From: an uncultured Candidatus Saccharibacteria bacterium
Lineage (GTDB): Bacteria; Patescibacteriota; Dojkabacteria; B142; OLB20
Direction: 5' to 3'
Assembly: GCA_964420145.1 (NCBI GenBank)
Contig: CAYQRB010000001.1
Coordinates: 1-60,008 of the forward strand
Length of the DNA: 60,008 nt
In this document: positions 1 through 60,008 of the stretch, piece after piece
Position numbering within the stretch: the first letter of the stretch is position 1
Layout: every line of letters starts with the position of its first letter
Made by a program: the position numbers and the translations under genes
The notes under the pieces: generated by a model
Told to the model about the DNA's origin: nothing
Databases searched by the model: none
What the model saw: only the letters and a program-made list of their open reading frames with translations

Positions 1-1
1 T

Positions 2-448
2 TTATATTTTGAACCAGAAAATCAGTGCGTTAACTCACTAGATTGTGAGAATCCAAAAATTAGCTTAAAGCAACATAACTTACGATCCAACACCAACAAA
101 GCACTCTTTAGTAAAACTCAGAAGAACAGGAAATTACCACTTATTAAATTCCCTACTCGACTAAACAAACGATTCGAGTTCGGAATTACAGAGGATCCAC
201 TTGATTATACTTCTGATGTTACTGACGCTATAGAAATCAATCTGGATACCGGCAAATCCAAGAAACTCAATAAAGATCAACTACTGGTAAATACAATCAA
301 AAAGTCCTTACCCGCAAACCACAATAATGCAGAGATTATATCCATAGAAAGCTCCATAAAGTTAGACAAGCCTTACAAAATCAAAATACGAAACCATAAC
401 AACGCAGAGGAAACTATTTATTTAAGTCAAAACACTAAAAACCCATGA
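2..448 (+). CDS. 3' end of an upstream hypothetical protein (partial, open from window edge)
   Basis: Frame 2 is open from nt 2 to TGA at 446-448. The stop overlaps the next start (ATGA 445-448), suggesting one operon. No domain recognised. Confidence 0.4.
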   Translation, partial: LYFEPENQCVNSLDCENPKISLKQHNLRSNTNKALFSKTQKNRKLPLIKFPTRLNKRFEFGITEDPLDYTSDVTDAIEINLDTGKSKKLNKDQLLVNTIKKSLPANHNNAEIISIESSIKLDKPYKIKIRNHNNAEETIYLSQNTKNP

Positions 449-1179
449 AAAAACCTATCTTATTTCTTGTGATAGCTGGATTATCCCTGTATTTACTCTT
501 ATCTCCAGTTAGTGCGATAAGTGATCCTACAAACTATCCGTACAAAAACTCCCCCAAAGGACAGGTTGATAAATGGGCTTTTTACACTCGTTATTGTACT
601 TCGTATTCTGCTTATAGAGGAAGTCTTATAGTTGCAAACTTTCACAATACTATGAAAGGTCCCAACGGGAAATTCGGTAATTTTGGCAATGCTAATAACT
701 GGGACAATAACGCTAGGAATATAGGCTATACTGTTACAACAACACCTACTGCCGGAGCTATAGCAGTTTGGGAAGCAAGAGCAGGTAACTCTGGATCTGT
801 CGGGCATGTAGCTTATGTTGAAAAAGTAAATTCAAATAATACTTTTAATATTTCTGAATATAACTGGAACTATGGTGATGGAAATTATAATATTAGAAAT
901 AACTTATCTGTTATTTCAGGATTGAGTTTTATAGTGTTAGGAAATCCAAACAATACCTGTCTCCCACCCACACAAGGAGATTGGGTTATAGATGGAGGCA
1001 AAAACTGTGAGTTATCCAGCAACACCACACTTACTGGAAACCTCACTATCACAGATAATAGTAGCCTCACTCTCAAAGGAAACACACAACTAAATATAAA
1101 TCTGAAAGATAATAAAATAGAAGTTAAAAATAACAGTAATTTATACATCAAAGATAGTGCGAGAATAAACCAATTATGA
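445..1179 (+). CDS. secreted CHAP-domain peptidoglycan hydrolase with beta-helix-like C-terminal repeats
   Basis: Signal peptide MKKPILFLVIAGLSLYLLLSPVSA. CHAP-type Cys context YTRYCTSYSAYR and His context GHVAYVEKV...ISEYNW. C-terminal N/T-rich repeats NTTLTGNLTITDNSSLTLKGNTQLNINL. Confidence 0.75.
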   Translation: MKKPILFLVIAGLSLYLLLSPVSAISDPTNYPYKNSPKGQVDKWAFYTRYCTSYSAYRGSLIVANFHNTMKGPNGKFGNFGNANNWDNNARNIGYTVTTTPTAGAIAVWEARAGNSGSVGHVAYVEKVNSNNTFNISEYNWNYGDGNYNIRNNLSVISGLSFIVLGNPNNTCLPPTQGDWVIDGGKNCELSSNTTLTGNLTITDNSSLTLKGNTQLNINLKDNKIEVKNNSNLYIKDSARINQL

Positions 1180-1844
1180 AAACCAAAATCATATTATTTA
1201 CAAGTATTTTTATCCTTATGATCGGTAGTGTATTTTTATGGCGGGAAGATAGTCTGAAGCACATCTTTTCACCAAATTTACAAAAACCACCTACCTATAC
1301 CAGTAACATAAACACAACACAACCAGAACGCCTATCTCCAAGTCTAACACCAGTTTTAACCATCTCTCCATCCCTATCTTTAGGGTGGAAAACCTTTAAC
1401 TACAATTTCCCAGACTATAACCCCAATTTTAGTATTGACTATCCTGCCAATTGGGAAACCTTGATCGACTATGAGTCATCTGGAGGTAACGATGTTCGCC
1501 TAAGTAAGGGAACCAGAAAAATTGAGTTTGATACTACAGTCATAGGAGAACACCCCCACGAGGAAGTCCTTAGGTCTTTTTTAACCAACTTCAATTCCTA
1601 TGGATTCAACTTCAAGGTCGAGCTAATCAAAGAAGAGAGTTTAAAATCTGGAGGCTTTCCACAAAGTGTACCCTACTCTATTTATAAACTTTCCAATACT
1701 TCGGAACCTTCTATTAATTACGCTATCATAGCCCAACCATATCATATGGAATACGGTAAAGGCTTTCTTTTGATCTGGGATCGGTCTGGGGAGGACTTGG
1801 AGTTAATAACAGAGATGCTTGAAAGCCTTAAAGTGATTCCCTGA
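1176..1844 (+). CDS. hypothetical membrane-anchored protein
   Basis: ATGA overlap with the CHAP gene stop. N-terminal TM helix IILFTSIFILMIGSVFLW. No recognisable domain. Confidence 0.5.
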   Translation: MKTKIILFTSIFILMIGSVFLWREDSLKHIFSPNLQKPPTYTSNINTTQPERLSPSLTPVLTISPSLSLGWKTFNYNFPDYNPNFSIDYPANWETLIDYESSGGNDVRLSKGTRKIEFDTTVIGEHPHEEVLRSFLTNFNSYGFNFKVELIKEESLKSGGFPQSVPYSIYKLSNTSEPSINYAIIAQPYHMEYGKGFLLIWDRSGEDLELITEMLESLKVIP

Positions 1845-1977
1845 TACACCTCAGGAGTATTATACATTTACCCAAAATCTATCTTTTACTCTATAAAAAA
1901 TAATATAAACCTAATTCTGATACGATGTGTATAGACGGACGAAGCTAAACACAAAGATTGGCATAAAACCCAGTACA

Positions 1978-2778
1978 CTACACCGACATAGAAGCTCTTT
2001 TCCCACTCTTTGTCCTCAAAGATTCAAATACTCGTGCGGTTTTATAGTCTTTAGGATAAAACCTCACCAAAATAAATCTATTATCAAATTGAACCTCACT
2101 CATAGTAATCAGTATCGAAAGGGTTTTCCCACAGAACTCATAATAGAAATCATCTCCTAAAGAGAGATCTTCCTCTGTTACCAAATACTCGTGCCAAACT
2201 CGATTAAATAGAGGGTTTTGCTTCAAACGATTTACCTCCTCAATAGTACTTGTTTCTAAACGATATTTACCTATCATTTTTCTGTATCTCCATACCTGTT
2301 TTTTGACAACTTCTAGTAACTTATCTTTAGGAACTTTCTCTATGATTTTCATCTCTGGAGAAAATAGAACCTGCATATAGGTCTCTCCTATCAACAACTT
2401 CCTCTGATCTTCAGAAATATCAAACAGTCTTAAAGTTAAGTCATTGCAATACCATATACGAAATGTTGAATCTATTATATAAGCAGGAAAATCAGTTTCT
2501 GATAAGTTCTTTTTTAATCTATCAATTATACAATCAATATCCCCTCTGGAGGGATACACCGAGTTAAATCCAATAAGATAATTAAACTCTGAGGAATCAA
2601 GGCGTAAAAAGGTAGATATTCTATTTAGTGTTTCTTTAGTAGGATTTATTACATTGTTTTCTATCCTACTTATAGTACCAAAAGAAAGTCCTGTTTCAAT
2701 CTCGACTTTAGTTTGGCTTATTTTTCTATCTTCACGAAAAGCGTACAATTTCCGTCCTAGTGGAAGTTCTTCTATCAT
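1978..2778 (-). CDS. XRE-family helix-turn-helix transcriptional regulator with C-terminal sensor-like domain
   Basis: N-terminal HTH ISQTKVEIETGLSFGTISRIENNVINPTKETLNRISTFL is typical of Cro/C1-XRE. A further ~190 aa C-terminal domain is of unknown type. Confidence 0.75.
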   Translation of the reverse strand: MIEELPLGRKLYAFREDRKISQTKVEIETGLSFGTISRIENNVINPTKETLNRISTFLRLDSSEFNYLIGFNSVYPSRGDIDCIIDRLKKNLSETDFPAYIIDSTFRIWYCNDLTLRLFDISEDQRKLLIGETYMQVLFSPEMKIIEKVPKDKLLEVVKKQVWRYRKMIGKYRLETSTIEEVNRLKQNPLFNRVWHEYLVTEEDLSLGDDFYYEFCGKTLSILITMSEVQFDNRFILVRFYPKDYKTARVFESLRTKSGKRASMSV

Positions 2779-2883
2779 AGATATTAGGACTCGTTTCGTG
2801 TCTAACTAGACAACGAACAAAGGAAATTGATATATAACTAAACGGATTATATATAAGAAAGGAATTCTTGTAATTGTACCGCA

Positions 2884-2909
2884 ACGCAAATTTCTGTACT
2901 AATTTGCGT
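2884..2909. promoter_or_regulatory. perfect 9-bp inverted repeat (ACGCAAATT-N8-AATTTGCGT), either a terminator hairpin of the upstream pilin-like gene or an operator of the XRE regulator
   Basis: Seen directly. It lies 8 nt after the stop of the 2918-3376 gene and about 105 nt upstream of the XRE gene start. No U-tract follows. Confidence 0.3.
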
Positions 2910-2917
2910 ACTAAGAA

Positions 2918-3376
2918 TTAAGGAGTACATACTTCTGCGAAGAAAAACCTAAAAACTGGATTTCTAGAAAATTCAACATAACAATCAGATCCACCTCCTA
3001 CCATTACTGCTAAAACATTACCAACTATTACCCACGATAAATAATACAGAGCAAATCCAAGAACCCACTTCCCAAATCGTTTTTTTGCATCTTCTATCTT
3101 GCTTACATCGTCTGTAAAATACAGTCGTGCAATATTTATAAAATACCCCATCCACAGAAACCCACCCAAAGCCCAGGCAGTAACTAACAAATTCACAAAA
3201 ATAAACTCGAACTGCTGTAAAGTAGGTGGACGGCAATTCTCATCTACACTATCTATAGGACAATTCTCCACAAATCCGGTATCTCCTCCCTGAGCCATAA
3301 CAGGAAAGATAGGAATCCCCAAAATAAACAAGAGTAATACAACTGTAACATAGAGCACTAGTATGTTTTTTTTCAT
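2918..3376 (-). CDS. VirB2/TrbC-like two-helix pilin-family membrane protein (152 aa paralog)
   Basis: Signal peptide ending VMAQGG. Cys-containing N-terminal segment. Core is helix - loop TDDVSKIEDAKKRFGK - helix, matching the module shared by the upstream array. Confidence 0.55.
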   Translation of the reverse strand: MKKNILVLYVTVVLLLFILGIPIFPVMAQGGDTGFVENCPIDSVDENCRPPTLQQFEFIFVNLLVTAWALGGFLWMGYFINIARLYFTDDVSKIEDAKKRFGKWVLGFALYYLSWVIVGNVLAVMVGGGSDCYVEFSRNPVFRFFFAEVCTP

Positions 3377-3426
3377 AAGCTTTCTAAATAATACCTAAAG
3401 ATATAATAAGCTATAATCAAAACAAA

Positions 3427-3465
3427 GAAAAGAAAAAGGCTATCAAAGATAGCCTTTTATTTTTT
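3427..3465. terminator. bidirectional rho-independent terminator hairpin
   Basis: AAGGCTATC-AAA-GATAGCCTT (3436-3456) flanked by T-runs on both strands. It sits 36 nt downstream of the 182-aa gene stop. Confidence 0.55.
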
Positions 3466-3501
3466 ATCATAAACTATTTACTGTTCGTTTTATCCGTGTG
3501 T

Positions 3502-4050
3502 TTAGATTGTTCTATTTATACAGTCAGAATCCGTGGGAACACCTGCCTTATATGCCTCCTCACATTTATTACAAGTAGCATCACCAACTCCTCCACTCAT
3601 ACAGGCATCGCAACCCACACTGTTTGGTGCACTCAGGCAAGTCTGAAAAAGTGAGGCATTTGGCTTTGTTGCACCAAAAAATACAAATACCAAAACAATA
3701 CCTACTACACCTATCAACATTGCTGCTATACCCATAAATATGGCCTTAATAGCTTTTTGTGCTTCTTCGATTTTACCTGCATCTCCTTGTGATTGGATAT
3801 ACTTAAAAGCAGCTATCATAGCATATACTACAGCAACCAATACCAACACAGCTAGGGCAATCACTAGACCTACACGAACTCTACTTGTCAGGAATACCGA
3901 TGTTTGAGTCCCATCTGGACCCATAAGATCAAAAATCCCGGTAATTTCTTCAGGTAAAAGTGATGCTCCCCAAACTCCTTGTGGTAAAAGTACCAAAGCA
4001 GATAACACAAAACCGATACCTACTAATACTGATAAGACTCTATCTTTCAT
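3502..4050 (-). CDS. VirB2/TrbC-like pilin-family protein with C-terminal Cys-rich domain (182 aa)
   Basis: Signal peptide. Core TSRVRVGLVIALAVLVLVAVVYAMIAAFKYIQSQGDAGKIEEAQKAIKAIFMGIAAMLIGVVGIVLVFVFF. C-terminal CLSAPNSVGCDACMSGGVGDATCNKCEE...C. Confidence 0.6.
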   Translation of the reverse strand: MKDRVLSVLVGIGFVLSALVLLPQGVWGASLLPEEITGIFDLMGPDGTQTSVFLTSRVRVGLVIALAVLVLVAVVYAMIAAFKYIQSQGDAGKIEEAQKAIKAIFMGIAAMLIGVVGIVLVFVFFGATKPNASLFQTCLSAPNSVGCDACMSGGVGDATCNKCEEAYKAGVPTDSDCINRTI

Positions 4051-4080
4051 TATTATTAAATTAAAAGAATAAAATATAAA

Positions 4081-4362
4081 TTATCTACATAAATTATTAA
4101 ACTGTATTTGCTCCCCCGGGTCAAGTGTCTCTCCTCCTGAAATTCTCGTAGAAAAAGTTTCACAAGTATTACAGTTTCCACCAGCTAAACCATCGACTTT
4201 ACAGCTATCACACCCCGGGCTATCTGGAGCACTTAGGCAAGTTTGAAATAGATTTGGTTCTACTGAACCGGCTCCAAAAAACACAAATACCAAAACCACC
4301 CCGACAATGACGAATAACACAAGACCTATACCTACTAATACTAACAAGACTCTATTTTTCAT
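4081..4362 (-). CDS. truncated/chimeric pilin-array paralog (93 aa) with a signal-anchor fused directly to a Cys-rich domain
   Basis: The N-terminus MKNRVLLVLVGIGLVL resembles that of the 182-aa gene. The rest (VLVFVFFGAGSVEPNLFQTCLSAPDSPGCDSC...QFNNLCR) is a near copy of the C-terminus of the 189-aa gene. The central helix-loop core is missing. Confidence 0.5.
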   Translation of the reverse strand: MKNRVLLVLVGIGLVLFVIVGVVLVFVFFGAGSVEPNLFQTCLSAPDSPGCDSCKVDGLAGGNCNTCETFSTRISGGETLDPGEQIQFNNLCR

Positions 4363-4382
4363 TACAAAGAATAGAATATAAA

Positions 4383-4952
4383 TTATCTACATAAGTTATT
4401 AAACTGTATTTGCTCACCTGGATCAAGTGTCCCTCCTCGTGAAATTCTTGTAAAGAAAGTTTCACAAGTATTACAATTTCCACCAGCTATCCCCTCAGCT
4501 CTACAACTATCACACCCCAGGCTATTGGGAGCACTTAGGCAAGTTTGAAATAGATTTGGTTCTACTGGACTGGCTCCAAAAAACACAAACACCAAAATCA
4601 CCCCAACAATGGCGATCATCATCGCAGCAATCCCAAAAAATATTGCCTTAATAGCTTTTTGTGCTTCTTCAATTTTCCCAGGATCACCTTGAGATTGTAT
4701 ATACTTAAATGACGCTACCAACGCATACACAACAGCAACCACAATAATCAATCCTAGCGCAATAAACAAAGCTACTCGTACCCTACTAGTAATAAATGCA
4801 GCAGTACCAGTTCCTTGTGGACCAAGTAAATCAAAAATATCTAAGATTTGCCCCGGTAAAAAAGACGGATCTATCTGTGCGTAAGCACTAACGGGAAAAA
4901 GACTTAGCATGAATAAGATAATTAAGAGGCTAACTAGTATATATTTTTTCAT
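4383..4952 (-). CDS. VirB2/TrbC-like pilin-family protein with C-terminal Cys-rich domain (189 aa)
   Basis: Signal peptide ending VSAYAQ. The core is nearly identical to the 182-aa paralog (FKYIQSQGDPGKIEEAQKAIKAIFFGIAAMMI). C-terminal CLSAPNSLGCDSCRAEGIAGGNCNTCETF...NNLCR. Confidence 0.6.
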   Translation of the reverse strand: MKKYILVSLLIILFMLSLFPVSAYAQIDPSFLPGQILDIFDLLGPQGTGTAAFITSRVRVALFIALGLIIVVAVVYALVASFKYIQSQGDPGKIEEAQKAIKAIFFGIAAMMIAIVGVILVFVFFGASPVEPNLFQTCLSAPNSLGCDSCRAEGIAGGNCNTCETFFTRISRGGTLDPGEQIQFNNLCR

Positions 4953-5013
4953 AAACTTCTTACTAAACTAATGAATTCTAAAACAATTCTAAAAAAATAG
5001 CAAAATTATAAAA

Positions 5014-5712
5014 TTAAGGTGCACACTTCATACCACCACCGGAATTCATACACGATAGACCGCCACAACAATCTGCATCAGAGCTACAATGAGAGCCTGC
5101 CCCCTTACATGTACTAGAAGGAACCCCACCCAAAGATTTACTACTGTTTACACTACATCCAGAAGGAGGAGAGGAAGAAAACCTTACCACATCAATATAT
5201 TGTTTCCCTCCATTTTCACAACAAATAACATACATACTGGCTGCAGAAGGATTAGCTTTGCGAAAATCACTTGTCATTTGCATATAGGATATTCTTTTCC
5301 CTCCTTCAACTTTTCCCTGAAAATAAAATCTACCTGAAGCAGGACCTCCACTCGCACATTGCTGAAGGTTATCGACCCAGTTCCAAGGAGCACCAACACC
5401 TACAAATACCCCGACCAAAGAAATAACTGCAAAAAATAGAAGAAAATAAGTAATACCTATCCATACACTTTTAATAGTTTTCCAACCCTTTTCGATTTTT
5501 TGAGTATCTCCAAGACTAGAAATAATACTATAACCACCATAAAGAGAAAAACCAACCCAAACAATTACCAGAATAGTTATAAAAACAACTAAGCCCTGTC
5601 CAATAGCAGAGAAAATCCCTTTCTCAAAAAATCCTCCATAAGAAGGGAGATCTAAGAATATTTCTGAATCGGGAATTCCGACTTGATTGTATATACCAGT
5701 TAATTTATCCAT
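5014..5712 (-). CDS. pilin-family paralog (232 aa) with large C-terminal Cys-rich domain ending in a knottin-like motif
   Basis: No cleavable signal peptide is apparent. Core LVVFITILVIVWVGFSLYGG...SLGDTQKIEKGWKTIKSVWIGITYFLLFFAVISLVGVF. C-terminal CKGAGSHCSSDADCCGGLSCMNSGGGMKC. Confidence 0.55.
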   Translation of the reverse strand: MDKLTGIYNQVGIPDSEIFLDLPSYGGFFEKGIFSAIGQGLVVFITILVIVWVGFSLYGGYSIISSLGDTQKIEKGWKTIKSVWIGITYFLLFFAVISLVGVFVGVGAPWNWVDNLQQCASGGPASGRFYFQGKVEGGKRISYMQMTSDFRKANPSAASMYVICCENGGKQYIDVVRFSSSPPSGCSVNSSKSLGGVPSSTCKGAGSHCSSDADCCGGLSCMNSGGGMKCAP

Positions 5713-5726
5713 TCAACTCATATAAT

Positions 5727-6449
5727 TTAAGGTGCAGGTAATAAACAGTATCTGATATCTGTGCCTCCTGGGCTACGACAAACATAACCAGGTTCACAAA
5801 CAACATATCCGACACCACTACACTGTTTAGAATGTCCAATAACTCTAGGTTGCGGAACAATCGAAATATCAAATAAACTCCCTGTCAAGCCGACAACTAG
5901 TGCTGTAACCTGTACAATTGCAATAAACAAAAAAGTAATTAAAGCACCTAGTACTGCATTTTTCGCTATTGAGGAAGCTTTTTCTATTTTTTCGGTATTG
6001 TCTGACGCAGTAGATCTCTCCCATACCACCCAGAAAGCTATTATTACCTGTACAAAGATTAGAAAGCTAATCACCGCATAAACACCAAGCCTCACAATAG
6101 TCATCATACAGTATGGATCATCTGGAGGCCTTTGTGCTGGGTCGGGACAAAGCTCTATAGAAAACAGATTAAAGGCGGGTCTTACCTTCTTGGGAACCTC
6201 GGGCCACAAACTTGCTGGATCTAGAGTTTTACATACAGAAGGTTGGCCAAATTCACAACTTTTTCCTCCAGTAACACAGCTTCTGGCACAGGTTTTGTTA
6301 CACACGGGATTACGAAAACCCCCACTAGTCGTATATGCTATGCAAGTCGGTTCTGGGACCAACTCATCCGTACCCTGTGCCTCCACCCTATTCCAGAGCA
6401 AAGGAATAAGAAAGAAAAGTATTATTAAAAAAAATAATTTTTTAAACAT
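5727..6449 (-). CDS. pilin-family paralog (240 aa) with Cys-rich domains on both sides of the two-helix core
   Basis: Signal peptide ending RVEAQG. N-terminal domain contains 10 Cys. Core VYAVISFLIFVQVIIAFWVVWERSTASDNTEKIEKASSIAKNAVLGALITFLFIAIVQV. The C-terminal domain has 4 Cys. Confidence 0.55.
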   Translation of the reverse strand: MFKKLFFLIILFFLIPLLWNRVEAQGTDELVPEPTCIAYTTSGGFRNPVCNKTCARSCVTGGKSCEFGQPSVCKTLDPASLWPEVPKKVRPAFNLFSIELCPDPAQRPPDDPYCMMTIVRLGVYAVISFLIFVQVIIAFWVVWERSTASDNTEKIEKASSIAKNAVLGALITFLFIAIVQVTALVVGLTGSLFDISIVPQPRVIGHSKQCSGVGYVVCEPGYVCRSPGGTDIRYCLLPAP

Positions 6450-6802
6450 TAATTTGTAATCAGCTTAATCTCAAATATGGCGGCGATTGTCTGAATTACT
6501 ATAGGAGCTAGTATTATCAATATAAACCCCGTTGTAGAATACATCAATATTTGCATAGATTTTTTAGCTTTTTCTGGATCGGCACCAGCAGTCTGCCTGG
6601 TATAACCCGCATAAAGTACCATCCCTAAATACACAAGAACGGCGAGACTTCTAACCCATCGACTTATCGTATTAACCGCAGTAGGAAAATCTGCAAAAGC
6701 AGGACCAACAGGATTTGGAATATTGCCACCTTGTGCCACAATCAATGTGGGAGAAATCAATAAAACGATACAGATAACAACTATAATTTTTATTTTAGTC
6801 AT
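6449..6802 (-). CDS. minimal VirB2/TrbC-like pilin (117 aa)
   Basis: Signal peptide ending IVAQGG. Two hydrophobic helices are separated by TRQTAGADPEKAKKSMQ. Size and topology match conjugative-type pilins. The stop overlaps the next start (TAATG). Confidence 0.6.
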   Translation of the reverse strand: MTKIKIIVVICIVLLISPTLIVAQGGNIPNPVGPAFADFPTAVNTISRWVRSLAVLVYLGMVLYAGYTRQTAGADPEKAKKSMQILMYSTTGFILIILAPIVIQTIAAIFEIKLITN

Positions 6803-6806
6803 ATTC

Positions 6807-7943
6807 TTAACTTAAAAAATCAAAAGGTAGAATACTAAGTAAATTAATACCCAGGTATCTTAAAATTGGAATAGCAACAGCCAAAGTTACAAGTGCCACG
6901 ATCGCCGAAACTACCATATCTCTTCCTTCTTGATGTTTTGCAGGGTCAGTACTTTGCATATTTACTGCCGCCATCATAATTCTAACTATAGCAAAACCCG
7001 AGAGTAAACCAAACCCTAATTGAAATAGTCGGGTTATAAATGCATCTCTGTCAGTATTAATACAGCCAAGAGAACTATAGACATATGTTTGAGGTTCTCC
7101 TGAATCATTGGGTGGGTTTTTACCAAAACATTCAAAACATCTCTTTCTCTCTACCTCGTCTAAACGCACACACTGTACTACTGCATTATTTAGGTGTGCA
7201 GCATCTTTTTCTTCTTCTGATACCCATTGGCCAGCAAGACAGTATTTAGTATTATCGCCAATTTTTTGACTATCCCTGGCGTAACACAATTTGTCCGTGA
7301 CATTAGATAGGAGTGGGTTCTTATCAGTATTATTTGGTATGATATCACTATTTATATTGGTAAGACAGCCTAACTGTGGACACTCGTAAACAGGACCACT
7401 TCCACCAACAACTGGTGGACCAGCGTTAAAATCCTTATCTATAGATGGAAGACTATCACTTTTATCTGGTGTTGTTGCATTACCATTGACGCTCTCACAA
7501 AGCGTACCAATCCAATTAGGTTGGTATCCAACAGGACAACAAGTAAAAGTTAGTGTACGAGTAATAGGATGACTTATCGGACAACACTTCTTTCCTATTC
7601 TTAATCTCTTAGACATATCCTTATTATATGGTATAGTTAAGCCTTGCGATAAATCACAGTAAGCCATATTGTTACTTTTGATGGTTCCAATTTCAATATT
7701 TTGTGTAGTTAGACAGGCTCTAGCCTTATTAAGAACTTCAATCATTTTTGTTTTATCTTTTCCAAATATTATTCCCCGTATATCATCTGGTCGTATTTGA
7801 CCAGGGCCACAATGAGACACCTCCACCCATGGCGCACCCGGGGGAGGCCCTGGAGGAGGAGGTACTGCTACTTGTGCAGATACCCTACCTAAATTAGGTA
7901 GAAGCAAAAAACAAAAAATTATAAGTACCAGAAGCTTTCTCAT
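6807..7943 (-). CDS. pilin-family paralog (378 aa) with ~300-aa Cys-rich N-terminal ectodomain
   Basis: Signal peptide ending RVSAQV, then PPPPGPPPGAPW. 16 Cys in the ectodomain. C-terminal core FGLLSGFAIVRIMMAAVNMQSTDPAKHQEGRDMVVSAIVALVTLAVAIPIL. The start overlaps the Clp gene stop (ATGA). Confidence 0.55.
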   Translation of the reverse strand: MRKLLVLIIFCFLLLPNLGRVSAQVAVPPPPGPPPGAPWVEVSHCGPGQIRPDDIRGIIFGKDKTKMIEVLNKARACLTTQNIEIGTIKSNNMAYCDLSQGLTIPYNKDMSKRLRIGKKCCPISHPITRTLTFTCCPVGYQPNWIGTLCESVNGNATTPDKSDSLPSIDKDFNAGPPVVGGSGPVYECPQLGCLTNINSDIIPNNTDKNPLLSNVTDKLCYARDSQKIGDNTKYCLAGQWVSEEEKDAAHLNNAVVQCVRLDEVERKRCFECFGKNPPNDSGEPQTYVYSSLGCINTDRDAFITRLFQLGFGLLSGFAIVRIMMAAVNMQSTDPAKHQEGRDMVVSAIVALVTLAVAIPILRYLGINLLSILPFDFLS

Positions 7944-10522
7944 TGTATTTCGAATTTATCTAAACTATATATCACCATAGTATCCCCACTTTTGATTCTT
8001 TTTTCTATAATCAACTGTGCTATCAAATCTTCTACCTTATCTGTTACCATTCTTCTGAGTTCTCTAGCACCATATAGATTGTTATATCCCAACTCTACTA
8101 AATCACTTAGTAGCTGTGGGCTATACTCAAGTTTAATCCCTTTCTCTGCAATTTTCTCTACGATAGATCTCACCATTAAGTTAGCAATTTCTTCTACTTC
8201 TATTTTAAGCAAAGGCTTAAACATAATCAACTTATCAAAACGGTTTAAAAACTCAATCCTTAAATATTGTCGCAAAGTTGGCATAATCGTCTCTACTACT
8301 TCACTATATCGTCTGCCTTGAGAAACCAAATCGGCTATCTCGTTGGAAGCGATATTGGAAGTAGCGATAATAATAGTATTAGTAAAGATCACCTCTCTAC
8401 CCATACCATCTTTAATCTTTCCCTCATCTAAAACCTGCAAGAATAAATCTAACACCCTTGGATTAGCTTTTTCGATTTCATCAAGAAGTATAAGTGAATA
8501 TGGTTTCGCACGCACTGCTTCAGTAAGGTATCCTCCACTAAACTCTCCGTTTTCTTGTATCCCTATTAACCTACCTAAGTTTAGATCCTCGTGATATTCT
8601 GACATATCAAGACGGATCATTTTATCTTCAGCTCCAAAATAGAACTCTGCGACAGTTTTTGCTAGCTCAGTTTTGCCAACCCCAGTTGGACCAAAAAACA
8701 AAAAACTTGCAACTGGACGGTTTTTACTCGTCAGACCCGCACGAGAACGACGAAGAGCAGAAGCAACTGCGTCTACTGCCTGATCTTGACCTACCACTCG
8801 CTTATGTAATTCCTCCTCTAATCTCATCAAGAAGTCCGACTCCGTTGCCCCGATTGCTCCGATCTCAACCCCTACTTTGCTTGCAACCAATCTATCTACC
8901 ACATCTTTGTCTACCAAAGATTTGCCTTCAGCCAATGTTTTAGAGATTGCTTCTTCGAGTAGATCTATTGCCTTGTCAGGCAAAACTCTTTCAAAAGCAA
9001 ACTTATGAGACAACTCCACCGCCCTATCCGCAGCTTCAAAAGCGATCTTAACTTTATAAGTTTTCTCTAATGTAGGGATAAAGTCAAACAAAATTTGTAG
9101 TGCTATTTCGTCAGTAGGGATTTCCATTGTCATCTTATTAAATAACGAGTCAAGAGCTTTGAACGGCTTGATATGCCTGGTGTATCCCTCGACTGAGCTT
9201 GTAGCAACTATTCTGATCTTATGAATATCCATTGCGTCAGTAAGTAAATTTACTACCTCAGCACTTAACTCTTTTTTAACATTAACCAATTGATCTAAAT
9301 CATCTATTACTAAAATTATATTTTTCGCTCTTGCAACCTCTTGGATTATACTCTCTACTTCTGTTTTAAATTGCTGTTCGTTTTTAGCCAGAGCATAGGC
9401 TCTATTAAAGTCAAACCCTACTAATCGCATATCTTGTATAATTTTAGGGACATCTTCAACTACCATTTTTATTCCGAGATTTTTTATAAATGTGGTTTTT
9501 CCAACTCCTGGCTGACCCAAAACAAGAGATGCACTCGTTTCTCCAGAAGTAACCATCTCAATAAGCCTTTGTAATTCCGCTTCTCTAGCATAAGAAAGTT
9601 CAAAATCTCCTTTGACGATTTCTGCCGTAAAATCACGAGAGTATTTCACCAAACTCGGAGAAAACACAGAGGTATATGCACGGTTCACGGTAGAGGTTGG
9701 CTTTAGCACACTCTTTTTTTGGATAATATCTAAATACCTGCTTCGTTTACTCAGATTTTGTGCCCACAAAAGCATTGCCTTCACTTCGTTTTCCCCAACC
9801 TCAATCTCTAGCAATAATTGTTTTAGATCGGTTAAACATAAATAAATAAATACCGCTAATTCATCAATTCTATTGAAATTATTATCTATTGCAAGAATAA
9901 AGCTACCTTTCAAGGTTTCTACAAGCATATCCTCTATACTACCCGATTCAACAGTACCCATCTTACTAGCAATATTCTCCAGCCCCTTTTCATCTATCCC
10001 CAACCTAGAAGATGCCATCTTCACAACGGACATAGTGGATAACCCCAATAGTAGATCCTTGCCATAAGACACCTGTTTCTTATTAGCAAGTATTTCATCT
10101 ATTATATTTATTAAATCAATATCAAGATATTGTGTTATTTCTATAGGAGAAAGTATCTTACCAGCATCAACATCACTTTTTAGCTTACCGAGATCTTTAC
10201 TACTAAATCTATCGAGAAATACACTACGATCACGAGTCAGATAAACCCCATAGGTAAAAATACCTACCCCCAAATATATAAATAGCCTTGGTAGGTCATC
10301 AACTTTAGTTATCTGAGAAATGATAAACTCTTGATGAAAATAAGCTTCGTATAAAGTTACCAAAGAAAATAACAATACTGTTGAAAAGACCAAAACCCAA
10401 CCTATAAGTTTTTCTAGTTTCTCTAGTTTTTTACGAATTCCGAACTCCCGCCCAAGATATCCTAGATCTACTTTTAGTGTCATCTTTTCATATTTTCCTT
10501 GAGACATCTTTGTACCCTCCAT
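7940..10522 (-). CDS. membrane-anchored Clp/Hsp100-family double AAA+ ATPase (ClpB/ClpC-like)
   Basis: Two N-terminal TM helices. Clp_N-like repeat (LLLGLSTMSVVKMASSRLGIDEKGLENI). D1 has Walker A GQPGVGKTT and Walker B VIDDLDQL. D2 has FFGPTGVGKTELAK and LILLDEIEKANPRV, plus the C-terminal LRIEFLNRFDKLIMFKPL signature. Confidence 0.85.
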   Translation of the reverse strand: MEGTKMSQGKYEKMTLKVDLGYLGREFGIRKKLEKLEKLIGWVLVFSTVLLFSLVTLYEAYFHQEFIISQITKVDDLPRLFIYLGVGIFTYGVYLTRDRSVFLDRFSSKDLGKLKSDVDAGKILSPIEITQYLDIDLINIIDEILANKKQVSYGKDLLLGLSTMSVVKMASSRLGIDEKGLENIASKMGTVESGSIEDMLVETLKGSFILAIDNNFNRIDELAVFIYLCLTDLKQLLLEIEVGENEVKAMLLWAQNLSKRSRYLDIIQKKSVLKPTSTVNRAYTSVFSPSLVKYSRDFTAEIVKGDFELSYAREAELQRLIEMVTSGETSASLVLGQPGVGKTTFIKNLGIKMVVEDVPKIIQDMRLVGFDFNRAYALAKNEQQFKTEVESIIQEVARAKNIILVIDDLDQLVNVKKELSAEVVNLLTDAMDIHKIRIVATSSVEGYTRHIKPFKALDSLFNKMTMEIPTDEIALQILFDFIPTLEKTYKVKIAFEAADRAVELSHKFAFERVLPDKAIDLLEEAISKTLAEGKSLVDKDVVDRLVASKVGVEIGAIGATESDFLMRLEEELHKRVVGQDQAVDAVASALRRSRAGLTSKNRPVASFLFFGPTGVGKTELAKTVAEFYFGAEDKMIRLDMSEYHEDLNLGRLIGIQENGEFSGGYLTEAVRAKPYSLILLDEIEKANPRVLDLFLQVLDEGKIKDGMGREVIFTNTIIIATSNIASNEIADLVSQGRRYSEVVETIMPTLRQYLRIEFLNRFDKLIMFKPLLKIEVEEIANLMVRSIVEKIAEKGIKLEYSPQLLSDLVELGYNNLYGARELRRMVTDKVEDLIAQLIIEKRIKSGDTMVIYSLDKFEIQ

Positions 10523-10531
10523 AAACTTACT

Positions 10532-10867
10532 TTAGATATTAGACATATAAGATATAACTCCATACAATGGCATTATTGGCAACATCAAGTAAACTCCGAT
10601 GATTCCTATAAAAAGAAATAGTAATATAGCTCCCACAAAAGTGCCAAATAATACCCAGGTCAATCTGATTGGAAATGCTATTAGTCTTCCCATTCTACTA
10701 TAATCCTGATACAACGGCTGAAAAAGATTTTTCAACATTGGACCTATATTGAGAATATTTAGGATAAAGATCCAAGTCTCTAAGACCTTACCAACCATAG
10801 CCTTAGCCTGAACAAAATACCACCAAATAAAATAATTTATGAAATAACGATTAAGTAGATTTATCAT
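10532..10867 (-). CDS. small polytopic membrane protein (111 aa), first gene of the Clp-pilin operon
   Basis: Three hydrophobic segments. There is a 9-nt gap to the Clp start, and it lies directly downstream of a predicted promoter. Confidence 0.5.
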   Translation of the reverse strand: MINLLNRYFINYFIWWYFVQAKAMVGKVLETWIFILNILNIGPMLKNLFQPLYQDYSRMGRLIAFPIRLTWVLFGTFVGAILLFLFIGIIGVYLMLPIMPLYGVISYMSNI

Positions 10868-10887
10868 AGATTTAAGAAGTTTCTTTT

Positions 10888-10916
10888 ATTATAAAGGAAA
10901 AAAGAGGGAAATGTAA
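10888..10916 (-). promoter_or_regulatory. sigma70-like promoter (TTACAT-17 nt-TATAAT) for the 111-aa/Clp/pilin operon
   Basis: On the minus strand, TTACAT (10916-10911), a 17-nt spacer, then TATAAT (10893-10888). The -10 element ends ~20 nt upstream of the ATG at 10867. Confidence 0.5.
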
Positions 10917-10930
10917 GAAAAGGGATATAC

Positions 10931-10970
10931 AAGAAAAATCCCCCGATATTACGAATAATATCGAGGGATT
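10931..10970 (-). terminator. rho-independent terminator of groES-groEL
   Basis: Minus strand AATCCCTCGATATT-ATTCGT-AATATCGGGGGATT (14-bp stem with one G-U pair) followed by TTTTTCTTGT. It begins 20 nt after the groEL stop. Confidence 0.75.
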
Positions 10971-10990
10971 AAAGACTTTGGTATGAGAGA

Positions 10991-12616
<1,626 letters not shown>

Positions 12617-12631
12617 TTAGTAATAAATAAA

Positions 12632-12925
12632 TTAAGGAAGAATTGCTAAAATAGCATCTTCATCCATTATTAAATAATCTTCTCCATCAACTTCAACTTC
12701 ATCAGGAGAGTATTTTTTAAATAAAATGACATCACCAACTTTCACATTGAAAGCGAGCTTTTTCCCGTCATCGGTAAGCTTTCCAGTACCAACTGCAATC
12801 ACTTCACCTTTCTGTGGTTTTTCACGATCTACTGTATCTGGCAATACTATGCCTGATACTGATTTTTCTGTAACTGGTTTGACCAGGATATTCCCTCCTA
12901 GAGGTTTAAGGTTAACTTTAGCCAT
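12632..12925 (-). CDS. groS: co-chaperonin GroES (Cpn10)
   Basis: 97 aa. LKPLGGNILVKP...GIVLPD...GEVIAVG...GDVILFKKY is the classic GroES pattern, and it lies immediately upstream of groEL. Confidence 0.97.
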   Translation of the reverse strand: MAKVNLKPLGGNILVKPVTEKSVSGIVLPDTVDREKPQKGEVIAVGTGKLTDDGKKLAFNVKVGDVILFKKYSPDEVEVDGEDYLIMDEDAILAILP

Positions 12926-12968
12926 AGGTATTCTACTTTAATAAATAAATTAGAAAAAACGAGAGTAT

Positions 12969-12995
12969 TTAGCACTCTAACCGTCTTTGTGATAG
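12969..12995. promoter_or_regulatory. CIRCE-like inverted repeat (one perfect arm, one degenerate)
   Basis: TTAGCACTC-N9-TTGTGATAG versus the consensus TTAGCACTC-N9-GAGTGCTAA. It lies 44-70 nt upstream of the groES ATG, just downstream of a putative promoter. Confidence 0.45.
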
Positions 12996-13002
12996 AGTTG
13001 AA

Positions 13003-13032
13003 ATTCTATGCTATATGTTAGCTTCTTGTCAA
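13003..13032 (-). promoter_or_regulatory. sigma70-like promoter of groES-groEL (TTGACA-18 nt-TAGAAT)
   Basis: Minus strand TTGACA (13032-13027) and TAGAAT (13008-13003). The CIRCE-like element follows within ~10 nt. Confidence 0.45.
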
Positions 13033-13064
13033 GAGGGACTGTACCAAAAGGCACATCAGTCAAG

Positions 13065-14969
13065 CTATTTAAATCTTATTCTGTTAAGGTCGTTTGGAAT
13101 TTTTCTCCAACTTTCAGGAATAAAGCTAGGCTGGTAAAATATTGTTACCTTATCAATCTGTTCAAGGTTTTCAAGATATTCCTTAGCTTCCAATAGACTT
13201 TTTCCAGCAATATTGGATTTTAATTCTTCAAATTTAAGACTTTCATTGACTTCCCCTTGTGCGTATAGATCAAATGATACTTTACTACCATTGACCTTTA
13301 TATTTTTAATACTAAAATCACCTATTTCCACCTCTGCTTCAGTAGTAGCACCTTTACTTTTTTTAATAATAAACTCAGCCAAAGACTTTATATCCGATTC
13401 TCGTAACTTTGTAGCTGTAACTTTCATCCTAAGATCTATAGAAAAACTCTCAGCCTCTTCCCCAGTAGGTACACTTTGAGTAAAACTTACTTCTTCATAT
13501 CGTTCACTCCCTTCCAAAAGTTTCTCTCCTTTTCCTAGCTCTTTCTGAAGGTTGGTATTTAAAGTTCCTTTGATAGCAGTCTCTAGTGCCATCCTTGCTT
13601 TTTGTACATCTTCCGCAGTAACTATGACAATATCCTCAGTTGTACCACCAGCAATATCTCTATGACCATACCCTATAAGTTGCTCAGTAGTAAAACCCCC
13701 AAACTTAAATGTTCTACTTCTAGGATCTTTTATATTATATTTTTCGCCAAATTCTTTTGCTTTTATAGGGACATCTCGTTGATACTGATCTACGGGTATT
13801 GCAACATTTTCAGTCAACTCATATTGCAAATTGGTAGAAATATCTACCAAAACCTGTCCCGCTGATAGATTAACTGCTGATTCTGTACTTTTATTGCGAA
13901 TATCTATAACTCCTCGTGCAAACTCACCTGTTTGTTTTTTTCCTGTAGGAGTACCGTCTCCTGATGAAGACTCTTCAATACTCACTTCATATCCTGGAAT
14001 TATAAGATTATTACCATCTATATCTTTCGCTGATGTTGAGACTGTAATAGTCTCGTTTATACTCCCTTCCGATTGATTAAAGGTTACAGCAATATCTACC
14101 TTCGACAGATTCCAATAACTATACGCAAACACTCCTCCTGAAATAAATAAGGTTATTAAAAATATTATTCCCAAAATAGCTAATATCTTTTTTAATTTTT
14201 TCTTTCCTTTTTTAGGACCAGTATTTTGAAGTCGTCTATCAATCACATTTGAAGAGCCTTCTTCTCCTCCTTGATCACTAGTATCTACAACGGTTCTTTT
14301 CTCCGATTTTATATAGGATTTTTCTGCATTTTCTAAAGGTTCTTTCTTTTCCATACCTCTTGGGATATCTTCTACTATCAATTCATTTATATCTCCTCCT
14401 GAAGCAATTACTATTCCTTCTATTTCAACCATTTTGGGTTTTAACCTTGGTTTTTCTCCAAAGATATCAGGTAGTGGAGTAGGATCAATCTCCTCTCTAT
14501 CTTCTAGCTCTATTTGATTTTCCTCGCTATTTTGATTTTCATCTAATACCACCTCCTCCTGTTGAGTCGTTTCCAAATCCTTTTCTATATCCTCTTTACT
14601 TACTTTTTCAGGTATCCTAGAAGCCAGAAGCTCGTTTTTAATCCCTGTTTTATGTTCCTGGAGTTCTTTTTTTATAGATAATGCTTCTTCCCAAGCAAAT
14701 TTATCAACCATACTGATTTTATCTTTTACAACAAGGTTAGCTTTTGAAGCAAGCTTTTTGCCTGTGGGGTTATCTGTAACCATAACCATAAGCTTACTAG
14801 AATCCAGAAGCTGTCTAGACAGTAACTTTAGGCTAATAACACTACTCACTACACTACTACTTGCCGGAATAACTAAAATCACCCTTGAAGTAGGGGCTCT
14901 CAATATCTTCTCTACTACGAAGATAATTTCATCATCAGGTTCAACAAAGATTTTTTCGATTGTTTGCAT
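13065..14969 (-). CDS. bitopic hypothetical protein (634 aa) translationally coupled to the FtsA-like gene
   Basis: ~265-aa acidic cytoplasmic part, one TM helix (ILAILGIIFLITLFISGGVFAY), and a ~345-aa extracytoplasmic part. The start overlaps the FtsA-like stop (TAATG at 14967-14971). Confidence 0.55.
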   Translation of the reverse strand: MQTIEKIFVEPDDEIIFVVEKILRAPTSRVILVIPASSSVVSSVISLKLLSRQLLDSSKLMVMVTDNPTGKKLASKANLVVKDKISMVDKFAWEEALSIKKELQEHKTGIKNELLASRIPEKVSKEDIEKDLETTQQEEVVLDENQNSEENQIELEDREEIDPTPLPDIFGEKPRLKPKMVEIEGIVIASGGDINELIVEDIPRGMEKKEPLENAEKSYIKSEKRTVVDTSDQGGEEGSSNVIDRRLQNTGPKKGKKKLKKILAILGIIFLITLFISGGVFAYSYWNLSKVDIAVTFNQSEGSINETITVSTSAKDIDGNNLIIPGYEVSIEESSSGDGTPTGKKQTGEFARGVIDIRNKSTESAVNLSAGQVLVDISTNLQYELTENVAIPVDQYQRDVPIKAKEFGEKYNIKDPRSRTFKFGGFTTEQLIGYGHRDIAGGTTEDIVIVTAEDVQKARMALETAIKGTLNTNLQKELGKGEKLLEGSERYEEVSFTQSVPTGEEAESFSIDLRMKVTATKLRESDIKSLAEFIIKKSKGATTEAEVEIGDFSIKNIKVNGSKVSFDLYAQGEVNESLKFEELKSNIAGKSLLEAKEYLENLEQIDKVTIFYQPSFIPESWRKIPNDLNRIRFK

Positions 14970-16225
14970 TATTGTTTCTCTAATTCAAAATACATTCTAG
15001 CAAGGGCTAACGGAGCAATATCTTCGGGAGCTTTTATCCCTCCTGTTAGGTCTTCTATATCATCTAACTGCTTTGGATAAAGATGTTGAATTTTAGGATG
15101 TTTAGCAAAAGGGAGGCTTTGTAACCAACCATATTCTTGCATCGCCTCTTTAATTTCTGGAAGTCCCGATCCCCCTCCACACAAATAAAAGACCGGAGGG
15201 TAGTTATCTATGTCTTCGACTTCTGCCAAAGATAACTCTACCCCTTGAGCCCAAACCAACGAATCTTTTACCAATAACCCCCTAAGTGTCCTGGCCTGCG
15301 CTTCTGAAATATCACCATTACTATAATCGATTTTAATTTTTTCGGCATCTTCGAGCTGTATTTTAAGACCACTAGAAATCCTCTTTGTAAAGACCTTTCC
15401 TCCATAGGCAAACATTTTGGTTGCTATAACACTACCTTTATCAACTATTGCAATATCCGTAGTTCCACCACCAATATCTATTATTATTGCAGAAAACTTA
15501 TCATCTTTAGCTCCTCGAACAGCACGAGCAATTGCATAAGGTTCGACCTCAATAGAGAGTATTTCCAATCCCAACTGAGAGGCTATTTCCTTCAGAGAAT
15601 TAACATGTAGTGAAGGTGCAAAAGTTGAAAATACCCGGTAGCTGATATTTTCTCCGGTCATACCAAGTGGATAATCTACTTGTATACCATCTATATAGGT
15701 AGCGTTAATCTTTGTATTAATCTCTTGCAGTCGCTTTGTATCGATCCCGATCTCTTCTGAAATATCTTGTAGTGCCTGTGTAAAGGAATGTTCTTTGACA
15801 CTCGTTAAAACCTCGTCTATTTCTCTTTGCTCAATCTTTGTGTCTGGTTCTTCTCTGGAGTAGTCAGCCATTATGGTTACTCCTTTTACTAGTTCCCCAG
15901 CTATTCCTAATAGAACCTTCTCAGGAGCAGGAGTAACATACTCTATACCTAATTCTTTAGATATAGTTTGATCCGCGCTACTTAATGCATCACCAATTGC
16001 CCGATCACAAGCATTTACAACCTGTTCTATATTGATAATCATTGCACCCTTCATAGCAGAACTGTTTTGTCTACTCCTACCATAACCGACAATTTTAATC
16101 GAAGTAGCACCATCATCCACAGTAAACAATACAGCTTTTACAAACTCAGTCCCCACATCTAGTGCAAGTAACACTTCTATGCTTTGCTTGTTTTTTTTAT
16201 TTAGGAATGGCAGTCTCATTTTCAT
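14969..16225 (-). CDS. ftsA: FtsA-like actin-family ATPase
   Basis: Phosphate-1 LALDVGTEFVKAV, phosphate-2 IIIDIGGGTTDIAIV, adenosine motif YLCGGGSGLPEI. The SHS2-type insertion length is consistent with FtsA/PilM, and FtsA is assumed. Confidence 0.7.
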   Translation of the reverse strand: MKMRLPFLNKKNKQSIEVLLALDVGTEFVKAVLFTVDDGATSIKIVGYGRSRQNSSAMKGAMIINIEQVVNACDRAIGDALSSADQTISKELGIEYVTPAPEKVLLGIAGELVKGVTIMADYSREEPDTKIEQREIDEVLTSVKEHSFTQALQDISEEIGIDTKRLQEINTKINATYIDGIQVDYPLGMTGENISYRVFSTFAPSLHVNSLKEIASQLGLEILSIEVEPYAIARAVRGAKDDKFSAIIIDIGGGTTDIAIVDKGSVIATKMFAYGGKVFTKRISSGLKIQLEDAEKIKIDYSNGDISEAQARTLRGLLVKDSLVWAQGVELSLAEVEDIDNYPPVFYLCGGGSGLPEIKEAMQEYGWLQSLPFAKHPKIQHLYPKQLDDIEDLTGGIKAPEDIAPLALARMYFELEKQ

Positions 16226-16296
16226 AGATTCTAGTTTAGCAGGTTATTAAAATAATTTTAATACCTAGAGAGTTTAATAAACTTTTATATGATATA

Positions 16297-17502
16297 ATGA
16301 ATATATTTTCACAACCTATGATTTCAATTGTTTATATAAAAAAAAACACACACACTTATAGGATTCACAAGGATTATCTACTGAAAAGAAATATGTATTT
16401 TCAGAAACGATTAGAAGATTTTGGTATTGAATCAAGTGGGTTTTTGATAGAAGGACAAGACGGTTTCCAATACACGGGAGATACGATTTTAAAAAAAGAT
16501 ACGAGGGTATTGTTAATTACAGATACCACACTATCAGTAGATGAGTTCCATCAAATCAAGGAGTTCCTAAACCTAGATAAAATCGAAGTACTTGGTTGTG
16601 TTGTCACCAAAAATCAACTGGGTAACAAAACAATCTTACACCCTTGTTTAGATAATCCAGAAAATATTCCAGATTGGTACAAAGAATGCCAAATCGATTT
16701 TTCCGACTTTACAATACCTGGCTATACTTGCTTCTCTTTGGAATCTGTAACCCAAAGTTTTCGAAATTTAAGAACAAAATACCCAAAAGAAACTCTACGA
16801 CTCAAATTTGGCAATGGGACTAGTGGAATCGATCACTATTTAATTAAAACAGAAAAAGACCTGGCCAATATACTAATACTATTAAATAACTTCCCAAAAC
16901 TATCAGAGGTAGGTACAGCTATAGAGCTAAATCTCACACAAATCGAAAGCTATGGTATCACAAAGCTTAAAATACTAGACACCGAACTAACCACTATTGG
17001 AAAACAAGCTACACAAAACAGTGTATATATTGGAAGTGAGTTAGTCACAGTAAGTACATCTAAAGAGAAAGAGTTTATCAAAATATGTAATAAAGCCTTA
17101 AAAAAGATAGAGCCTTATGCAGAACAACTGAACCGATTTAATATAGATATAGTTAGCGGAAAACTTGCTTCTGGAAAAATCATAAAAGGGATTACTGATA
17201 TTTCATTAAAAACAGGCGCCGCAACTGTAATCGAATTGAACAAACTGATTTCAAATACCAATACAGGTGTGTATCAAATATATAGTACCCAACCAATCAA
17301 AATCAGAAATCAAAAACTACTAATAGATTTCCTAAAGGATAATAATTTAGACCTCACAGTTGTAAGTAGATATATTTTAACTATTAGTTATCCTATTGAA
17401 AACAAAAAAATTCTCACTTCTCCCAAATTCAAAAACCTTGAGAACAAAATTAAAAAAATAGATTACAATAAAAATATTCTTTTTTCTCCCGAACAACATT
17501 GA
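16297..17502 (+). CDS. hypothetical protein, possibly ATP-grasp-like
   Basis: Central segment TLRLKFGNGTSGIDHYLIKTEKDL plus a later NIDIVSGK...GITDISLKTG loosely recalls the ATP-grasp fold. The start may instead be Met33 (16393). Confidence 0.4.
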   Translation: MNIFSQPMISIVYIKKNTHTYRIHKDYLLKRNMYFQKRLEDFGIESSGFLIEGQDGFQYTGDTILKKDTRVLLITDTTLSVDEFHQIKEFLNLDKIEVLGCVVTKNQLGNKTILHPCLDNPENIPDWYKECQIDFSDFTIPGYTCFSLESVTQSFRNLRTKYPKETLRLKFGNGTSGIDHYLIKTEKDLANILILLNNFPKLSEVGTAIELNLTQIESYGITKLKILDTELTTIGKQATQNSVYIGSELVTVSTSKEKEFIKICNKALKKIEPYAEQLNRFNIDIVSGKLASGKIIKGITDISLKTGAATVIELNKLISNTNTGVYQIYSTQPIKIRNQKLLIDFLKDNNLDLTVVSRYILTISYPIENKKILTSPKFKNLENKIKKIDYNKNILFSPEQH

Positions 17503-17557
17503 TATATCCATAGTATATATAATATAATACATCATCTTATATATAAATAATTATTCT

Positions 17558-18157
17558 ATGAAAGTCTTTTACACAGCTTCTTCTATGTTTTTTTATAACG
17601 ATAAAAAACTTTACCAAAATGGGGTTAAATATATAAAAGATACTGGGGCAAAAGTATTTGACCACTTAATCTCTGCTCTTGAAGAAACCCATACCAAAGA
17701 TATTTCCGAGGAGTTATTTACTAATGCTGCCAAAATACAATCGACCAATATCAAAAACTCTGATGTTTTAGTCGCTGAAATTACAGATTCATCTGGAGCT
17801 GTTGGTTTTCATATTGCAACTGCACTCTCAGAGAAAAAACCCGTACTTATTTTACGCAAGAAAAAGGATAAAACAGATCGTCTACCTGGTCCTATAATAG
17901 GTAATAAATCGAAACTAATGAGATTTTCTGAGTACTCTAATTCTGAAGAGCGTACCAAAGCTATTAAAGAATTCTTAAGTTGGAGCAAAAAGAAACTAGA
18001 CTCTAAGTTTATTCTTATAATTTCCGCCGAGATTGATAGATACCTAGAATGGGCATCACAAGAAAATCGTGTACATAAAGCACAGATTGTAAGAAATGCT
18101 ATAGAGAAAGTTATGAAAAAAGACCAAGAATACACAAAGTTTTTAGGAGAAGAATAA
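17558..18157 (+). CDS. nucleoside 2-deoxyribosyltransferase-like (SLOG-type) domain fused to a ribbon-helix-helix DNA-binding domain
   Basis: N-terminal MKVFYTAS...SDVLVAEITDSSGAVGFHIATALSEKKPVLIL matches the NDT-like Rossmannoid pattern, with His where the catalytic Glu usually sits. C-terminal FILIISAEIDRYLEWASQENRVHKAQIVRNAIEKVM is CopG/RHH-like. Confidence 0.5.
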   Translation: MKVFYTASSMFFYNDKKLYQNGVKYIKDTGAKVFDHLISALEETHTKDISEELFTNAAKIQSTNIKNSDVLVAEITDSSGAVGFHIATALSEKKPVLILRKKKDKTDRLPGPIIGNKSKLMRFSEYSNSEERTKAIKEFLSWSKKKLDSKFILIISAEIDRYLEWASQENRVHKAQIVRNAIEKVMKKDQEYTKFLGEE

Positions 18158-18162
18158 CCCTC

Positions 18163-19482
18163 TTAGGAATAAACACCAAAGTCTTCTGGCAAGTATTCTC
18201 TAAAGTTTTCAGGTGTAATTTCAAATACACTCCCCTGTCCTTCTACCATTTTTTTAGCTATTTTACGAACCAAAGTAGTGATATTTCTCTCTAACTGACG
18301 AATCCCTGCATCAAAACCAAGTGGTCTTATCATTAATGGCCATACTGTCTCGCTAAATTTAATACTACCTGGATTAATCCCTGTAGCAGAGACTACTTTA
18401 GGGAATAAATAATCTTTTGCTATGTGTTCCTTTTCTTCATCAGTGTAGCTAGACATACGCACAACCTCCAAGCGGTCAAGTAAAGCTGCACTTATACCAC
18501 CAAGATTGTTGGCAGTACAAACAAACATAACTTGTGATAAATCCACAGGATAATCAATATAATAGTCACGAAAAGTTGCGTTTTGCTCAGGATCTAAGAT
18601 TTCAAGCAAGGTCGCCATTACATCTGCCCTAACTCCTCCAAAATCACTAACTTTGTCAATTTCATCCATCAATATCAACGGGTTCATAACTTCCGTGCGA
18701 ATTAGTGCTTTAACTACTTGACCTGGTTCAGAATCAATTTCGCTACGAGAAGTACCTCTTAGTTCTGAAACATGAGCAATACCTCCAAGTGAAATCCTAA
18801 CAAATCTTCTACCCATAGCTTGAGCAATAGACTTGGCAATAGAAGTTTTACCAATACCTTGTACTCCCACCAAGCATATTATCGGAGCCCGTGACGAGCT
18901 TCCTTCTAGTTTTACCATTTTGTCAATTTGAGATATTTCTTCTGGTTGTGGTAAATGGCTAGTTTGAACAGGACGAACTGGCTGTACTACACTAATAGGT
19001 TGAACTACCGAAGTCTGCGCTACTTGTTGTGTTTGCTCGAGCTGTAAAGACGGAGGATTTATAGTCGGGACTTGTTTTGTATTATCAGGGATTGGATCTC
19101 TTTTTTGACTTATCTGGTTTCTTTGATCCCTTTGTAAATGTAGTATAGCAATATACTCCAAAATCCTTTCTTTTACCTGATCAAGTCCGAAATGTGTACT
19201 GTCTAACTGGTGTTTGGCATTTGGAAGATCGAGATTATCTTGTGTATACTTTTCCCAAGGAATTTGACAAATCCAGGAAATATATTTAGCTATAGGTTCA
19301 TATTCTCGAGAAAAATAACCATATCTAGCAACTCTTTGTAAACGGGAAACCATTGTTTTGGTCTTCTTTAATAACTCCTCTGGAAGCTCTGAGTTATCAA
19401 GTTGCCGTTCCAGGGCTAAAACCTCCTCAACCTCTTCATTTTCGAGACTTGGTCGTTGTGTAGTATTTTGATTATCATCCAT
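18163..19482 (-). CDS. Lon-like AAA+ ATPase lacking the protease domain
   Basis: Lon-type YISWICQIPWEK...HFGLDQVKERILEYIAI, Walker A GVQGIGKTSIAKSIA, Walker B LILMDEIDKV, TANNLGGISAALLDRLEVV, AGIRQLER. The protein ends ~35 aa later with no Ser-Lys protease domain. Confidence 0.8.
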   Translation of the reverse strand: MDDNQNTTQRPSLENEEVEEVLALERQLDNSELPEELLKKTKTMVSRLQRVARYGYFSREYEPIAKYISWICQIPWEKYTQDNLDLPNAKHQLDSTHFGLDQVKERILEYIAILHLQRDQRNQISQKRDPIPDNTKQVPTINPPSLQLEQTQQVAQTSVVQPISVVQPVRPVQTSHLPQPEEISQIDKMVKLEGSSSRAPIICLVGVQGIGKTSIAKSIAQAMGRRFVRISLGGIAHVSELRGTSRSEIDSEPGQVVKALIRTEVMNPLILMDEIDKVSDFGGVRADVMATLLEILDPEQNATFRDYYIDYPVDLSQVMFVCTANNLGGISAALLDRLEVVRMSSYTDEEKEHIAKDYLFPKVVSATGINPGSIKFSETVWPLMIRPLGFDAGIRQLERNITTLVRKIAKKMVEGQGSVFEITPENFREYLPEDFGVYS

Positions 19483-19535
19483 AGTAGAAACAACTCTAGT
19501 ATAGAGTTATTCTACACGAAACTCAACTTTTGGGA

Positions 19536-20192
19536 TTATTCTCCTGTTTCGGTTTCAGACTTAGTTGATGTTTCAGCAGATTCTGTTTCTCCGCTTACTT
19601 CTCCACCTGTTGCTTCCTCAGGTTCTTCCTCCTCTATAGTCTTTTGTGGCGCTGCTATATAGGCAACAGGAGAATCAGGTGCTAGGTCGTTAGCAAGTAC
19701 AACACCTTCCGGAAGTTTAATATCCCCAGCTGAAATAACATCTCCTACTTCTTTAAGCTCGTCAATATTTACATCTAAAGAAGCGGGTAGATCCCCTGGT
19801 AGACAAGTCACTGCTACTGATGCCATAGGGTGCACTAGTAATCCTAAGTTATTTTTAACTGCAAAAGATTCTCCCGAGAATACAACAGGAATATCTGCAG
19901 TAATATCTTTTTTCATATTAACCTGATAAAGATCAATATGAATAAATTCATCAGTTAAGGTATTTCTTTGTAAGTCTTTAACTAGTACTTTAACTTTATC
20001 GTTGTCCACCTCAAGATCGAACAGTTTGGAATATCCAACATCTTTAAACAATCTACTAAACTCTAAAGGGTCAATCGATATATTGGTCGATTTACGATTT
20101 GGACCATAAAGGACGGCAGGTAATTGATTATCCCGTCTTAATTGTTTGACTTTTTTACCTGTAATTACTCTTTTATTTGCTTTTATTAACAT
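19536..20192 (-). CDS. rplY: 50S ribosomal protein L25/Ctc with acidic C-terminal tail
   Basis: RVITGKKVKQLRRDNQLPAVLYGPN...HIDLYQV pattern of L25/general stress protein Ctc. E/T-rich tail. Confidence 0.9.
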   Translation of the reverse strand: MLIKANKRVITGKKVKQLRRDNQLPAVLYGPNRKSTNISIDPLEFSRLFKDVGYSKLFDLEVDNDKVKVLVKDLQRNTLTDEFIHIDLYQVNMKKDITADIPVVFSGESFAVKNNLGLLVHPMASVAVTCLPGDLPASLDVNIDELKEVGDVISAGDIKLPEGVVLANDLAPDSPVAYIAAPQKTIEEEEPEEATGGEVSGETESAETSTKSETETGE

Positions 20193-20209
20193 TTTTATTA
20201 ATTAAAATT

Positions 20210-20728
20210 TTATTTATGTTTTGGGGTAATAACTACCCTGCGATCATCACCGTCTCCAGCACTTGAAGTCTCTATCCCTTCAGTGTCTTTGAGAGCAATA
20301 TGAATAATTCTTCTTTCAGAAGGCTTCATTGGTGATAATTCTATAGGTTGCTTAGAACTCAATACTTCTTCAACTGCTCTCTTGGCATAAGATACCAGAT
20401 ACTCTTCTCGTTTCTCACGGTAGTTATTGATATCTAAAAGAACACGATATTTAGTTGTCTCTCCCTCTTTAGCAAGTGTTTTTGTCAGAATCAAACCGAT
20501 AATAGTCTGTACTGATTCAAGCATATTACCTCTATAACCTATAAGTTCTCCAAGATTATCTCCCAAAAGAGCCACATTTAGGTATGAGAAACCTACATTA
20601 TCTTTTTCATCTGATATATCCGAAACTTCAATCTCGGCATCCAGCCCAAGCTGAGTAAGGAAATCCAAAATAATATCATGTGTGATTTTTTTCACATCAT
20701 TTATCTTTTCTTTTGGTTGATTAGCCAT
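20210..20728 (-). CDS. jag: Jag-like RNA-binding protein (KH + R3H domains)
   Basis: R3H motif LSPMKPSERRIIHIALKD and a KH-like LESVQTIIGLIL segment. It lies in the classic yidC-jag neighbourhood. Confidence 0.8.
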   Translation of the reverse strand: MANQPKEKINDVKKITHDIILDFLTQLGLDAEIEVSDISDEKDNVGFSYLNVALLGDNLGELIGYRGNMLESVQTIIGLILTKTLAKEGETTKYRVLLDINNYREKREEYLVSYAKRAVEEVLSSKQPIELSPMKPSERRIIHIALKDTEGIETSSAGDGDDRRVVITPKHK

Positions 20729-20779
20729 AATTATAAAATCAAAAATAAGTTAAACATTTATTATCTATCACTTTTACCT

Positions 20780-21967
20780 TCAATCAGCATAGTTATCAAA
20801 ATAACCTTGAATATATACAACAGGAGTCCCTTTATCTCCACTACCACTTATCAAATCACATAAAGAACCAAGCAAATCAGTAAATTGTCTAGGTGTAGTT
20901 CCTTGAGACAACATATTACCTTTCAAATCATCCTCTTTATTTTTAATTTCTTGCTTTATTGCCTTAGTCAGTTCATTCCCTTTCAGATTGGTATATTTAT
21001 TATCTGATAAATATTTAAGTTTTAACTCATTTGGAGTACCCACTAATCCATCAGTAAAAAAAGGACTAACTACCGGATCAGCTAGCTCCCAAATACCTCC
21101 GATCGGGTCTTTATATGCACCATCTCCATAAACCAATACTTCTACTTTTTTCTTTATTAGGTCAAATATCTTCTTTTTAATTCCAAGGATTACTTTTTCA
21201 CCATGTTCAGGGAAAAGTTTGACCTGTTCTTCTGTTGCCTTATTTGATCCCAATAGACCATATCTAGAATTATAGCCACTTCCATTAACACTAACTTTTA
21301 AAATATCATCTATTCCATAAACGATATCTGTTTTATCTTTATAAAATCGTTTTAATTTATCACGGTTATGCACACTGGCAACCAGAACATTTTTTGTATA
21401 ATCTAAAATCACCTTTTGATTATTTGCAAAAATAAACTCTACTTCACAGTTTTCACTTTCAACCAATTCTTGAAAATACTCGATATAATTTACACCCGTA
21501 TATAAATGTTTTTCTTTTCCAAATAACTCTTTGTATTTAACTAAATCTAACACATCAGAATAGGGATTTAGCCTGTTTTTTTCTACTAGATCAGGATTAA
21601 ACAAAGAATTCCCAACCTCATCATTTGGGTAATGCATTTGTAAATATATCTTTTTACTTGCCCTTGCAATGCCTTTTAGAATCAATGAAAAACGATTACG
21701 ACTAACGGGAGTTGGAAATACCACTCCAAGTATACCTCCTGGATATTTGCGTTTCACATCTTCAGCAATTTGATCAACTGTCGCGTAGTTTCCTTCGGCA
21801 ATAGCAACAACAGCCTCCGTTATACCAATAATATCCCTGTTTCTTATTACTAATTGCTTACTTTTATGAGCCTTCATAATTGAATCAACAACAATTTTTA
21901 CTAAATCATCATTTTCTTTAATTACTGGAGTTCTGATTCCCATTGCTACCGTACCAAATACTCGCAT
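20780..21967 (-). CDS. CofE-like (F420-0:gamma-glutamyl ligase family) protein
   Basis: PVIKENDDLVKIVVDSI...IIGITEAVVAIAEGNY resembles the N-terminal CofE-fold signature. The assignment is tentative. Confidence 0.45.
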   Translation of the reverse strand: MRVFGTVAMGIRTPVIKENDDLVKIVVDSIMKAHKSKQLVIRNRDIIGITEAVVAIAEGNYATVDQIAEDVKRKYPGGILGVVFPTPVSRNRFSLILKGIARASKKIYLQMHYPNDEVGNSLFNPDLVEKNRLNPYSDVLDLVKYKELFGKEKHLYTGVNYIEYFQELVESENCEVEFIFANNQKVILDYTKNVLVASVHNRDKLKRFYKDKTDIVYGIDDILKVSVNGSGYNSRYGLLGSNKATEEQVKLFPEHGEKVILGIKKKIFDLIKKKVEVLVYGDGAYKDPIGGIWELADPVVSPFFTDGLVGTPNELKLKYLSDNKYTNLKGNELTKAIKQEIKNKEDDLKGNMLSQGTTPRQFTDLLGSLCDLISGSGDKGTPVVYIQGYFDNYAD

Positions 21968-22029
21968 ACTATTATCCTTTAACTTTGTATATACCTAATT
22001 AATTTCAATTAGATATTTTTAATAAAAAA

Positions 22030-23358
22030 TTAATTACCTTTTTTATCACCTTTTTTATTATTTTTGGTTAGTAGATTTTCTTTATAATTTTTAATCTTTT
22101 CTAAAACTTTTTCCCTATTGGTGATCAGCTCCTGGATTATAACAAAGCTATTCTGTCCAGTCCAGAAAAGGCTAACTCCTGTGGGGAAAAAGGCTCCAAA
22201 AAAACCCAGAGACCACACGACAGTCATCATAGGAAATACATAGGTCATTTGCTTAGATGATTGAGCAAAAACCTCTCCAAAATTCATATCCTCGGGTTTT
22301 TTATTTTTCTCATCCTTTTCTTTTTTCTTCTTTTTGGAAGACTCTTTTACTGATTTATCTTTATCTTCTTTGTCCTTATCCACCATCATCGCGGGGTTCA
22401 TTCGCATTTGTACTTTAGAAGCAAAGATCTGTGTAATCCCAACTAAAAGTGCTATCAGTACATACGGAGCAACCTTTACGGGATCAGAAAACCCAAAATC
22501 TGTTGCCACTTTCGATAAATCTGCTCCCATAAATGTGAAGTTTAAAGGAACACCTTTTGAGATTTCAAGCTGTTCACTTCCAATAATCTCCCCGTTAAGA
22601 GTAACCACACTCTGTTCGTAATTTATAGCAAGGTTAGATGGTGGTCTTATATGTGCAGTTATTTGATCCAAATCTTCTAAAACAATTGGCTTGTCTTTTT
22701 TAAAATCTTTAAATTCCTCAATATAGAGTGAAATACTTGAGTTTTTGGCTTCTGTTTCTATTTGTGTTTTGTCCTCGTTTGAGATCTTTGCTAGCTTATC
22801 TTGAAGCTCCCCAGTAAGTTTATTGTGGTTTTCACTATCCGTAATTGCAAAAATAAATTGTTTTTGTAATCTACTACCATCTGCCACAATCTCATACTCC
22901 AAAACATGAATCCCAGTATCTAAATTAGGGGAGCTGATCGTAATTGAGTCTTCTGGTAATTTCATACTCTCAAAGTATGCCACTTGATTAAAGGCATGAA
23001 CTCCCTGGTCAACCAGATTAATAATCACATGACGAACCTGAACAAGCAAAATCAAAGCTAATATCATATTTAGGCAACCACCCAATTGACCTGGTAGATA
23101 TTTTGCCTGTATTTTTGCCATTTCCTGTGCTTGTTTTTCTTGATTTTTTCGATATTTTTTCTTTATAGCATTAACCTCTTTCTGAAACTCTTTGTTTTTC
23201 TCGGCATTTTTCATTTGTTTACGGGTAAGAGGCCAAGTGATAAGTCTAGACACAACAGCTATCAGTAAGATAGCGATACCTAGATTTCCGACAATACTAT
23301 AAAAATACATCAATAGATTAAATGTCGGTTCGTAAAAGAGTATGCGAAAAATTTCCAT
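22030..23358 (-). CDS. yidC: membrane protein insertase YidC with large extracytoplasmic insertion and Lys-rich tail
   Basis: RLITWPLTRKQMKNAEKNKEFQKEVNAIKKKYRKNQEKQAQEMAKIQAKYLPGQLGGCLNMILALILLVQ is the YidC/Oxa1 core. A ~180-aa insertion follows, and the C-terminal tail is K-rich. Confidence 0.85.
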   Translation of the reverse strand: MEIFRILFYEPTFNLLMYFYSIVGNLGIAILLIAVVSRLITWPLTRKQMKNAEKNKEFQKEVNAIKKKYRKNQEKQAQEMAKIQAKYLPGQLGGCLNMILALILLVQVRHVIINLVDQGVHAFNQVAYFESMKLPEDSITISSPNLDTGIHVLEYEIVADGSRLQKQFIFAITDSENHNKLTGELQDKLAKISNEDKTQIETEAKNSSISLYIEEFKDFKKDKPIVLEDLDQITAHIRPPSNLAINYEQSVVTLNGEIIGSEQLEISKGVPLNFTFMGADLSKVATDFGFSDPVKVAPYVLIALLVGITQIFASKVQMRMNPAMMVDKDKEDKDKSVKESSKKKKKEKDEKNKKPEDMNFGEVFAQSSKQMTYVFPMMTVVWSLGFFGAFFPTGVSLFWTGQNSFVIIQELITNREKVLEKIKNYKENLLTKNNKKGDKKGN

Positions 23359-23369
23359 AATTAAGAAGG

Positions 23370-23732
23370 CTAAGTTAGCTGTGATTCATGTTCGATTGCT
23401 TGTTTTGCAAGTCGAAGAACTTCATCAAAGTTTTTTTGTTGAAGATGAGTATCTATTTTTGTATTTATTTCCTCACGCATTTTTTTCTCATAATCCATCA
23501 TTACAGGGACAATGACTGCACCTAACTCTTCAAATTGATCGTCTAACTTGGGAATAATCCTAAACAGCTCTTCTAAAGAAAGCTCTCCCGAGAGTTTATC
23601 CAAAATCATTTGTGCTATTTCTTTGGCCCTTTCTTGAGTCATATGCCCAGATTCAAGCTTTGCAGTTATCAAGTCGACTATTTTACTTTGAATAGTATTT
23701 TTAATTTCTACTGGGTCTTGTGTATCTGTCAT
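23370..23732 (-). CDS. hypothetical helical protein (120 aa)
   Basis: ORF with coding-like composition, tightly packed upstream of yidC. No motif recognised. Confidence 0.45.
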   Translation of the reverse strand: MTDTQDPVEIKNTIQSKIVDLITAKLESGHMTQERAKEIAQMILDKLSGELSLEELFRIIPKLDDQFEELGAVIVPVMMDYEKKMREEINTKIDTHLQQKNFDEVLRLAKQAIEHESQLT

Positions 23733-23846
23733 AAGAATTTAGTAATCGGGAAATTATAACAGATACTAACTAGTTTATCTAAATGAATCAACCAAGATAT
23801 CAGTTTAGTAGTCTATATTCTTTGGTATTATTTGTTAAGAAAATAA

Positions 23847-24779
23847 TTAAGTTATCTGTTTTTGTAGTTCTCGTCTAATTTGCTCTATAAGTTCTCCACG
23901 ATCAAAATCTGCCTTTAGAGAAAAACCACAAGCACCTTTGTGTCCACCTGCTGTTTTGGGACTAATCTTAAGAGCAATGCGTAACAAATCTAATTCTGAG
24001 TCCTTATCATAAAAATTATTCCTATAAAACCGAATTTTCCTATAATTATCTTTTTCGTGTGGCTTTATAACTACCAACATCCTGGCTTTTGGAAACTGGG
24101 AAGTATAAAGATAACTAGTAATTTTCTCCTCCCTCTTATACCCGCTTATATCAACAAGTACTATATCCCCATCTTCCGTATTATCTCGTATATAGCTTTC
24201 CAGCTCAGTTCTAATTTTCAGATAATTATCTAATCTCTCTTTAACGAAAGGATGATTGCAAGTTTTCTCTATTCCAAATCTTGCAAACATCTCTACAAGA
24301 TAAAGATTAAAGAACTTCTCATGTCTACTAATAACCAACGCAAGTTGGATTAGTGGTGTTGGGTATTTAAACTCTTCTAGGCTTAGTTGCCCTGAGTCAA
24401 ACTTATCGATAATTTGAATATATTCAGTAAACCCGCTCAAATCCACAGTATCTTTAAAGTAATCATAAACCACATGTGTTGCACTACCAAAAGGCTTCCA
24501 CGAACCTATAAACCTGGTACCTGGATTCGGTCTATTACTCTCGTGATGATCAAAATAAAAACCAGCTTTCGGGGAATATCGTAAATCTGCAATTAGTGTT
24601 TCTTTATTTAATAAATGATCAATTTTTCCTTCTTGAATTTCAGAAGCATGACTTTGTAAAATTTCAGCCTGTGGGAACACAAGACGAAGTATCGCCCCAC
24701 ACATAACCCCATCAAAATCGCTATCTATGATTATTCTGGTTACACTATATTGAGAGATGAAATTTTTCCCCTCACTCAT
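23847..24779 (-). CDS. DHH/DHHA1-family phosphoesterase (NrnA/RecJ-like)
   Basis: Motifs DSDFDGVMCGAIL, FDHHESN (DHH) and a C-terminal GGHKGACGF (DHHA1 GGH). Confidence 0.75.
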   Translation of the reverse strand: MSEGKNFISQYSVTRIIIDSDFDGVMCGAILRLVFPQAEILQSHASEIQEGKIDHLLNKETLIADLRYSPKAGFYFDHHESNRPNPGTRFIGSWKPFGSATHVVYDYFKDTVDLSGFTEYIQIIDKFDSGQLSLEEFKYPTPLIQLALVISRHEKFFNLYLVEMFARFGIEKTCNHPFVKERLDNYLKIRTELESYIRDNTEDGDIVLVDISGYKREEKITSYLYTSQFPKARMLVVIKPHEKDNYRKIRFYRNNFYDKDSELDLLRIALKISPKTAGGHKGACGFSLKADFDRGELIEQIRRELQKQIT

Positions 24780-24850
24780 AATCTATACTAATAAACTCTG
24801 TATTATATTCTCGTAAAAAATTATTAGCAACGATATCACCGGAACAAACC

Positions 24851-25618
24851 CTAGTCCTCTTGAGGTAGAAGAATAAGTGGTCTCGCACTTGCCAGTATTT
24901 CTCGTATTTCTGTCTCGAACTCAATAGAGGTCTGTCCTCCCCAAACAATCACATATTGTCGTGTAAACCCCTGATAAAACACTTGCTTAGTCTCACCTAG
25001 TTTTGCACTATACATCTGTGCTTCTATTGCTGAGAACCCTGCAATCTGTGTATCTTTTTGAGAATAAAGAAAATCCCTGTTTGGATCATAGCGACCAGAT
25101 AAAGTGCCCATACTTTTTAGATACTCTTGATAATTTTTCTGCTTTACTGGTGTAAATACAGATTCTTGTGTAAAAGGTATTATTGCTATCATGGTCCCCG
25201 GATAGTTTGCGAAAGAGGTAAAGCCAGATGTCCCCGAAGTACTTAAAATACCACATGTTGAGAGATCTCCTCTGGGAGAAGAAATCCATTCAGAACCTGC
25301 CGAAATCTCAATCTCACAATCAGTTAGTATATATTTTTGTTTCTTGATTACTTCTATAGTTGGAGTAGGAAGACTATTTGTAGGGGTAGCTTGTATTGTT
25401 GGGACTAGTGTGGAGGTAACAACAACAAGAGCTGTTGTAGGTTTAATATCACCAAGTTGCTCTTTTTTTGTAAATATAAAAAAAGAAACCCAAATTATAA
25501 GGACCAATATTAGAAATATCAAAATACCTAATACTATAAAAATTCTTTGTGATTTTAGTTTTTTCGTATTAACTGAATCAGATTGGATACTTGAATTAAC
25601 CAGATTTATTTCCTGCAT
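24851..25618 (-). CDS. hypothetical membrane-anchored extracytoplasmic protein
   Basis: Single TM helix IFIVLGILIFLILVLIIWVSFFIF followed by a T/P-rich linker and a ~170-aa domain. Confidence 0.5.
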   Translation of the reverse strand: MQEINLVNSSIQSDSVNTKKLKSQRIFIVLGILIFLILVLIIWVSFFIFTKKEQLGDIKPTTALVVVTSTLVPTIQATPTNSLPTPTIEVIKKQKYILTDCEIEISAGSEWISSPRGDLSTCGILSTSGTSGFTSFANYPGTMIAIIPFTQESVFTPVKQKNYQEYLKSMGTLSGRYDPNRDFLYSQKDTQIAGFSAIEAQMYSAKLGETKQVFYQGFTRQYVIVWGGQTSIEFETEIREILASARPLILLPQED

Positions 25619-25705
25619 TCTATCAATCTAAAAAAATAATAAATTTGAATCAAAAATTTATTTCATTTACACTATACTAACATTTTAAAATAAGTTCTGC
25701 CCACT

Positions 25706-28063
25706 TTGGATCATTCTGGATTGATTACTGAACAATTACTACACTCTCTGCATAAATATTTACGCCTAGTAAATTATATGGGGGTTGCACAACTATACTT
25801 AAGAGATAATTTCCTATTAAAAGAGCCTCTACAAAAAGAACATATAAAGAAAAGAGTCTTAGGACACTGGGGTACTGTTCCTGGACTAAACTTTGTATAT
25901 GCAAATCTCAACCTCCTAGCAAAACGCCATAACCAAGAAGTTATGTTAGTTGTTGGACCAGGCCATGGATATCCAGCATTACTTGCAAACCTTTATGTCG
26001 AGGGAACTTTCGGAGAATTTTATTCTGAATACGAATACTCTAAGAAGGGCTTCACTAATCTGATTAAAAACTTCAGCTGGCCCGGAGGTTTTCCTAGCCA
26101 CTCTAACCCCGAAACACCTGGTGTTATTCTGGAGGGTGGAGAACTTGGCTATTCCCTATCAACAGCATTCGGAGCTTGTTTTGATAACCCCAACCTTATA
26201 GTAGCTTGTGTTGTCGGAGATGGAGAAGCCGAAACAGGTCCACTTAGCGCTTCCTGGCAAAGTACAAAATTTCTCAATCCACGAGAAGATGGAGTCGTTT
26301 TACCAATTGTACATGTTAATAAATATAAAATTTCGGGACCCACAGTTTTAGGCACAATGTCAGAACAGGAACTATACGATTACTTTAAGGGTCAAGGATA
26401 CTCTCCACTTATTGTTTCAGGAGATTTTCTCTACGAGTCTATGATTGTAGCAACAGAGGAAGCCTACCAACAAATCCAAACAATTAAAAATAATCCAGAT
26501 AATCCAAAACCACAATACCCTGTAATTATACTGATAACAAAAAAGGGCTGGACTGGACCACAATATGTCAAAGGATATATGAACGAAGACTCCTTCAGAT
26601 CTCACGGCGTACCACTAGAACATACACTCGAAGATCAATCCGAATTTATGGAGCTTTATGAGTGGTTGCAAAGCTACAAAGTAACTGAACTATTAGATAA
26701 AAACTACATACCGATTCCAGAAATCCTAGAATTACTTCCTCCTAAAGACCTTCGACTAGGTATGACCAAACATGCCAATGGCGGAGAGATAAGTAAACCA
26801 CTAATACTTCCAAACCTGAATTCGGTCAAAGTAACTGATGATATCTTGCTCTCTAAACACGGAGTAGGCAATATGTTGGTACTCTCTGACTATATGAGGG
26901 ATATTATCTCTCTAAATCGCAAGAATTTTAGAGTAATGTCTCCCGATGAAACAGAATCTAACCGACTTGGTTCGTTATTTGAGGTAACTGATAGGCGGTA
27001 TAACTGGCCCTTCCCTAGTGGCTCAGAACATATTGCTCCAGATGGTCGTGTTATGGAAATACTTAGTGAACACACACTCCTCGGATGGCTAGAAGGCTAT
27101 ATCCTCACTGGAAGACACGGAATATTCATCACTTATGAGGCATTTGGGATGATAGTCGCAAGTATGGTTGACCAATACTCTAAGTTCTTAAAACAATCCA
27201 AAGATGTGTATTGGCGAAAACCTTTGCCTTCGCTAAATATCGTTTTAACCAGTAGTAGCTGGAGACAAGATCATAATGGTTATTCTCATCAAAATCCTGG
27301 ACTTATAAGCTCAGTTCTAAATGACTATTCTCACTTTATTAGAGTACACTTTCCCGTAGATGCAAATATGCTAATCGCTACAGCCGAAGAAGCTTTTTCA
27401 TCGACTAATACTATAAATTTGATAATTGCAGGAAAAAGAGAATTACCTCAATACCTCACAATTCCCGAAGCAAAAAAGCAAATGACTAAAGGTCTTCATA
27501 GTTGGGACTTTGTTGGGAATAACTATGAAAACCCTGATATCATACTTGTAGCAACCGGGGATTATCCAACCAAAGAGGTTGTCGCAACACTACAAATACT
27601 AAAAGAGGACATACCTGAGATCAACACCCGTTTTGTAAGTGTGTCCGAAATAACATGTTTTGGAATTGGTGACCATCCAATACAAAAGAAAATTACTGAT
27701 GAACAATTTATCGATGTTTTTTCAAAAGATTCTCCTATCATTTATGTATATCACGGATACCCTGAAGATATAAAACAACTAATCTTTAATCATCCCGATA
27801 GTCATCGCTTTACCATACATGGCTATCAAGAAAAAGGAACCATAACTAGTCCCTTTGATATGCTTGTTTTAAATAAAATCAGTCGATACCAACTAGGAAT
27901 CGAAACTATAGAAAAAGTATTACAAGCACGACCAGAACTAAAAGAAAAAGGAGAAGAAATAATAAAAAAGTATAATAGTCTATTAGCAAAACATCATGAA
28001 CATATACGAAAATATGGTAGTGATATTCCTGAAGTTACCGACTTTACTTTCAAATTTTACTAA
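25706..28063 (+). CDS. xfp: xylulose-5-phosphate/fructose-6-phosphate phosphoketolase
   Basis: Diagnostic motifs EGGELGYSL, GDGEAETGP, SSWRQDHNGYSHQNPG. Apparent TTG start. Confidence 0.95.
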   Translation: MDHSGLITEQLLHSLHKYLRLVNYMGVAQLYLRDNFLLKEPLQKEHIKKRVLGHWGTVPGLNFVYANLNLLAKRHNQEVMLVVGPGHGYPALLANLYVEGTFGEFYSEYEYSKKGFTNLIKNFSWPGGFPSHSNPETPGVILEGGELGYSLSTAFGACFDNPNLIVACVVGDGEAETGPLSASWQSTKFLNPREDGVVLPIVHVNKYKISGPTVLGTMSEQELYDYFKGQGYSPLIVSGDFLYESMIVATEEAYQQIQTIKNNPDNPKPQYPVIILITKKGWTGPQYVKGYMNEDSFRSHGVPLEHTLEDQSEFMELYEWLQSYKVTELLDKNYIPIPEILELLPPKDLRLGMTKHANGGEISKPLILPNLNSVKVTDDILLSKHGVGNMLVLSDYMRDIISLNRKNFRVMSPDETESNRLGSLFEVTDRRYNWPFPSGSEHIAPDGRVMEILSEHTLLGWLEGYILTGRHGIFITYEAFGMIVASMVDQYSKFLKQSKDVYWRKPLPSLNIVLTSSSWRQDHNGYSHQNPGLISSVLNDYSHFIRVHFPVDANMLIATAEEAFSSTNTINLIIAGKRELPQYLTIPEAKKQMTKGLHSWDFVGNNYENPDIILVATGDYPTKEVVATLQILKEDIPEINTRFVSVSEITCFGIGDHPIQKKITDEQFIDVFSKDSPIIYVYHGYPEDIKQLIFNHPDSHRFTIHGYQEKGTITSPFDMLVLNKISRYQLGIETIEKVLQARPELKEKGEEIIKKYNSLLAKHHEHIRKYGSDIPEVTDFTFKFY

Positions 28064-29215
28064 ATGTATCACATCCTCGCCGTTAACGCTGGCAGTACTT
28101 CAGTAAAATACAAACTTTTCAGTAGCTCTCTTGAAGAAGTGCTTTCCGGACATATTGAAAATGATAAGGGCAAATATATATCAAAACTAAAAAAATATGG
28201 TCAAAAGTATCAATGGGATCTCACAGAAGCCGAATATCAACGGCCCGATATAATCATAGCAAAAGAAATCGAAGGATATACTATTAAAAAAATCGGTTTT
28301 CGTGTGGTACATGGTGGAGAAAAATATATAAAACCAACAAAATTGAGTCTAGCGGTAATAGAAGATCTCGTAGAACTTAACAATCTTGCTCCCCTACATA
28401 ATCCTCCTGCACTCAAAGTTATTAAACTATTCTCTAAAAAATTTCCAGAAACTTCTTTGTTTGCATTTTTTGATACGGCATTTCACTCCTCTATGAAGCC
28501 AGAGCAATTTTTATACTCCTTACCATATGATCTGTATAAGAAATATAAAATACGAAAGTACGGATTTCATGGGATTTCACATCAATATATTTATCAGCAG
28601 TTACAACAAGTTGAAAAAAAGACAGCAAGAGTAATATCTTGTCATCTTGGAGGTGGAGCAAGTATAACAGCAATTAAAAAGGGCAACAGTTTTGACACCT
28701 CAATGGGCTTTACTCCACTAGAAGGGCTCACAATGGCAACTAGATCTGGAGATATTGATTCAGGAATAATTTTTTACCTGGCAGAAAAACATTTATATTC
28801 TTTATCTGAAATAAAAAGTATTACTAATAATCATAGTGGGATGCTTGGAATTTCAGAAATTACTTCTGATATGAGGAAACTCTTGGAGTTAGAAAAAGAA
28901 GGAAACGAAAAAGCTTCTCTTGCAATAAATATTTATATTTATGATGTTTTGAGATATATTGGATCATATATCGTAGCACTAGGGGGGCTTGATATACTTG
29001 CTTTTAGCGGTGGTGTGGGTTCGGGATCTGACATACTTCGTGAGCGAATTTGTGAAGGACTCTCTGCTTATAACATAAAAGTATCAAGGACAAACAAAGG
29101 GAAAATCAATGTTGAACAGAATTTAAAGATAAGCTCTAGAGGATCTATTCCTGTTTGGGTAATACCAACTAACGAAGAAAAACAAATCGCTAGCGAACTA
29201 TTGAAACTAACCTAA
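28064..29215 (+). CDS. ackA: acetate kinase
   Basis: ILAVNAGSTSVKYKLF, RKYGFHGISHQY, ISCHLGGGASITA, FSGGVG. The start abuts the xfp stop. Confidence 0.95.
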   Translation: MYHILAVNAGSTSVKYKLFSSSLEEVLSGHIENDKGKYISKLKKYGQKYQWDLTEAEYQRPDIIIAKEIEGYTIKKIGFRVVHGGEKYIKPTKLSLAVIEDLVELNNLAPLHNPPALKVIKLFSKKFPETSLFAFFDTAFHSSMKPEQFLYSLPYDLYKKYKIRKYGFHGISHQYIYQQLQQVEKKTARVISCHLGGGASITAIKKGNSFDTSMGFTPLEGLTMATRSGDIDSGIIFYLAEKHLYSLSEIKSITNNHSGMLGISEITSDMRKLLELEKEGNEKASLAINIYIYDVLRYIGSYIVALGGLDILAFSGGVGSGSDILRERICEGLSAYNIKVSRTNKGKINVEQNLKISSRGSIPVWVIPTNEEKQIASELLKLT

Positions 29216-29235
29216 ATAGGGATTAACAATCCTAT

Positions 29236-29970
29236 CTAAATCAATAAAAATGCAGATACAACTAATCCAGCAGTTTCTGTCCGCAAAATAGGAAGGGTTA
29301 AATTTACTATTTGAAAATTGTGGGATTGAGCTATTTCAACCTCCTTTTTAGAGAATCCGCCTTCTGGACCGATACAAACAGTAATTTGTTCTTCTCCTTT
29401 TAGTTGAGATTTGATATCAGACAAAGACATAGTCTCGTTTTTCACATTATCAGTATGTAAAAGTATCTTTGTATCTGCGGGTTTTGCAATCATAGAAGTA
29501 AAATCAACTGGCCCATATATGGGTGGTAAGAAGTTATTACGACTTTGCCTCGCAGACTCTCTAACTATTTTATTAAGTCTTGTTAATTTAGCCTCATGAT
29601 AATCTTTGATCTTTACAACACTGTGATCACTTTCAAATAAGACAAATTCGCTCACTCCTATTTCTGTATTCATACGAAGAATATTATCTATCTTGCCAGC
29701 CTTAGGCAATGCCTGAGCCATTACAATCCTTAGTCCGTTTTTACCCTCCATTTTATATTCTTCAATCAAACTTACTACTAACAAGTCTTTTGATAATATC
29801 TCTACTTCGGTTAAAAATACCATACCCTTTCCATCAAAAAGCTCTACCCTATCTCCTTTGTCTAATCGCAAAACTTTGCGTGCATGACGGATAATGTCCG
29901 TATCGTGAAGATAGTATTTACCCTTAGAATACTCTGCGTCAGAAATAAAAAACCTTGAAGCTCTACTCAT
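29236..29970 (-). CDS. rsmE: 16S rRNA (uracil1498-N3)-methyltransferase RsmE
   Basis: RFFISD...H...VLRLDKGDRVELFDGKG N-terminal PUA-like part and a C-terminal IGPEGGFSKKEV...LPILRTETAG SPOUT knot. Confidence 0.85.
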   Translation of the reverse strand: MSRASRFFISDAEYSKGKYYLHDTDIIRHARKVLRLDKGDRVELFDGKGMVFLTEVEILSKDLLVVSLIEEYKMEGKNGLRIVMAQALPKAGKIDNILRMNTEIGVSEFVLFESDHSVVKIKDYHEAKLTRLNKIVRESARQSRNNFLPPIYGPVDFTSMIAKPADTKILLHTDNVKNETMSLSDIKSQLKGEEQITVCIGPEGGFSKKEVEIAQSHNFQIVNLTLPILRTETAGLVVSAFLLI

Positions 29971-30869
29971 GGATTCTCTCTAATGCCTCTAGCTAGATTT
30001 CCAATCATTATTGCTTGTACATGCAAATGATAAACCACCCCAATAGAAATTAATGGAGTAACGATTAATAACATTAATACAAAAAGTAGAGGAAAAAGAG
30101 AAGGGAAAAGAATCAATGCCAAGACAAAAAATATTAAGGGTAGATAGATAATTGTTGACATCATAAACTGTAAAAGATAATTTATAATCCCAACTAAAAA
30201 TGAGTACATTGGATATTTACGCAATACTCTCCAAGTTTGAGCATAGTTAATAACATCAGTTATATTGGTTTGGTTGATATACCTAGAGGTAATTACTGGA
30301 TTTATAAAAAGCCTGACCATCACCTGTAAAAGACTTCCTATAAAAGTTAGCCCATATCCTAATACCATAAATATGATAACTATTAACGGTGTTGATTTCT
30401 CAAAAATTGCGGATAAACCTATAATCAAATATCCTATGAATCCGATAGTAAACGGTATAATTTGATATATAAAAAATAATATAATTATTATCAATGCATG
30501 CTTTAGCCTACTAAAAAAATTCCTGATTGAATATAGATCCAGAATCTCAACTTGGTTAGAAACTGCTTCACTTTCTTTTATCTGGTAGCCAGTAGCAGAT
30601 AGACCTGCAATAAAAATGAAAGGAATACTAAATATAAACAAGAGCATTAAAGGGAGTACCAATGGTGAAATTTCGGCCTTATACTCATCTCTTATCGCAA
30701 TAAATATAATACTCCACAGAGATATAAAAAAGAGTAAAGAAGTAACAGTCAGTGGAAATCCTATATAGAAACTTCTTTTTTTCCAATCTTTTAGATGAAA
30801 AAAGCTCGTTACTATTTCGGAAATATCGAACTTTATACCCGAAACTTGCATACTTTTGTTTGTTTGCAT
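29967..30869 (-). CDS. polytopic hypothetical membrane protein (300 aa)
   Basis: At least 7 hydrophobic segments. The stop overlaps the rsmE start (ATGA). Confidence 0.5.
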   Translation of the reverse strand: MQTNKSMQVSGIKFDISEIVTSFFHLKDWKKRSFYIGFPLTVTSLLFFISLWSIIFIAIRDEYKAEISPLVLPLMLLFIFSIPFIFIAGLSATGYQIKESEAVSNQVEILDLYSIRNFFSRLKHALIIIILFFIYQIIPFTIGFIGYLIIGLSAIFEKSTPLIVIIFMVLGYGLTFIGSLLQVMVRLFINPVITSRYINQTNITDVINYAQTWRVLRKYPMYSFLVGIINYLLQFMMSTIIYLPLIFFVLALILFPSLFPLLFVLMLLIVTPLISIGVVYHLHVQAIMIGNLARGIRENP

Positions 30870-30999
30870 AATATATATATTTAATACTTAATTTTAATCC
30901 ATACTGTAATAAGATTCAATTATTATTTAATTAGAATTATACTCCCCTTACAATGAATATTAATATCTTCTATAATGTGATATCTTAATAAATTTTTTA

Positions 31000-31353
31000 A
31001 TGGAAAACACAGTATCACCTGCACAACCAATACCAAATACAGCACCGCACAAACCTGTTATACAAGCAACTCAAAAACCTACTCCTCAACTCCGTCCAAC
31101 TCCACAAGAAGACAGTTTTGCTACTGCCTCATTTTGGCTAGGGATCATCTCTTTCTTTATTAGTATATTACCTGTATGTGGTTTATTATTTGGGATTATT
31201 GCTATTGTACTAGGTATTAAAGGTCTAGAATCAAGCCGTAATTCGAAATCTGCAAAAATTGGAATCGTACTAGCTATTTTGGGGGTCGTGGGGTCTATAT
31301 TGGCAAGCTTTGTCCTCTTGTATATGGATGTACTAACAAGGCTCCCTTTATAA
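31000..31353 (+). CDS. DUF4190-like small membrane protein with P/Q/T-rich N-terminus
   Basis: ASFWLGIISFFISILPVCGLLFGIIAIVLGIKGL...AKIGIVLAILGVVG pattern. Confidence 0.6.
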   Translation: MENTVSPAQPIPNTAPHKPVIQATQKPTPQLRPTPQEDSFATASFWLGIISFFISILPVCGLLFGIIAIVLGIKGLESSRNSKSAKIGIVLAILGVVGSILASFVLLYMDVLTRLPL

Positions 31354-31660
31354 ACTCCAAATACTAGCCTCGATAATTGAGCTATAATAGTAATACTATT
31401 ACTCCTATTATCAATATGGTAATCAAAACCAAAATCTCCAAAAAATATAATAGAACTCTCTACTTTCTTTTTAGAGCTACACTGGGCCGGATTAGGATGA
31501 AAACTTTTAATGTGTTTTTATTAGAAACATCTTCTGAAATATCATTCAGACCCGATATCTGTATAGAACCTATTGTAAGAAATATTCTATTGAATAGAGG
31601 ACAAATGGTCTAATAAATGCTATGATGATTTTCGTTTTTATAAAGTAATTTTTATTATAT

Positions 31661-32908
31661 ATGGATACCAACACCCCAGGGAAAAAACGGCTTTTAAACA
31701 ATATTACTTTTTTTGGTGATTCTGCAATCCCGGAAGATAGTAAGATCTATAAAGAAGTTTGGCATTCTGCAAAGATCTTAGCAGAGAGAGGTTATACTAT
31801 AGTTAATGGTGGTGGGCCAGGTGTGATGAAAGCAGCGACTGATGGTGCAGAGAAAGGGAAAGGGAAGACAATAGCAATTTATTGGCAACCTAAACTCGCT
31901 TCGTTTTTTGAAGGAAGAAACCTAGCCAACATTACGGATGAATATGAGACTGCAAGCAACTATATGACCAGAACTTTGGGACTTATTGAGAAAGGAGATG
32001 CTTATATAGTTTGCAAAGGTGGTACTGGAACCATTTCTGAGTTTGGTATGGTATGGGCATTAGCAAAACTATACTATGGCTGTCATAAACCAGTTATCTT
32101 GTTTGGTGATTTCTGGGATCCCATTATAGAAACTATCCAAAATCAGATGAATATTGATGAGAAAGAACTAGCAGTACTCTACCAAGCTACAACCCCAGAA
32201 CAACTTCTATCTATTCTCGAAAAACACGAACTAAAGATTGGTGATTGTGCTGAAAAAGAAATCTCAGGAGATGAATCTGCATTCATACTAAGCCCTAGAC
32301 ATTTGACTAATATAGTTGCCTTTGATCAAGAAGCTGTTAACTATGATGAGCAACATGCCGAAAAACCCGTCTCTCATGAACAACTTGATGAATTTATATC
32401 ACTCGTCCACCCACCAGCAAAAGTACTTGATCTAGGGATTGGATTCGGACAAGATTCAAAATACTTATCAAGTAAATATACCATGACTGGTATAGACATT
32501 TCTCCAAAATCAGCGACTATCGCCAGGTTCGAAAACCCAGGAATGGAAGTTATTGTAGCAGATATGGTCGATTATGATTTCGGAAAAAATATTTATAAAG
32601 GGGTTTGGGCTAGAAACTCTCTCCACCACATCGAAGACAAATATCAAGATAGATTGTTTCAAAAAATCTTTGATGCACTGGTTGAAGAAGGAGTATTTTA
32701 TCTAGTTGTTCGCGAAGGGGAAGGAGAAATAACCGAAACCAATGAAAAAGGTTATCAAAAAATAGAAAAATTCTATCATTTATTTAGTAAAAAGGAGGTC
32801 TTAGACAGAGCTTCAAAGGCAGGTTTCCTTGTTGAAAAAATTGAAACAGTAATCAGAAGTCATAAGTGGCTTAATATAATCCTCAAAAAACCAAAATCCG
32901 AGTTATGA
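31661..32908 (+). CDS. LOG-family (TIGR00730-type) domain fused to a class I SAM-dependent methyltransferase
   Basis: LOG motifs GYTIVNGGGPGVMKA and KGGTGTISEFG. C-terminal MTase motif I VLDLGIGFGQDS and later VWARNSLHHI...GVFYLVV. Confidence 0.7.
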   Translation: MDTNTPGKKRLLNNITFFGDSAIPEDSKIYKEVWHSAKILAERGYTIVNGGGPGVMKAATDGAEKGKGKTIAIYWQPKLASFFEGRNLANITDEYETASNYMTRTLGLIEKGDAYIVCKGGTGTISEFGMVWALAKLYYGCHKPVILFGDFWDPIIETIQNQMNIDEKELAVLYQATTPEQLLSILEKHELKIGDCAEKEISGDESAFILSPRHLTNIVAFDQEAVNYDEQHAEKPVSHEQLDEFISLVHPPAKVLDLGIGFGQDSKYLSSKYTMTGIDISPKSATIARFENPGMEVIVADMVDYDFGKNIYKGVWARNSLHHIEDKYQDRLFQKIFDALVEEGVFYLVVREGEGEITETNEKGYQKIEKFYHLFSKKEVLDRASKAGFLVEKIETVIRSHKWLNIILKKPKSEL

Positions 32909-33819
32909 AAAATCCTAGACTCATAATCACTACATTACTACACGGAACTATTATGGGTATCGCAGAAATAGTCCCCGGGATTAGTGCATCTACTGCTACT
33001 CTACTTCTTGGTATTTATGATGACTTTATTGAGCTCTTATCTGGAGTTACTAATTTTGTTCATATATTTTTTGATTTTATCCTTCAAAAACGCAAAAAGT
33101 CAGAAGTTATCAGCACCTTTAAAAACATTAACTTTACATATGGGATACAACTTATCACAGGAATGGGAGTTGGGATTGTACTTTTTTCTCATATTATAAG
33201 CTATGTCTATGATAGGGATGAGCAACTTATGAACTCTATATTTTTTGGAATAATTCTTGCTTCCCTAACAATCCCATTTAAGGTTATAAAAAAGCCATCA
33301 CTCACCGATATAATCTTTTTTTCTATTGGCTTTATTATATTCTTTTCTCTACTACAGATTAATTCTGGACTTGAGTCAGACCAAGTACCCTTATGGTTAG
33401 TATTTTTTGGAGGAGCAATAAGCGTAACAGGTATGGTACTGCCCGGAGTAAACAGTTCTTTTTTACTTATTCCACTTGGAGTCTACGAAGTTGTTCTTAA
33501 TATCATTACACAGTTTAGTAAATTTAATTTTCAGGCAGAGTATATTATTCAATCTATAGCCTTTTTTACTGGATTAGGATTCGGACTGGTTTCTATTGTT
33601 AAAATATTAAAAATAGCATTTGAGAAATACTTAACAAACTTATTTGCGCTGATAGCAGGCATTATGATCGCATCTCTTGCAGAAATATGGCCCTTTAGTA
33701 ACCACCTTACAAGTAATCGCATCCTTCTACCAACAATATTGATAGTTAGCTCTACAATTATAACCTTCGTATTTATCAAAATCTCCAAACCAGAAAAAGA
33801 GTTCAAAAAAAGCACTTAA
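32905..33819 (+). CDS. DUF368-family polytopic membrane protein (candidate polyprenyl-phosphate translocase)
   Basis: GIAEIVPGISASTATLLLGIYD and a second LPGVNSSFLLIPLGVYE repeat characteristic of DUF368. ATGA overlap with the upstream gene. Confidence 0.7.
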   Translation: MKNPRLIITTLLHGTIMGIAEIVPGISASTATLLLGIYDDFIELLSGVTNFVHIFFDFILQKRKKSEVISTFKNINFTYGIQLITGMGVGIVLFSHIISYVYDRDEQLMNSIFFGIILASLTIPFKVIKKPSLTDIIFFSIGFIIFFSLLQINSGLESDQVPLWLVFFGGAISVTGMVLPGVNSSFLLIPLGVYEVVLNIITQFSKFNFQAEYIIQSIAFFTGLGFGLVSIVKILKIAFEKYLTNLFALIAGIMIASLAEIWPFSNHLTSNRILLPTILIVSSTIITFVFIKISKPEKEFKKST

Positions 33820-33876
33820 TTGCCTTCTTTAAATGACCCCTTTATAATTTTACTATTCCATTTATCAGATTTTAAA

Positions 33877-34128
33877 ATGGAGGAGAATAGTACTAAAAAG
33901 ATAAGTGTATTTTTAATAGTCACAGCAATTCTTTTCGTGATTTCTCTAATCATACTCATTATGGTTACAAGTAAGGCTATATATGATACTTCCAGTAAGT
34001 CGTGTGAATATAATGGTGTTATTTATAAAAATGGAGAAAGTTTCAAAGATGACTGTAACACTTGCTCCTGCCAGAACGGAGAGATTGGTTGTACTGCTAT
34101 GGGTTGTACTGGAGATATATCGAATTAG
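33877..34128 (+). CDS. small membrane-anchored protein with VWC-like Cys-rich domain
   Basis: TM anchor ISVFLIVTAILFVISLIILIMV, then CEYNGVIYKNGESFKDDCNTCSCQNGEIGCTAMGC. The ATG at 33877 is preferred over the TTG at 33820. Confidence 0.55.
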   Translation: MEENSTKKISVFLIVTAILFVISLIILIMVTSKAIYDTSSKSCEYNGVIYKNGESFKDDCNTCSCQNGEIGCTAMGCTGDISN

Positions 34129-34505
34129 AAATTAAAAACTTTGGGCAGAAAGATTATAATTGATATAATTACCGCAAATATTGCTCCTATTAGTACCGCT
34201 CCTGCTGAAATATCTCTAGCATTTCTAGTTGCCTCATAATCAAGTCCTAGGTCATCTCTGAGTTTGTTACAAACATCTTCTAGTGCTGTGTTCACTGTCT
34301 CCAAACTCATCACCAATGCATAGCAGAGTAAAATTATAAGCCACTCTATTTGTGTAGTTTGAAGCAAGATTCCTACGAAACTTACTACGAAAACTGCCAA
34401 GATATGCACCCTCATATTTCTTTCTTTTATTACCAAGCCAATTCCTCGAAATGCATGAGGAAAACTTTTAATAACTTTTTGTATATCCATAGGAAATAAT
34501 AACAA
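34125..34505 (-). CDS. dgkA: diacylglycerol/undecaprenol kinase (prokaryotic DgkA family)
   Basis: Three TM helices with SLETVNTALEDVCN and ARDISAGAVLIGA signatures. Confidence 0.85.
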   Translation of the reverse strand: MLLFPMDIQKVIKSFPHAFRGIGLVIKERNMRVHILAVFVVSFVGILLQTTQIEWLIILLCYALVMSLETVNTALEDVCNKLRDDLGLDYEATRNARDISAGAVLIGAIFAVIISIIIFLPKVFNF

Positions 34506-34599
34506 CTAAACATGTGTATTACAAATATTATCTACTTGCCCTAACCTGGGATTCTTTGTTTATCTAAAGTTTGAAACTTTTATAAATTATATGATAGTA

Positions 34600-34673
34600 T
34601 TAATTACTAACTTAGTGAAGAAGGGTGTGATTCCCTCACTGTGCCGCAGCGGTAAAAGTCCGACCCTAATTAG
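34600..34673 (+). promoter_or_regulatory. compact cobalamin (B12) riboswitch-like aptamer
   Basis: UUAAUUAC...UAGUGAAGAAGGGUGUGAUUCCCUCACUGUGCCGCAGCGGUAAAAGUCCGACCCUAAUUAG. P1 is 34600-34606 paired with 34667-34673. A nested stem AGUGA/UCACU encloses a GGG-UGUGAUU-CCC hairpin. The GCCGCAGCGGUAA and AGUCCGA blocks resemble the conserved Cbl core as I recall it from btuB-type and short class-II examples. Confidence 0.6.
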
Positions 34674-34691
34674 TCAATCTATTTTAAATGA

Positions 34692-36146
34692 TTGATAGTC
34701 CCGAGCAGGAATCATATATTTTTCCCTCCAAGACTATCTCCAATTACCCTTATGGCGATTGCAGAGATACCAGATACAAAACCAGGCTTTACTTACTCGC
34801 CAGAATACTCTACTGTATCAGACTCCTTAGATACATTAAAACAGGTATTTTTTCAAATAGCAGGAGAAAGACTAGACAGTCTAAGAGGAACTGATTTCTC
34901 TTCACTAAAAAGAACATACTCTAGTCGTGGAAATACAATTAACTATGTAGTTGACCTATTAGAAACTTATACTAATTATTACGGGGACTATGAAAAAAGA
35001 GAGTTAGAGGTTAGTAATAATCTACTAACCGCCGTTATCGAGCACGCACTAGCCGATTCTACCGGAATATATACATATACAAACTTTTGGAAACCAGAGA
35101 GTGGAAGCTTGTCTCTTCATACCGAATATGGATCACTTTCTGAAATTATTCAAAACTCAATCGATGATGAAACAGGACAGGTCCCCGAATTTGAAGTTCA
35201 TAGGAATATTCAAGAGCTATTATTTTTAAATAAACTAACTACAGCTAGAAATCGTGGAATAGATGAAACAGGGGTTGTATTTAGCCCAAGTCCAGATATG
35301 TCTAATCCCAAGACACAAGCGCGTGGATATCAAGGTAATGACCAAATTCGTATATCAAGAAAGGGAGAAAACGGAATCGAAGAACAAACTATATACTGGT
35401 TTCCCAGAGTGGAAACGACTCAATATATTGAGCTAGCACAACAACTAATTGAAGCAGACCCGAATCACAGGTCAAGCCGATATTTAAGAGATTCCGTAGT
35501 ACAAATCATAAAGAATCCTACTGATATAAATATAATGGCGTGTTCAGACATATTTTCCGACAAACAAATGGAAGTTATTACACACTTTATAGAAAAGAAT
35601 CAACAACAACTTCCGACCGATCATAGTGTAATTACAAACTATATAAATACAGCAATACAAGGAGTTACTACAGCAAAACTACTAAATTTAACCTACCAGG
35701 GGACAATATCTTTACTAGAAGATGATACTCCCTCCCTAAATCAGAAATTAGAACAAATTTTCGACTTAATTGAAGAGGCTCAGTTTGCTTTTAGGCTTTT
35801 TGTTCGAGACCATGGTGGTATAAATACATTCACTCCAGAAATCTCAAATCAGCTAAACTATACATGGTCACAATACCAACAGATGTCTTTTGAGAATCGT
35901 CAGCAAACATTTAGACCGTCTGGTTTTAGTGGAAGCGGTTGTGGGTTTAGTGGTCAAGAAATAAAACTAAAAAACGGTTCCAGTATTTGGGGGCCTATGT
36001 CAGTACATGCAAATATCATGGGAATTCAGTCCTCCTTCCCAAGTGATTTTGGGGAACCTCATCACGCTAGTTGCAAAGGCTGTAACAGCTATACAATAGT
36101 AGGTGGTTGTGACCTTTGTATTAGTTGTCATAATCGATTTTCTTGA
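34692..36146 (+). CDS. orphan cytoplasmic protein with C-terminal Cx2Cx8Cx2Cx2C zinc-ribbon-like motif
   Basis: Long ORF directly downstream of the riboswitch-like element. The maximal ORF starts at TTG 34692, and the first ATG is at 34752. C-terminus SCKGCNSYTIVGGCDLCISCHNRFS. No signal peptide or TM helix. Confidence 0.6.
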   Translation: MIVPSRNHIFFPPRLSPITLMAIAEIPDTKPGFTYSPEYSTVSDSLDTLKQVFFQIAGERLDSLRGTDFSSLKRTYSSRGNTINYVVDLLETYTNYYGDYEKRELEVSNNLLTAVIEHALADSTGIYTYTNFWKPESGSLSLHTEYGSLSEIIQNSIDDETGQVPEFEVHRNIQELLFLNKLTTARNRGIDETGVVFSPSPDMSNPKTQARGYQGNDQIRISRKGENGIEEQTIYWFPRVETTQYIELAQQLIEADPNHRSSRYLRDSVVQIIKNPTDINIMACSDIFSDKQMEVITHFIEKNQQQLPTDHSVITNYINTAIQGVTTAKLLNLTYQGTISLLEDDTPSLNQKLEQIFDLIEEAQFAFRLFVRDHGGINTFTPEISNQLNYTWSQYQQMSFENRQQTFRPSGFSGSGCGFSGQEIKLKNGSSIWGPMSVHANIMGIQSSFPSDFGEPHHASCKGCNSYTIVGGCDLCISCHNRFS

Positions 36147-36238
36147 ATAGATTATACTTGTCCCGACACTTGTTTATTGTTGTCTGAACACAATCTTAAT
36201 CTTTGTTTATTCTCGTAAATGCAGATCCTATCCTATCT

Positions 36239-36913
36239 TTATACTAGAGTCTCACCTCGAATTTCGTTAATCATTGTATCAAATGCATGTGCAAGATACC
36301 CTTGTGTAGTTCCACAATCTGTAAATATAGAGCTTAAATGTCGATTGGGGAAATCAAGACTACTAAACACATATGACATATCTCCATCCATATAGTCTCG
36401 ACGCTTCTTTGCCGAAGATATCTTCTCTAAATTCCCTGAAATCCCAAGTAACATTTTATCATTCAAAAGATCATCAATACCAGCACCCACTCCCTTCTGT
36501 GATTTTATTATTCCTTGACGAGTTGGAGAACCCTCCTCGTATTTACTACACAAGTCAGTATCTTTCTTAGCTTTCCCAACCCGATTTTGCACATCATGCA
36601 CATATTTCAACAAATTGCGCTTATACTCCTCTAGATAAGCTACTATATCATCTTTGTCCCGCCCACTATCAAGTATCTCGGTTATCTTTGTACCAATTTC
36701 ATTACCGTCAACTATTCTTGCTATAGGTTCTAGCCAATCTTTTGCTACCGGGAGGAAAAATGCCGTCATCTCACGGCGATATCTGTCCAACCCATCAGCC
36801 ATACCGGACAACTTATTTATTAATCCTGTGATATTTCCACCTAGAGCATACACTTTTCTATCTGTATCCTCTGCCAATCCTGCAGTATTTAGGCCGAAGA
36901 TATCATTGCTCAT
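36239..36913 (-). CDS. hypothetical soluble protein (224 aa as annotated, and the reading frame stays open a further 144 nt upstream)
   Basis: Coding-like ORF. The upstream in-frame extension lacks a start codon and meets a 43-aa ORF at an (AT)5 tract (see findings). Confidence 0.5.
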   Translation of the reverse strand: MSNDIFGLNTAGLAEDTDRKVYALGGNITGLINKLSGMADGLDRYRREMTAFFLPVAKDWLEPIARIVDGNEIGTKITEILDSGRDKDDIVAYLEEYKRNLLKYVHDVQNRVGKAKKDTDLCSKYEEGSPTRQGIIKSQKGVGAGIDDLLNDKMLLGISGNLEKISSAKKRRDYMDGDMSYVFSSLDFPNRHLSSIFTDCGTTQGYLAHAFDTMINEIRGETLV

Positions 36914-37197
36914 AATCTTTGTCCCCTTTATAGTTGATCTAAGTCTATCTACTGGTCCATCAAGCGCATCAGTTCGGTCTTGAACTTTCAGTAAATTGTC
37001 CTTGGTATCCTCTACAAATCCTCCTAAGATAGTATATATATATGACCGATATGGGTATCACGGCTTTCAGGTAATAAACCTCTTGGTTGTTCGACACGGC
37101 CTGTATGGTTTGATAATGAACCGGATCCATCCCCAGTCTCGCTGGATGACGACATAGTTAATTATGATAAAAAATACTTATCTACATATTACTATAA

Positions 37198-37410
37198 AAA
37201 GCCTGGATTGTCTCTATTTCTATTTATAAATACTTTTCAACCGGTTCAATTATTTGGGGAACTATATCAGTACATACAAATATTACAGAAATTCAGTCAT
37301 CCTTTCTCGTAGATTTTGGGGATCCGCACATAGGAAGCTGTAAGGGTTGTATGCAACTCACTACCGTAGGGGGGTGCAATCTTTGTGTTGAGTGCCACAA
37401 CAAATACTAA
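37198..37410 (+). pseudogene. 3'-terminal relic of a paralog of the 484-aa zinc-ribbon gene
   Basis: The startless open frame translates to ...TGSIIWGTISVHTNITEIQSSFLVDFGDPHIGSCKGCMQLTTVGGCNLCVECHNKY*. This aligns with the last ~55 aa of the 34692-36146 product at roughly 60 percent identity by eye, and the nucleotide similarity is also obvious. Confidence 0.7.
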
Positions 37411-37431
37411 CCTCGCTACACTCCTATTATC

Positions 37432-38190
37432 TTATCGGACTCTAATGTTTTTTGTAGCCCTTCCTTTGACGACTTTATTTGGATACTCTACTCTTAAATC
37501 TAGGGTTTCTGTACAAGTTCCCTTTTTCTCCCCTTTTACTCCGACATTAGTTGTGGATTTAAAGGATTCAAGTGTACCTCGACATACTCCGTTATTTTTT
37601 GCTTGCCAACTCCAATTTATCCAGCTATATCCAGCAGGACCTTTATATGTTGAATCTAACCATACAGTCTCTCCTACCCTTGCACTTGATCGTCCAGAAA
37701 TACTAATTCGAACAGTCTCAGAAGGAAGTACAGTCATACTATCACTAACACTTCCTGGTATTATCACTGTATCACCCATCTCATTACCAGTATTTTTTGG
37801 ATAGTAATATGCTGAGGCATCAACTTTTACATTACAACTTCCGACCTTATCCATAGGGTAAAGCTTACTTGTATACCAGGTAGATGTAGTTGTAGTAATT
37901 TTCTTTCCACAGACATCCCAATTCCAAGAATATTTATCTGCATCCATCGTGTTAAGAAACTTCACTTCTAGCGAAACATTATCTCCTTTGGCAACTACTT
38001 TTTGTCTAGACAAAGAGAGGTTATTCCCTTGAACAGTAATATATTTAACTCCAAAGGCACTTACCTCTTCTTGTTCTGTTTTTTGAGAAAGATAGTTAGC
38101 AAAAAAAAGCAAACCAGCCATCAGTACAAAAAATAAAACAACCATTACTAAAGTTTTTCTTTGTTTATTTGAAGATCGTTTAGAAGCCAT
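37432..38190 (-). CDS. membrane-anchored extracytoplasmic protein with two Ig-like repeats
   Basis: MASKRSSNKQRK plus a TM helix. Repeated YSWNWDVCGKK...GSCNVKV and YSWINWSWQAKNNGVCRGT...GTCTETL modules. The track ORF extends to 38241, but Met18 looks like the real start. Confidence 0.5.
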   Translation of the reverse strand: MASKRSSNKQRKTLVMVVLFFVLMAGLLFFANYLSQKTEQEEVSAFGVKYITVQGNNLSLSRQKVVAKGDNVSLEVKFLNTMDADKYSWNWDVCGKKITTTTSTWYTSKLYPMDKVGSCNVKVDASAYYYPKNTGNEMGDTVIIPGSVSDSMTVLPSETVRISISGRSSARVGETVWLDSTYKGPAGYSWINWSWQAKNNGVCRGTLESFKSTTNVGVKGEKKGTCTETLDLRVEYPNKVVKGRATKNIRVR

Positions 38191-38436
38191 TGTTACTAAT
38201 ACTGAAATATAATATTTAATATAAGATAACTTATATACCACACTTTGTAAAGAAATCGCTTAATTATTATCAAAAACCCGATAGTCCCCTAGTTAAAGGT
38301 GATTTTGTCCCCAAACCCCTGTATGTTTTAGCAGAATCAAAATCATCAGAAACACCTTAAAGCAGAAACTCACAAACGATAACCAATATGAAAAATACCT
38401 TGAATAATCTACTTCACAACATATTTACCTAATCAA

Positions 38437-38934
38437 CTATGAAATCGCTTCTTGTGGCGGAACTTGTGAATTAATTGTAACCACAGACTTATATTTTTTC
38501 GCACTAAGATAGTAACTTATCAAAACAACTAGTTCTGGTCTAGCGATCACCCGAAGATCCAAAAGGAGGGAATCTAATGAGAATAGTAATAAAAATATAA
38601 CTACAAAAAATATCATCGATATGCCCATCGACAACAAGAAGCTCTTGTTATCAGGACCGTTATATTTCCGGAATATTTTGCTGTTTATATTCTTATATAC
38701 AAGGAAAACGAAGATGAAAAACAATATTACCTCGATAAAAATACTTACATGTAAAAAATTGAAGCCTAAACGAATATTAAGTAACGCATTAATTATGTTT
38801 GTAGTAATCATAACTATGAACATAGCTATAACAAAAGGGAGACCAGTTAGTAGTATTAAACTTATAATATTTGGGAAAAGTGAATACCATAATAAATAAT
38901 TTATTATTTTTGATCGTTTGTTATTCTCCTCCAT
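38437..38934 (-). CDS. polytopic hypothetical membrane protein (165 aa)
   Basis: Four hydrophobic segments. No motif recognised. Confidence 0.45.
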   Translation of the reverse strand: MEENNKRSKIINYLLWYSLFPNIISLILLTGLPFVIAMFIVMITTNIINALLNIRLGFNFLHVSIFIEVILFFIFVFLVYKNINSKIFRKYNGPDNKSFLLSMGISMIFFVVIFLLLFSLDSLLLDLRVIARPELVVLISYYLSAKKYKSVVTINSQVPPQEAIS

Positions 38935-38960
38935 TATTCAGGTAATAAATTAATTTAATA

Positions 38961-39230
38961 CTATAACGACTCCTTCACTTTTATAAGTCTAACTGCTAAA
39001 GGCAAGATAATCAAGACATATATGACACCCCAAATAAAGTACATTCCGTTTATATTTACCCTTTCTATAATTAGTCCGGAAATCCTGATAATAATATATT
39101 CGAACATACTATCGGGACTTACAAACAATATTGACACTGTTTGTTCAAAAGCAAATACATAGTACGGTCGTGCGGTGGGGACAAAGCACCGAATTTTATT
39201 TAAACCATACATATTGCTATACTTTGACAA
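38961..39230 (-). CDS. small hypothetical membrane protein (89 aa)
   Basis: ORF with one C-terminal TM helix. Weak support. Confidence 0.3.
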   Translation of the reverse strand: MSKYSNMYGLNKIRCFVPTARPYYVFAFEQTVSILFVSPDSMFEYIIIRISGLIIERVNINGMYFIWGVIYVLIILPLAVRLIKVKESL

Positions 39231-39258
39231 ATTATCTAAATTTATTTCTAATTACATT

Positions 39259-39510
39259 ATGAGTAAAACCCCATCACCTACTATAAAAATAGTTACTTCT
39301 ATAGGACTAGGATTAACTATGGCAGTAGTTTCCTGGATAGTTTTTTATATTTCGTCCATTACCCTTGGTCATTTTATTCCAGAAGTTAGGGAAACTGAAC
39401 TGGAAATAGCTTCTGCAGTAAGAACATCTCTATACTTAATGCAGGCTTTCTTTTCAATCCAAGTATGGTTTTTCTCAACACTCTATTTCTTTGATAGATA
39501 TCGAAGATAA
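39259..39510 (+). CDS. small hypothetical membrane protein (83 aa)
   Basis: The ATG at 39259 (MSKTPSPTIK) is preferred over the GTG at 39175, which overlaps the divergent gene. Two TM helices. Confidence 0.4.
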   Translation: MSKTPSPTIKIVTSIGLGLTMAVVSWIVFYISSITLGHFIPEVRETELEIASAVRTSLYLMQAFFSIQVWFFSTLYFFDRYRR

Positions 39511-39525
39511 ATTATTAAACTATAT

Positions 39526-40302
39526 ATGACAACACCCCCTCCCCCTCTAAACTCAAATTTGAAACCGAATAAAAAAAATTATAAAGAGGAAATTAAAAAA
39601 TTATTAACAAGTACAAAACCAGTAGAGATGGTGATTTATATTTCTGATATCCTTTTTATGTTTTGTTCTTTTCTACTCTTCCTTATAATTTTTTTGACAG
39701 CTTTAAGTAATTATAAGACAAATTTCCCAGATACAATTTTTGCCAAATCAACAATAATCACCGGAATTTTACTATTTGCACTAGGGAAACATCTACAAAA
39801 CCCCAAGCATAAAAGAAGTCGAAAAAAACAAATGCCACTAAGAGAAAGATTAAATAAAGCTGCTGAAAAGTACCTATTATATTTCCTATATTTTATATAT
39901 GCAATAAGTCTCTCATATATAATCTATGCTTTTTTCTCGCCTGAAATGGGTCTACAATACTACGATATACTCAAAGATGGCCTCACTGAGATGTATCAAT
40001 TCTACTATTGGTTAATTATTATCGCCATCCCTCTGTTCTTGCTTATGATTACTCTATCTACTACATTCTTTCTCCTGGCTATGTTAGGCAACCATAATAA
40101 AATTATAAAAATTATTTTTTCAATACTTGGAATGATCACTCTTTTGGGCTTCAGATATATTCTCGAACTAGATCTCATAGATTATATAGACACAGAAAAA
40201 GCAAACAGGTTAGGTACCTTTTTAGTTGGTCCGTTGGTCATTTATTTGGTAAGATTACTGTTCTTTCGACAATGGATAGTCTTTCCTGAAGAAAATGAAT
40301 AA
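39526..40302 (+). CDS. polytopic hypothetical membrane protein (258 aa)
   Basis: Pro-rich N-terminus and at least 5 TM helices. The stop overlaps the NUDIX gene start. Confidence 0.5.
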   Translation: MTTPPPPLNSNLKPNKKNYKEEIKKLLTSTKPVEMVIYISDILFMFCSFLLFLIIFLTALSNYKTNFPDTIFAKSTIITGILLFALGKHLQNPKHKRSRKKQMPLRERLNKAAEKYLLYFLYFIYAISLSYIIYAFFSPEMGLQYYDILKDGLTEMYQFYYWLIIIAIPLFLLMITLSTTFFLLAMLGNHNKIIKIIFSILGMITLLGFRYILELDLIDYIDTEKANRLGTFLVGPLVIYLVRLLFFRQWIVFPEENE

Positions 40303-40753
40303 ATTTAACAATGTAATTTTTGGACAAAAAGCTTTCGTACTAAAAGACGGGAAAATTTTGATAATCAAGCGTAAAGACGTCGATATTTTCTCTGGGATGT
40401 GGGATGTTCCTGGAGGAAAAATTGAGTCGGAAGATACTTTATCTGGTGCGATTGCTCGCGAGATTAAAGAAGAAACCGGTTTGAAACTAACCAAGATTCT
40501 TTTAATATTAAGTACCTCAAAATTCACCGAAAGCCTCGGTGACCACCCAACGATATCGAGAAATATTTATTTGTGTAGAGCCAAAGGCGAAGTCGAATTA
40601 AGCAGTGAGCATTCTGAGTTTTTATAGGTTAAGCCGGAAAACGTAAAAGATTACAATTTTCCGGAAGATGAAGATTTCAAGAGGGTGTTGGAACGGTTAC
40701 CAGATTTGCTGAAAACACTTGAACTAAAACAGGAATACTCGGAGGTACTTTAA
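40295..40753 (+). pseudogene. NUDIX hydrolase interrupted by an in-frame TAG (40625-40627)
   Basis: NUDIX box GGKIESEDTLSGAIAREIKEETGL. The ORF stops at SEHSEFL-TAG, but the same frame continues as VKPENVKDYNFPEDEDF... to TAA at 40751-40753. The TAG sits where NUDIX proteins usually have Trp (E-x-x-E-x-x-W-V). Confidence 0.65.
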
Positions 40754-40814
40754 GTTTTGGCTTGTATTCTAACAGAAGTATGTGATATATTATCTATGAT
40801 TTATTATAGATAAT

Positions 40815-41066
40815 ATGCAGACGACATCTACAGAATTTCAACAAAACGTGGGATTTTATCTAAGAGAAGCCGAGAAAGGTAAGATTATAACGATAAAAAA
40901 ACTTAAACCCGTCAAATCCTCTTTTAAACTCACACTGGAAAAAAGTGAGCAAGACTACGATAAAAAACAGTCTCGGAACGAAAAGATCCTAAATCTTATT
41001 GAAGAATTAAACATACAAAACCCTTCCGAATCCGGTTTGGATTTCCAAAAAAGAGTTAGAAGCTAA
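40815..41066 (+). CDS. Phd/YefM-like antitoxin
   Basis: 83 aa. N-terminal TSTEFQQNVGFYLREAEKGKIITI resembles prevent-host-death antitoxins. It lies 1 nt upstream of a PIN gene. Confidence 0.6.
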   Translation: MQTTSTEFQQNVGFYLREAEKGKIITIKKLKPVKSSFKLTLEKSEQDYDKKQSRNEKILNLIEELNIQNPSESGLDFQKRVRS

Positions 41067-41067
41067 A

Positions 41068-41436
41068 ATGAAAATACTAGACACCAACTTTATAATCTCA
41101 TTATTTAACCAAACCGACAAAAATCATACAACGGCGAAGGATATGTTCTTCTCTTTAGGTGAAGATGAAAAGATCAGAGTCCCGTTTATAGTTGCAGCCG
41201 AACTCGCGGTGAGTGAAGACTCCCGAAAATTACTTGAGGCATCGAAAGCAATAAGCTCGAAATTTCTTGTAAACAGCGAAACAGATTTAGATTATATTTC
41301 GAAAACTCCTACAAAAACTAAAAAACAGTTAAAAGCGAATGATTGTTTATTGATCGCACTATGCGAACGACATAATGCGGATTTAATGACCTTCGACAAA
41401 GCCTTGAAAACAAACTTTAGTATTAATCAAATTTAA
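41068..41436 (+). CDS. vapC: PIN-domain toxin (VapC-like)
   Basis: MKILDTNFIISL (first acidic residue), AAELAV and NDCLLIALC...DLMTFD are consistent with the PIN fold. Confidence 0.7.
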   Translation: MKILDTNFIISLFNQTDKNHTTAKDMFFSLGEDEKIRVPFIVAAELAVSEDSRKLLEASKAISSKFLVNSETDLDYISKTPTKTKKQLKANDCLLIALCERHNADLMTFDKALKTNFSINQI

Positions 41437-41526
41437 AAAATACAGAAAGAAGTGGAAAATTCCACTTAAATGCTAAAATCTGAAGTCGTTTCTTCTCTGC
41501 GATAAGATAATTTTTAAAATACCTAA

Positions 41527-42546
41527 ATGAACTGGAAAAATAAAAAAATTTTAGTCACCGGCGGTGCAGGATTTATCGGTTCTAATCTAACAAATCATCT
41601 GCTAGCAGAAGGTGCAGAAGTTACCATCTTGGATAATTTATCCAGACAAAATGTTGCCAAGAACCTTGCCTGGTTACAAGACTTCAGCTCTAAACTTAAA
41701 TTTATAGAAGCTGATATCAGATCCAGTGAGGATCTAGATGACGCAGTCAAAGATAAAGATATTATTTTTCATGAAGCTGCACAAGTTGCTGTAACCGATT
41801 CAGTGGAGGACCCAATCCTTGATTTTGAAATAAATGCTAGAGGAAGTTTAAACCTACTTGAGTCGACTAGAAAACATAACCCCAAAGCAATTTCTGTCTA
41901 TGCCTCAACTAACAAAGTTTATGGTGGATTAGAAAATTTCACGGTCAGAGAAGAGGAGAATAAATATACTTTTTCTGATGCCAGCTTAATTCAAGGGGTT
42001 TCAGAAAAAATAAATCTAGATTTCCACTCTCCTTACGGTTGCTCAAAAGGAACTGCTGATCAATACTTTATTGACTATGCAAGAATTTATAACCTTAAGA
42101 CTTTAGTATTTCGGCAATCTTGTATTTATGGTCCACGGCAGTGGGGTACAGAAGATCAAGGCTGGATTTTTCACTTTTTAAAACTTGCGTATCAAAAGAA
42201 TACTCTAAAAATATTCGGAAATGGGAAACAGGTACGAGATTTACTCTATATCGATGATCTAATAAATGCTTATGAATTAGCAATTACAAACATAGAGAAG
42301 ACTTCTGGGCAAGCGTATAACATCGGTGGTGGACTGAAAAATTCTATCTCCCTTTTAGAGGCAATTGATGTAATCTCTCAAATTTTGAATTCGGAAGTTA
42401 AAACTGAATTTTTTGAGCCCCGTCCCGGAGATCAGAAAGTATTTATTAGCAATAATTCCAAGGCTTTGAAAGATTTTGGCTGGTCTCCAGAGGTAAGCGT
42501 ATCACAAGGACTGGAGAAGTTACTGGAGTGGGTTAAACAAATTTAA
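41527..42546 (+). CDS. NAD-dependent sugar-nucleotide epimerase/dehydratase (CDP-paratose 2-epimerase-like SDR)
   Basis: KILVTGGAGFIGSNL Rossmann motif and catalytic SPYGCSKGTADQY. Confidence 0.85.
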   Translation: MNWKNKKILVTGGAGFIGSNLTNHLLAEGAEVTILDNLSRQNVAKNLAWLQDFSSKLKFIEADIRSSEDLDDAVKDKDIIFHEAAQVAVTDSVEDPILDFEINARGSLNLLESTRKHNPKAISVYASTNKVYGGLENFTVREEENKYTFSDASLIQGVSEKINLDFHSPYGCSKGTADQYFIDYARIYNLKTLVFRQSCIYGPRQWGTEDQGWIFHFLKLAYQKNTLKIFGNGKQVRDLLYIDDLINAYELAITNIEKTSGQAYNIGGGLKNSISLLEAIDVISQILNSEVKTEFFEPRPGDQKVFISNNSKALKDFGWSPEVSVSQGLEKLLEWVKQI

Positions 42547-42752
42547 GAGAGGTGAGGTTTAAGCTCACCCTGCTATGCACAACCCCCACATAGATGCTTA
42601 TTTTAAGGTTGCCGAAATATCTGATAAAGATATTGAGAATACTATTTTTGGTGACGAGGGGTAAGACCGGAGAATGTTTAGTCTTGACGAGTTTATGAAT
42701 ACAAACGAAGTTGTAGAGTCATTAAAAGGGCGCCTAAAGACCTATCTTGACG

Positions 42753-43367
42753 CTAAAGTTCAGGGATAAGCTGTTTCAGGTCGTTTTCGAGTTGTTCAGG
42801 ATTAACAAATGTTATGCCACGAATACCAACTTGTGAGGCAGCTTGTGCATTTTCTGGGTCGTCGTCAATAAATATGGTTTTTTCTGGATCTGCCTTTAGA
42901 ACATCAAGGGCGTACTCGTAAATATCGCTACTTGGCTTGCGCAAACCTATCTCGTGTGAAAGTAATACCATATCAAAACCATCATACAAGCCAGCCTCTC
43001 GCAAGGCTTTTGCATGCGGTTCAATTGTATTTGACAAAACAGCCGTGTTTATACCAAGTTTACCTAAATCGTGAACAAGCTTGCTAACTTCTACAAAAGG
43101 AACAAGTTGTTCTATAAATGCTCGTCCTAGCAGGTTTTCACTTAAATCAATATTGCGTAATCCGTGTTTTTTACTTACCAGTTGCCAGAACTCGCTTTCA
43201 TCAACTTTACCTGACCCAAGTAAAGGTATTTCCTCTGCCCAAATCTGCGACAAAACCTCCTTATCAATACCAAGCTCGTCCGTCAGGTCTTTCGTAACTG
43301 CCGAGTTGTTTTCGTGCAATACTCCACCTGCATCAAAAATAACAGTTTCAATTTTGCTCATAACCAC
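42753..43367 (-). CDS. HAD-superfamily hydrolase (subfamily IA)
   Basis: Motif I VIFDAGGVL, motif II VLSNT, motif III/IV K...IFIDDDPENAQAA. Confidence 0.8.
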   Translation of the reverse strand: MVMSKIETVIFDAGGVLHENNSAVTKDLTDELGIDKEVLSQIWAEEIPLLGSGKVDESEFWQLVSKKHGLRNIDLSENLLGRAFIEQLVPFVEVSKLVHDLGKLGINTAVLSNTIEPHAKALREAGLYDGFDMVLLSHEIGLRKPSSDIYEYALDVLKADPEKTIFIDDDPENAQAASQVGIRGITFVNPEQLENDLKQLIPEL

Positions 43368-43615
43368 ATTATATAACAGATACGCTCCTCTGTCCCCTGA
43401 GACAAGAGTTAAAAAAACACAAAAGAATCGCTTATGGGAGTGATATTCCTGGAAAAACCCCGTTATTGGTAAAGATGGCAGGAATAGACACAGACCATAA
43501 CTCAGGTTAAGTTCAAACTTCGCTCATGCTCGTTTTCACTAACACCTGGTATATCGAACCCTACGGGTTCTTCAGTTAGATATCCACACCGCTTTCGACT
43601 TTATCGGAATCACTG

Positions 43616-44059
43616 TGGAGATGGCGGGAATCGAACCCGCGTCCAAACCTGACCAAAACCTCCCACTACAAGTTTAGTTAATTTGGTTTGAAGTAGCTTG
43701 ATCAAAATTAACAAAAGCCAAACTACTTTGATTTATAAATTCTTGGGGTTTAAGTATAAATCAAACTTAAACCTTGTATTTCGACTATGTTGCTCCTCTA
43801 TCCCCTCGCCGAAAGAAGGAAAATAGAGAAGGTTGCCGATTTAATTAGGCAACAGCAAAGTTAATAGCTGGCTCTATGCCAAAAAATGCAGCTACTTTCG
43901 CAGATGCACTATCAAACATTGCTATAAATTTGTTTTTGACGCTTATTGTCAAATCTCTGATTACTCAGAGCCATTATGTCTTTGTTTAACGAAGCGACAC
44001 AATGAACACCTCGACCTGCGGTAGATCTCGGTTCAAATCTGTCGAAGCCGATCATCCCC
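43616..44059 (-). ncRNA. ssrA: tmRNA (SsrA)
   Basis: 5' GGGGATGATCGGCTTCGACAG... and 3' ...GGACGCGGGTTCGATTCCCGCCATCTCCA. The acceptor stem GGGGATG/CATCTCC includes the G3-U wobble. T-arm GCGGG-TTCGATT-CCCGC. The internal tag frame ends ...GCT ATT AAC TTT GCT GTT GCC TAA (AINFAVA*). CCA is not encoded. Confidence 0.9.
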
Positions 44060-44206
44060 TTTTTCCCAAAAAATATAAATTTGTTGGCAAACAGGGAATA
44101 CTACATTGTAGCACGGAATATGTGATATAGGTATCATCTGTAATACAAACTAATCTTCTTATCTTTATATATTTCCGCTATTATATTACTGATAGTTAAC
44201 TAATCA

Positions 44207-45451
44207 ATGCAACATAACATCGTCTTAATTGACGACAACTTTGCGATACGGCAGATTATCGAAGTATTTTTTGCCCGCTTAGAAAAAAAATATTTAATAG
44301 ATATCAATGTGTTTTCGGCTGATAACGGAGTTGAAGGACTTGGCTATGTCTATATTATGACACCACAAATCGTGATAGTGGATACGACCTTGCCCAAATA
44401 TTCTGGTCGAGAGGTTTTGGACTTTTTTATTCAAAACCCTAAATTCCACGGTCAAGATACTCGGGTAATCGTCTTGCACGAATTATCAACAATCGAGGTA
44501 AATCTACCACCTGATTTTTATTTAATTAGAAAAGATCAACCACAGTCTTTTCATCAACTTTCAGAGCTCCTGATCGAGTTACTAAAAATATCTGATTACA
44601 GCAAGACAAAAGCACTGTTTAATAAATTAGCAAACTTTGTGTTTCATAACAGTAACGAAGATGACTTACTCTTGAGGAGACTAGAAGGGAAATCTCTTTT
44701 AAGCAGGTTGGTACTACGGATAAAGTGGGTTTGGTTAGAATTCACCAGTAGTATAACCTTAACCCTATTATTGCTGATTTTTGGAAAACCCAACGATAAT
44801 AATGTGACTCCAAAAGGTAGTAAAAAAGAAACTTTTCGATTCAAACACTATCCAATTCTTATTATCTCTATTTTTTCATTTGCCATAATAGTAATCAATT
44901 TCAGTCTATTTTTCCTTGGACGGATAAACACCAACGACCTTACTGGTGGAAATATCATATTGGAAGGAAATTACACTCCTTCTCCCGAGTCGATTACTAA
45001 TCATCCTACATTTAGATCAATCACCTTAAACATAACTCAAACAATCAATTCTACAAAAGAACACAGGAGTTCTTCTACTAGCTTATTTGATACAGTTACA
45101 GGAGTAGGAGAAAATATTCAATTTTTAAATAATAGACTTAGGTATTTTTTATCAATGCAGTTTATACCAGATAATAAAAAAATCCTCTCCCCTACAAATC
45201 TCAATTTATTATTATTTTTTATAACCATCATTGTTATTTCTTTGCTATCTAAGAACAGACGATTTTTCCTCTGGAAAAAAGATTATGAATCGGTAAACTC
45301 ATTTGAACTTGGACTCATAATCCTTGCTATTGGATTTACCTACGGAGCATTTGTAATTACTGATACACTGACTCTGATCAACTATATAGTCTTTACCCTA
45401 TATCTACTTATAATTGTATTAGCAGGAGTATTTTACCTTATAAAAGACTAG
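44207..45451 (+). CDS. response-regulator receiver domain fused to a polytopic membrane domain
   Basis: REC motifs NIVLIDDN, QIVIVDTTLPKYSGREVL and VIVLHE. The C-terminal ~240 aa carry about 5 TM helices. No histidine kinase nearby. Confidence 0.6.
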   Translation: MQHNIVLIDDNFAIRQIIEVFFARLEKKYLIDINVFSADNGVEGLGYVYIMTPQIVIVDTTLPKYSGREVLDFFIQNPKFHGQDTRVIVLHELSTIEVNLPPDFYLIRKDQPQSFHQLSELLIELLKISDYSKTKALFNKLANFVFHNSNEDDLLLRRLEGKSLLSRLVLRIKWVWLEFTSSITLTLLLLIFGKPNDNNVTPKGSKKETFRFKHYPILIISIFSFAIIVINFSLFFLGRINTNDLTGGNIILEGNYTPSPESITNHPTFRSITLNITQTINSTKEHRSSSTSLFDTVTGVGENIQFLNNRLRYFLSMQFIPDNKKILSPTNLNLLLFFITIIVISLLSKNRRFFLWKKDYESVNSFELGLIILAIGFTYGAFVITDTLTLINYIVFTLYLLIIVLAGVFYLIKD

Positions 45452-46872
45452 TTGCTTTTGGAAACTCTCTGTCCCTCAGGAGTATCCTCTACTATGAGTG
45501 CATATTCTTTTTGTAATATATCTCTTAATTGATCTGACTCATCCCATTTACCCATTTTCCTTGCTAATTCTCGTTTATCAAGAAGAGCCCTTGCTTTATC
45601 CGAAATATCAGTTTTGTTTTGTTTTAATAAATTCAACCCCAGCACTTTGTCAAAATCTGCTATTGTAGCTAGTTTTGTTTCAATATCCAGGTCAGATTTT
45701 ATAACTTCCCAAAGCAAAGCCAACCCTTCAGGAATATTAAAATCATTTTCGAGAGCTTTAGTAAATCTGTCTTGATATTCCTTCGATACCTCTCCTGGCG
45801 TATGGCTCTCACTCATAAGTGCTATTTGTTTTTTTAATCTATTAAAAGCTTGTTGTGAAGCGGAAAGAGCATCCCAAGTAAAGTTTTGTTTAGAACGATA
45901 ATGTGCATTAAGATAAAAATACCTTAGTGATAGAGGTTCATATTTTCTAGTAATCACATCATCAAGGGTATACGCAGTACCTTCTGATTTGCTCATTTTT
46001 TTCCCTTCGAAAAGTAAGTGTTCGTTGTGTAACCAATAGTTTACAAATTTCACATCGTTTGTTGCCTCACTTTGAGCAATCTCGTTGGTATGGTGAATTG
46101 AAATATGCTCTACCCCACCCATATGTAAATCTATAGTTTTACCCAGTAGGCTTCCTGCCATAGCACTACATTCAATATGCCAACCCGGAATACCCTCCCC
46201 ATTTTTGACTTCTTTAGAATTAAAAGGAGATGGCCAGTACTGTAAAGCGTTTGTATGTGATCCTGTCTTAAAAAACCACAACGCAAAGTCTTGTGAATCC
46301 TTTTTGTTTGGATCTGACACTTCTCCTTTCCCCTCTCCTGCTTTATTTTTTTCTAATCTTTGTCCACTTAGTTGTGTATAGTTCGGAAATTTTGCAACTT
46401 CAAAATATACTGCCTTGTCTGTTTCATAGGCATATCCTTTCTTTAACAATACTTTAATCATATCTTGTATTTGAGAGATATATTTACTTGCAACAGGTTT
46501 TTTATCCGGCTCTAAAACATTGATAGCTTTTGTATCTTTTTCAAAAATATCTATATATTTTGTAGCAATTGTTTGTGGATCGAGTTTCTCTCGCTTTGAA
46601 GCCTTTTCCATACGATCTTCTCCCATATCCGCATCTCCTAGATTGTCACCTGTAAGATGTCCCACATCTGTATAATTTCGGACAAAGTTTACATCGTAAC
46701 CCAAATAAGTCAAACTTCTACGGATAAGATCTGCCATAACCATTCCCCTCAGGTTTCCAATTTGTTGAACCCAATACACAGTTGGACCACAATGATAAAA
46801 ACTAACCTTTTTATCTATTATGGGCTTAAATTCTTCGAGATGTCGGCTTAAGGTGTTATAGATTTTGAGCAT
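45448..46872 (-). CDS. cysS: cysteinyl-tRNA synthetase
   Basis: MLKIYNTLSR...FYHCGPTVY, GWHIECSAM, HHTNEIAQSE, KMSKS and DDFNIPEG all align with CysRS. The HIGH signature reads QIGN. Confidence 0.9.
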   Translation of the reverse strand: MLKIYNTLSRHLEEFKPIIDKKVSFYHCGPTVYWVQQIGNLRGMVMADLIRRSLTYLGYDVNFVRNYTDVGHLTGDNLGDADMGEDRMEKASKREKLDPQTIATKYIDIFEKDTKAINVLEPDKKPVASKYISQIQDMIKVLLKKGYAYETDKAVYFEVAKFPNYTQLSGQRLEKNKAGEGKGEVSDPNKKDSQDFALWFFKTGSHTNALQYWPSPFNSKEVKNGEGIPGWHIECSAMAGSLLGKTIDLHMGGVEHISIHHTNEIAQSEATNDVKFVNYWLHNEHLLFEGKKMSKSEGTAYTLDDVITRKYEPLSLRYFYLNAHYRSKQNFTWDALSASQQAFNRLKKQIALMSESHTPGEVSKEYQDRFTKALENDFNIPEGLALLWEVIKSDLDIETKLATIADFDKVLGLNLLKQNKTDISDKARALLDKRELARKMGKWDESDQLRDILQKEYALIVEDTPEGQRVSKSN

Positions 46873-46887
46873 ATGAGTAAAACTAAG

Positions 46888-47691
46888 TTAATATTTATCA
46901 GTAAAATATTCGTTATTAAATAATAACATTAAAAGCCACAATGGTTTGCCATGTGTAAGATTTTGTGATTTATGTTGCTTAACAGCTCTATATTTTTGAA
47001 AAAGATATTGCCAAACAGGTAGTCGATAAATAGGCGGTGCCTGCTCTATCTTCTTACCATTAGCCATATGCAACGGTAACTTCATATGTTTCAAAACATT
47101 TTTGGGTAGCGTTTTATAGAGTATTTTTATTTTTTTTTGTTTACTAAATACCTCACTATTCACCACATCGTATACCAAAGAAGTTAAAGCAATATGATCA
47201 GGATGTCCGTATAAACCTGCTCTTTCATATACTAAAATCAAATCAGGACTAAATTGATTAACTTCCTTAAGTAGTTTCTTTTTTATTTGCTCAATTCGCC
47301 TATCTATTTGACCATCTTGAAAATTCCACATTTCATAACTATCAACCCCCAAAATTTCTATAGCATTGTTGTATTCGATCTCTCTTGTTTTGGCAAGTTC
47401 AGCTTCTGGTATTTTAAGTAATTCATCTCCCTTCTCCCCTTTGGTTATACAAATATGCTTTATATCCACTCTTTGATCTTCACCAAACTTTGATAGGAAA
47501 CCACCAGAAGTCATAGTTTCATCGTCTGGATGTGGATCTATAGCCAAAATTTTGTATTCCTTTTTTTTACCAAGTAGTTTTTCTATATGTAGTATTGGGA
47601 GGTCATATCTATTTAAATAAATATTTAGTACTAAATAACAACCTCCAAGCAGAAATACTAGTCCTGATAATATACCGGTAATTTCTAACAT
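46888..47691 (-). CDS. membrane-anchored PIG-L/LmbE-family N-acetylglucosaminyl deacetylase
   Basis: N-terminal TM helix, then AIDPHPDDETMTSGG and GHPDHIA zinc-binding signatures. Confidence 0.8.
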   Translation of the reverse strand: MLEITGILSGLVFLLGGCYLVLNIYLNRYDLPILHIEKLLGKKKEYKILAIDPHPDDETMTSGGFLSKFGEDQRVDIKHICITKGEKGDELLKIPEAELAKTREIEYNNAIEILGVDSYEMWNFQDGQIDRRIEQIKKKLLKEVNQFSPDLILVYERAGLYGHPDHIALTSLVYDVVNSEVFSKQKKIKILYKTLPKNVLKHMKLPLHMANGKKIEQAPPIYRLPVWQYLFQKYRAVKQHKSQNLTHGKPLWLLMLLFNNEYFTDKY

Positions 47692-47700
47692 AGTACTAAA

Positions 47701-47750
47701 TTAAAAAATAAAAAGACCCCGTGCTTGTCTTATAGACAAAAACAGGGCCT
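47701..47750 (-). terminator. intrinsic terminator of the T-box leader
   Basis: AGGCCCUGUUUUUGUC-UAUAA-GACAAGCACGGGGUCU (one mismatch, a few G-U pairs) plus a U-tract ending 9 nt before the PIG-L ATG. Confidence 0.75.
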
Positions 47751-47872
47751 CTTGAGCTGGCGGTCCCACCTGTGGTTATACTTAGGGGTTGGGTATTTAG
47801 ATTTTTGCAGTTTTAGCGAAATACTGTCCGCTTCATTTATCGGTTTTCAACTATTTCCGATTTTCTGATTAA
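47701..47872 (-). promoter_or_regulatory. T-box riboswitch leader (antiterminator/terminator switch)
   Basis: Minus strand CAGG-UGGGACC-GCC-(9 nt loop)-GGC-CCUG gives helix A1 (47772-47769/47746-47743), a 7-nt UGGNACC bulge (47768-47762) and helix A2. The 3' strand overlaps a 16-bp terminator stem (47750-47735/47729-47714) followed by UUUUUAUUUUUU. A UGC-A candidate Cys specifier lies at 47809-47806. Confidence 0.75.
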
Positions 47873-47876
47873 AGTA

Positions 47877-47905
47877 ATTATAACAAAGCATATTCAGGAA
47901 AACAA
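47877..47905 (-). promoter_or_regulatory. sigma70-like promoter (TTGTTT-17 nt-TATAAT) of the T-box-PIG-L-cysS unit
   Basis: Minus strand TTGTTT (47905-47900), a 17-nt spacer and a perfect TATAAT (47882-47877). Confidence 0.5.
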
Positions 47906-47955
47906 TTAGCGTTATCCTCCCACATGGGCAACGCCAGAAACAAAGTAGACCAAAC

Positions 47956-48612
47956 TTAGTCTCTTGCAAAAACCAATCCATAAACTTCTTTGATACCATT
48001 ACTTCGCAAAACCTTTGCACATTCTTCCAGTGTCGTACCTGTGGTCATAACATCATCTACAAGCACAACACTCTCATAAGAAACTTTATATCTTAAACCA
48101 AATACATCTTTTAAGTTTTTTTGTCGTTGGTTTCGATCTAATCCTACTTGTGTTTTTGTATTTTTGGTCCTAACCATACAGTTATCAACATTTCCACCTA
48201 TCGATTTAGCTAGTAAATTTGCTTGATTAAATCCTCTGTAGTTTTCCTTAAATTTATGTAAAGGAACTGGAATCAATGCTTCACAGTTTACACCCGACTC
48301 TAAGTACACCTTTTTCATAATTACACCGACTTCTGAAGTTATGGAAAAATACAAATTGTATTTTAATTCCTCTATTATGGTTTTGGCAGGTTGGTTGTAA
48401 TGCACTGCAACAAATACACCATCTAAATTAGTTTTACTTCGACAATAATCATGAACCAGGCTAGTTCGAAGAATCTTTTTACACACATGACAAATCTGCT
48501 CTCTGTAATAAACCAATCTTTTCTTTTTGCAAGACTTACAAACCAGACAACCTTGCGTATCACAAAACACACATGCTTTCGGAAAAAAGAAATTATCAAT
48601 CTTAGTTAACAT
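47956..48612 (-). CDS. comFC: ComF-family phosphoribosyltransferase-domain protein (ComFC-like)
   Basis: N-terminal Cys4 cluster (CVFCDTQGCLVCKSC...CHVC) and a C-terminal PRPP loop VVLVDDVMTTGTT. Confidence 0.8.
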   Translation of the reverse strand: MLTKIDNFFFPKACVFCDTQGCLVCKSCKKKRLVYYREQICHVCKKILRTSLVHDYCRSKTNLDGVFVAVHYNQPAKTIIEELKYNLYFSITSEVGVIMKKVYLESGVNCEALIPVPLHKFKENYRGFNQANLLAKSIGGNVDNCMVRTKNTKTQVGLDRNQRQKNLKDVFGLRYKVSYESVVLVDDVMTTGTTLEECAKVLRSNGIKEVYGLVFARD

Positions 48613-48809
48613 CGTTATTTAACTGATAGAGCAACGCTAAACCTCTGTCTAAATAATTTATACATTACACTTCTGATATTTTTCTGAAATTATCCACATT
48701 CCCAACTCTTTATGTTTTAAGCTTATGATCTTAAAACCCAAAACAAGCTGATTACTATTTACACATACAGGGCAAGCCGTTATTATTTATTAAGAAGAGA
48801 ATTACCATT

Positions 48810-49646
48810 ATGTATATTGCTATAGATATAGGTGGAACCAAAACAGCATTTGCCAAGCTAGACAAACTAGACCACCCCACTATCGGGACAAAAGAGATAA
48901 TTTCAACTCCTCAAAGCTATGATGATGCACTTGACAAACTCTATACTCAAATAGATAAACTTAGTAAATGGCAAAAGATCGAAGGCATCTCTCTTGCAAT
49001 CCCTGGCAGTGTGTATAATCAAAAAATAGAGCTACTTACAAACCTACAAGACTGGAATCGTAAACCACTAATTGATGATTTGAAGAAAAGATATAATACT
49101 AAAATAATTATTAAAAATGATGCAGTTGCTACAGCTCGTGCAGAAAGATACTTTGGAAAGGCAAAAGGATTAGATAGGTATTTATATGGGATCATTGGTA
49201 CGGGTTTTGGAGCCACCTATGTACATAAGGTAGCTGATAATTTTCTAGAACTACCACTAGAACCAGAATATATGATTGTAAACTCAAAAGGCACACATAG
49301 AAATCGTTTTAATACACCAGGACTACTTGGTGCTTATGCTACTGGTGCAGTGATCCAAGAAAAAACAGGAATCCAATCTCTAGCAAGCCTTAGTGACGAA
49401 GATCCGATTTGGGATGAGATGGTACACTATCTAGGAATAGGACTCAACAACCTTATAACTTTATTCAAACCACCAGTAATTATTTTTTCAGGTGGTATAA
49501 TTGTGCATAGACAATTTTTATTAAAAAAGCTACGAATGGAATTAGCACAATATATTGAATACTTGCCCCAACCAGAGTTAACCATTACAGACTTTGGTGA
49601 CAATGCTAGCCTCTACGGAGCAATTTCCTTGCTTTATGAATTATAA
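48810..49646 (+). CDS. ROK-family sugar kinase-like protein
   Basis: YIAIDIGGTKTAFA N-terminal ATPase motif, NDAVATARAE, GIIGTGFGATYV. It lacks the usual ROK Cys zinc motif. Confidence 0.65.
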   Translation: MYIAIDIGGTKTAFAKLDKLDHPTIGTKEIISTPQSYDDALDKLYTQIDKLSKWQKIEGISLAIPGSVYNQKIELLTNLQDWNRKPLIDDLKKRYNTKIIIKNDAVATARAERYFGKAKGLDRYLYGIIGTGFGATYVHKVADNFLELPLEPEYMIVNSKGTHRNRFNTPGLLGAYATGAVIQEKTGIQSLASLSDEDPIWDEMVHYLGIGLNNLITLFKPPVIIFSGGIIVHRQFLLKKLRMELAQYIEYLPQPELTITDFGDNASLYGAISLLYEL

Positions 49647-49648
49647 AT

Positions 49649-52384
49649 ATGCTTCCCAAAGGGCCATATCAACCACAACTTACCGAAAGTGAAATTCTAA
49701 AATTTTGGCTGGATAATAAGTTTTACTCACCAGAATACAGAAGCGAAAAGGAGCTCTCTACTGCAAAAGAGGAAAACCGAGAAGCGTTCACAATAGTTCT
49801 CCCTCCCCCTAATGCAAACGGAAACCTACATTTAGGACATATGTCTGGTTATGCGTACCAGGACTTGATGGGAAGACTTGCTCGTATGCAAGGGAAAAAG
49901 GTGCTTCTACTACCGGGAAAAGATCACGCTGGAATCCAAACAGAAGTTGTATTTGAAAAAGAACTTGAGAAACAAGGAAAATCTAAGAAAGAGTTAGGAA
50001 GAGAAAAGTTCTATCAACTTTGTTATGACTTTTGTACACAAAAAGCAGAGAACGCCAGAAACCAAGAAAAGAAAATAGGACTAAGTGCAGATTTTGATCG
50101 TGAGCTTTTTACCCTAGATCCTAAAATTGTAAAAGAAGTTATGAAGGCCTTTGAGTTGATGTATCAAGATAATCTAATTTACCGTGATAAAAGGATAATC
50201 AACTGGTGTACAAGATGTCAGTCTGCACTAGCAGACATTGATACTGAGTTCAAAGATTCGGTGAGCCCGTTTTATTATTTTAAGTACAGTTTTATAAACC
50301 CAGAGCCAGAAGCTATACGACTAAAAAACCAATTTGAAGGACAAATAATAAACTGGGAAGTCAAACAATCACAAAACAAAGATGGGGAATCACTCCCTCC
50401 GTTCATACTTGGGGAGTATGAGAACACAGAAATCATAGGTATTGGGTATAACGATACTACGATAGTATCCAATAGAAAAGGGAAAGTAGTTGGGATAGAA
50501 ATGAGATTAGATAATAAATTTAGAATAGTAGTTATAAATGAAAACTTTGATGGAGATATAAAAACAGAAATAAGTAAAGTGTTTCTGTTTGAGTCACGAC
50601 TCTATGCAGGAGCTCATATTATATTATTCGATGAATACCCCGACAATAAATATTATACCAATGGTTTTATTTTAGGGACTGTACGACCAGAAACCAAGTT
50701 TGGAGATACTGCTTTGGCAGTTGATCCAGATGATCAAAGATACAAAAACTATGTTAATAATAAATTTGATGTACAGACTCTCATAGGAACAACTACAATC
50801 ACAATAATAGCTGATAATGCAGTAGATGAAGGTTTTGGAACCGGAATGGTCAAAGTTACCCCTGCCCACTCTATAGAAGACTGGGATATTGCACAACGCC
50901 ACAAAAACAAAGCAATGCCCGAAAAACAAGTCATCGGTTTTGATGGAAAACTAAACCATCTAACAGGACGGTACGAAGGAATGACAGTCAAAGAAGCTCG
51001 CAAAGCTATGATTCCAGATATGGTGAAAAGCGGAACACTCGTTTATCTTGATAATAATTACACCAATAGGATTCGAATCTGTGAACGATGCAAATACCCT
51101 ATAGAACCTCTAATTTCTTATCAATGGTTTGTTGATACCAAACCATTAAAAACAGAAGCTAAAAGACTTGTAGAACAAGGATTTACTAATATTATGCCAG
51201 AAGGAAAGAAAAAGACCTATATACAGTGGATGAATACAGAGGAAGATTGGTGCATAACAAGGCAACTTTGGTGGGGTTATCGTTTACCAGTATGGTATAA
51301 AGGAAAAAGGGAGCAATATATTACAGAAACGGGAGAAGTCAAAGAAAAAATTGCTGGTAAAATTATCGATAGAACCGAAGATTACAAAGGATTGTTACAA
51401 GTAAGGTCGGATAATCCCAATACAAATTCAGCCGACGAATGGCAACAAGATACAGATGTACTCGATACCTGGTTTTCATCAGGACAGTGGCCGTTTGTTA
51501 CTTTGATGGTAAAAGATGGTGATTACGAGAACTTCTACCCCACTCAAGTTATGGAAACCGGTTGGGATATCTTACTATTCTGGGTAACTCGAATGATGCT
51601 TTTAAACCCTTACCGAGCAAACCACTACAACAAAAATATAGATCGCACACAAAAGACTTCCTCCAACATTTTGAATTTCAAAGATCAAGAAAATAAAATT
51701 ATCCCATTTAAATCTGTCTATTTACATGGATTAGTCTTAGATAAAAATGGTGTTAAGATGAGTAAATCCAAAGGTAACGGGATTGACCCTTTTGAAATGA
51801 TGCAAAAATATGGAACAGATGCTTTGCGGTTTAGTTTCATCAAAGGGAACTCTGTAGGTCAAAACTATCGTCTATACGAAGAAAAAATTGCATCTAATAG
51901 AAATTTTTGTAACAAAATATGGAATGCTTCTAAGTTTGTACTTTTCAATATTGACGACAATGCGGACAAGTTAATAACCTTAACACAGCAGGAGTTATCC
52001 CTAACTGATAGCGATAAGGTTTTCCTTAAACATATAGAGGGGTTGATCACAGAAACTACTAGAAGACTCTCTGATTTTCAGTTTGGAATAGCTGCAGACG
52101 AATTGTATGACTCATTCTGGCATCAATTTGCAGATATTTATCTGGAACAGATTAAAACTAGGCTTTACACTAAGGATCGTGATGGTAATCCAATTAACAC
52201 TACTTCTGTAGAAAAAGAAAGTAGACTATCTGCACAATGGATGCTACTCTACTCACTCGAAGTTTACCTAAAACTCCTACATCCATTTATGCCATTTATT
52301 ACCGAAAATATCTGGCAAGCTCTTCCCAAGCATAACAGTGAGTCAGAAACTATAATGTACTCGAGGTGGCCAGAAGTTTCCTAA
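49649..52384 (+). CDS. valS: valyl-tRNA synthetase
   Basis: PPPNANGNLHLGH (HIGH), TVRPETKFGDTALAV editing-domain motif, DVLDTWFSS, KMSKSKGN. Confidence 0.95.
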   Translation: MLPKGPYQPQLTESEILKFWLDNKFYSPEYRSEKELSTAKEENREAFTIVLPPPNANGNLHLGHMSGYAYQDLMGRLARMQGKKVLLLPGKDHAGIQTEVVFEKELEKQGKSKKELGREKFYQLCYDFCTQKAENARNQEKKIGLSADFDRELFTLDPKIVKEVMKAFELMYQDNLIYRDKRIINWCTRCQSALADIDTEFKDSVSPFYYFKYSFINPEPEAIRLKNQFEGQIINWEVKQSQNKDGESLPPFILGEYENTEIIGIGYNDTTIVSNRKGKVVGIEMRLDNKFRIVVINENFDGDIKTEISKVFLFESRLYAGAHIILFDEYPDNKYYTNGFILGTVRPETKFGDTALAVDPDDQRYKNYVNNKFDVQTLIGTTTITIIADNAVDEGFGTGMVKVTPAHSIEDWDIAQRHKNKAMPEKQVIGFDGKLNHLTGRYEGMTVKEARKAMIPDMVKSGTLVYLDNNYTNRIRICERCKYPIEPLISYQWFVDTKPLKTEAKRLVEQGFTNIMPEGKKKTYIQWMNTEEDWCITRQLWWGYRLPVWYKGKREQYITETGEVKEKIAGKIIDRTEDYKGLLQVRSDNPNTNSADEWQQDTDVLDTWFSSGQWPFVTLMVKDGDYENFYPTQVMETGWDILLFWVTRMMLLNPYRANHYNKNIDRTQKTSSNILNFKDQENKIIPFKSVYLHGLVLDKNGVKMSKSKGNGIDPFEMMQKYGTDALRFSFIKGNSVGQNYRLYEEKIASNRNFCNKIWNASKFVLFNIDDNADKLITLTQQELSLTDSDKVFLKHIEGLITETTRRLSDFQFGIAADELYDSFWHQFADIYLEQIKTRLYTKDRDGNPINTTSVEKESRLSAQWMLLYSLEVYLKLLHPFMPFITENIWQALPKHNSESETIMYSRWPEVS

Positions 52385-52447
52385 GACAAGAACCTTAAAC
52401 AACACCCCTCGATAACATAAAAACTTATATCCTTGTGAATAAAAAAA

Positions 52448-52481
52448 GCCCATTATCTGTAAGATAACGGGCTTCCTTTTT
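52448..52481. terminator. bidirectional rho-independent terminator between convergent valS and the 252-aa gene
   Basis: GCCCATTATCT-GTA-AGATAACGGGC with A-run upstream and TTCCTTTTT downstream, so both strands see a stem plus U-tract. Confidence 0.75.
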
Positions 52482-52515
52482 AACTTAGTTGGTCAAACCA
52501 CCAGATACGGTGTGT

Positions 52516-53274
52516 TTATTGGTATATAGATGTTACACCTGGTTTCGGTGTTACAGTTGGTTTCATTGTTGGTGTTGGTGTGGATACGGTTCGTTTTGAT
52601 GTTGGTGTTGGTGTAGGTATCCCTGGCTTAGATGTTACAGTTGGTTCTATCGTTGGGACGGGCACATTGGAGCCTTTGTGTGTATATTCTGCAAGTCTTC
52701 TTGTTGGACTTAAAACCAACTTCCCACCAACCATATATCCATGATTGTTCCCAGTAAGGATTTCCATAGATTTAAGGTCTCTTGTGTTATATATAGAAGG
52801 TTTTATCGAAACTGTTGCCAGTATATCTCCAGGATTTATCACTCCAGTTTTGGATGTTATATCAAAACAAACAGTATTTGATGTGAAAGCTTGTTGGTTC
52901 CTACATGTTCCTATAACAAGGTAATTACTGTTTCCATTAGGATTAACCTTTATATTGGTTACTACTAGATTAGAAAAATCTAATCTCATCTGTATCGCAG
53001 CTACATTCCCTGAGTTAACAGGAATTGCAATAATATTAACATTAGTTACTTGGTTTTGTAAAACTGGCCCAGAAGCAGGATTAACTATTACTCCTGTAGA
53101 TACAGCAAGGGATGGGGTTGGAACCAAGGCTGCTTGTGTATCTGCTGTATTTACCTCTCTACCCAATAAAAAAGCTACCGCCGTCAATGTAAAAACTGCT
53201 AAAAGCATACTCATAACTACTACTCCTACGACAACTTTCTTATTTTTGACCTTCTCCATTATTAATTTTATCAA
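52516..53274 (-). CDS. secreted/anchored protein with beta-rich domain and P/T-rich C-terminal repeats
   Basis: N-terminal TM/signal VVVGVVVMSMLLAVFTLTAVAFLL. C-terminal PTIEPTVTSKPGIPTPTPTSKRTVSTPTPTMKPTVTPKPG. Confidence 0.5.
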   Translation of the reverse strand: MIKLIMEKVKNKKVVVGVVVMSMLLAVFTLTAVAFLLGREVNTADTQAALVPTPSLAVSTGVIVNPASGPVLQNQVTNVNIIAIPVNSGNVAAIQMRLDFSNLVVTNIKVNPNGNSNYLVIGTCRNQQAFTSNTVCFDITSKTGVINPGDILATVSIKPSIYNTRDLKSMEILTGNNHGYMVGGKLVLSPTRRLAEYTHKGSNVPVPTIEPTVTSKPGIPTPTPTSKRTVSTPTPTMKPTVTPKPGVTSIYQ

Positions 53275-53429
53275 AATATATTAAATAATAATTTATACTA
53301 CACAATTCGAAAATCTGATGCAAATATTTTTATATCTTCAAACCCTTTTCAGAATTATAAAAATTTCAACCTTCCCCAAAATACCTCTAAAAAAACTATC
53401 TCTTATATCCTTTGTAACCAAAACCTATA

Positions 53430-55829
53430 TTATGCAGATTTCAACCTAATACTGTTTAGTACTACAGATATAGAACTCAACGCCATAGCAACACTAGCGA
53501 GAATCGGAGAAAGCAGTAACCCTGTAAAAGGAAAAAGTACTCCTGACGCAATAGGAACTGCAAACACATTATATCCAAATGCCCAGAAAAGGTTTTCTTT
53601 CACAACCCTAATAGTTTTTTCAGACAAAGTAATCATCTCTGAGATTTTTTGTAGGGAGTCCGTCATAATCACGACATCTCCAGCTTCTATAGCAATATCT
53701 GTTCCTGTTCCCATAGCAATCCCTATATCTGCTTGAGCAAGTGCGGGAGCATCATTTATCCCATCTCCTACCATTGCGACTATATTGCCTGATGACTCAG
53801 ATTTTTGTATTTCTAAAATCTTTGCAGATTTTTCTTGAGGAAGTACTTCAGCTATCACTTCCGTGATTTTTAACTCACTAGCTATGGATTTTGCCGTTTT
53901 ATAGTTATCTCCAGAAAGCATTATCACTTTTATACCTCTATTTGAGAGATCAGAAACAAGGGATTTTGCCTCGGGTCGTAGAGTATCTGATAATGCGATA
54001 AGTGCTAGTATATCTCCGTCTATACAAACCGATACCACCGTTTTTCCCTGATCTTGGAAAAACTCAATTTCTTTGATTAGCTTACTATTTCGTTCAATCT
54101 TAAAATCTAAAAGAAGTTTAGAATTACCAATTATAACCTCTCTTCCTTCAATACTTCCAGAAACTCCCTTCCCCTCGTGATTTTTAAAATTTTTTACAGT
54201 TAACTTATCATATTCTATATTATCCTTTTGTGCCTTGTTAGTAATAGCTCTTGACAGAGGGTGTTCTGAATTATGTTCCAAGGATGCTGTATATTCTAAT
54301 ATTTTTTTCTTATCGAACTCATTTTTCGACAGACCTTTATCCAATAACTTAATATCTGTAACCTCGATTTCTCCTTTGGTAAGTGTACCAGTCTTATCAA
54401 AAACAATGGTATTTACCTTATACATCAACTCCAAAACTCGTGCATCTTTGATTAATATTCCTTTTCTCGCTGCCCTTCCCGAAGCCACCATAAGCGCTAT
54501 GGGGGTAGCAAGCCCTAATGCACATGGACAAGCGATGATTAGTACTGTTGCAAATGTATAAACCGCTAACTGTAAGTATCCAACATCTATATATAAGCCC
54601 AAAGATGGACTTATCAGAAACCAAAACATAAAAGTTACAATTGCAACAAGAATTATGATTGGAACAAATACACTAGAGATTTTATCTGCTAGTTTTTGTA
54701 TCGGAGCTGTAGTCATCTGTGCTTCCTCGACAAGTTTAATGATTTGTGAGAGTAATGTCTCCTCTCCTACCTTCTCCGCTCTAAATCTAAAACTCCCAGA
54801 TTTATTTATAGTAGAGCCGATAACCATATCTTTTGGTAATTTCTCTACAGGCTTTGATTCTCCCGTTACCATAGATTCGTCAACTGTACTTCTCCCTGCT
54901 ACAATCTCACCATCGACAGGGATTTTCTCACCTGGTCGAACCATTATGATATCTCCTTTTACAACTTGTTTTATAGGAATTTGTATTTCCTTTCCTGCAC
55001 GAATAACTGTAGCTTCTTTAGCCTGATACTCCAGTAGTTTGCTAATTGCTTCGTTGGCATTGCTTTTTGCTCTTGCTTCCATCAAACGACCAAGCAAAAC
55101 AAAAAATATTATAAATCCGATAGCCTCAAAAAACGGTTCTGCATCGATACTCGAAAATACTTTAGGGAAGAATGTTACTATAGTAGAAAATATCCAAGCA
55201 ACACCCGTACCTAGTGCTATAAGTGTATCCATATTAGCGGATTTTATCTTTATAGCACCCCACGCACTACTAAAAAACTGACTGCCTCCCCAAAATAAAA
55301 TTGGTGTAGCAAAAACAAACTGAACTAGCCATAGAACAGGAGGTCCCCAGATATTAGATACTCTTCCCATATCCTGTGATACAAACATTTGTATCATAAT
55401 GAAAACAAATGGAATATTAAGGAACCCAATAATGATGACTTTTCTTTTTAAGTCTTGATATTCTTTTTCCTTTAACATCTTTGTATGGTTATGTTCCATA
55501 TCATTACCGTGATTTTGTCCATCATCTATACTTTTTGAATCCCCTTTTGCCACACCATACTCTTTGGTTCCAGGAGAAGTCAGTACATCACCCAACTCAC
55601 CTTTTACTAATTTATACGGACCAGCTTTTGACACTGCTTTGGCGATCTCTTCTAGGTTCATTTTCGTATCATCATATTCAACACGCATTTGCTCAGTAGC
55701 AAAATTTACCATAACAGACTCGACACCATCCATTTCTCCCACTACTTTTTCTATCAGTAGTTTACACGACGCACAATGCATACCAATAATCGGAAAACTT
55801 TGCCTTTGTATCATAAGTTCTAAACACAA
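53430..55829 (-). CDS. copA: copper-translocating P1B-type ATPase
   Basis: N-terminal HMA GMHCASC, TM CPC motif ([12 protein letters not shown]), [15 protein letters not shown]. Confidence 0.95.
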
Positions 55830-55832
55830 AAA

Positions 55833-57254
55833 CTAAATTACTGTGATTGTAATAGGAGACACCATCCCCATAGTACAGGTAAGCTTGTAAACTCCTTTTT
55901 TGGGAGTAAATTCTATATAGTTCCAACCTTGTTTTAGCTGGACATAGCCATCAAAGAGCCCTTTGGATGCCATAAATTGTCCGCAACCTTGTATTCCTTT
56001 ATTGTTCACTGCTAAAACCGTCTGCTCTCCTGCACTGATCGTTGTACTTCCTGTTGGTCTATAGTTAAACCCGTCAGCAACAACCACTATATTTTGCAGA
56101 TTTTTATCAATATCGGGGCGATCCTCCAGGATAATATTTTCATTAGCTGAGGGACGCATATCACTTAGACTTCTTACTCCCAACACATTGAGTTGACTAT
56201 TTATGGTATATAGAGCAAATATCAATATCAGTACTCCTGATGCTTTATTAAATATTGATGACATTTGTATATGGGTGTTAAAGCCCACTCCAGCAAGGCT
56301 TATCCCTGCGAGTATCGGAAATGTCCCCAATGCAAAGAAAAACATAATCAGACCACCTTTTAGGAAACTTGCCGAAGCAAGGGCTACCCCTTGAGCAATC
56401 AGTGTAAAGCCACAAGGAAGCAGAAAAGTTAATACTCCAAGAACAAACGGCATATACTTTCCAGAAAAGTTTTTCTCATCTACTACATATTGACTTAAAA
56501 ACCTCGGGGTTTTAAATTTAAACCTGTTTGCCTGTCGAACACCTAACATTTGCAATGATAAAATCAGCATAATAGCCGATATCACAATAACTATTATCGA
56601 AAACATAGTAGTGCTACCTAGTGAGACTGTCTGACCTAGCAAACCAAGTAACCCACCAAACACAAAAAAGCTGGCTAGACGACCAACATGAAAAAGTATA
56701 TGAGGTTGATATTTCGAGGTTTTACTACTCTCACCTAGATATAGATCGTTCCATTGCTTTGTCATAACCAAAAGCAAACTCCCAACCAGTGCAGCACAAC
56801 TAGATAATCCAGCCACTACTCCCAAAACAAAGAAAGCTACTAGACTAGAATTTATATCCACACTAGCAAACCTCCCTAATCCACTATTGTTTATAATTAC
56901 TACCGCTATGAAAACTATACCTAAAATACCTAGTACTTTGAGAAACTCTTTGAACTTGTCTGCGTTTACTTCTAGTTTCCCATCCTCTACCCTGATAAAT
57001 TTAGTTTTTTCACCCTTAGGCTTATTAAGACTAAATTTATAACCCGCTCCTGATAAATCGTTGTTTAATCTTTTGATGTCTACATCAGTCAGATTAGAAC
57101 AAGTAACCTCAACCACTCCTTGGTCAAGAGAGGCCTTCACTCCTTCTACTCCATCGTATTTTTTAAGAGTTTTTTCTATTAAGATCTCGCAGGAAGAGCA
57201 ATGCATTCCTTCTACAAAGATTTTATTTTTATTTGGTTTTGTTTTGTTACCCAT
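55833..57254 (-). CDS. HMA-domain / DsbD_2-like membrane / cupredoxin-like three-part copper-handling protein
   Basis: N-terminal GMHCSSCEILIEK. Polytopic core with LSSCAALVG and FLLPCGFTL. C-terminal ...YKLTCTMGMVSPITITVI cupredoxin-like end. Confidence 0.6.
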   Translation of the reverse strand: MGNKTKPNKNKIFVEGMHCSSCEILIEKTLKKYDGVEGVKASLDQGVVEVTCSNLTDVDIKRLNNDLSGAGYKFSLNKPKGEKTKFIRVEDGKLEVNADKFKEFLKVLGILGIVFIAVVIINNSGLGRFASVDINSSLVAFFVLGVVAGLSSCAALVGSLLLVMTKQWNDLYLGESSKTSKYQPHILFHVGRLASFFVFGGLLGLLGQTVSLGSTTMFSIIVIVISAIMLILSLQMLGVRQANRFKFKTPRFLSQYVVDEKNFSGKYMPFVLGVLTFLLPCGFTLIAQGVALASASFLKGGLIMFFFALGTFPILAGISLAGVGFNTHIQMSSIFNKASGVLILIFALYTINSQLNVLGVRSLSDMRPSANENIILEDRPDIDKNLQNIVVVADGFNYRPTGSTTISAGEQTVLAVNNKGIQGCGQFMASKGLFDGYVQLKQGWNYIEFTPKKGVYKLTCTMGMVSPITITVI

Positions 57255-57257
57255 AGA

Positions 57258-57536
57258 TTATTTATATTCAAAAAGCTTTAATAATTCCTCAACAGTTGTC
57301 TTTTCTTCTCCATTTTTTATCTGGTGTATCACGCAAGTATTGAGGTGTTCTTTAATGATTAAAAGGTCTAGCTTTTTTAGTGCTTTTTGTACTGCCCTAG
57401 ATTGATGTACGATATCAACACAGTATTTATCACTTTTAAGCATATCCTCAATTGATTGTAGGTGTCCTTGTATAATCTTTATCCTATGCAAAGCTTGGTC
57501 TTTGGTTGTAACTTTAAATCGTTTATCTGTTTTCAT
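57258..57536 (-). CDS. csoR: CsoR/RcnR-family copper-sensing repressor
   Basis: RIKIIQGHLQSIEDML...YCVDIVHQSRAVQKAL...HLNTCV, with the C-H-C ligand pattern. Confidence 0.85.
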   Translation of the reverse strand: MKTDKRFKVTTKDQALHRIKIIQGHLQSIEDMLKSDKYCVDIVHQSRAVQKALKKLDLLIIKEHLNTCVIHQIKNGEEKTTVEELLKLFEYK

Positions 57537-57540
57537 AAAA

Positions 57541-57561
57541 ATATCCCCTTATGGGGGATAT
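57541..57561. promoter_or_regulatory. candidate CsoR operator (G/C-tract inverted repeat)
   Basis: ATATCCCC-TTATG-GGGGATAT lies between the predicted -10 element and the csoR ATG. GC-tract palindromes of this type are the known CsoR operator style. Confidence 0.6.
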
Positions 57562-57588
57562 TATAAATTAATCAAAAAATTTATTCAA
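57560..57588 (-). promoter_or_regulatory. sigma70-like promoter of the csoR-copper operon (TTGAAT-17 nt-TATAAT)
   Basis: Minus strand TTGAAT (57588-57583) overlaps the last codons of the upstream transporter gene. TATAAT (57565-57560) abuts the operator. Confidence 0.55.
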
Positions 57589-58861
57589 CAGTTTCTTGAT
57601 TTATTCCGTTTAGTTCTTTTTGTGGGAGATATATCTTTTTGGGTGTTGTAAACAATAGTATAACTCCCACAAAAAATGCCACTACTCCCATAAATGCAAA
57701 CGAAATATAATAACCATATTGATCACTCAGTATCCCTAGTAAAATAGGAACCATAATAAACGCAAGCGATCCAGTAGCGTTTACCATACCAAACAAATAA
57801 GCTTTTTCCTCTCTCAACCTAGAAGCAAAATCACTAAAAACAGCATTATTTAGGGGACCAGCAAGTGCAAACATAAAACTAGAAGATAAAATTATAAATC
57901 CAACTATATATTTCTGCTCTTCAAAAAACATTAGAAGTGTCAGTAGTAGTCCACCCACTATCAAGCAGATATGAGTGTAGTGTTTTTTGTGTTGTTTAAC
58001 AGGAATCCTTGACAAAAGAAGTGATGCAACTAGGCCAGGAACTGCAAACATAAACATTACCACCCAATCAAAACCCTCTTGTCCTATCAACTCCCTTCCA
58101 AAAAGACCTGCAAAAACACTATATGCAGTAAAAATACACTGCAACACAAGGGAAACTCCTAAGACCTGCCAAATACTACCCGACAAAATCTTCCACACCC
58201 TAAACTCCTCTATTAACTTCAATAATTCTTTACTTGTACTCCTAACCCTAGTAGGTCTATGAGTTTTTCTAATAGTACCTGATAATAAAAGAATAAGTAA
58301 AGCAAGGAAAAGTAACACTACAGCAAAGACTGTATACGCCATATCACCCAGTCGCAAAAGGGATGACCCTAAAATCGGTGTTATAACTGCAACTACACTT
58401 AGCAAAAGAGCGAGTAAACTCCACCCCTTGCTAAAGTTATGTGTTTCTCCTGTACTGACAATATAGTTTTGTTGAGAAAACTCAAGAAAGACAAAGTACA
58501 TACCCCAGGCCATAGATGCCATAACAAAGAAACCAAAAACCTCAAACAAAACACCAAGATATGTGAACAAAGGAAAAAGCAAAGCAATAAATATACAAAT
58601 CAGTAGTAATTGTTTCCAGTTTTTTTGAGATATCAAAGATGGAAAAAGGAAATCGCAAGTTAACCCGACTATAGAGGCAATTGCCATAATCAGTCCCATA
58701 GTGGTGTTTGATTTTACCGAAGTTTCAACAACTATGGGGAAGATATAAGCTAAAACACCATCTGCTATTTGAACAATAAGTATTAATACAAAAAAAACAG
58801 GAATAACCGATACTCCAGGAACCTGAAGGATCGGTCTTCTCCTAAGAAACCGAAGATTCAT
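57581..58861 (-). CDS. 12-TM transporter, MFS-like
   Basis: About 12 hydrophobic segments in a 6+6 arrangement with a central basic loop (RKTHRPTRVRSTSKE). No specific motif confirmed. Confidence 0.5.
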   Translation of the reverse strand: MNLRFLRRRPILQVPGVSVIPVFFVLILIVQIADGVLAYIFPIVVETSVKSNTTMGLIMAIASIVGLTCDFLFPSLISQKNWKQLLLICIFIALLFPLFTYLGVLFEVFGFFVMASMAWGMYFVFLEFSQQNYIVSTGETHNFSKGWSLLALLLSVVAVITPILGSSLLRLGDMAYTVFAVVLLFLALLILLLSGTIRKTHRPTRVRSTSKELLKLIEEFRVWKILSGSIWQVLGVSLVLQCIFTAYSVFAGLFGRELIGQEGFDWVVMFMFAVPGLVASLLLSRIPVKQHKKHYTHICLIVGGLLLTLLMFFEEQKYIVGFIILSSSFMFALAGPLNNAVFSDFASRLREEKAYLFGMVNATGSLAFIMVPILLGILSDQYGYYISFAFMGVVAFFVGVILLFTTPKKIYLPQKELNGINQETVE

Positions 58862-58871
58862 CTATAAATAT

Positions 58872-59255
58872 TTATGTAGTAGGTGTTGTTGACTGAGTAC
58901 CTTTATCTAGTGTTTTCCTGTAGAAGAAGTAGTAGTACAGGTCAGCAATAGGAATAAAAATAACTAATAGTAACCAGAGTACCTTATCATTATCATTTTT
59001 CCAGTTAGTCCTTTTAACAATATCAATTATTGAAAGAACCCAGATTACAGAAATAAAAAGACTAAAGATCATAATACTACACCATACAGCCATTATAAAT
59101 ACTCCAAACAACCCACCCGAGCCCGACACTCCAGTAGAGGTATAGGGATCCATCAATAAATCACTTTGTAGGTCAACTGCACTTACTGTCAGTGGAGCTA
59201 AAAATGCTAGGTATGAAGTAAATACAGCAGATAGAGAAAAAACTTTCCTTTTCAT
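58872..59255 (-). CDS. small membrane protein with PLD-nuclease N-terminal (PLDc_N)-like motif, paralog A
   Basis: Signal peptide. TM pair with SIIDIVKRTNWKNDNDKVLWLLLVIFIPIADLYYYFFYRK. Confidence 0.55.
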   Translation of the reverse strand: MKRKVFSLSAVFTSYLAFLAPLTVSAVDLQSDLLMDPYTSTGVSGSGGLFGVFIMAVWCSIMIFSLFISVIWVLSIIDIVKRTNWKNDNDKVLWLLLVIFIPIADLYYYFFYRKTLDKGTQSTTPTT

Positions 59256-59379
59256 AATTATATTATATAAATTAATAATAGGATTCTATCTATAACCATA
59301 ATCAATGTCAAAGATTTATAATTATTTTCTACCTATAAATACGAAGGGTTAGTTTAAGAGTCTATACCCTAGTAAATAT

Positions 59380-59775
59380 CTATGCCGTAGGTGTTTCCAT
59401 TACTGTTTGAGCTTCCCTATCGAGTTTTTTCCTGTAAAAGAAATAGTAGTAAAGACTGACTACATAAAGGTTGAAAAGTAAAATTATTAATAACCAAAGT
59501 ATTTTATCATTTTCGTTTTTCCAATTATCTCTTTGTACAATATCAATTATCGACAGTACCCAGACAATAGTAGAGATAATCATAAAAATAAGAAGAATAC
59601 ACACCATAGCCAGAAAGACGAGCTCAACGAGCGTATCGATACCACTTCCGGTTGTAGATGAATAACCATTTGTAGAATAGTAACTCTGCAAATCAATAGC
59701 TTTTACCGCTAACGGGGATAAAAATACCAAGGGCATAAGTACTGCAAAAACCATAGAAAAAATCTTCTTTATCAC
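59380..59775 (-). CDS. small membrane protein with PLDc_N-like motif, paralog B
   Basis: Same architecture and motif as paralog A (SIIDIVQRDNWKNENDKILWLLIILLFNLYVVSLYYYFFYRKK). Confidence 0.55.
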   Translation of the reverse strand: MIKKIFSMVFAVLMPLVFLSPLAVKAIDLQSYYSTNGYSSTTGSGIDTLVELVFLAMVCILLIFMIISTIVWVLSIIDIVQRDNWKNENDKILWLLIILLFNLYVVSLYYYFFYRKKLDREAQTVMETPTA

Positions 59776-59892
59776 GATTAAATAATATAAATTAATATTA
59801 AAATCCTATCTGTAGTTGATACAAAAGTCAAAAGTTTTTAGCTATTGTTTATGGCAAATATTACTTTTAAAAATAATGGGATATAATTAATT

Positions 59893-60008
59893 ATGAGAAA
59901 TATATGGAAGGATAACAATCTCACTGATAAGTGGTTCTATACTAATACAGACCAATTACTACGAACATTCCATATTTATGTAAAAGGCGACTCACTAGTA
60001 CTTCTACC
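59893..60008 (+). CDS. 5' end of a hypothetical gene running off the window
   Basis: ATG at 59893, open to the window edge (MRNIWKDNNLTDKWFYTNTDQLL...). Too short to judge. Confidence 0.25.
   Translation, partial: MRNIWKDNNLTDKWFYTNTDQLLRTFHIYVKGDSLVLL

What the first reader, a model, noticed from the sequence alone, without database searches (positions are those of the whole stretch)
2918..10916. Clp/Hsp100-led operon carrying eight VirB2/TrbC-like 'pilin' paralogs with cysteine-rich ectodomains: candidate undescribed surface-filament or display system
A sigma70-like promoter (10888-10916) and hairpin terminators (3427-3465, 2884-2909) bracket a run of tightly packed minus-strand genes. Junctions are ATGA at 7940-7943, TAATG at 6449, and gaps of 4, 14, 20, 30 and 61 nt. 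Gene order is a 111-aa membrane protein, an 860-aa membrane-anchored double-AAA+ Clp ATPase, then proteins of 378, 117, 240, 232, 189, 93, 182 and (after a terminator) 152 aa. Seven share one module of hydrophobic helix, short charged loop, hydrophobic helix. The loops read QSQGDAGKIEEAQKAIK, QSQGDPGKIEEAQKAIK, SLGDTQKIEKGWKTIK, ASDNTEKIEKASSIAK, AGADPEKAKKSMQIL, QSTDPAKHQEGRDMV and TDDVSKIEDAKKRFGK. This is the size and topology class of VirB2/TrbC conjugative pilins, and the 117-aa member is a minimal version. Here the core is fused N- and/or C-terminally to Cys-rich domains. No VirB4/VirB6/VirD4, type IV pilus ATPase, secretin or sortase occurs anywhere in the 60 kb. The only energy-transducing protein in the operon is the Clp-type unfoldase. 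I do not know of a described system with this composition.
Basis: partly seen in the sequence, partly recalled or inferred. Interest (0 to 1): 0.85.

Follow-up and report, generated by a model that had tools for sequence, protein, structure and literature searches.

The report
Secretion-type pilin array behind membrane Clp
In an uncultured Dojkabacteria (candidate phyla radiation) genome, one operon puts an unusual membrane-anchored ClpB-like ATPase directly in front of six types of VirB2-like type IV secretion pilins. The pilin array is a feature already described for this group of bacteria. The conserved link to the Clp protein is a lineage-specific twist whose meaning is still open.

Summary
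Ten tightly packed minus-strand genes (2918-10867) encode a 111-aa membrane protein, an 860-aa membrane-anchored double-AAA+ Clp-like ATPase, and seven proteins sharing a helix-loop-helix pilin core. An eighth protein (93 aa) is a truncated copy.

The core belongs to Pfam T4SS_pilin (PF18895). The 117-aa member passes the curated cut-off, and the others link to it by profile-profile comparison (90-98%).

- The organism is a Candidatus Dojkabacteria (Patescibacteria). Arrays of 2-11 VirB2-like pilins are already described there as part of an essential monoderm-type T4SS.
- Dojkabacteria assemblies carry VirB4 according to the literature.
- By synteny, relatives carry a VirD4-like coupling ATPase about 8 kb downstream of the array.
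- The small-protein-plus-Clp pair also occurs in other CPR lineages without adjacent pilins.
- One related lineage keeps all six pilin types without the Clp.

What seems undescribed:
- All 13 Dojkabacteria-type loci share the order groEL / small protein / Clp / pilins A-F. The Clp stop and the first pilin start overlap by 4 nt in 10 of them.
- The Clp is atypical. It has a degenerate D1 ring, no M-domain, no ClpP loop, and Phe in place of the GYVG tyrosine.
- Most pilins carry Cys-rich ectodomains.

Verdict: a new variant of a known kind, of moderate interest.

The parts
10937..10970 (-). Intrinsic terminator after groEL. It separates groESL from the unit described here.
   Evidence: 15-bp stem followed by a T-run. 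A distant relative has an equivalent strong terminator between groEL and the small membrane gene (L003 9595-9618).
10888..10917 (-). Sigma70-like promoter candidate (CTTACA-18-TATAAT) for the operon.
   Evidence: 10 of 12 consensus matches. This is a consensus match only. Promoter-like sites are only modestly enriched over shuffles in this AT-rich region (44 found vs 31.7 expected).
10532..10867 (-). 111-aa small membrane protein, the partner of the Clp-like ATPase (motif NLFxPLYQDY..GR[IL]IAFPIRL).
   Evidence: No Pfam or NCBIfam family. The family has 75 representative clusters of about 100-150 aa. An orthologue sits directly upstream of the Clp in every full-length Dojkabacteria-type locus. 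It also sits upstream of the Clp in two non-Dojkabacteria CPR loci that lack pilins: L004 ORF 6500-6835 (E 4.6e-16) and L006 6993-7379 (E 1.2e-12).
7940..10522 (-). 860-aa membrane-anchored, ClpB-like double-AAA+ ATPase. Layout: beta-hairpin, two TM helices (~29-63, 77-95), a diverged Clp_N-like all-alpha domain (~104-273), a degenerate D1 ring and an intact D2 ring.
   Evidence: Pfam AAA_2, AAA_lid_9 and ClpB_D2-small. Best solved relative is ClpB 1qvr, E 3.7e-113. It scores far below every NCBIfam equivalog cut-off (ClpB 462 vs 1232 bits). The N-domain profile hits only Clp N-domains (best E 0.0026). AF2 model pLDDT 82.6, with no M-domain coiled coil.
6807..7943 (-). Pilin type A (378 aa): signal peptide, an ectodomain of about 290 aa with 16 Cys, and a C-terminal pilin core. 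Its start overlaps the Clp stop by 4 nt.
   Evidence: PF18895 E 1.5e-3. hhalign A vs B 93.7%. 14 invariant or nearly invariant Cys across 12 orthologues that are otherwise 18-45% identical. No solved-structure relative by sequence.
6449..6802 (-). Pilin type B (117 aa): minimal VirB2-like pilin and candidate major subunit.
   Evidence: PF18895 38.6 bits, above the 26.6 cut-off. TrbC PF04956 E 6e-3. NCBIfam Mbov_0395 ICE pilin-like E 4.7e-7. AF2 pLDDT 83.8 with hairpin H39-70/H76-109. Best TM-score among non-significant Foldseek hits is the Aeropyrum pernix conjugation pilus 8dfu.
5727..6449 (-). Pilin type C (240 aa): Cys-rich segments on both sides of the pilin core (12 Cys).
   Evidence: No Pfam pilin hit on its own, but hhalign C vs B gives 98.3%, E 1.1e-14. 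Orthologues are present in all complete arrays.
5014..5712 (-). Pilin type D (232 aa): no cleavable signal peptide in this genome. It has a short acidic N-tail, the pilin core and a C-terminal Cys-rich domain (10 Cys).
   Evidence: PF18895 E 8e-3; weak Dickkopf_N/Toxin_12 Cys-knot-like hits in the tail. hhalign D vs B 95.8%.
4383..4952 (-). Pilin type E, copy 1 (189 aa): loop QSQGDPGKIEEAQKAIK and a C-terminal 6-Cys tail.
   Evidence: hhalign E vs B 90.2% and E vs D 98.4%. NCBIfam ICE pilin-like E 9.7e-6. Relatives carry 1-3 tandem copies.
4081..4362 (-). Short E-type ORF (93 aa): a signal/anchor helix fused directly to the second helix and the 6-Cys tail. It lacks a complete pilin core.
   Evidence: Chimeric at DNA level: nt 1-69 resemble the 182-aa gene and nt 70-302 are 89% identical to the 189-aa gene. 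Similar short E-type ORFs of 103-111 aa occur at the same position in L003, L011 and L014.
3502..4050 (-). Pilin type E, copy 2 (182 aa).
   Evidence: 99 identical residues over 164 aligned positions (about 60%) with the 189-aa copy. Group E HMM E 7.5e-82.
3434..3458 (.). Bidirectional hairpin terminator inside the array, between type E and type F.
   Evidence: 11-bp stem with T-runs on both strands. The E-F gap is 109-125 nt only in the window and its closest relatives, and -4 to 16 nt in the others. It is therefore a sub-lineage feature.
2918..3376 (-). Pilin type F (152 aa): N-terminal 2-Cys motif (NC..NC.PPTLQQFE), pilin core, and C-terminal DCY..FFF..VC motif.
   Evidence: PF18895 25.1 bits, E 1.8e-5, just under the cut-off. 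hhalign F vs B 93.4%. It is the last gene of the array in every complete locus.

Best explanation
The region is one transcription unit of a Candidatus Dojkabacteria (Patescibacteria/CPR) chromosome. It joins two separable modules.

Module 1 is a small polytopic membrane protein (10532-10867) plus a membrane-anchored ClpB-like double-AAA+ ATPase (7940-10522). D1 has lost its Walker-B glutamate and its pore-loop tyrosine. D2 is catalytically intact. There is no M-domain and no ClpP-docking loop. The same gene pair, with the same overlapping arrangement, occurs in other CPR lineages that have no pilins beside it.

Module 2 (2918-7943) is an array of VirB2-like pilins of Pfam family T4SS_pilin, in six conserved types:
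- A: large Cys-rich ectodomain.
- B: minimal core.
- C and D: Cys-rich domains.
- E: present in 1-3 copies.
- F: closes the array.
This is the kind of array already described for the monoderm-type T4SS of Patescibacteria.

Most likely mechanism (inferred):
- The pilins are inserted by Sec/YidC with both ends outside and the basic loop inside.
- Their ectodomains are disulfide-bonded on the cell surface.
- They are assembled or displayed by the lineage's T4SS, whose VirB4, VirB6 and VirD4-like ATPase are encoded outside this window.
- B acts as the major subunit. A and C-F act as minor or decorating subunits that contact host cells.

The Clp pair is a membrane-proximal proteostasis device that is co-expressed with the pilins. 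It is not the motor of a new, T4SS-independent filament system.

Shown: the gene content, the family memberships, the motif states and the conservation pattern. Inferred: topology, assembly by the T4SS, subunit roles, and the role of the Clp.
For: Taxon: the closest named Clp homologues are from Candidatus Dojkabacteria / WS6. Locus L008 comes from a Dojkabacteria MAG.

Pilin identity:
- PF18895 above cut-off for type B, sub-threshold for A, D, E and F.
- All types link to B at 90-98% hhalign probability.
- Hairpin model.

The kind is already known:
- VirB2 arrays of 2-11 genes in Patescibacteria (PMC12102498).
- Six essential, sequence-divergent pilins in the Southlakia T4SS locus.

T4SS elsewhere in the lineage:
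- Two Dojkabacteria assemblies are flagged VirB4 = Yes.
- In L016 a DUF8128/DUF87/T4SS-DNA_transf/TraG-D_C ATPase lies downstream of the same A-F array, after SpoIID and SmpB.
- Full-length homologues hit T4SS-DNA_transf, TraG-D_C and TrwB_AAD_bind.
- L098 is collinear with the Clp-pilin locus L014 at 62-87% amino-acid identity and continues from smpB into this ATPase.
- WS6 OLB21 carries fragments of the same ATPase.

Separability of the two modules:
- The small-protein-plus-Clp pair occurs without pilins in L004 and L006. L005 has a related Clp without pilins.
- L016 has the full pilin set without the Clp.
- L015, from another CPR lineage, has a six-pilin array with neither a Clp nor VirB4 within 10 kb.

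Clp atypical features.
Against: - The Clp-pilin junction is the most stable feature of the locus. All 13 Dojkabacteria-type loci have the Clp directly before type A, down to about 43% Clp identity. The stop and start codons overlap by 4 nt in 10 of them.
- By contrast, the downstream flank differs among loci, genes have been inserted between groEL and the small gene (L002, L009), and two genes have been inserted between A and B (L099).
- A terminator separates the unit from groESL in two distant relatives. The Clp is therefore transcribed with the pilins, not with the chaperonins.
- All pilin-adjacent Clps keep a Phe in the D2 pore region (x-F-x-GG). The three pilin-free CPR homologues have no aromatic there. 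This hints at subfamily specialisation.
- I could not show VirB4 or the VirD4-like ATPase on the same contig as a Clp-pilin block. The link rests on a published table and on synteny.
- No pilus has been observed in any Patescibacterium, according to the reviews read.
Confidence: 0.6

Rival explanations
1. The Clp pair is a dedicated pilin-handling machine within a T4SS-dependent pilus pathway. The hexamer, anchored in the membrane with its small partner, engages the short cytoplasmic loop or the unprocessed N-terminus of the pilins. It then either extracts them from the bilayer for polymerisation, a job ascribed to VirB4 in Gram-negative systems, or removes misassembled Cys-rich pilins.
For: - The Clp/type-A gene overlap is conserved in 10 of 13 loci, and adjacency in 13 of 13, across deep divergence.
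- The unit has its own promoter-like site and a terminator that separates it from groESL.
- The membrane anchor places the AAA+ rings at the membrane.
- A conserved D2 Phe occurs only in the pilin-adjacent subfamily.
- Insertions occurred on either side of the Clp-A junction but never within it.
Against: - The same two-gene Clp module exists in other CPR lineages with no pilins nearby.
- L016 keeps the whole A-F set without it.
- Pilin arrays elsewhere in CPR lie near virB4 or stand alone.
- D1 is degenerate and the canonical GYVG is absent, so threading activity is unproven.
- 4-nt overlaps are common between unrelated neighbours in this compact genome, for example at 14969 and at 32905-32908.
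Confidence: 0.28
2. One reading: an autonomous, previously undescribed surface-filament or display system in which the Clp/Hsp100 ATPase is the only motor and no T4SS is involved.
For: - No T4SS or T4P ATPase is found in the 60-kb window.
- Clp-pilin adjacency is conserved.
- No paper linking a Clp to pilins in Patescibacteria was found.
Against: - Dojkabacteria are reported to carry VirB4.
- A VirD4-like ATPase lies about 8 kb downstream of the array in relatives, inferred by synteny.
- The pilins belong to the same Pfam family as the T4SS-linked pilins of other Patescibacteria.
- The Clp module is not specific to pilin loci.
- A cytoplasmic AAA+ ring has no known way to polymerise an extracellular filament without a membrane platform such as VirB6/VirB3.
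Confidence: 0.07
3. The pilin-like proteins never polymerise. They are bitopic or hairpin membrane anchors that display Cys-rich ectodomains individually on the cell surface, acting as adhesins or host-recognition proteins. The VirB2-like core serves only as a membrane anchor.
For: - Five of the six types carry ectodomains of 40-290 residues with conserved Cys frameworks and variable surfaces.
- No pilus has yet been seen in Patescibacteria.
- Short E-type ORFs that keep the anchor and the Cys tail but lack a full core recur in four loci.
Against: - A minimal type B with no ectodomain is conserved in every locus. It is the best PF18895 match, as expected of a major polymerising subunit.
- The helix-loop-helix core is conserved in register across all types, which suggests a shared packing interface.
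Confidence: 0.2

Closest known systems
VirB2-like pilin arrays of the Patescibacteria T4SS (e.g. Southlakia epibionticum ML1; Pfam PF18895 T4SS_pilin)
   Same: Same Pfam family. Tandem arrays of sequence-divergent paralogues: six in Southlakia, six types here. The host is a monoderm CPR bacterium with a reduced chromosome.
   Different: Here the array is not inside a T4SS gene cluster. It lies directly behind a membrane-anchored Clp-like ATPase. Five of the six types carry Cys-rich ectodomains of up to about 290 residues. The papers I read do not mention Cys-rich domain fusions or a Clp neighbour.
VirB2 / TrbC / TraA conjugative pilins of Gram-negative T4SS
   Same: Signal peptide, two hydrophobic helices joined by a short basic loop, and a length of about 70-90 residues for the mature minimal member. 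Weak TrbC hit (E 6e-3). The best, though non-significant, structural match is an archaeal conjugation pilin (8dfu).
   Different: No cyclisation or acetylation signals were examined. There is no adjacent VirB3, VirB4 or VirB5. Large ectodomain fusions are, to my knowledge, not typical of VirB2 or TraA.
ClpB / Hsp104 disaggregases
   Same: Two AAA+ modules, an AAA_lid_9 domain and a ClpB_D2-small domain. D2 has Walker A/B, sensor-2 GAR and an Arg finger. There is no ClpP-docking tripeptide. Best solved relative is ClpB 1qvr.
   Different: - No M-domain coiled coil.
- D1 Walker-B Glu is replaced by Asp/Asn.
- The D1 pore-loop Tyr is lost.
- The D2 GYVG is replaced by x-F-x-GG.
- The N-terminus carries two TM helices before a diverged Clp_N-like domain.
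- It scores 462 bits against a 1232-bit equivalog cut-off.
Membrane-anchored AAA+ machines that act on membrane proteins (FtsH, Msp1/ATAD1) and Torsin with its transmembrane cofactors LAP1/LULL1
   Same: An AAA+ ring tethered to a membrane. A small transmembrane partner is encoded alongside, by analogy with Torsin. The pore loops are non-canonical, as I recall for Torsin. The D2 F-x-G resembles the FtsH pore motif, also as I recall.
   Different: No protease domain (unlike FtsH), two rings (unlike Msp1 and Torsin), and no sequence relationship beyond the AAA+ fold. The analogy comes from general knowledge and was not tested here.
Major/minor pilin sets of type IV pili
   Same: One small core subunit plus several larger, differentiated subunits, encoded together and conserved as distinct orthologous types.
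   Different: An unrelated fold and biogenesis. There is no prepilin-peptidase motif and no PilB/PilC in the window.

Membership tests
T4SS_pilin (PF18895) / VirB2-TrbC pilin class | Significant match to the family profile | tested here: met
   Type B scores 38.6 bits against a 26.6-bit cut-off. A, D, E and F are sub-threshold and C has no hit on its own. All six types link to B by profile-profile comparison at 90-98% over the helix-loop-helix.
T4SS_pilin (PF18895) / VirB2-TrbC pilin class | Signal peptide followed by two transmembrane helices joined by a short charged loop | tested here: met
   Hydropathy scan and sequences. AF2 model of B shows helix 2-16, then hairpin 39-70/76-109, pLDDT 83.8. 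Type D lacks a cleavable signal peptide in this genome, and the 93-aa ORF lacks helix 1.
T4SS_pilin (PF18895) / VirB2-TrbC pilin class | Structural similarity to solved conjugative pilins | tested here: inconclusive
   Foldseek against the PDB gave no hit with E < 1. The highest TM-scores were to the Aeropyrum pernix conjugation pilus 8dfu (TM 0.54/0.73, rmsd 2.1 A). A helical hairpin is not discriminating.
T4SS_pilin (PF18895) / VirB2-TrbC pilin class | Genomic association with a VirB4-type T4SS | tested here: inconclusive
   None in the window. Two Dojkabacteria assemblies are VirB4-positive in the literature. A VirD4-like ATPase lies about 8 kb downstream in relatives, by synteny only. No same-contig proof.
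T4SS_pilin (PF18895) / VirB2-TrbC pilin class | Polymerisation into an extracellular pilus | not testable with these tools
   Needs cryo-ET, immuno-EM or multimer modelling with lipid.
ClpB/Hsp104 disaggregase | Two AAA+ modules with the ClpB-type D2-small domain | tested here: met
   Pfam AAA, AAA_lid_9, AAA_2 and ClpB_D2-small. ClpB 1qvr E 3.7e-113.
ClpB/Hsp104 disaggregase | M-domain coiled coil inserted in D1 (the Hsp70 docking site) | tested here: not met
   The two ClpB alignment segments abut, with no insert. The AF2 model shows only short helices at 516-550.
ClpB/Hsp104 disaggregase | Pore-loop tyrosines in D1 (KYRGEF) and D2 (GYVG) | tested here: not met
   D1 reads KNEQQF. D2 reads N--GEFSGG. 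This holds across about 45 orthologues, where Phe (Leu in P0025) replaces the Tyr in D2.
ClpB/Hsp104 disaggregase | Score above the curated equivalog cut-off | tested here: not met
   TIGR03346 scores 462 bits against a 1232-bit cut-off. ClpA, ClpV, ClpK and ClpG also fall below their cut-offs.
ClpA/ClpC/ClpE (ClpP-coupled unfoldases) | ClpP-docking [LIV]-G-[FL] loop in D2 | tested here: not met
   The loop after TSN has ClpB-like length and no IGF/IGL. The ClpC and ClpA controls in the same alignment do have it.
Clp/Hsp100 N-domain (Clp_N) | Double four-helix repeat N-domain | tested here: inconclusive
   No Pfam Clp_N hit. A profile of residues 100-300 finds Clp N-domains in 36 of its 38 hits with E <= 1, including the 36 best (best E 0.0026). 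The AF2 model shows an all-alpha domain at 104-273.
CPR-wide module of a small membrane protein plus a TM-anchored Clp (my own grouping, not a curated family) | A 100-130-aa membrane protein gene immediately upstream of, or overlapping, a Clp-like gene with two N-terminal TM helices and a degenerate D1 | tested here: met
   Window and 10 Dojkabacteria-type loci, plus L004 and L006 from other CPR lineages.

The most novel reading that the evidence does not exclude
In Dojkabacteria, the membrane-anchored and atypical Hsp100 with its small membrane partner is a dedicated pilin dislocase or assembly chaperone. It would feed six specialised VirB2-like subunits into a monoderm T4SS pilus decorated with disulfide-rich ectodomains. 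This would be a new accessory ATPase class for T4SS pilus biogenesis, taking over or supplementing the pilin-extraction role ascribed to VirB4.
Probability: 0.22. Interest if true: 0.75.

Novelty: new variant of a known kind. Interest (0 to 1): 0.45.

Why it matters
Patescibacteria make up a large share of uncultured bacterial diversity. Their T4SS and pilin arrays are the only secretion machinery so far shown to be essential for epibiotic growth (Southlakia). How a monoderm T4SS would build a pilus, and what the many pilin paralogues do, is still open.

This locus adds three usable facts:
1. In one whole class the array consists of six stable, differentiated subunit types: one minimal core plus five with conserved disulfide frameworks. 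It is not a set of fast-varying copies. This argues for a major/minor-subunit architecture rather than antigenic variation.
2. The array is transcriptionally welded to a membrane-anchored Hsp100 relative. This gives a concrete candidate for a pilin-handling factor that can be tested.
3. CPR bacteria carry a widespread two-gene module, apparently undescribed: a small membrane protein plus a TM-anchored Clp with a dead D1 ring and non-canonical pore loops. This is of interest for AAA+ mechanism and for membrane proteostasis in minimal cells.

If the Clp turns out to be unrelated to the pilins, the finding reduces to a well-annotated example of a known pilin array.

Tried and rejected
- **Foldseek of the type B model against the PDB.** Nothing was significant, because a helical hairpin matches many coiled coils. 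It cannot be used for or against VirB2 membership.
- **Full CIRCE (HrcA operator) search, up to 3 mismatches.** No match anywhere in the window. I therefore could not tie the Clp unit, or even groESL, to the classical heat-shock operator. Only a half-site, GAGTGCTAA, lies upstream of groES.
- **Genome-collection scan with the type B alignment.** It returned only 7 loci, all of the same Dojkabacteria type. It gave no non-Dojkabacteria arrays and no VirB4 seed.
- **Metagenome scan with the N-terminal part of the VirD4-like ATPase.**
  - It found 525 relatives, but the 80 loci kept were mostly other CPR lineages.
  - None contained a Clp and only one contained a pilin.
  - I therefore could not place this ATPase and a Clp-pilin block on one contig.
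  - The link is through collinearity of L098 with L014.
- **Apparent fusion in P0092.** By eye, the N-terminus of P0092 (a 760-aa CPR Clp) looked like a fusion with the small membrane protein. The family HMM did not confirm it at E <= 1e-3, so I dropped that claim.
- **Type A ectodomain profile against PDB sequences.** No hit. No structure prediction was possible with an alignment, because only window sequences or homologue-search hits may be submitted.
- **Pseudogene reading of the 93-aa ORF.** I considered that it is merely a pseudogene. Comparable short E-type ORFs recur in four loci, so I leave this open.
- **Phage or mobile-element origin.** I considered and rejected this for the locus. 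Base composition is flat, the neighbours are housekeeping genes, and the locus is syntenic across the class.

Full report
**1. What is in the sequence**

Region 2918-10867 carries ten tightly packed minus-strand ORFs at the stated coordinates.
- A strong hairpin terminator closes groEL at 10970-10937.
- It is followed by a sigma70-like site, CTTACA-18-TATAAT, at 10917-10888.
- The junctions are a 9-nt gap, a 4-nt overlap (Clp stop / 378-aa start), a 4-nt gap, a 1-nt overlap, then gaps of 14, 61, 20, 30 and 125 nt.
- The hairpin at 3434-3458 is a convincing bidirectional terminator.
- The one proposed at 2884-2909 is only a 7-bp AT-rich stem without a T-run.

The window is a housekeeping stretch of a low-GC (about 35%) chromosome. 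It holds ftsA, groES/groEL, yidC, L25, phosphoketolase, acetate kinase and several aminoacyl-tRNA synthetases.

The closest named homologues of the Clp are from Candidatus Dojkabacteria (WS6), a class of Patescibacteria/CPR.

**2. The pilin-like proteins**

Family membership:
- The 117-aa protein passes the Pfam gathering threshold for T4SS_pilin PF18895 (38.6 bits). It gives weak hits to TrbC/VirB2 and to the NCBIfam Mycoplasma-ICE pilin-like family.
- The 152-, 378-, 232-, 182- and 189-aa proteins hit PF18895 below threshold. The 240-aa protein does not hit it alone.

The six types. I collected orthologues from 13 related loci. The array consists of six conserved orthologous types, always in the order A-B-C-D-E(n)-F:
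- A: about 380-540 aa, with a large N-terminal ectodomain.
- B: about 115 aa, the minimal form.
- C: about 240 aa.
- D: about 170-260 aa.
- E: about 185-240 aa, in 1-3 tandem copies.
- F: about 150-280 aa.

Homology among the types:
- Profile-profile comparison links every type to B over the helix-loop-helix. The values are A 93.7%, C 98.3%, D 95.8%, E 90.2% and F 93.4%.
- An AlphaFold2 model of B (pLDDT 83.8) shows a signal helix and a two-helix hairpin.
- Foldseek found nothing significant, as expected for a hairpin. The best TM-scores were to an archaeal conjugation pilin.

Ectodomains:
- Mature Cys counts are even in every type.
- Type A keeps 14 invariant or nearly invariant Cys over a background of 18-45% identity.
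- This is consistent with disulfide-stabilised extracellular domains that have variable surfaces.

The 93-aa ORF:
- It lacks helix 1 and the loop, and it is a DNA-level chimera of the two E copies.
- Similar short E-type ORFs recur in three other loci.
- No other pilin-like ORF exists in the window.

**3. The Clp-like ATPase and its small partner**

General features of the 860-aa protein:
- It has two AAA+ modules and a ClpB-type D2-small domain.
- Its best solved relative is ClpB (1qvr, E 3.7e-113).
- It fails every curated NCBIfam cut-off by a wide margin.

Alignment with ClpB, ClpC and ClpA controls shows the following:
- There is no M-domain.
- There is no ClpP-docking IGF/IGL loop.
- D1 has an intact Walker A, but its Walker-B Glu is replaced (DD/DN/ED).
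- The D1 pore-loop Tyr is lost (KYRGEF becomes KNEQQF).
- D2 has intact Walker A/B, sensor and Arg-finger regions.
- In D2 the GYVG loop is shortened to x-F-x-GG.

The N-terminus:
- It has a short beta-hairpin, two TM helices (~29-63 and 77-95) and an all-alpha domain at 104-273.
- A profile of that domain matches Clp N-domains almost exclusively among solved structures: the 36 best of 38 hits, though weakly (best E 0.0026).

The 111-aa upstream protein has no Pfam or NCBIfam family. It defines a small family of about 100-150-aa membrane proteins (75 representative clusters).

**4. Conservation**

From the Clp side:
- Three loci at 72%, 53% and 45% Clp identity show groES-groEL-small protein-Clp-pilins.

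From the pilin side:
- Seven genome loci and two further metagenome loci (L014, L099) show the same arrangement.
- In total 13 of 13 Dojkabacteria-type loci, including the window, place the Clp directly before type A, with a 4-nt stop/start overlap in 10.

Stability of the junction:
- A terminator between groEL and the small gene is present in the window and in the most distant full locus examined.
- Genes have been inserted between groEL and the small gene (L002, L009) and between A and B (L099). The downstream flank also varies. The small-gene-Clp-A junction never changes.

Evidence that the two modules are separable:
- Three non-Dojkabacteria CPR loci carry related, TM-anchored, D1-degenerate Clps with no pilins nearby. 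In two of them a member of the small-protein family overlaps the Clp start (L004 E 4.6e-16, L006 E 1.2e-12).
- One relative (L016) has all six pilin types (order E,E,A,B,C,D,F) with a glycosyltransferase upstream instead of a Clp.
- Another CPR lineage (L015) has a six-gene PF18895 array beside dnaA, with neither a Clp nor VirB4 within 10 kb.

**5. Is there a T4SS?**

In the window:
- Pfam scans of about 50 ORFs found no T4SS or type IV pilus component.
- tblastn with CPR coupling-protein ATPases found nothing either.

In the literature:
- Quinonero-Coronel et al. (PMC12102498) report VirB2-like pilins in 1,948 VirB4-positive CPR assemblies.
  - The pilins lie near virB4 in only 1,135 of these assemblies.
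  - The authors count 441 arrays of 2-11 pilin genes.
  - The preprint lists Dojkabacteria among the T4SS-bearing groups.
  - Table S1 marks two Dojkabacteria assemblies as VirB4-positive.
- Wang et al. 2023 and a 2025 review describe six essential, sequence-divergent VirB2-like pilins in the Southlakia T4SS locus.

From my own data:
- In L016 an 841-aa protein with DUF8128/DUF87/T4SS-DNA_transf/TraG-D_C lies downstream of the array, after SpoIID and SmpB.
- Full-length homologues match VirD4/TraG/TrwB-type coupling-protein domains.
- WS6 OLB21 carries fragments of the same gene in the same synteny.
- Contig L098 is collinear with the Clp-pilin locus L014 (62-87% amino-acid identity, SmpB 87%). 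It continues from smpB through a 174-aa gene into this ATPase.
- L003, L011 and L012 show the SbcD-SbcC-SpoIID run after the array. In L020 the same run leads to the same ATPase.
- A T4SS-type ATPase therefore most probably lies about 8-10 kb downstream of the array in several Dojkabacteria. I could not place both on one contig, and the window's own sub-lineage has a different downstream flank.

**6. Mechanism**

Shown:
- The pilins are PF18895 members with a conserved core.
- The array has a fixed set of differentiated subunits.
- The Clp has one intact ring (D2), is membrane-anchored and is encoded with a small membrane partner.
- Clp and pilins form one tightly coupled gene block in this class.

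Inferred:
- The pilins insert with the N- and C-termini outside and the lysine-rich loop inside.
- Their ectodomains are oxidised outside the cell.
- The T4SS encoded elsewhere extracts and polymerises them. B forms the shaft and A and C-F act as minor or decorating, host-contacting subunits.

The role of the Clp is the open point. I give about 0.6 to the composite reading: a known pilin array plus a CPR-wide membrane proteostasis module, co-expressed but not an autonomous machine. I give about 0.28 to a dedicated pilin dislocase or chaperone role.

For the dedicated role:
- The junction is invariant.
- The unit has a separate promoter and terminator.
- Only the pilin-adjacent Clps keep an aromatic residue in the D2 pore region.

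Against the dedicated role:
- The two modules are separable elsewhere.
- The ATPase has non-canonical pore loops.
- Gene overlaps are frequent in this compact genome.

A T4SS-independent, Clp-driven filament gets about 0.07.

**7. Comparison with known systems, and novelty**

- The array is a member of the known Patescibacterial VirB2-like pilin arrays.
- The Clp is a divergent Hsp100. It fails the defining ClpB features (M-domain, pore tyrosines, curated score) and the defining ClpA/ClpC feature (ClpP loop).
- I found no paper describing a membrane-anchored Clp in Patescibacteria or a Clp next to pilins. The search covered open-access text only.

The finding is therefore a new variant of a known kind. 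Three things are worth recording: the conserved Clp-pilin operon, the six-type architecture with Cys-rich ectodomains, and the CPR-wide atypical Clp module. Interest 0.45.

Noticed in passing
window 445-1179 (+): A secreted CHAP-domain protein (Pfam CHAP E 1.1e-16) with a repeat-rich, beta-helix-like C-terminus lies about 1.7 kb beyond the last pilin gene. VirB1-type cell-wall hydrolases of monoderm T4SSs contain CHAP domains (PMC12102498), so it could be a T4SS-associated peptidoglycan hydrolase.
   Followed up: partly
L004 6500-9506; L006 6993-10044; L005 6946-9228: A module that is widespread in CPR and that I did not find described: a small membrane protein gene overlapping a Clp-like gene. 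The Clp has two N-terminal TM helices, a degenerate D1 ring and no aromatic residue in the D2 pore loop. No pilins are nearby. The L004 small ORF had not been called as a gene in the source annotation.
   Followed up: partly
L016 14587-15702; L020 9911-12409; L063 9962-12445; L098 6347-7408: A VirD4/TraG-like ATPase of about 830 aa with an N-terminal DUF8128 domain follows smpB in several CPR loci (7 of the 80 loci kept). The metagenome scan found 525 relatives. It lies downstream of a conserved run: SpoIID, a bPH-like protein, DUF5657 and a beta-propeller protein of about 750-850 aa.
   Followed up: partly
window 4081-4362; L003 16127-16438; L011 and L014 equivalents: Short E-type ORFs (93-111 aa) keep a signal/anchor helix and the 6-Cys tail but lack a full pilin core. 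They recur at the same array position in four loci. The window copy shows recent gene conversion with the neighbouring full-length E gene (89% nucleotide identity).
   Followed up: partly
L099 5650-9986: In one divergent relative, two non-pilin genes are inserted between pilin types A and B. One encodes an acidic 162-aa protein and the other a Cys-free 1281-aa protein. Their function is unknown.
   Followed up: no
window 18163-19482 (-): A 439-aa AAA+ protein with a Lon-type lid domain but no protease domain. It is conserved at the same place in relatives (L001, L003). It is a second unusual AAA+ protein in this neighbourhood.
   Followed up: no
window 13065-14969 (-): A 634-aa protein without any Pfam or NCBIfam hit. 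It is always encoded between the ftsA-like gene and groES in Dojkabacteria loci (619-658 aa in L001-L003, L014).
   Followed up: no
window 12965-13032 (-): The groES promoter-like site (TTGACA-18-TAGAAT) is followed by an exact right half of the CIRCE operator (GAGTGCTAA). No full CIRCE element exists anywhere in the window, even allowing 3 mismatches.
   Followed up: yes
window 1978-2778 (-): A 266-aa XRE-family HTH protein lies directly downstream of the array on the same strand. HTH genes also lie after the array in L001 and L003. It is a possible local regulator.
   Followed up: no
window 53430-57254 (-): A copper-type P-type ATPase with an HMA domain sits next to an HMA-DsbD_2 (CcdA-like) thiol-disulfide membrane protein. 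The latter could matter for oxidising the many extracellular cysteines of the pilins.
   Followed up: no

Follow-up and report, generated by a model that had tools for sequence, protein, structure and literature searches.

A compact cobalamin aptamer in the leader of a gene with a probable role in corrinoid acquisition or processing

Results

Organisation of the locus

The window, by which we mean the whole stretch of 60,008 nucleotides that was analysed, carries a monocistronic gene for a 464-residue protein, in the 5' leader of which lies a match to a compact class of cobalamin aptamer. The elements of the locus that are discussed below are as follows.

34571-34600, + strand: promoter-like element, comprising a -35 element TTGAAA (34571-34576), an 18-nt spacer and an extended -10 element TGnTAGTAT (34592-34600)
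34604-34676, + strand: aptamer of the compact class (RF01689), 37.4 bits, with homologous aptamers in relatives
34604-34615, + strand: 5' strand of the closing helix P1, in which 34604-34609 pairs with 34671-34676 and 34612-34615 with 34666-34669 (Rfam alignment)
34621-34637, + strand: P4 hairpin AGGG/CCCU with the conserved loop UGUGAUU (Rfam alignment; covaries)
34640-34648, + strand: P5 (U34640-A34648, G34641-C34647) and its loop L5, UGCCG (34642-34646), the aptamer side of the predicted kissing loop
34650-34662, + strand: P6 hairpin CGG/CCG with a 7-nt loop UAAAAGU and no peripheral extension (Rfam alignment; covaries)
34673-34696, + strand: hairpin H0 of the P1-P13 linker, GUCAAUC (34673-34679) with GAUUGAU (34690-34696), in the RNAfold minimum-free-energy structure
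34694-34738, + strand: alternative fold predicted by RNAalifold, S1 GAUAGUC (34694-34700) with GACUAUC (34732-34738) and H2 GGAA (34708-34711) with UUCC (34722-34725)
34699-34710, + strand: P13/L13 hairpin, UCC (34699-34701), loop CGAGCA (34702-34707) and GGA (34708-34710); conserved loop, covarying stem
34735-34769, + strand: hairpin H3, UAUCUC/GAGAUA, CAAUU/GAUUG and CC/GG, whose apical part holds the start codon (RNAfold, -9.3 kcal/mol)
34752-36146, + strand: regulated gene, 464 aa (gene callers, homologue alignment)

The sequence elements that an initial sequence-only reading of this DNA had listed are all present where it placed them. The putative promoter, which agrees with the consensus at 9 of 12 positions and has the TG extension, would start transcription around 34605-34609, on the 5' border of P1, and a similar TGnTAnnnT lies a few nucleotides 5' of P1 in two relatives (leaders of relatives are identified here by L numbers; in this case L007 and L010). 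The regulated start is the ATG at 34752, as called by the gene callers and used by all homologues; the TTG at 34692, which the sequence-only reading had taken for the regulated start, is ruled out on these grounds and by an in-frame TAG 5' of the equivalent ATG in L005. Almost no gene in the window has a Shine-Dalgarno motif, and the host, probably a member of the Candidate Phyla Radiation, is an uncultivated bacterium that does not use such sites. Its attribution to a lineage of minimal metabolism is plausible on indirect grounds, the sole match among GTDB representative genomes being a Candidatus Dojkabacteria MAG.

Identity and architecture of the aptamer

A covariance-model search against Rfam matched RF01689 (AdoCbl-II) to 34604-34676 of the forward strand over 73 nt and model positions 1-81 of 81, with a score of 37.4 bits that exceeds the gathering score of 36.5 by 0.9 bit. 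The E-value was 2.9e-05 when the full 60 kb of the window were searched with 4227 families and 2.4e-07 when the search was confined to 501 nt around the element; this is the sole riboswitch match in the window. A cobalamin model thus lies above its gathering threshold, and conserved structure was found upstream of homologous genes, in the aptamer leaders of the gene's relatives, so that the original cobalamin assignment stands. The class-I model RF00174 was not reported for the window aptamer in a search where lower-scoring overlapping matches of the same clan are suppressed in favour of RF01689. Because the motif CCCGNGCAGG is rare (one occurrence in the window against 0.04 expected) and an aptamer lies upstream of every homologue examined, the match is more than a chance event, and 34604-34676 is a genuine compact cobalamin aptamer.

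Membership of RF01689 is indicated by the gathering score, by a closing helix and P4/P5/P6 four-way junction with compensatory changes and by a P6 lacking an extension; the position of the element, in the 5'-UTR on the strand of the gene, is likewise that of known members. Covariation across distant leaders was taken from the Rfam alignments, as aptamers with P6 inserts could not be aligned by MAFFT. P1 is fully compensatory across five lineages, with the variants UAACUU/AAGUUA, UUAUUG/CAAUAA, CGAUAG/CUAUCG and AAAGAG/CUCUUU among the relatives. A closing helix had been recognised from the start, but in a register (34600-34606/34667-34673) that overlaps the promoter-like extended -10 element at 34592-34600, and the compensatory helices support the Rfam register; the AGUG/CACU pairing formerly drawn inside it involves nucleotides that form the junction in the family model, rather than a helix. 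P4 becomes GCGG/CCGC in L014 and CCGG/CCGG in L044, the first pair of P5 changes from U-A to A-U in L135, and P6 becomes CCG/CGG in L008 and CUG/CAG in L135. P6 carries hairpin inserts of 20 nt in L010 and 40 nt in L006 and takes the full class-I form in L014 and L044.

The L5-L13 kissing loop

The prediction of a compact aptamer of the kissing-loop type is borne out by the short P6 loop and by a downstream partner for L5. That partner is the loop of P13, which is predicted to pair through C34702-G34646, G34703-C34645, G34705-C34644, C34706-G34643 and A34707-U34642, with A34704 bulged; at the level of sequence, L13 is therefore complementary to L5 with at least one nucleotide unpaired, as is always so for kissing loops of the cobalamin clan (PMC5028336). 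L5 is invariant as UGCCG in all 11 distinct family leaders, and L13 is CGAGCA in ten of them and CGCGCA in L010, so that CGNGCA is common to all 11. The P13 stem, only 3 bp long in the window, changes through five variants while both loops stay conserved, the relatives having GCC/GGC (L010), CUUUC/GAAAG (L014), CUUU/AAAG (L135) and UUCCC/GGGAA (L044). Because L5 and L13 are themselves invariant, covariation does not bear on the kissing loop, and it is from their complementarity, together with published structures of other members, that we propose that the two loops can pair. A DNA-pattern scan found the same L5/L13 design in at least 120 metagenome stretches.

Leaders of homologous genes

A cobalamin aptamer lies directly upstream of the gene, or of its operon, in all ten distinct relatives examined, which range from 85% to about 20% protein identity. 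Since nine of the ten were found by protein alone, the RNA played no part in selecting for the association of gene and aptamer. A gathering score is reached by seven of the aptamers, five with RF01689 (L004, 37.4 bits; L005, 38.3; L007, 45.4; L008/L009, 39.5; L135, 43.5) and two with RF00174 (L014, 60.1; L044, 43.1; gathering score 31.5), whilst three in close or intermediate relatives fall below that of RF01689 (L001, 34.7; L006, 29.0; L010, 27.4).

What follows P13 differs among these leaders. The AUG begins 2 nt after P13 in L010 and 6-8 nt after it in L044; L014 has a 14-codon upstream open reading frame whose start lies 2 nt beyond P13 and which overlaps the main AUG; and L135 has a clear terminator, CCUUCUCG/CGAGAAGG with U7, behind P13. 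With a start codon or terminator placed immediately behind P13, repression of the gene in the presence of B12 is the most likely action of the switch. P13/L13 is associated with a ribosome-binding site or start codon in L010, L044 and L014 and not in the window, where the AUG lies 41 nt beyond P13; such an association is a trait of the best-studied member rather than a criterion that defines RF01689. The GGA/GGAG of the window P13 is ruled out as a Shine-Dalgarno site, given a genome without such usage.

The expression platform of the window

The sequence between aptamer and gene can adopt several competing folds. The 5' arm of H0 shares 4 nt with the end of the P1 3' strand, and L005, L006 and L007 have an equivalent hairpin of 9 bp. 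The conserved alternative fold composed of S1 and H2 has 93% of its cells paired, against 39-58% in slid controls, with four pairs changing on both sides; both helices compete with P13 for its arms, and together they are better supported than P13. Start-codon hairpins resembling H3 are also predicted in L004, L005, L006 and L007, with z-scores that are mostly not significant. No intrinsic terminator was found in the window leader. The predicted accessibility of the window start site (positions -6 to +9) is 0.47 in the free fold and 0.47 in the bound-like fold; it is likewise unchanged in L004, and the other four leaders show small shifts of no consistent direction. A relay, in which formation of P13 and the kissing loop would move the 3' arm of S1 into the start-codon hairpin, was unsupported by constrained folding of the six leaders.

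The regulated protein

Gene callers and homologue alignment define a 464-residue product with conserved core residues (E97, Q143, F147-E148, R151, S178-P179-x-P181, R191-G192-Y193 and W216), an invariant cysteine in a G-C-G loop (396-398) and a C-terminal four-cysteine zinc ribbon (C441, C444, C453, C456, C459). It has neither signal peptide nor transmembrane segment and is therefore probably cytoplasmic. No match was obtained in Pfam or NCBIfam; comparison with PDB sequence profiles (alignments A1, A2 and A8) gave the zinc ribbon only, at E 0.017 or worse; and a Foldseek search of the PDB with an AlphaFold2 model (pLDDT 84, pTM 0.79) gave no fold match (best E 0.23, TM < 0.15). The earlier view that the gene falls outside the known B12 transporters, isozymes and cob genes accordingly holds across these searches. 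Foldseek matches to GAF, PAS and LuxR ligand-binding domains had probabilities of 0.15 or less and are not evidence. The G-C-G loop and zinc ribbon also led us to consider a B12-independent ribonucleotide reductase or glycyl-radical-like enzyme, which is ruled out as no such fold was found by Foldseek in the PDB; presumably, moreover, NrdD carries its Cys/Gly motif and zinc ribbon in the opposite order.

The family is rare, forming 59 clusters at 50% identity among 1.84 billion representatives. A second homologous-protein search (alignment A2) added only P0054 among the matches listed, a protein-pattern scan of JGI metagenomes for the family found nothing, and a literature search for the family returned nothing relevant.

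Gene neighbourhoods

Among 27 open reading frames of the window scanned against Pfam there was no B12-dependent enzyme or B12 transporter, and the connection to corrinoids comes from other loci. The L135 riboswitch precedes a gene for a PduO-type adenosyltransferase (TIGR00636, 188.9 bits), and the family gene comes next, with an overlap of 19 nt between the two genes. In L005 the riboswitch, the family gene, DUF4430 and DUF6580 follow one another on the same strand, with CobT, CobS and a CobC-like gene divergent upstream; binders of the transcobalamin type have DUF4430 as their C-terminal domain (PMC4350170). Metagenomic leaders of the same design have DUF4430 as their first gene in 35 of 103 cases, and a further 24 of the 103 begin with members of two groups that share the Cys loop and zinc ribbon of the family, which together make these the commonest first gene after the DUF4430 binders; of the two groups, only the one with 11 members was shown to have remote homology to the core of the family. 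The PduO, CobT/S/C, DUF4430 and DUF6580 neighbours make a corrinoid-handling role likely, and from two gene neighbourhoods we consider that the family probably acts in corrinoid acquisition or processing, for example in handling, dealkylation or reduction before adenosylation.

Discussion

Regulatory output

We propose that 34604-34676 is a functional compact cobalamin aptamer in the 5' leader of the monocistronic gene at 34752-36146, serving as an OFF switch for a cytoplasmic protein that probably takes part in corrinoid acquisition or processing, a reading to which we assign a probability of roughly 0.75. A corrinoid, which the window aptamer is predicted from its sequence to bind, would occupy the four-way junction (P3-P6) and stabilise the kissing loop between L5 (UGCCG) and L13 (CGAGCA), with P13 formed at 34699-34710; this would lock the leader into a compact fold and lower expression of the gene. 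The OFF direction is the most likely one by analogy with relatives in which the start codon adjoins P13 or P13 leads into a terminator. Since the leader contains no terminator, the switch would most likely act on translation initiation, and the signal would have to be relayed from P13 to an AUG that lies 41 nt beyond it.

A B12-repressed switch might alternatively act on the level of the mRNA, through candidate Rho-dependent termination or RNase access in the platform of about 75 nt, with changes in translation being secondary. We regard this as unlikely, but it accommodates the missing intrinsic terminator, the lack of a sequestered ribosome-binding site and the unchanged predicted accessibility of the start codon, and a C-rich, G-poor stretch of the platform, UUUUUCCCUCCAA, could be a Rho loading site. 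Such control has precedent, in that mechanisms affecting mRNA abundance contribute to regulation by cobalamin riboswitches (Polaski et al., PMC5028336). Against it, about 40 of the 103 leaders of the same design have their start site directly occluded.

The opposite polarity, in which a corrinoid would favour P13 and the kissing loop over S1 and H2 and thereby raise expression, appears to us quite improbable. Were it correct, the protein would be made when B12 is available, as for instance a B12-dependent or B12-consuming enzyme. That the window kissing-loop hairpin holds neither ribosome-binding site nor start codon, and that the modelled bound-like fold entails no loss of start-site accessibility, are in keeping with an ON switch, for which there is also precedent, activating corrinoid riboswitches having reportedly been described (PMC10327014). 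However, four relatives with homologous genes (L010, L044, L014 and L135) have unambiguous OFF designs, and both the co-transcription with PduO in L135 and the same-strand place upstream of DUF4430 and DUF6580 in L005 fit induction by B12 scarcity.

The platform favoured by the sequence-only reading, a hairpin of AUGAUU (34688-34693) with AAUCAU (34710-34715) that would sequester a TTG start at 34692, does exist in the window, where it encloses that TTG, and in L001; it appears in the constrained bound-like fold, and its loop holds the conserved P13/L13. As a conserved platform it is nevertheless very improbable and was rejected, since AAUUUU replaces the 3' arm in L004, at 79% protein identity, this arm is absent from L005 to L008, and the TTG is no start, homologues beginning at the ATG with an in-frame stop upstream in L005. 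Hardly any weight attaches, finally, to a chance or decayed match in an AT-rich leader just above threshold and without regulatory function, as the narrow margin of 0.9 bit and the sub-threshold aptamers of some relatives might suggest, this reading being effectively refuted by conservation of the element before homologues with as little as about 20-30% protein identity, by the compensatory helices and 47% G+C of the aptamer, and by distant relatives with classical RF00174 aptamers at 60.1 and 43.1 bits.

Relation to known systems

RF01689 (AdoCbl-II), the former AdoCbl-variant family, comprises class-II cobalamin riboswitches such as env8HyCbl. The window RNA is an ordinary compact cobalamin riboswitch of this already known kind, sharing the four-way junction, the P4, P5 and P6 hairpins with a short P6 loop, and a kissing loop predicted from sequence to reach across a linker to a downstream stem-loop. 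It departs from RF01689 and env8HyCbl in the P1-P13 linker, which is 22 nt long and contains a hairpin, and its score is borderline. The kissing loop of env8HyCbl contains an A-G pair and two bulged purines, and its L13 carries the ribosome-binding site (PMC5028336); that of the window is, in contrast, predicted to have five Watson-Crick pairs and one bulged base, in a host without Shine-Dalgarno usage and with the AUG 41 nt beyond P13. With class I (RF00174) the window RNA has the core and the L5 and L13 sequences in common, whereas the P6 extension and peripheral domain of that class are missing from it and RF01689 gives the better score. Our literature search found nothing relevant on cobalamin riboswitches of the Candidate Phyla Radiation, Patescibacteria or Dojkabacteria.

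Several uptake genes of the B12 regulon, of the BtuM, CbrT and DUF4430/DUF6580 types, were first found by their association with riboswitches. The present family resembles them in standing consistently behind cobalamin riboswitches, near genes for corrinoid uptake or salvage, and differs in having no sequence or fold similarity to them, a generic zinc ribbon only, and a probably cytoplasmic location. We take its invariant cysteine to resemble the cobalt-ligating cysteine of BtuM.

Implications

By itself the RNA adds little, being found by Infernal with Rfam, and its value is as a signpost to the protein family. That family is an interesting lead, with no recognisable domain or fold and with B12 control in 10 of 10 loci under either class of aptamer. 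The leaders moreover constitute a natural series, from class I through P6 inserts of 20 nt and 40 nt to minimal class II, all before homologous genes, which is useful for studying the interconversion of the two classes. To our knowledge, bacteria of the Candidate Phyla Radiation do not synthesise B12 and must scavenge it. We tentatively suggest, at somewhat less than even odds, that the protein represents a large, structurally new superfamily, defined by its core, the cysteine in a Gly-rich loop and the zinc ribbon, which would carry out an unrecognised cytoplasmic corrinoid step in uncultivated small-genome bacteria and would be made only under B12 scarcity; candidate roles would be those of a dealkylase or decyanase that works through a thiol, of a reductase, or of a chaperone feeding the PduO adenosyltransferase. 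Together with the DUF4430/DUF6580 pair, which predominates behind leaders of this type, the family offers a testable entry to corrinoid import and activation.

Identity of the aptamer

A search of the whole window against 4227 Rfam families returned two matches above gathering score, a tmRNA and RF01689, the AdoCbl-II cobalamin riboswitch aptamer, which lies at 34604-34676 (+), matches its model from end to end (positions 1-81 of 81) and scores 37.4 bits, the gathering score being 36.5, with E 2.9e-05. A permissive local Rfam scan around the leader recovered RF01689 again (E 2.4e-07) and no other credible match. The sequence-only reading had placed a cobalamin-riboswitch-like aptamer at 34600-34716 and proposed scoring by cmsearch; the sequence features are present as it described them, and since a cobalamin model scores above threshold and conserved structure is found upstream of homologues, the element is a real cobalamin riboswitch. 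The window observation is thus confirmed and its interpretation supported, with expression platform and start codon corrected below; the RNA itself is a further member of the known family RF01689. The closing helix (P1) as originally drawn begins 4 nt before the Rfam register and would consume bases of the promoter-like extended -10 element. The assignments are as follows.

34571-34576 (+), TTGAAA, partner of the extended -10
34592-34600 (+), promoter-like extended -10, TGnTAGTAT
34604-34609 with 34671-34676, and 34612-34615 with 34666-34669 (+), closing helix, Rfam register
34622-34625 with 34633-34636 (+), P4, Rfam register
34640-34641 with 34647-34648 (+), P5, Rfam register; its loop L5 is UGCCG (34642-34646)
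34650-34652 with 34660-34662 (+), P6, Rfam register

The best sigma-70-like match of the region falls within the leader on the 3' side of the aptamer (34692-34720 (+), TTGATA, 17 nt, TATATT, 10/12), and is probably an AT-rich coincidence; if active, it would yield transcripts independent of the riboswitch.

Conservation upstream of related genes

Contigs encoding each relative of the regulated gene, together with one match from GTDB representative genomes, were fetched and their upstream regions scored with Rfam. Every locus examined carries a same-strand cobalamin aptamer immediately upstream of the gene or its operon; in L135 the aptamer precedes both a PduO gene and the family gene.

Cobalamin aptamers upstream of relatives (locus, model, score in bits; gathering scores 36.5 for RF01689 and 31.5 for RF00174)
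L007, RF01689, 45.4
L135, RF01689, 43.5
L008/L009, RF01689, 39.5
L005, RF01689, 38.3
L004, RF01689, 37.4
L001, RF01689, 34.7 (below gathering score)
L006, RF01689, 29.0 (below gathering score); 40-nt hairpin insert in the P6 loop (L006 5830-5869)
L010, RF01689, 27.4 (below gathering score); 20-nt hairpin insert in the P6 loop (L010 ~845-865)
L014, RF00174, 60.1
L044, RF00174, 43.1

The bases that make up the closing helix differ from lineage to lineage (UUACUA/UAGUCA, UAACUU/AAGUUA, UUAUUG/CAAUAA, CGAUAG/CUAUCG, AAAGAG/CUCUUU), P4 occurs as AGGG/CCCU, GCGG/CCGC or CCGG/CCGG, P6 as CGG/CCG, CCG/CGG or CUG/CAG, and the first pair of P5 is U-A or A-U depending on the leader. Among the seven closest leaders the aptamer hardly varies, with 90.5% of cells paired against 28-47% in slid controls. 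The L006 and L010 aptamers are otherwise compact; taken together with L014 and L044, whose aptamers are class-I, they grade from one riboswitch class to the other ahead of homologous genes.

Predicted kissing loop and probable direction of the switch

Downstream of the aptamer the motif CC-CGNGCA-GG is kept in 11 of 11 distinct leaders, and in the window it belongs to a 3-bp hairpin, P13, UCC(34699-34701)-CGAGCA-GGA(34708-34710). The P13 stem differs by lineage (GCC/GGC in L010, CUUUC/GAAAG in L014, CUUU/AAAG in L135, UUCCC/GGGAA in L044), and its loop L13, CGAGCA across leaders and CGCGCA in L010, is predicted to form five Watson-Crick pairs with L5, interrupted by a single bulged base. Polaski et al. 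(PMC5028336) report that regulatory L5-L13 kissing loops of this clan invariably leave one or more nucleotides unpaired, that L13 has to sit in a stem-loop, and that bound cobalamin touches both loops. A single copy of the motif CCCGNGCAGG is present in the window, where the expectation is 0.04, and the combined L5/L13 pattern was found in at least 120 metagenome stretches. The AUGAUU/AAUCAU hairpin previously suggested as platform fails on comparison, being broken by AAUUUU in L004 and absent from remoter leaders.

Four of the leaders are, as judged from their sequences, OFF designs. P13 ends 2 nt before the AUG in L010 and 6-8 nt before it in L044; in L135, P13 is followed by a terminator, CCUUCUCG/CGAGAAGG plus U7; and in L014 (5873-5931) a 14-codon upstream ORF, MKINSSTLLVSEMK, begins 2 nt downstream of P13 and runs into the main AUG, its stop overlapping that codon as ATGA, an overlap that suggests riboswitch control via translational coupling. 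In 103 metagenome leaders sharing the L5/L13 design, the spacing between P13 and the first start codon has a bimodal distribution, at most 15 nt in about 40 and 22-135 nt in about 60, and terminators are visible in many of the latter.

Output step in the window leader

The window AUG lies 41 nt past P13, and no terminator was found in the window leader. RNAalifold on seven leaders predicts a conserved fold other than P13, made up of S1 and H2, and folding of the window leader predicts a further hairpin, H3.

34694-34700 with 34732-34738 (+), S1, long-range stem, GAUAGUC/GACUAUC
34708-34711 with 34722-34725 (+), H2, inner hairpin, GGAA/UUCC
34735-34769 (+), H3, predicted hairpin, -9.3 kcal/mol, with the AUG in its apical region

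S1 reads GAUGAUC/GAUCAUC in L005 and L007, and H2 is GGAG/CUCC or GGAGA/UCUCC in relatives. Over the seven leaders the S1 and H2 fold pairs 93% of cells (slid controls, 39-58%), both partners differ in four pairs, and none of 500 shuffles reaches the covariation score; because only about three lineages contribute, conservation of this predicted fold is suggestive rather than conclusive. As S1 and H2 occupy both arms of P13, the two folds compete. A relay in which P13 formation frees the 3' arm of S1 to close H3 is not supported, since constrained folding left start-site accessibility unchanged in the window (0.47 vs 0.47), with similar results in five other leaders. The best remaining reading of the window output is that kissing-loop docking would pack the aptamer onto the S1/H2/H3 region, and that the packed leader would block 30S loading at a start site of the unstructured-leader type; a switch acting at the mRNA level is a live alternative.

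Organism and other features of the window

A GGAG/AGGA-type motif precedes the first ATG in almost none of 45 window ORFs of at least 150 aa, the upstream regions of window ORFs are A/T-rich, and the organism appears to initiate translation without Shine-Dalgarno sites. The window encodes phosphoketolase, acetate kinase and many orphan proteins, and the sole relative among 185,579 GTDB representative genomes lies in a Candidatus Dojkabacteria (WS6) MAG; together these features would fit a Candidate Phyla Radiation bacterium. A Pfam scan of 27 window ORFs revealed neither a B12-dependent enzyme nor a B12 transporter. Four further features were recorded.

43613-44059 (-), tmRNA gene (RF00023, 136.4 bits), also present in L004, with an insertion of about 63 nt relative to the model after the tag-reading-frame region
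33820-34128 (+), small Cys-rich protein matching animal-type VWC, pacifastin and fibronectin-I modules (Pfam E 3e-09 to 4e-05), unusual in a bacterium; its position beside the diacylglycerol kinase gene is conserved throughout the related contigs
31661-32908 (+), fusion of SLOG/LOG-like (lysine decarboxylase-like) and SAM methyltransferase domains, kept in all syntenic relatives
20780-21967 (-), 395-aa protein matching F420-0:gamma-glutamyl ligase (PF01996, E 3.9e-49), unexpected for a small-genome bacterium; the 218-position profile stretches over residues 10-388, indicating a large insertion

The regulated protein family and its probable link to B12

The TTG at 34692, formerly taken as the start, is replaced by ATG 34752, from which the real gene encodes 464 aa; the database copy and all homologues begin there, and L005 has an in-frame TAG just 5' of the equivalent ATG. 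A word-indexed search of 5.8 billion proteins gave only seven relatives (85-29% identity), and searching 1.84 billion representatives exhaustively with a profile gave 59. None of 52 family members matches a Pfam family, save for weak zinc-ribbon matches in a few, and NCBIfam and PDB sequence profiles add nothing beyond the zinc ribbon. Conserved across the 52 are E97, Q143, F147-E148, R151, S178-P179-x-P181, R191-G192-Y193, W216, an invariant Cys397 in a G-C-G loop and a C-terminal four-Cys zinc ribbon. The protein has no signal peptide or membrane segment; its AlphaFold2 model is confident (pLDDT 84, pTM 0.79, 312 residues at 90 or above), with the zinc ribbon and Cys loop flexible, and the best Foldseek match among 350,542 PDB chains reached only E 0.23 and TM < 0.15. 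Within the library searched, no paper deals with this protein family or with cobalamin riboswitches of the lineage.

In L135 (GCA_964623155.1) the riboswitch is followed by a PduO-type cob(I)alamin adenosyltransferase gene (TIGR00636, 188.9 bits), which shares 19 nt at its 3' end with the family gene. In L005 the order is riboswitch, family gene, DUF4430 protein and DUF6580 membrane protein, with CobT (TIGR03160, 405.8 bits), CobS (TIGR00317, 115.9 bits) and a CobC-like phosphatase encoded divergently upstream. Transcobalamin-type B12 binders carry DUF4430 as their C-terminal domain (PMC4350170). The divergent upstream neighbours in L014, flavodoxin and 2-oxoacid:ferredoxin oxidoreductase, may be incidental.

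The first genes behind the 103 metagenome leaders, which come from JGI loci L015-L134, encode DUF4430 proteins in 35 cases, DUF6580 proteins in 2, two Pfam-less groups of 13 and 11, an unknown group of 5 (518-666 aa) and 33 singletons. A large share of the genes under this riboswitch type is uncharacterised. Among the C-termini listed for the 13- and 11-member groups, most complete ones carry an SC/GC-G loop and a zinc ribbon. Members of the group including L044 hit the family profile at E-values as low as 1.4e-13, and profile-profile comparison aligns the zinc ribbon alone; the other group aligns to the family core (96.5% probability, 140 columns).

In L018, L033, L042 and L122, which are 4 of the 4 loci having a same-strand gene within about 190 nt after a cluster-3 relative, that gene encodes a protein of ~190-216 aa matching PF01467 (CTP_transf_like), which we infer to be NadD-like. 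NaMN is the substrate of CobT, and the arrangement could reflect a functional link or mere synteny.

Predicted repression by B12, taken with the neighbouring genes, points to a putative role of the family protein in corrinoid acquisition or processing, rather than to a B12-independent bypass enzyme. What stands out in the finding is the protein superfamily to which the riboswitch draws attention.

Follow-up and report, generated by a model that had tools for sequence, protein, structure and literature searches.

The window, a 60,008-nt stretch of DNA, carries on its minus strand a two-gene operon preceded by a short leader (Table 1). The first regulated gene encodes a PIG-L/LmbE-family deacetylase, and the second is cysS, encoding a cysteine-tRNA ligase (CysRS). 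The preliminary description had placed the leader in front of a PIG-L-cysS operon, and profile matches to PF02585 and TIGR00435 identified both genes. By the NCBIfam TIGR00435 equivalog cut-off, the cysS product is a true CysRS. An MshC-like ligase was considered for this gene and rejected, the MshC score lying far under its own cut-off. The deacetylase shows only distant kinship with BshB, MshB and Mca. Only 11 nt separate the U-tract at the end of the leader from the ATG of the PIG-L gene. Homologues of the PIG-L protein in databases carry the name Candidatus Dojkabacteria. The window organism was found in activated-sludge and wastewater metagenomes. In metatranscriptomes, five short contigs were recovered, all inside cysS and covering parts of it, with nothing from the leader.

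Table 1. Features of the leader and of the operon that follows it, in the order of transcription.
Feature	Position	Strand	Details
Possible -35 element	47905-47900	minus	TTGTTT
Extended -10 promoter	47877..47885	minus	TGtTATAAT; TATAAT 47882-47877, TG 47885-84
T-loop 1 ('AG bulge')	47862..47866	minus	AGAAA; essentially the RNA 5′ end; AG..A in 14/14 leaders
P1 helix with 13-nt distal loop	47839..47861	minus	AUCGG 47861-57 / CCGAU 47843-39
T-loop 2	47849-45	minus	UGAAA, within the P1 distal loop
Linker and P2 hairpin	47816..47838	minus	linker AAAUGAA; GCGGA 47831-27 / UUCGC 47820-16, loop CAGUAU
Specifier (Cys)	47807..47809	minus	UGC in an A-rich single-stranded stretch; A47806 next
P3, candidate alternative pairing	47769..47786	minus	CCU 47786-84 / AGG 47771-69, across the conserved AAGUAUAA
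Antiterminator (T-box proper)	47742..47773	minus	helix A1, (A)CAGG 47773-47769 / CCUG(U) 47746-47742
7-nt bulge of the antiterminator	47768-47762	minus	UGGGACC
Helix A2		minus	GCC 47761-59 / GGC 47749-47; 9-nt loop 47758-50
Intrinsic terminator with U-tract	47703..47749	minus	47749-34 / 47730-15, loop AUA
U-tract	47714-47703	minus	U5AU6
PIG-L/LmbE-family deacetylase	46888..47691	minus	first regulated gene; start codon ATG at 47691; Pfam PF02585, 94.6 bits; N-terminal hydrophobic segment
cysS, cysteine-tRNA ligase	45448..46872	minus	second regulated gene; TIGR00435 equivalog, 395.7 bits (cut-off 340)

By motif scan and manual inspection of the contigs of relatives, we collected 14 distinct leaders (those of the window, L001, L002, L004, L006, L012, L014, L093, L094, L172, L173, L174, L176 and L179). 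All of them precede PIG-L-cysS operons in Dojkabacteria-like contigs and share one common layout, which runs from 5′ to 3′ through TATAAT, AG..A, P1, the UG..A loop, P2, a Cys codon, the UGGN antiterminator and the terminator. The gene order on the contigs of the relatives is likewise conserved, namely a ComF-like gene, the leader, PIG-L and cysS. The PIG-L proteins of the relatives are 42–66% identical to that of the window, and the whole leader is kept in the 13 others with compensatory changes. Within 1.8 Mb of fetched loci, a scan for GGUGGNACC, which is invariant across the leaders, returned PIG-L leaders as the only instances in a leader context. The GGUGGNACCGC box has a single occurrence in the 60 kb window.

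The 3′ half of the leader displays the architecture of a T-box. Every element listed in the preliminary description was confirmed at its place, including helix A1, the UGGGACC bulge and helix A2 with its 9-nt loop. Across the family, A2 is capped by a loop of variable length or by a hairpin. The terminator had been described as a 16-bp stem that overlaps the antiterminator and runs into U5AU6; the overlap and the U-tract hold, and the stem has one U.C mismatch among its 16 positions. Compared with shuffled sequences, the terminator region folds much more stably (z = -4.5). Taken with the single GGUGGNACCGC box and the conserved leaders of the relatives, this exceeds what would be expected by chance. 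Its 5′ strand overlaps the 3′ strand of the antiterminator, and the two helices are therefore mutually exclusive, as for the bulged antiterminator of a T-box. The drawn antiterminator has a stability of only -7.0 kcal/mol, whereas the terminator has -19.8 kcal/mol over the 16 positions and -29.3 kcal/mol as the extended minimum free energy (MFE) hairpin, so the default state should be termination.

Meanwhile, we notice other pairings that may take part in the switch. The candidate helix P3 competes with A1. It is paired in 85% of cells among 12 leaders, and L004 has UCCA/UGGG at this site. Pairing of the upstream CCUG with the A1 strand CAGG may represent an anti-antiterminator of the off state or a Stem III overlapping A1. 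A Stem III with a purine linker is clear in L176 (CUCUG/CAGAG with AAUA) and L179 (11 bp with AGA). The window-type leaders have only CCUG/CAGG overlapping A1, or weak AU helices, and no separate Stem III is evident in them. When the terminator is left out, RNAalifold pairs GGGACC of the bulge with GGCCC, giving an alternative closed state.

The drawn helices are borne out by covariation. For this analysis we used an alignment of 12 sequences (A4), and L176 and L179 were compared through explicit strand tables because MAFFT misaligned L176. Among the 12 leaders, the drawn helices are 89–91% paired, compared with 27–49% when the partners are slid by 1–3 columns. P1 shows compensatory changes at all five of its pairs, with 98% of cells paired; such changes occur at three of the five pairs of P2 and at two pairs of the upper terminator. 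De novo prediction by RNAalifold returned P1, P2 and the full terminator, and P1 and P2 also appear in single-sequence MFE folds. A1 and A2 are almost invariant among the 12 close leaders. In A1, the first pair changes from C-G to A-U in L176 and L179, and the second from A-U to G-C in L179; in A2, the first pair changes from G-C to A-U in L176. A comparison of cysS leaders had been proposed as a check on the T-box reading, and its outcome, 14 leaders with covarying P1, P2, A1, A2 and terminator, supports that reading.

At the 5′ end, the perfect TATAAT that had been noticed upstream of the leader is present and is invariant in 14 of 14 leaders. The extended TG at -15/-14 is found in nine of the 14, and a TTGC-type -35 element at a spacing of 16–17 nt occurs in several. 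Apart from the latter, no conservation was found upstream of the promoter among the 14 leaders. With the -10 box 7–11 nt ahead of the AG bulge, the RNA is expected to start 0–4 nt ahead of it; in the window, the start of transcription is predicted near 47870.

Immediately after this predicted start comes T-loop 1, which varies among AGAAA, AGAGA, AGUGA and AGCAA across the 14 leaders and is placed on AGAGA in the alignment to the Rfam model. T-loop 2 lies in the distal loop of P1, a loop of 11–14 nt in the family that ends in R-N-UG..A-N. UG..A with a purine two positions upstream is present in all 14 leaders. By its published definition (PMC3664808), the double T-loop module has six residues that do not vary (AG..A and UG..A), middle positions that may be any base and, two positions ahead of T-loop 2, a purine as platform residue. 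All 14 leaders keep the six core residues and leave the middle positions free; as a sequence pattern, this points to a double T-loop platform of the kind that contacts the tRNA elbow.

Between the platform and the specifier, the family has a linker AACUGARG followed by P2, usually with the loop CAGUA. P2 probably spaces the platform from the specifier in three dimensions. The complementarity of the flanking ACUG with CAGU in the P2 loop suggests a candidate H-type pseudoknot. Ten of 13 leaders show the complementarity, with ACAG/CUGU as a swapped pair in L176, but the third loop would be only 1–2 nt in most members, which makes the pseudoknot sterically doubtful.

Neither a K-turn nor a specifier internal loop or S-turn could be drawn for the leader; no two-stranded proximal Stem I was found, and the region is taken up by the local hairpin P2. 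One explanation is that the leader is an ordinary full-length T-box whose Stem I 5′ strand lies upstream of TATAAT, with transcription starting further upstream or reading through from the ComF-like gene. Some pairings would allow this: Rfam alignments seek partners for the P2 region among upstream bases, CCGG..UUUGU upstream in L176 could pair with ACAGA..CCGG, and a 5′ CAG can pair with a CUG after P1 in five members. A hidden 5′ strand is opposed, however, by the lack of conservation upstream of the promoter, by the upstream gene of L004, which ends in a stop codon 7 nt ahead of the -10 box, by the intrinsic terminator of the upstream gene immediately preceding the promoter in L176, and by P2 itself, since the supposed 3′ strand is already used by this covarying hairpin. 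In addition, the invariant -10 box at 7–11 nt from the AG bulge leaves no room for the 5′ strand of a lower Stem I. We consider a full-length T-box very unlikely on these grounds.

With no hidden 5′ strand, the leader would also have no K-turn, hinge or specifier internal loop. We lean towards the view that the RNA starts at the tRNA-elbow platform and that Stem I lacks its usual lower half, with the reserve given below for the structural class as a whole. The preliminary description had supposed a short version of Stem I. Stem I does appear short and atypical, but it would not be merely short, as the 5′ strand of its proximal part would have no place to exist.

The absence of the lower half of Stem I would explain why the standard Rfam model misses the leader. 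At the gathering score of RF00230 (93 bits), no match was obtained in the window or in 14 (7+7) relative loci, nor did a canonical T-box reach this score anywhere in roughly 230 kb of Dojkabacteria-like sequence, metG and class-I synthetase genes included. In a permissive search with RF00230, the window leader alone scores 12.1 bits (E=2.3). In its alignment, AGAAA coincides with the AG bulge, the loop of the next hairpin with the distal loop, and GGUGGGACCGC with the T-box sequence. The lack of a covariance-model hit had been named beforehand as counter-evidence to a T-box, and at 12.1 bits against 93 this is formally the outcome. The term 'canonical' in the preliminary description therefore suits the 3′ half and not the rest of the leader. 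Since RF00230 fails in the window, the case for a T-box must rest on comparative evidence.

Such evidence comes from the relatives. The sole match of L176 is to RF00230, with 32 bits (E=1e-5), and L179 reaches 29.6 bits (E=3.7e-5), the best E-value of that search; L174 scores 11 bits. From the AG bulge, the alignments of L176 and L179 extend over the distal loop, where GUGAAA falls on GGUGaaA, and over Stem III and the AA linker to the T-box sequence. Because these two leaders match RF00230 and share the genomic position and layout of the others, we regard the family as homologous to T-boxes. We also built a covariance model (R1) from 12 leaders, with L176 and L179 held out. R1 recovers L179 with 36.4 bits (E=7.5e-7); L176 is the best non-training match, with the exact start, at only 19.3 bits. 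By R1 and motif scan, no second copy of the leader element was found in the 60 kb window. An R1 match in L042 (18.9 bits) falls inside an ORF and was dismissed as chance. The 400-nt leader of L011 and the short leader of L010 were also inspected and are not T-boxes. Judged as a member of the Rfam family, the leader fails on its score and on the proximal Stem I, and conforms in its antiterminator, UGGN sequence, specifier and double T-loop.

Twelve leaders carry UGC as the specifier and two (L173 and L179, of different sub-clades) carry UGU, and no other triplet of the single-stranded stretch is conserved; both are Cys codons, and the codon thus matches the cysS gene downstream. Eleven of 13 leaders have the specifier 28 nt after P1; in the window the distance is 29 nt, and in L176 it is 36 nt. 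The preliminary description had proposed UGC followed by a conserved purine. The codon is in place and an A follows it in the window, but the purine is not conserved in the family, where the base 3′ of the specifier is A in nine leaders, G in one, U in three and C in one. About 35 nt containing GAGUAnAA then lead to A1. In two-codon families of TBDB, the C-ending specifier codon is preferred (PMC7778990), and the preference for UGC in 12 of the 14 leaders agrees with this rule.

The contact with the tRNA 3′ end is also constrained. At the N of UGGN, 10 leaders have G and four have A; as U alone pairs with both, a discriminator U73 is expected. Neither the 60 kb window nor the syntenic loci contained a tRNA gene, and for tRNA-Cys we turned to the fetched loci of two other CPR genomes. 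These tRNA-Cys(GCA) genes end in ...CCAGGCC-U-CCA, that is, with U73, and their anticodon GCA pairs with the specifier UGC. The check for a discriminator base that pairs with UGGG therefore turned out positively for tRNA-Cys of these two genomes, while the window itself supplied no tRNA gene. The pair is a G.U wobble in 10 of 14 leaders, whereas Watson-Crick pairing with the discriminator is the rule in TBDB (PMC7778990).

The same data bear on whether another tRNA might be sensed, either through an overlapping YUG (UUG/CUG, Leu) specifier or by a tRNA that likewise carries U73, such as tRNA-Gly. The base before UG is indeed only U or C, which would be synonymous for Leu. The Leu reading fails, however, because tRNA-Leu(CAA) of a CPR genome has A73, which pairs with neither G nor A of UGGN, and the single-stranded stretch has no conserved Gly codon. 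Moreover, the regulated synthetase is CysRS, and the third codon position varies between C and U, synonymous for Cys, in two separate lineages. Sister lineages place leader peptides with Cys codons at the same site, as described in the following paragraph. Recognition of a tRNA other than tRNA-Cys appears barely credible.

The PIG-L-cysS adjacency reaches more distant CPR lineages without a T-box-type leader. In seven lineages (L010, L017, L020, L096, L097, L101 and L179), a mini-ORF containing a Cys-codon run lies directly upstream of PIG-L on the same strand. The encoded peptides end in ..IICCPYC* (L010), ..FICCCC* (L017), ..LLCPYCC* (L020), ..SCCCPYC* (L097), ..FCCCYKPI* (L096) and ..SVCCCLPD* (L101), and that of L179 is MRKCCCCR*. 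Several of these mini-ORFs are followed by overlapping hairpins and a U-run. The background of such mini-ORFs is 66 in 2.6 Mb of strand, or about 0.008 expected per 300-nt segment. L179 carries both devices in tandem, with the mini-ORF between the T-box terminator and the PIG-L ATG. No Cys-rich mini-ORF is present in the leader of the window; the only candidate, a window-specific ORF starting AUG AAG CGG..., has no Cys codon and was rejected as a leader peptide. Taken together, the Cys-run mini-ORFs and the T-box leaders indicate that the operon is wired to the supply of Cys-tRNA by two different devices, and the leader peptides lend independent support to a Cys signal.

We also considered an attenuator that senses something other than tRNA, for example a protein or a small thiol metabolite, in which the T-box-like strings would be convergent or vestigial. 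The low Rfam score, the unusual codon context and the alternative closed fold of the bulge could be read in this way, and PIG-L shares its family with the deacetylases BshB, MshB and Mca of low-molecular-weight thiols, though distantly. On the other hand, the elbow platform, the Cys codon and UGGN are each conserved and stand in the correct 5′-to-3′ order. The variation at the three contacts is what tRNA-Cys tolerates, namely UGC or UGU, G or A opposite U73, and free middle positions in the T-loops, and the Rfam T-box is the best or sole significant family for L176 and L179. A signal other than tRNA is highly improbable in our judgement.

On the basis of these results, the T-box reading of the preliminary description, including the Cys specifier and the short, atypical Stem I, is supported. 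We put at about 0.85 the probability that the leader is a tRNA-Cys-specific, transcription-attenuating T-box controlling the PIG-L/cysS operon of a Dojkabacteria-like CPR bacterium, an assignment drawn from sequence and its comparison. The element is best described as a platform-first T-box attenuator for tRNA-Cys, without a proximal Stem I, of a CPR lineage.

In our model, RNA polymerase would start about 7 nt past the invariant TATAAT, and with such a start the RNA would begin practically at T-loop 1. T-loop 1 and T-loop 2 would then form the double T-loop platform, which would stack against the elbow of the tRNA. P2, possibly as a small pseudoknot, would stand in for the two-stranded proximal Stem I and place the single-stranded UGC 28–29 nt downstream, where it could pair with the anticodon GCA. 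The 3′ end U73-C-C-A of an uncharged tRNA would pair with UGGG through G.U73, G-C74, G-C75 and U-A76. The weak antiterminator, stabilised by the tRNA, would beat the strong terminator and allow read-through into PIG-L and cysS, whereas charged Cys-tRNA would be unable to stabilise it, and transcription would stop at U5AU6. Binding of tRNA by the leader, and its discrimination between the charged and uncharged forms, are predictions; they build on sequence elements that are present, conserved and covarying, on helices that exclude each other, and on a fit to tRNA-Cys of CPR genomes.

We further speculate, with confidence only a little above even, that these leaders form a distinct structural class of T-box, so far confined to Dojkabacteria-like CPR. 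In this class the RNA would start at T-loop 1, a spacer made of a local hairpin or pseudoknot would replace the two-stranded ruler, and a single-stranded codon would follow at a fixed 28 nt. The operon would have switched between the T-box and the Cys-run leader peptide, with L179 holding both.

T-boxes are the textbook case of a structured RNA that reads another RNA, and Stem I is portrayed as an indispensable two-stranded ruler for the span between anticodon and elbow. If the present structure is true, the end-points of the ruler are kept and the middle is a self-folded single strand, which would reveal how much of Stem I is needed and provide structural biology with a minimal elbow-plus-codon decoder of about 65 nt. 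The co-regulation of a membrane-anchored LmbE-type deacetylase with CysRS by two sensing devices hints at a Cys-dependent pathway in reduced genomes. Precedents are the pairs MshB/MshC and BshB/BshC.

That a T-box steering a deacetylase together with cysS would be noteworthy in such a genome had been pointed out at the outset. Full-text searches of the literature found no report linking T-box riboswitches with CPR, Patescibacteria or Saccharibacteria. The leader would extend T-box regulation to CPR/Patescibacteria. TBDB was built from RF00230 together with a class II model run on Actinobacteria only (PMC7778990) and would for this reason not contain such leaders; searches of the RF00230 and TBDB type miss them.

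Among the known systems closest to the leader is the glyQS-type T-box, of the Stem II-less class of RF00230. Both have the same order of contacts, from the platform through the specifier to the UGGN bulge, and an antiterminator with a 7-nt bulge opposed to an intrinsic terminator, with no Stem II or IIA/B. Both are matched to a tRNA with U73 and regulate an aminoacyl-tRNA synthetase gene. L176 and L179 also have a Stem III and a purine linker, as do canonical T-boxes. Unlike the glyQS type, the leader has no two-stranded proximal Stem I, K-turn, hinge or specifier internal loop with an S-turn. Its RNA would begin at T-loop 1, and a local hairpin would precede the specifier, itself single-stranded. 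No purine is conserved after the codon, G.U is favoured at the discriminator pair, the scores are 12–32 bits against the gathering score of 93, and the host phylum is CPR/Patescibacteria.

The class II ileS T-boxes of Actinobacteria are another natural variant with a truncated Stem I that standard models handle poorly. In these, Stem I is shortened, the distal platform is lost, Stem II and IIA/B compensate, and regulation acts on translation by sequestration of the SD sequence (PMC11297988, PMC7778990). The truncation in the present leader is the opposite one, as it keeps the platform, loses the proximal half and uses a terminator; a platform and an intrinsic terminator with a U-tract set it apart from translational class II T-boxes. 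The K-turn is not essential in nature, as streptococcal and staphylococcal T-boxes that lack it demonstrate, yet these retain a full, two-stranded Stem I including the specifier internal loop (PMC11404447). Finally, the leader shares the logic of the trp, his and pheST leader-peptide attenuators, in which the supply of charged tRNA is sensed. Unlike in those attenuators, the sensing elements of the window's leader are contacts between the RNA and the tRNA.

At the UGGN tetranucleotide of the antiterminator bulge, 10 of the 14 leaders carry UGGG (window position 47765), which gives a G.U wobble with discriminator base U73 of tRNA-Cys. In the T-boxes of TBDB, by contrast, Watson-Crick pairing, here UGGA, is the usual rule (PMC7778990).

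In sister CPR lineages without a T-box leader, we observed mini-ORFs with runs of Cys codons directly upstream of PIG-L(-cysS). One example encodes the peptide MLNITVLNNSCCCPYC, ending at a stop codon. About seven such mini-ORFs are found before PIG-L(-cysS), against fewer than one expected, and overlapping hairpins with a U-run follow several of them. They look like ribosome-stalling attenuators that would sense Cys-tRNA.

Both devices occur in tandem in one lineage, represented by the relatives' loci L179 and L180. In L179, the T-box-like leader has specifier UGU, UGGA, a separate 11-bp Stem III and a 20-bp terminator; the mini-ORF MRKCCCCR (then stop) lies between it and the PIG-L start. 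This tandem arrangement could represent an intermediate stage in evolution, or it could let the cell check Cys-tRNA twice.

Coordinates of features in the window and in loci of its relatives (L-numbers)
Feature	Locus	Position	Strand	Remark
AdoCbl-II aptamer match	window	34604-34676	+	
tmRNA gene	window	43613-44059	-	relative: L004 5348-5794
cysS	window	45448-46872	-	
PIG-L/LmbE deacetylase	window	46888-47691	-	
Class-I aminoacyl-tRNA synthetase	window	49649-52384	+	orthologues in L001, L002, L004, L006, L172
T-box-like leader	L179	2727-2925		same in L180
Mini-ORF MRKCCCCR (stop)	L179	2941-2967		same in L180
Cys-run mini-ORF	L010	2892-2936		
Cys-run mini-ORF	L017	to 9822		
Cys-run mini-ORF	L020	9781-9831		
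Cys-run mini-ORF	L090	9846-9881		
Cys-run mini-ORF	L096	2759-2815		
Cys-run mini-ORF	L097	2748-2798		
Cys-run mini-ORF	L101	451-501		

Elsewhere in the window, an AdoCbl-II (cobalamin) riboswitch aptamer match, in this reduced CPR genome, scores 37.4 bits, just over the Rfam gathering score of 36.5. An unusually long tmRNA gene encodes a 31-residue tag peptide (VKNKFIAMFDSASAKVAAFFGIEPAINFAVA, then stop), which is conserved in one relative.

The neighbouring class-I aminoacyl-tRNA synthetase reaches 1100-1300 aa in several relatives, where a histidine-phosphatase domain (PF00300) separates the two catalytic-domain halves. This domain is absent from the enzymes of the window (911 aa) and L173 (892 aa).

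The LmbE/PIG-L deacetylase contains an N-terminal hydrophobic segment. In many CPR lineages its gene lies immediately upstream of cysS, regardless of leader type. This conserved adjacency suggests that a sugar deacetylase may be functionally coupled to Cys or CysRS, as happens in the MshB/MshC and BshB/BshC thiol pathways.
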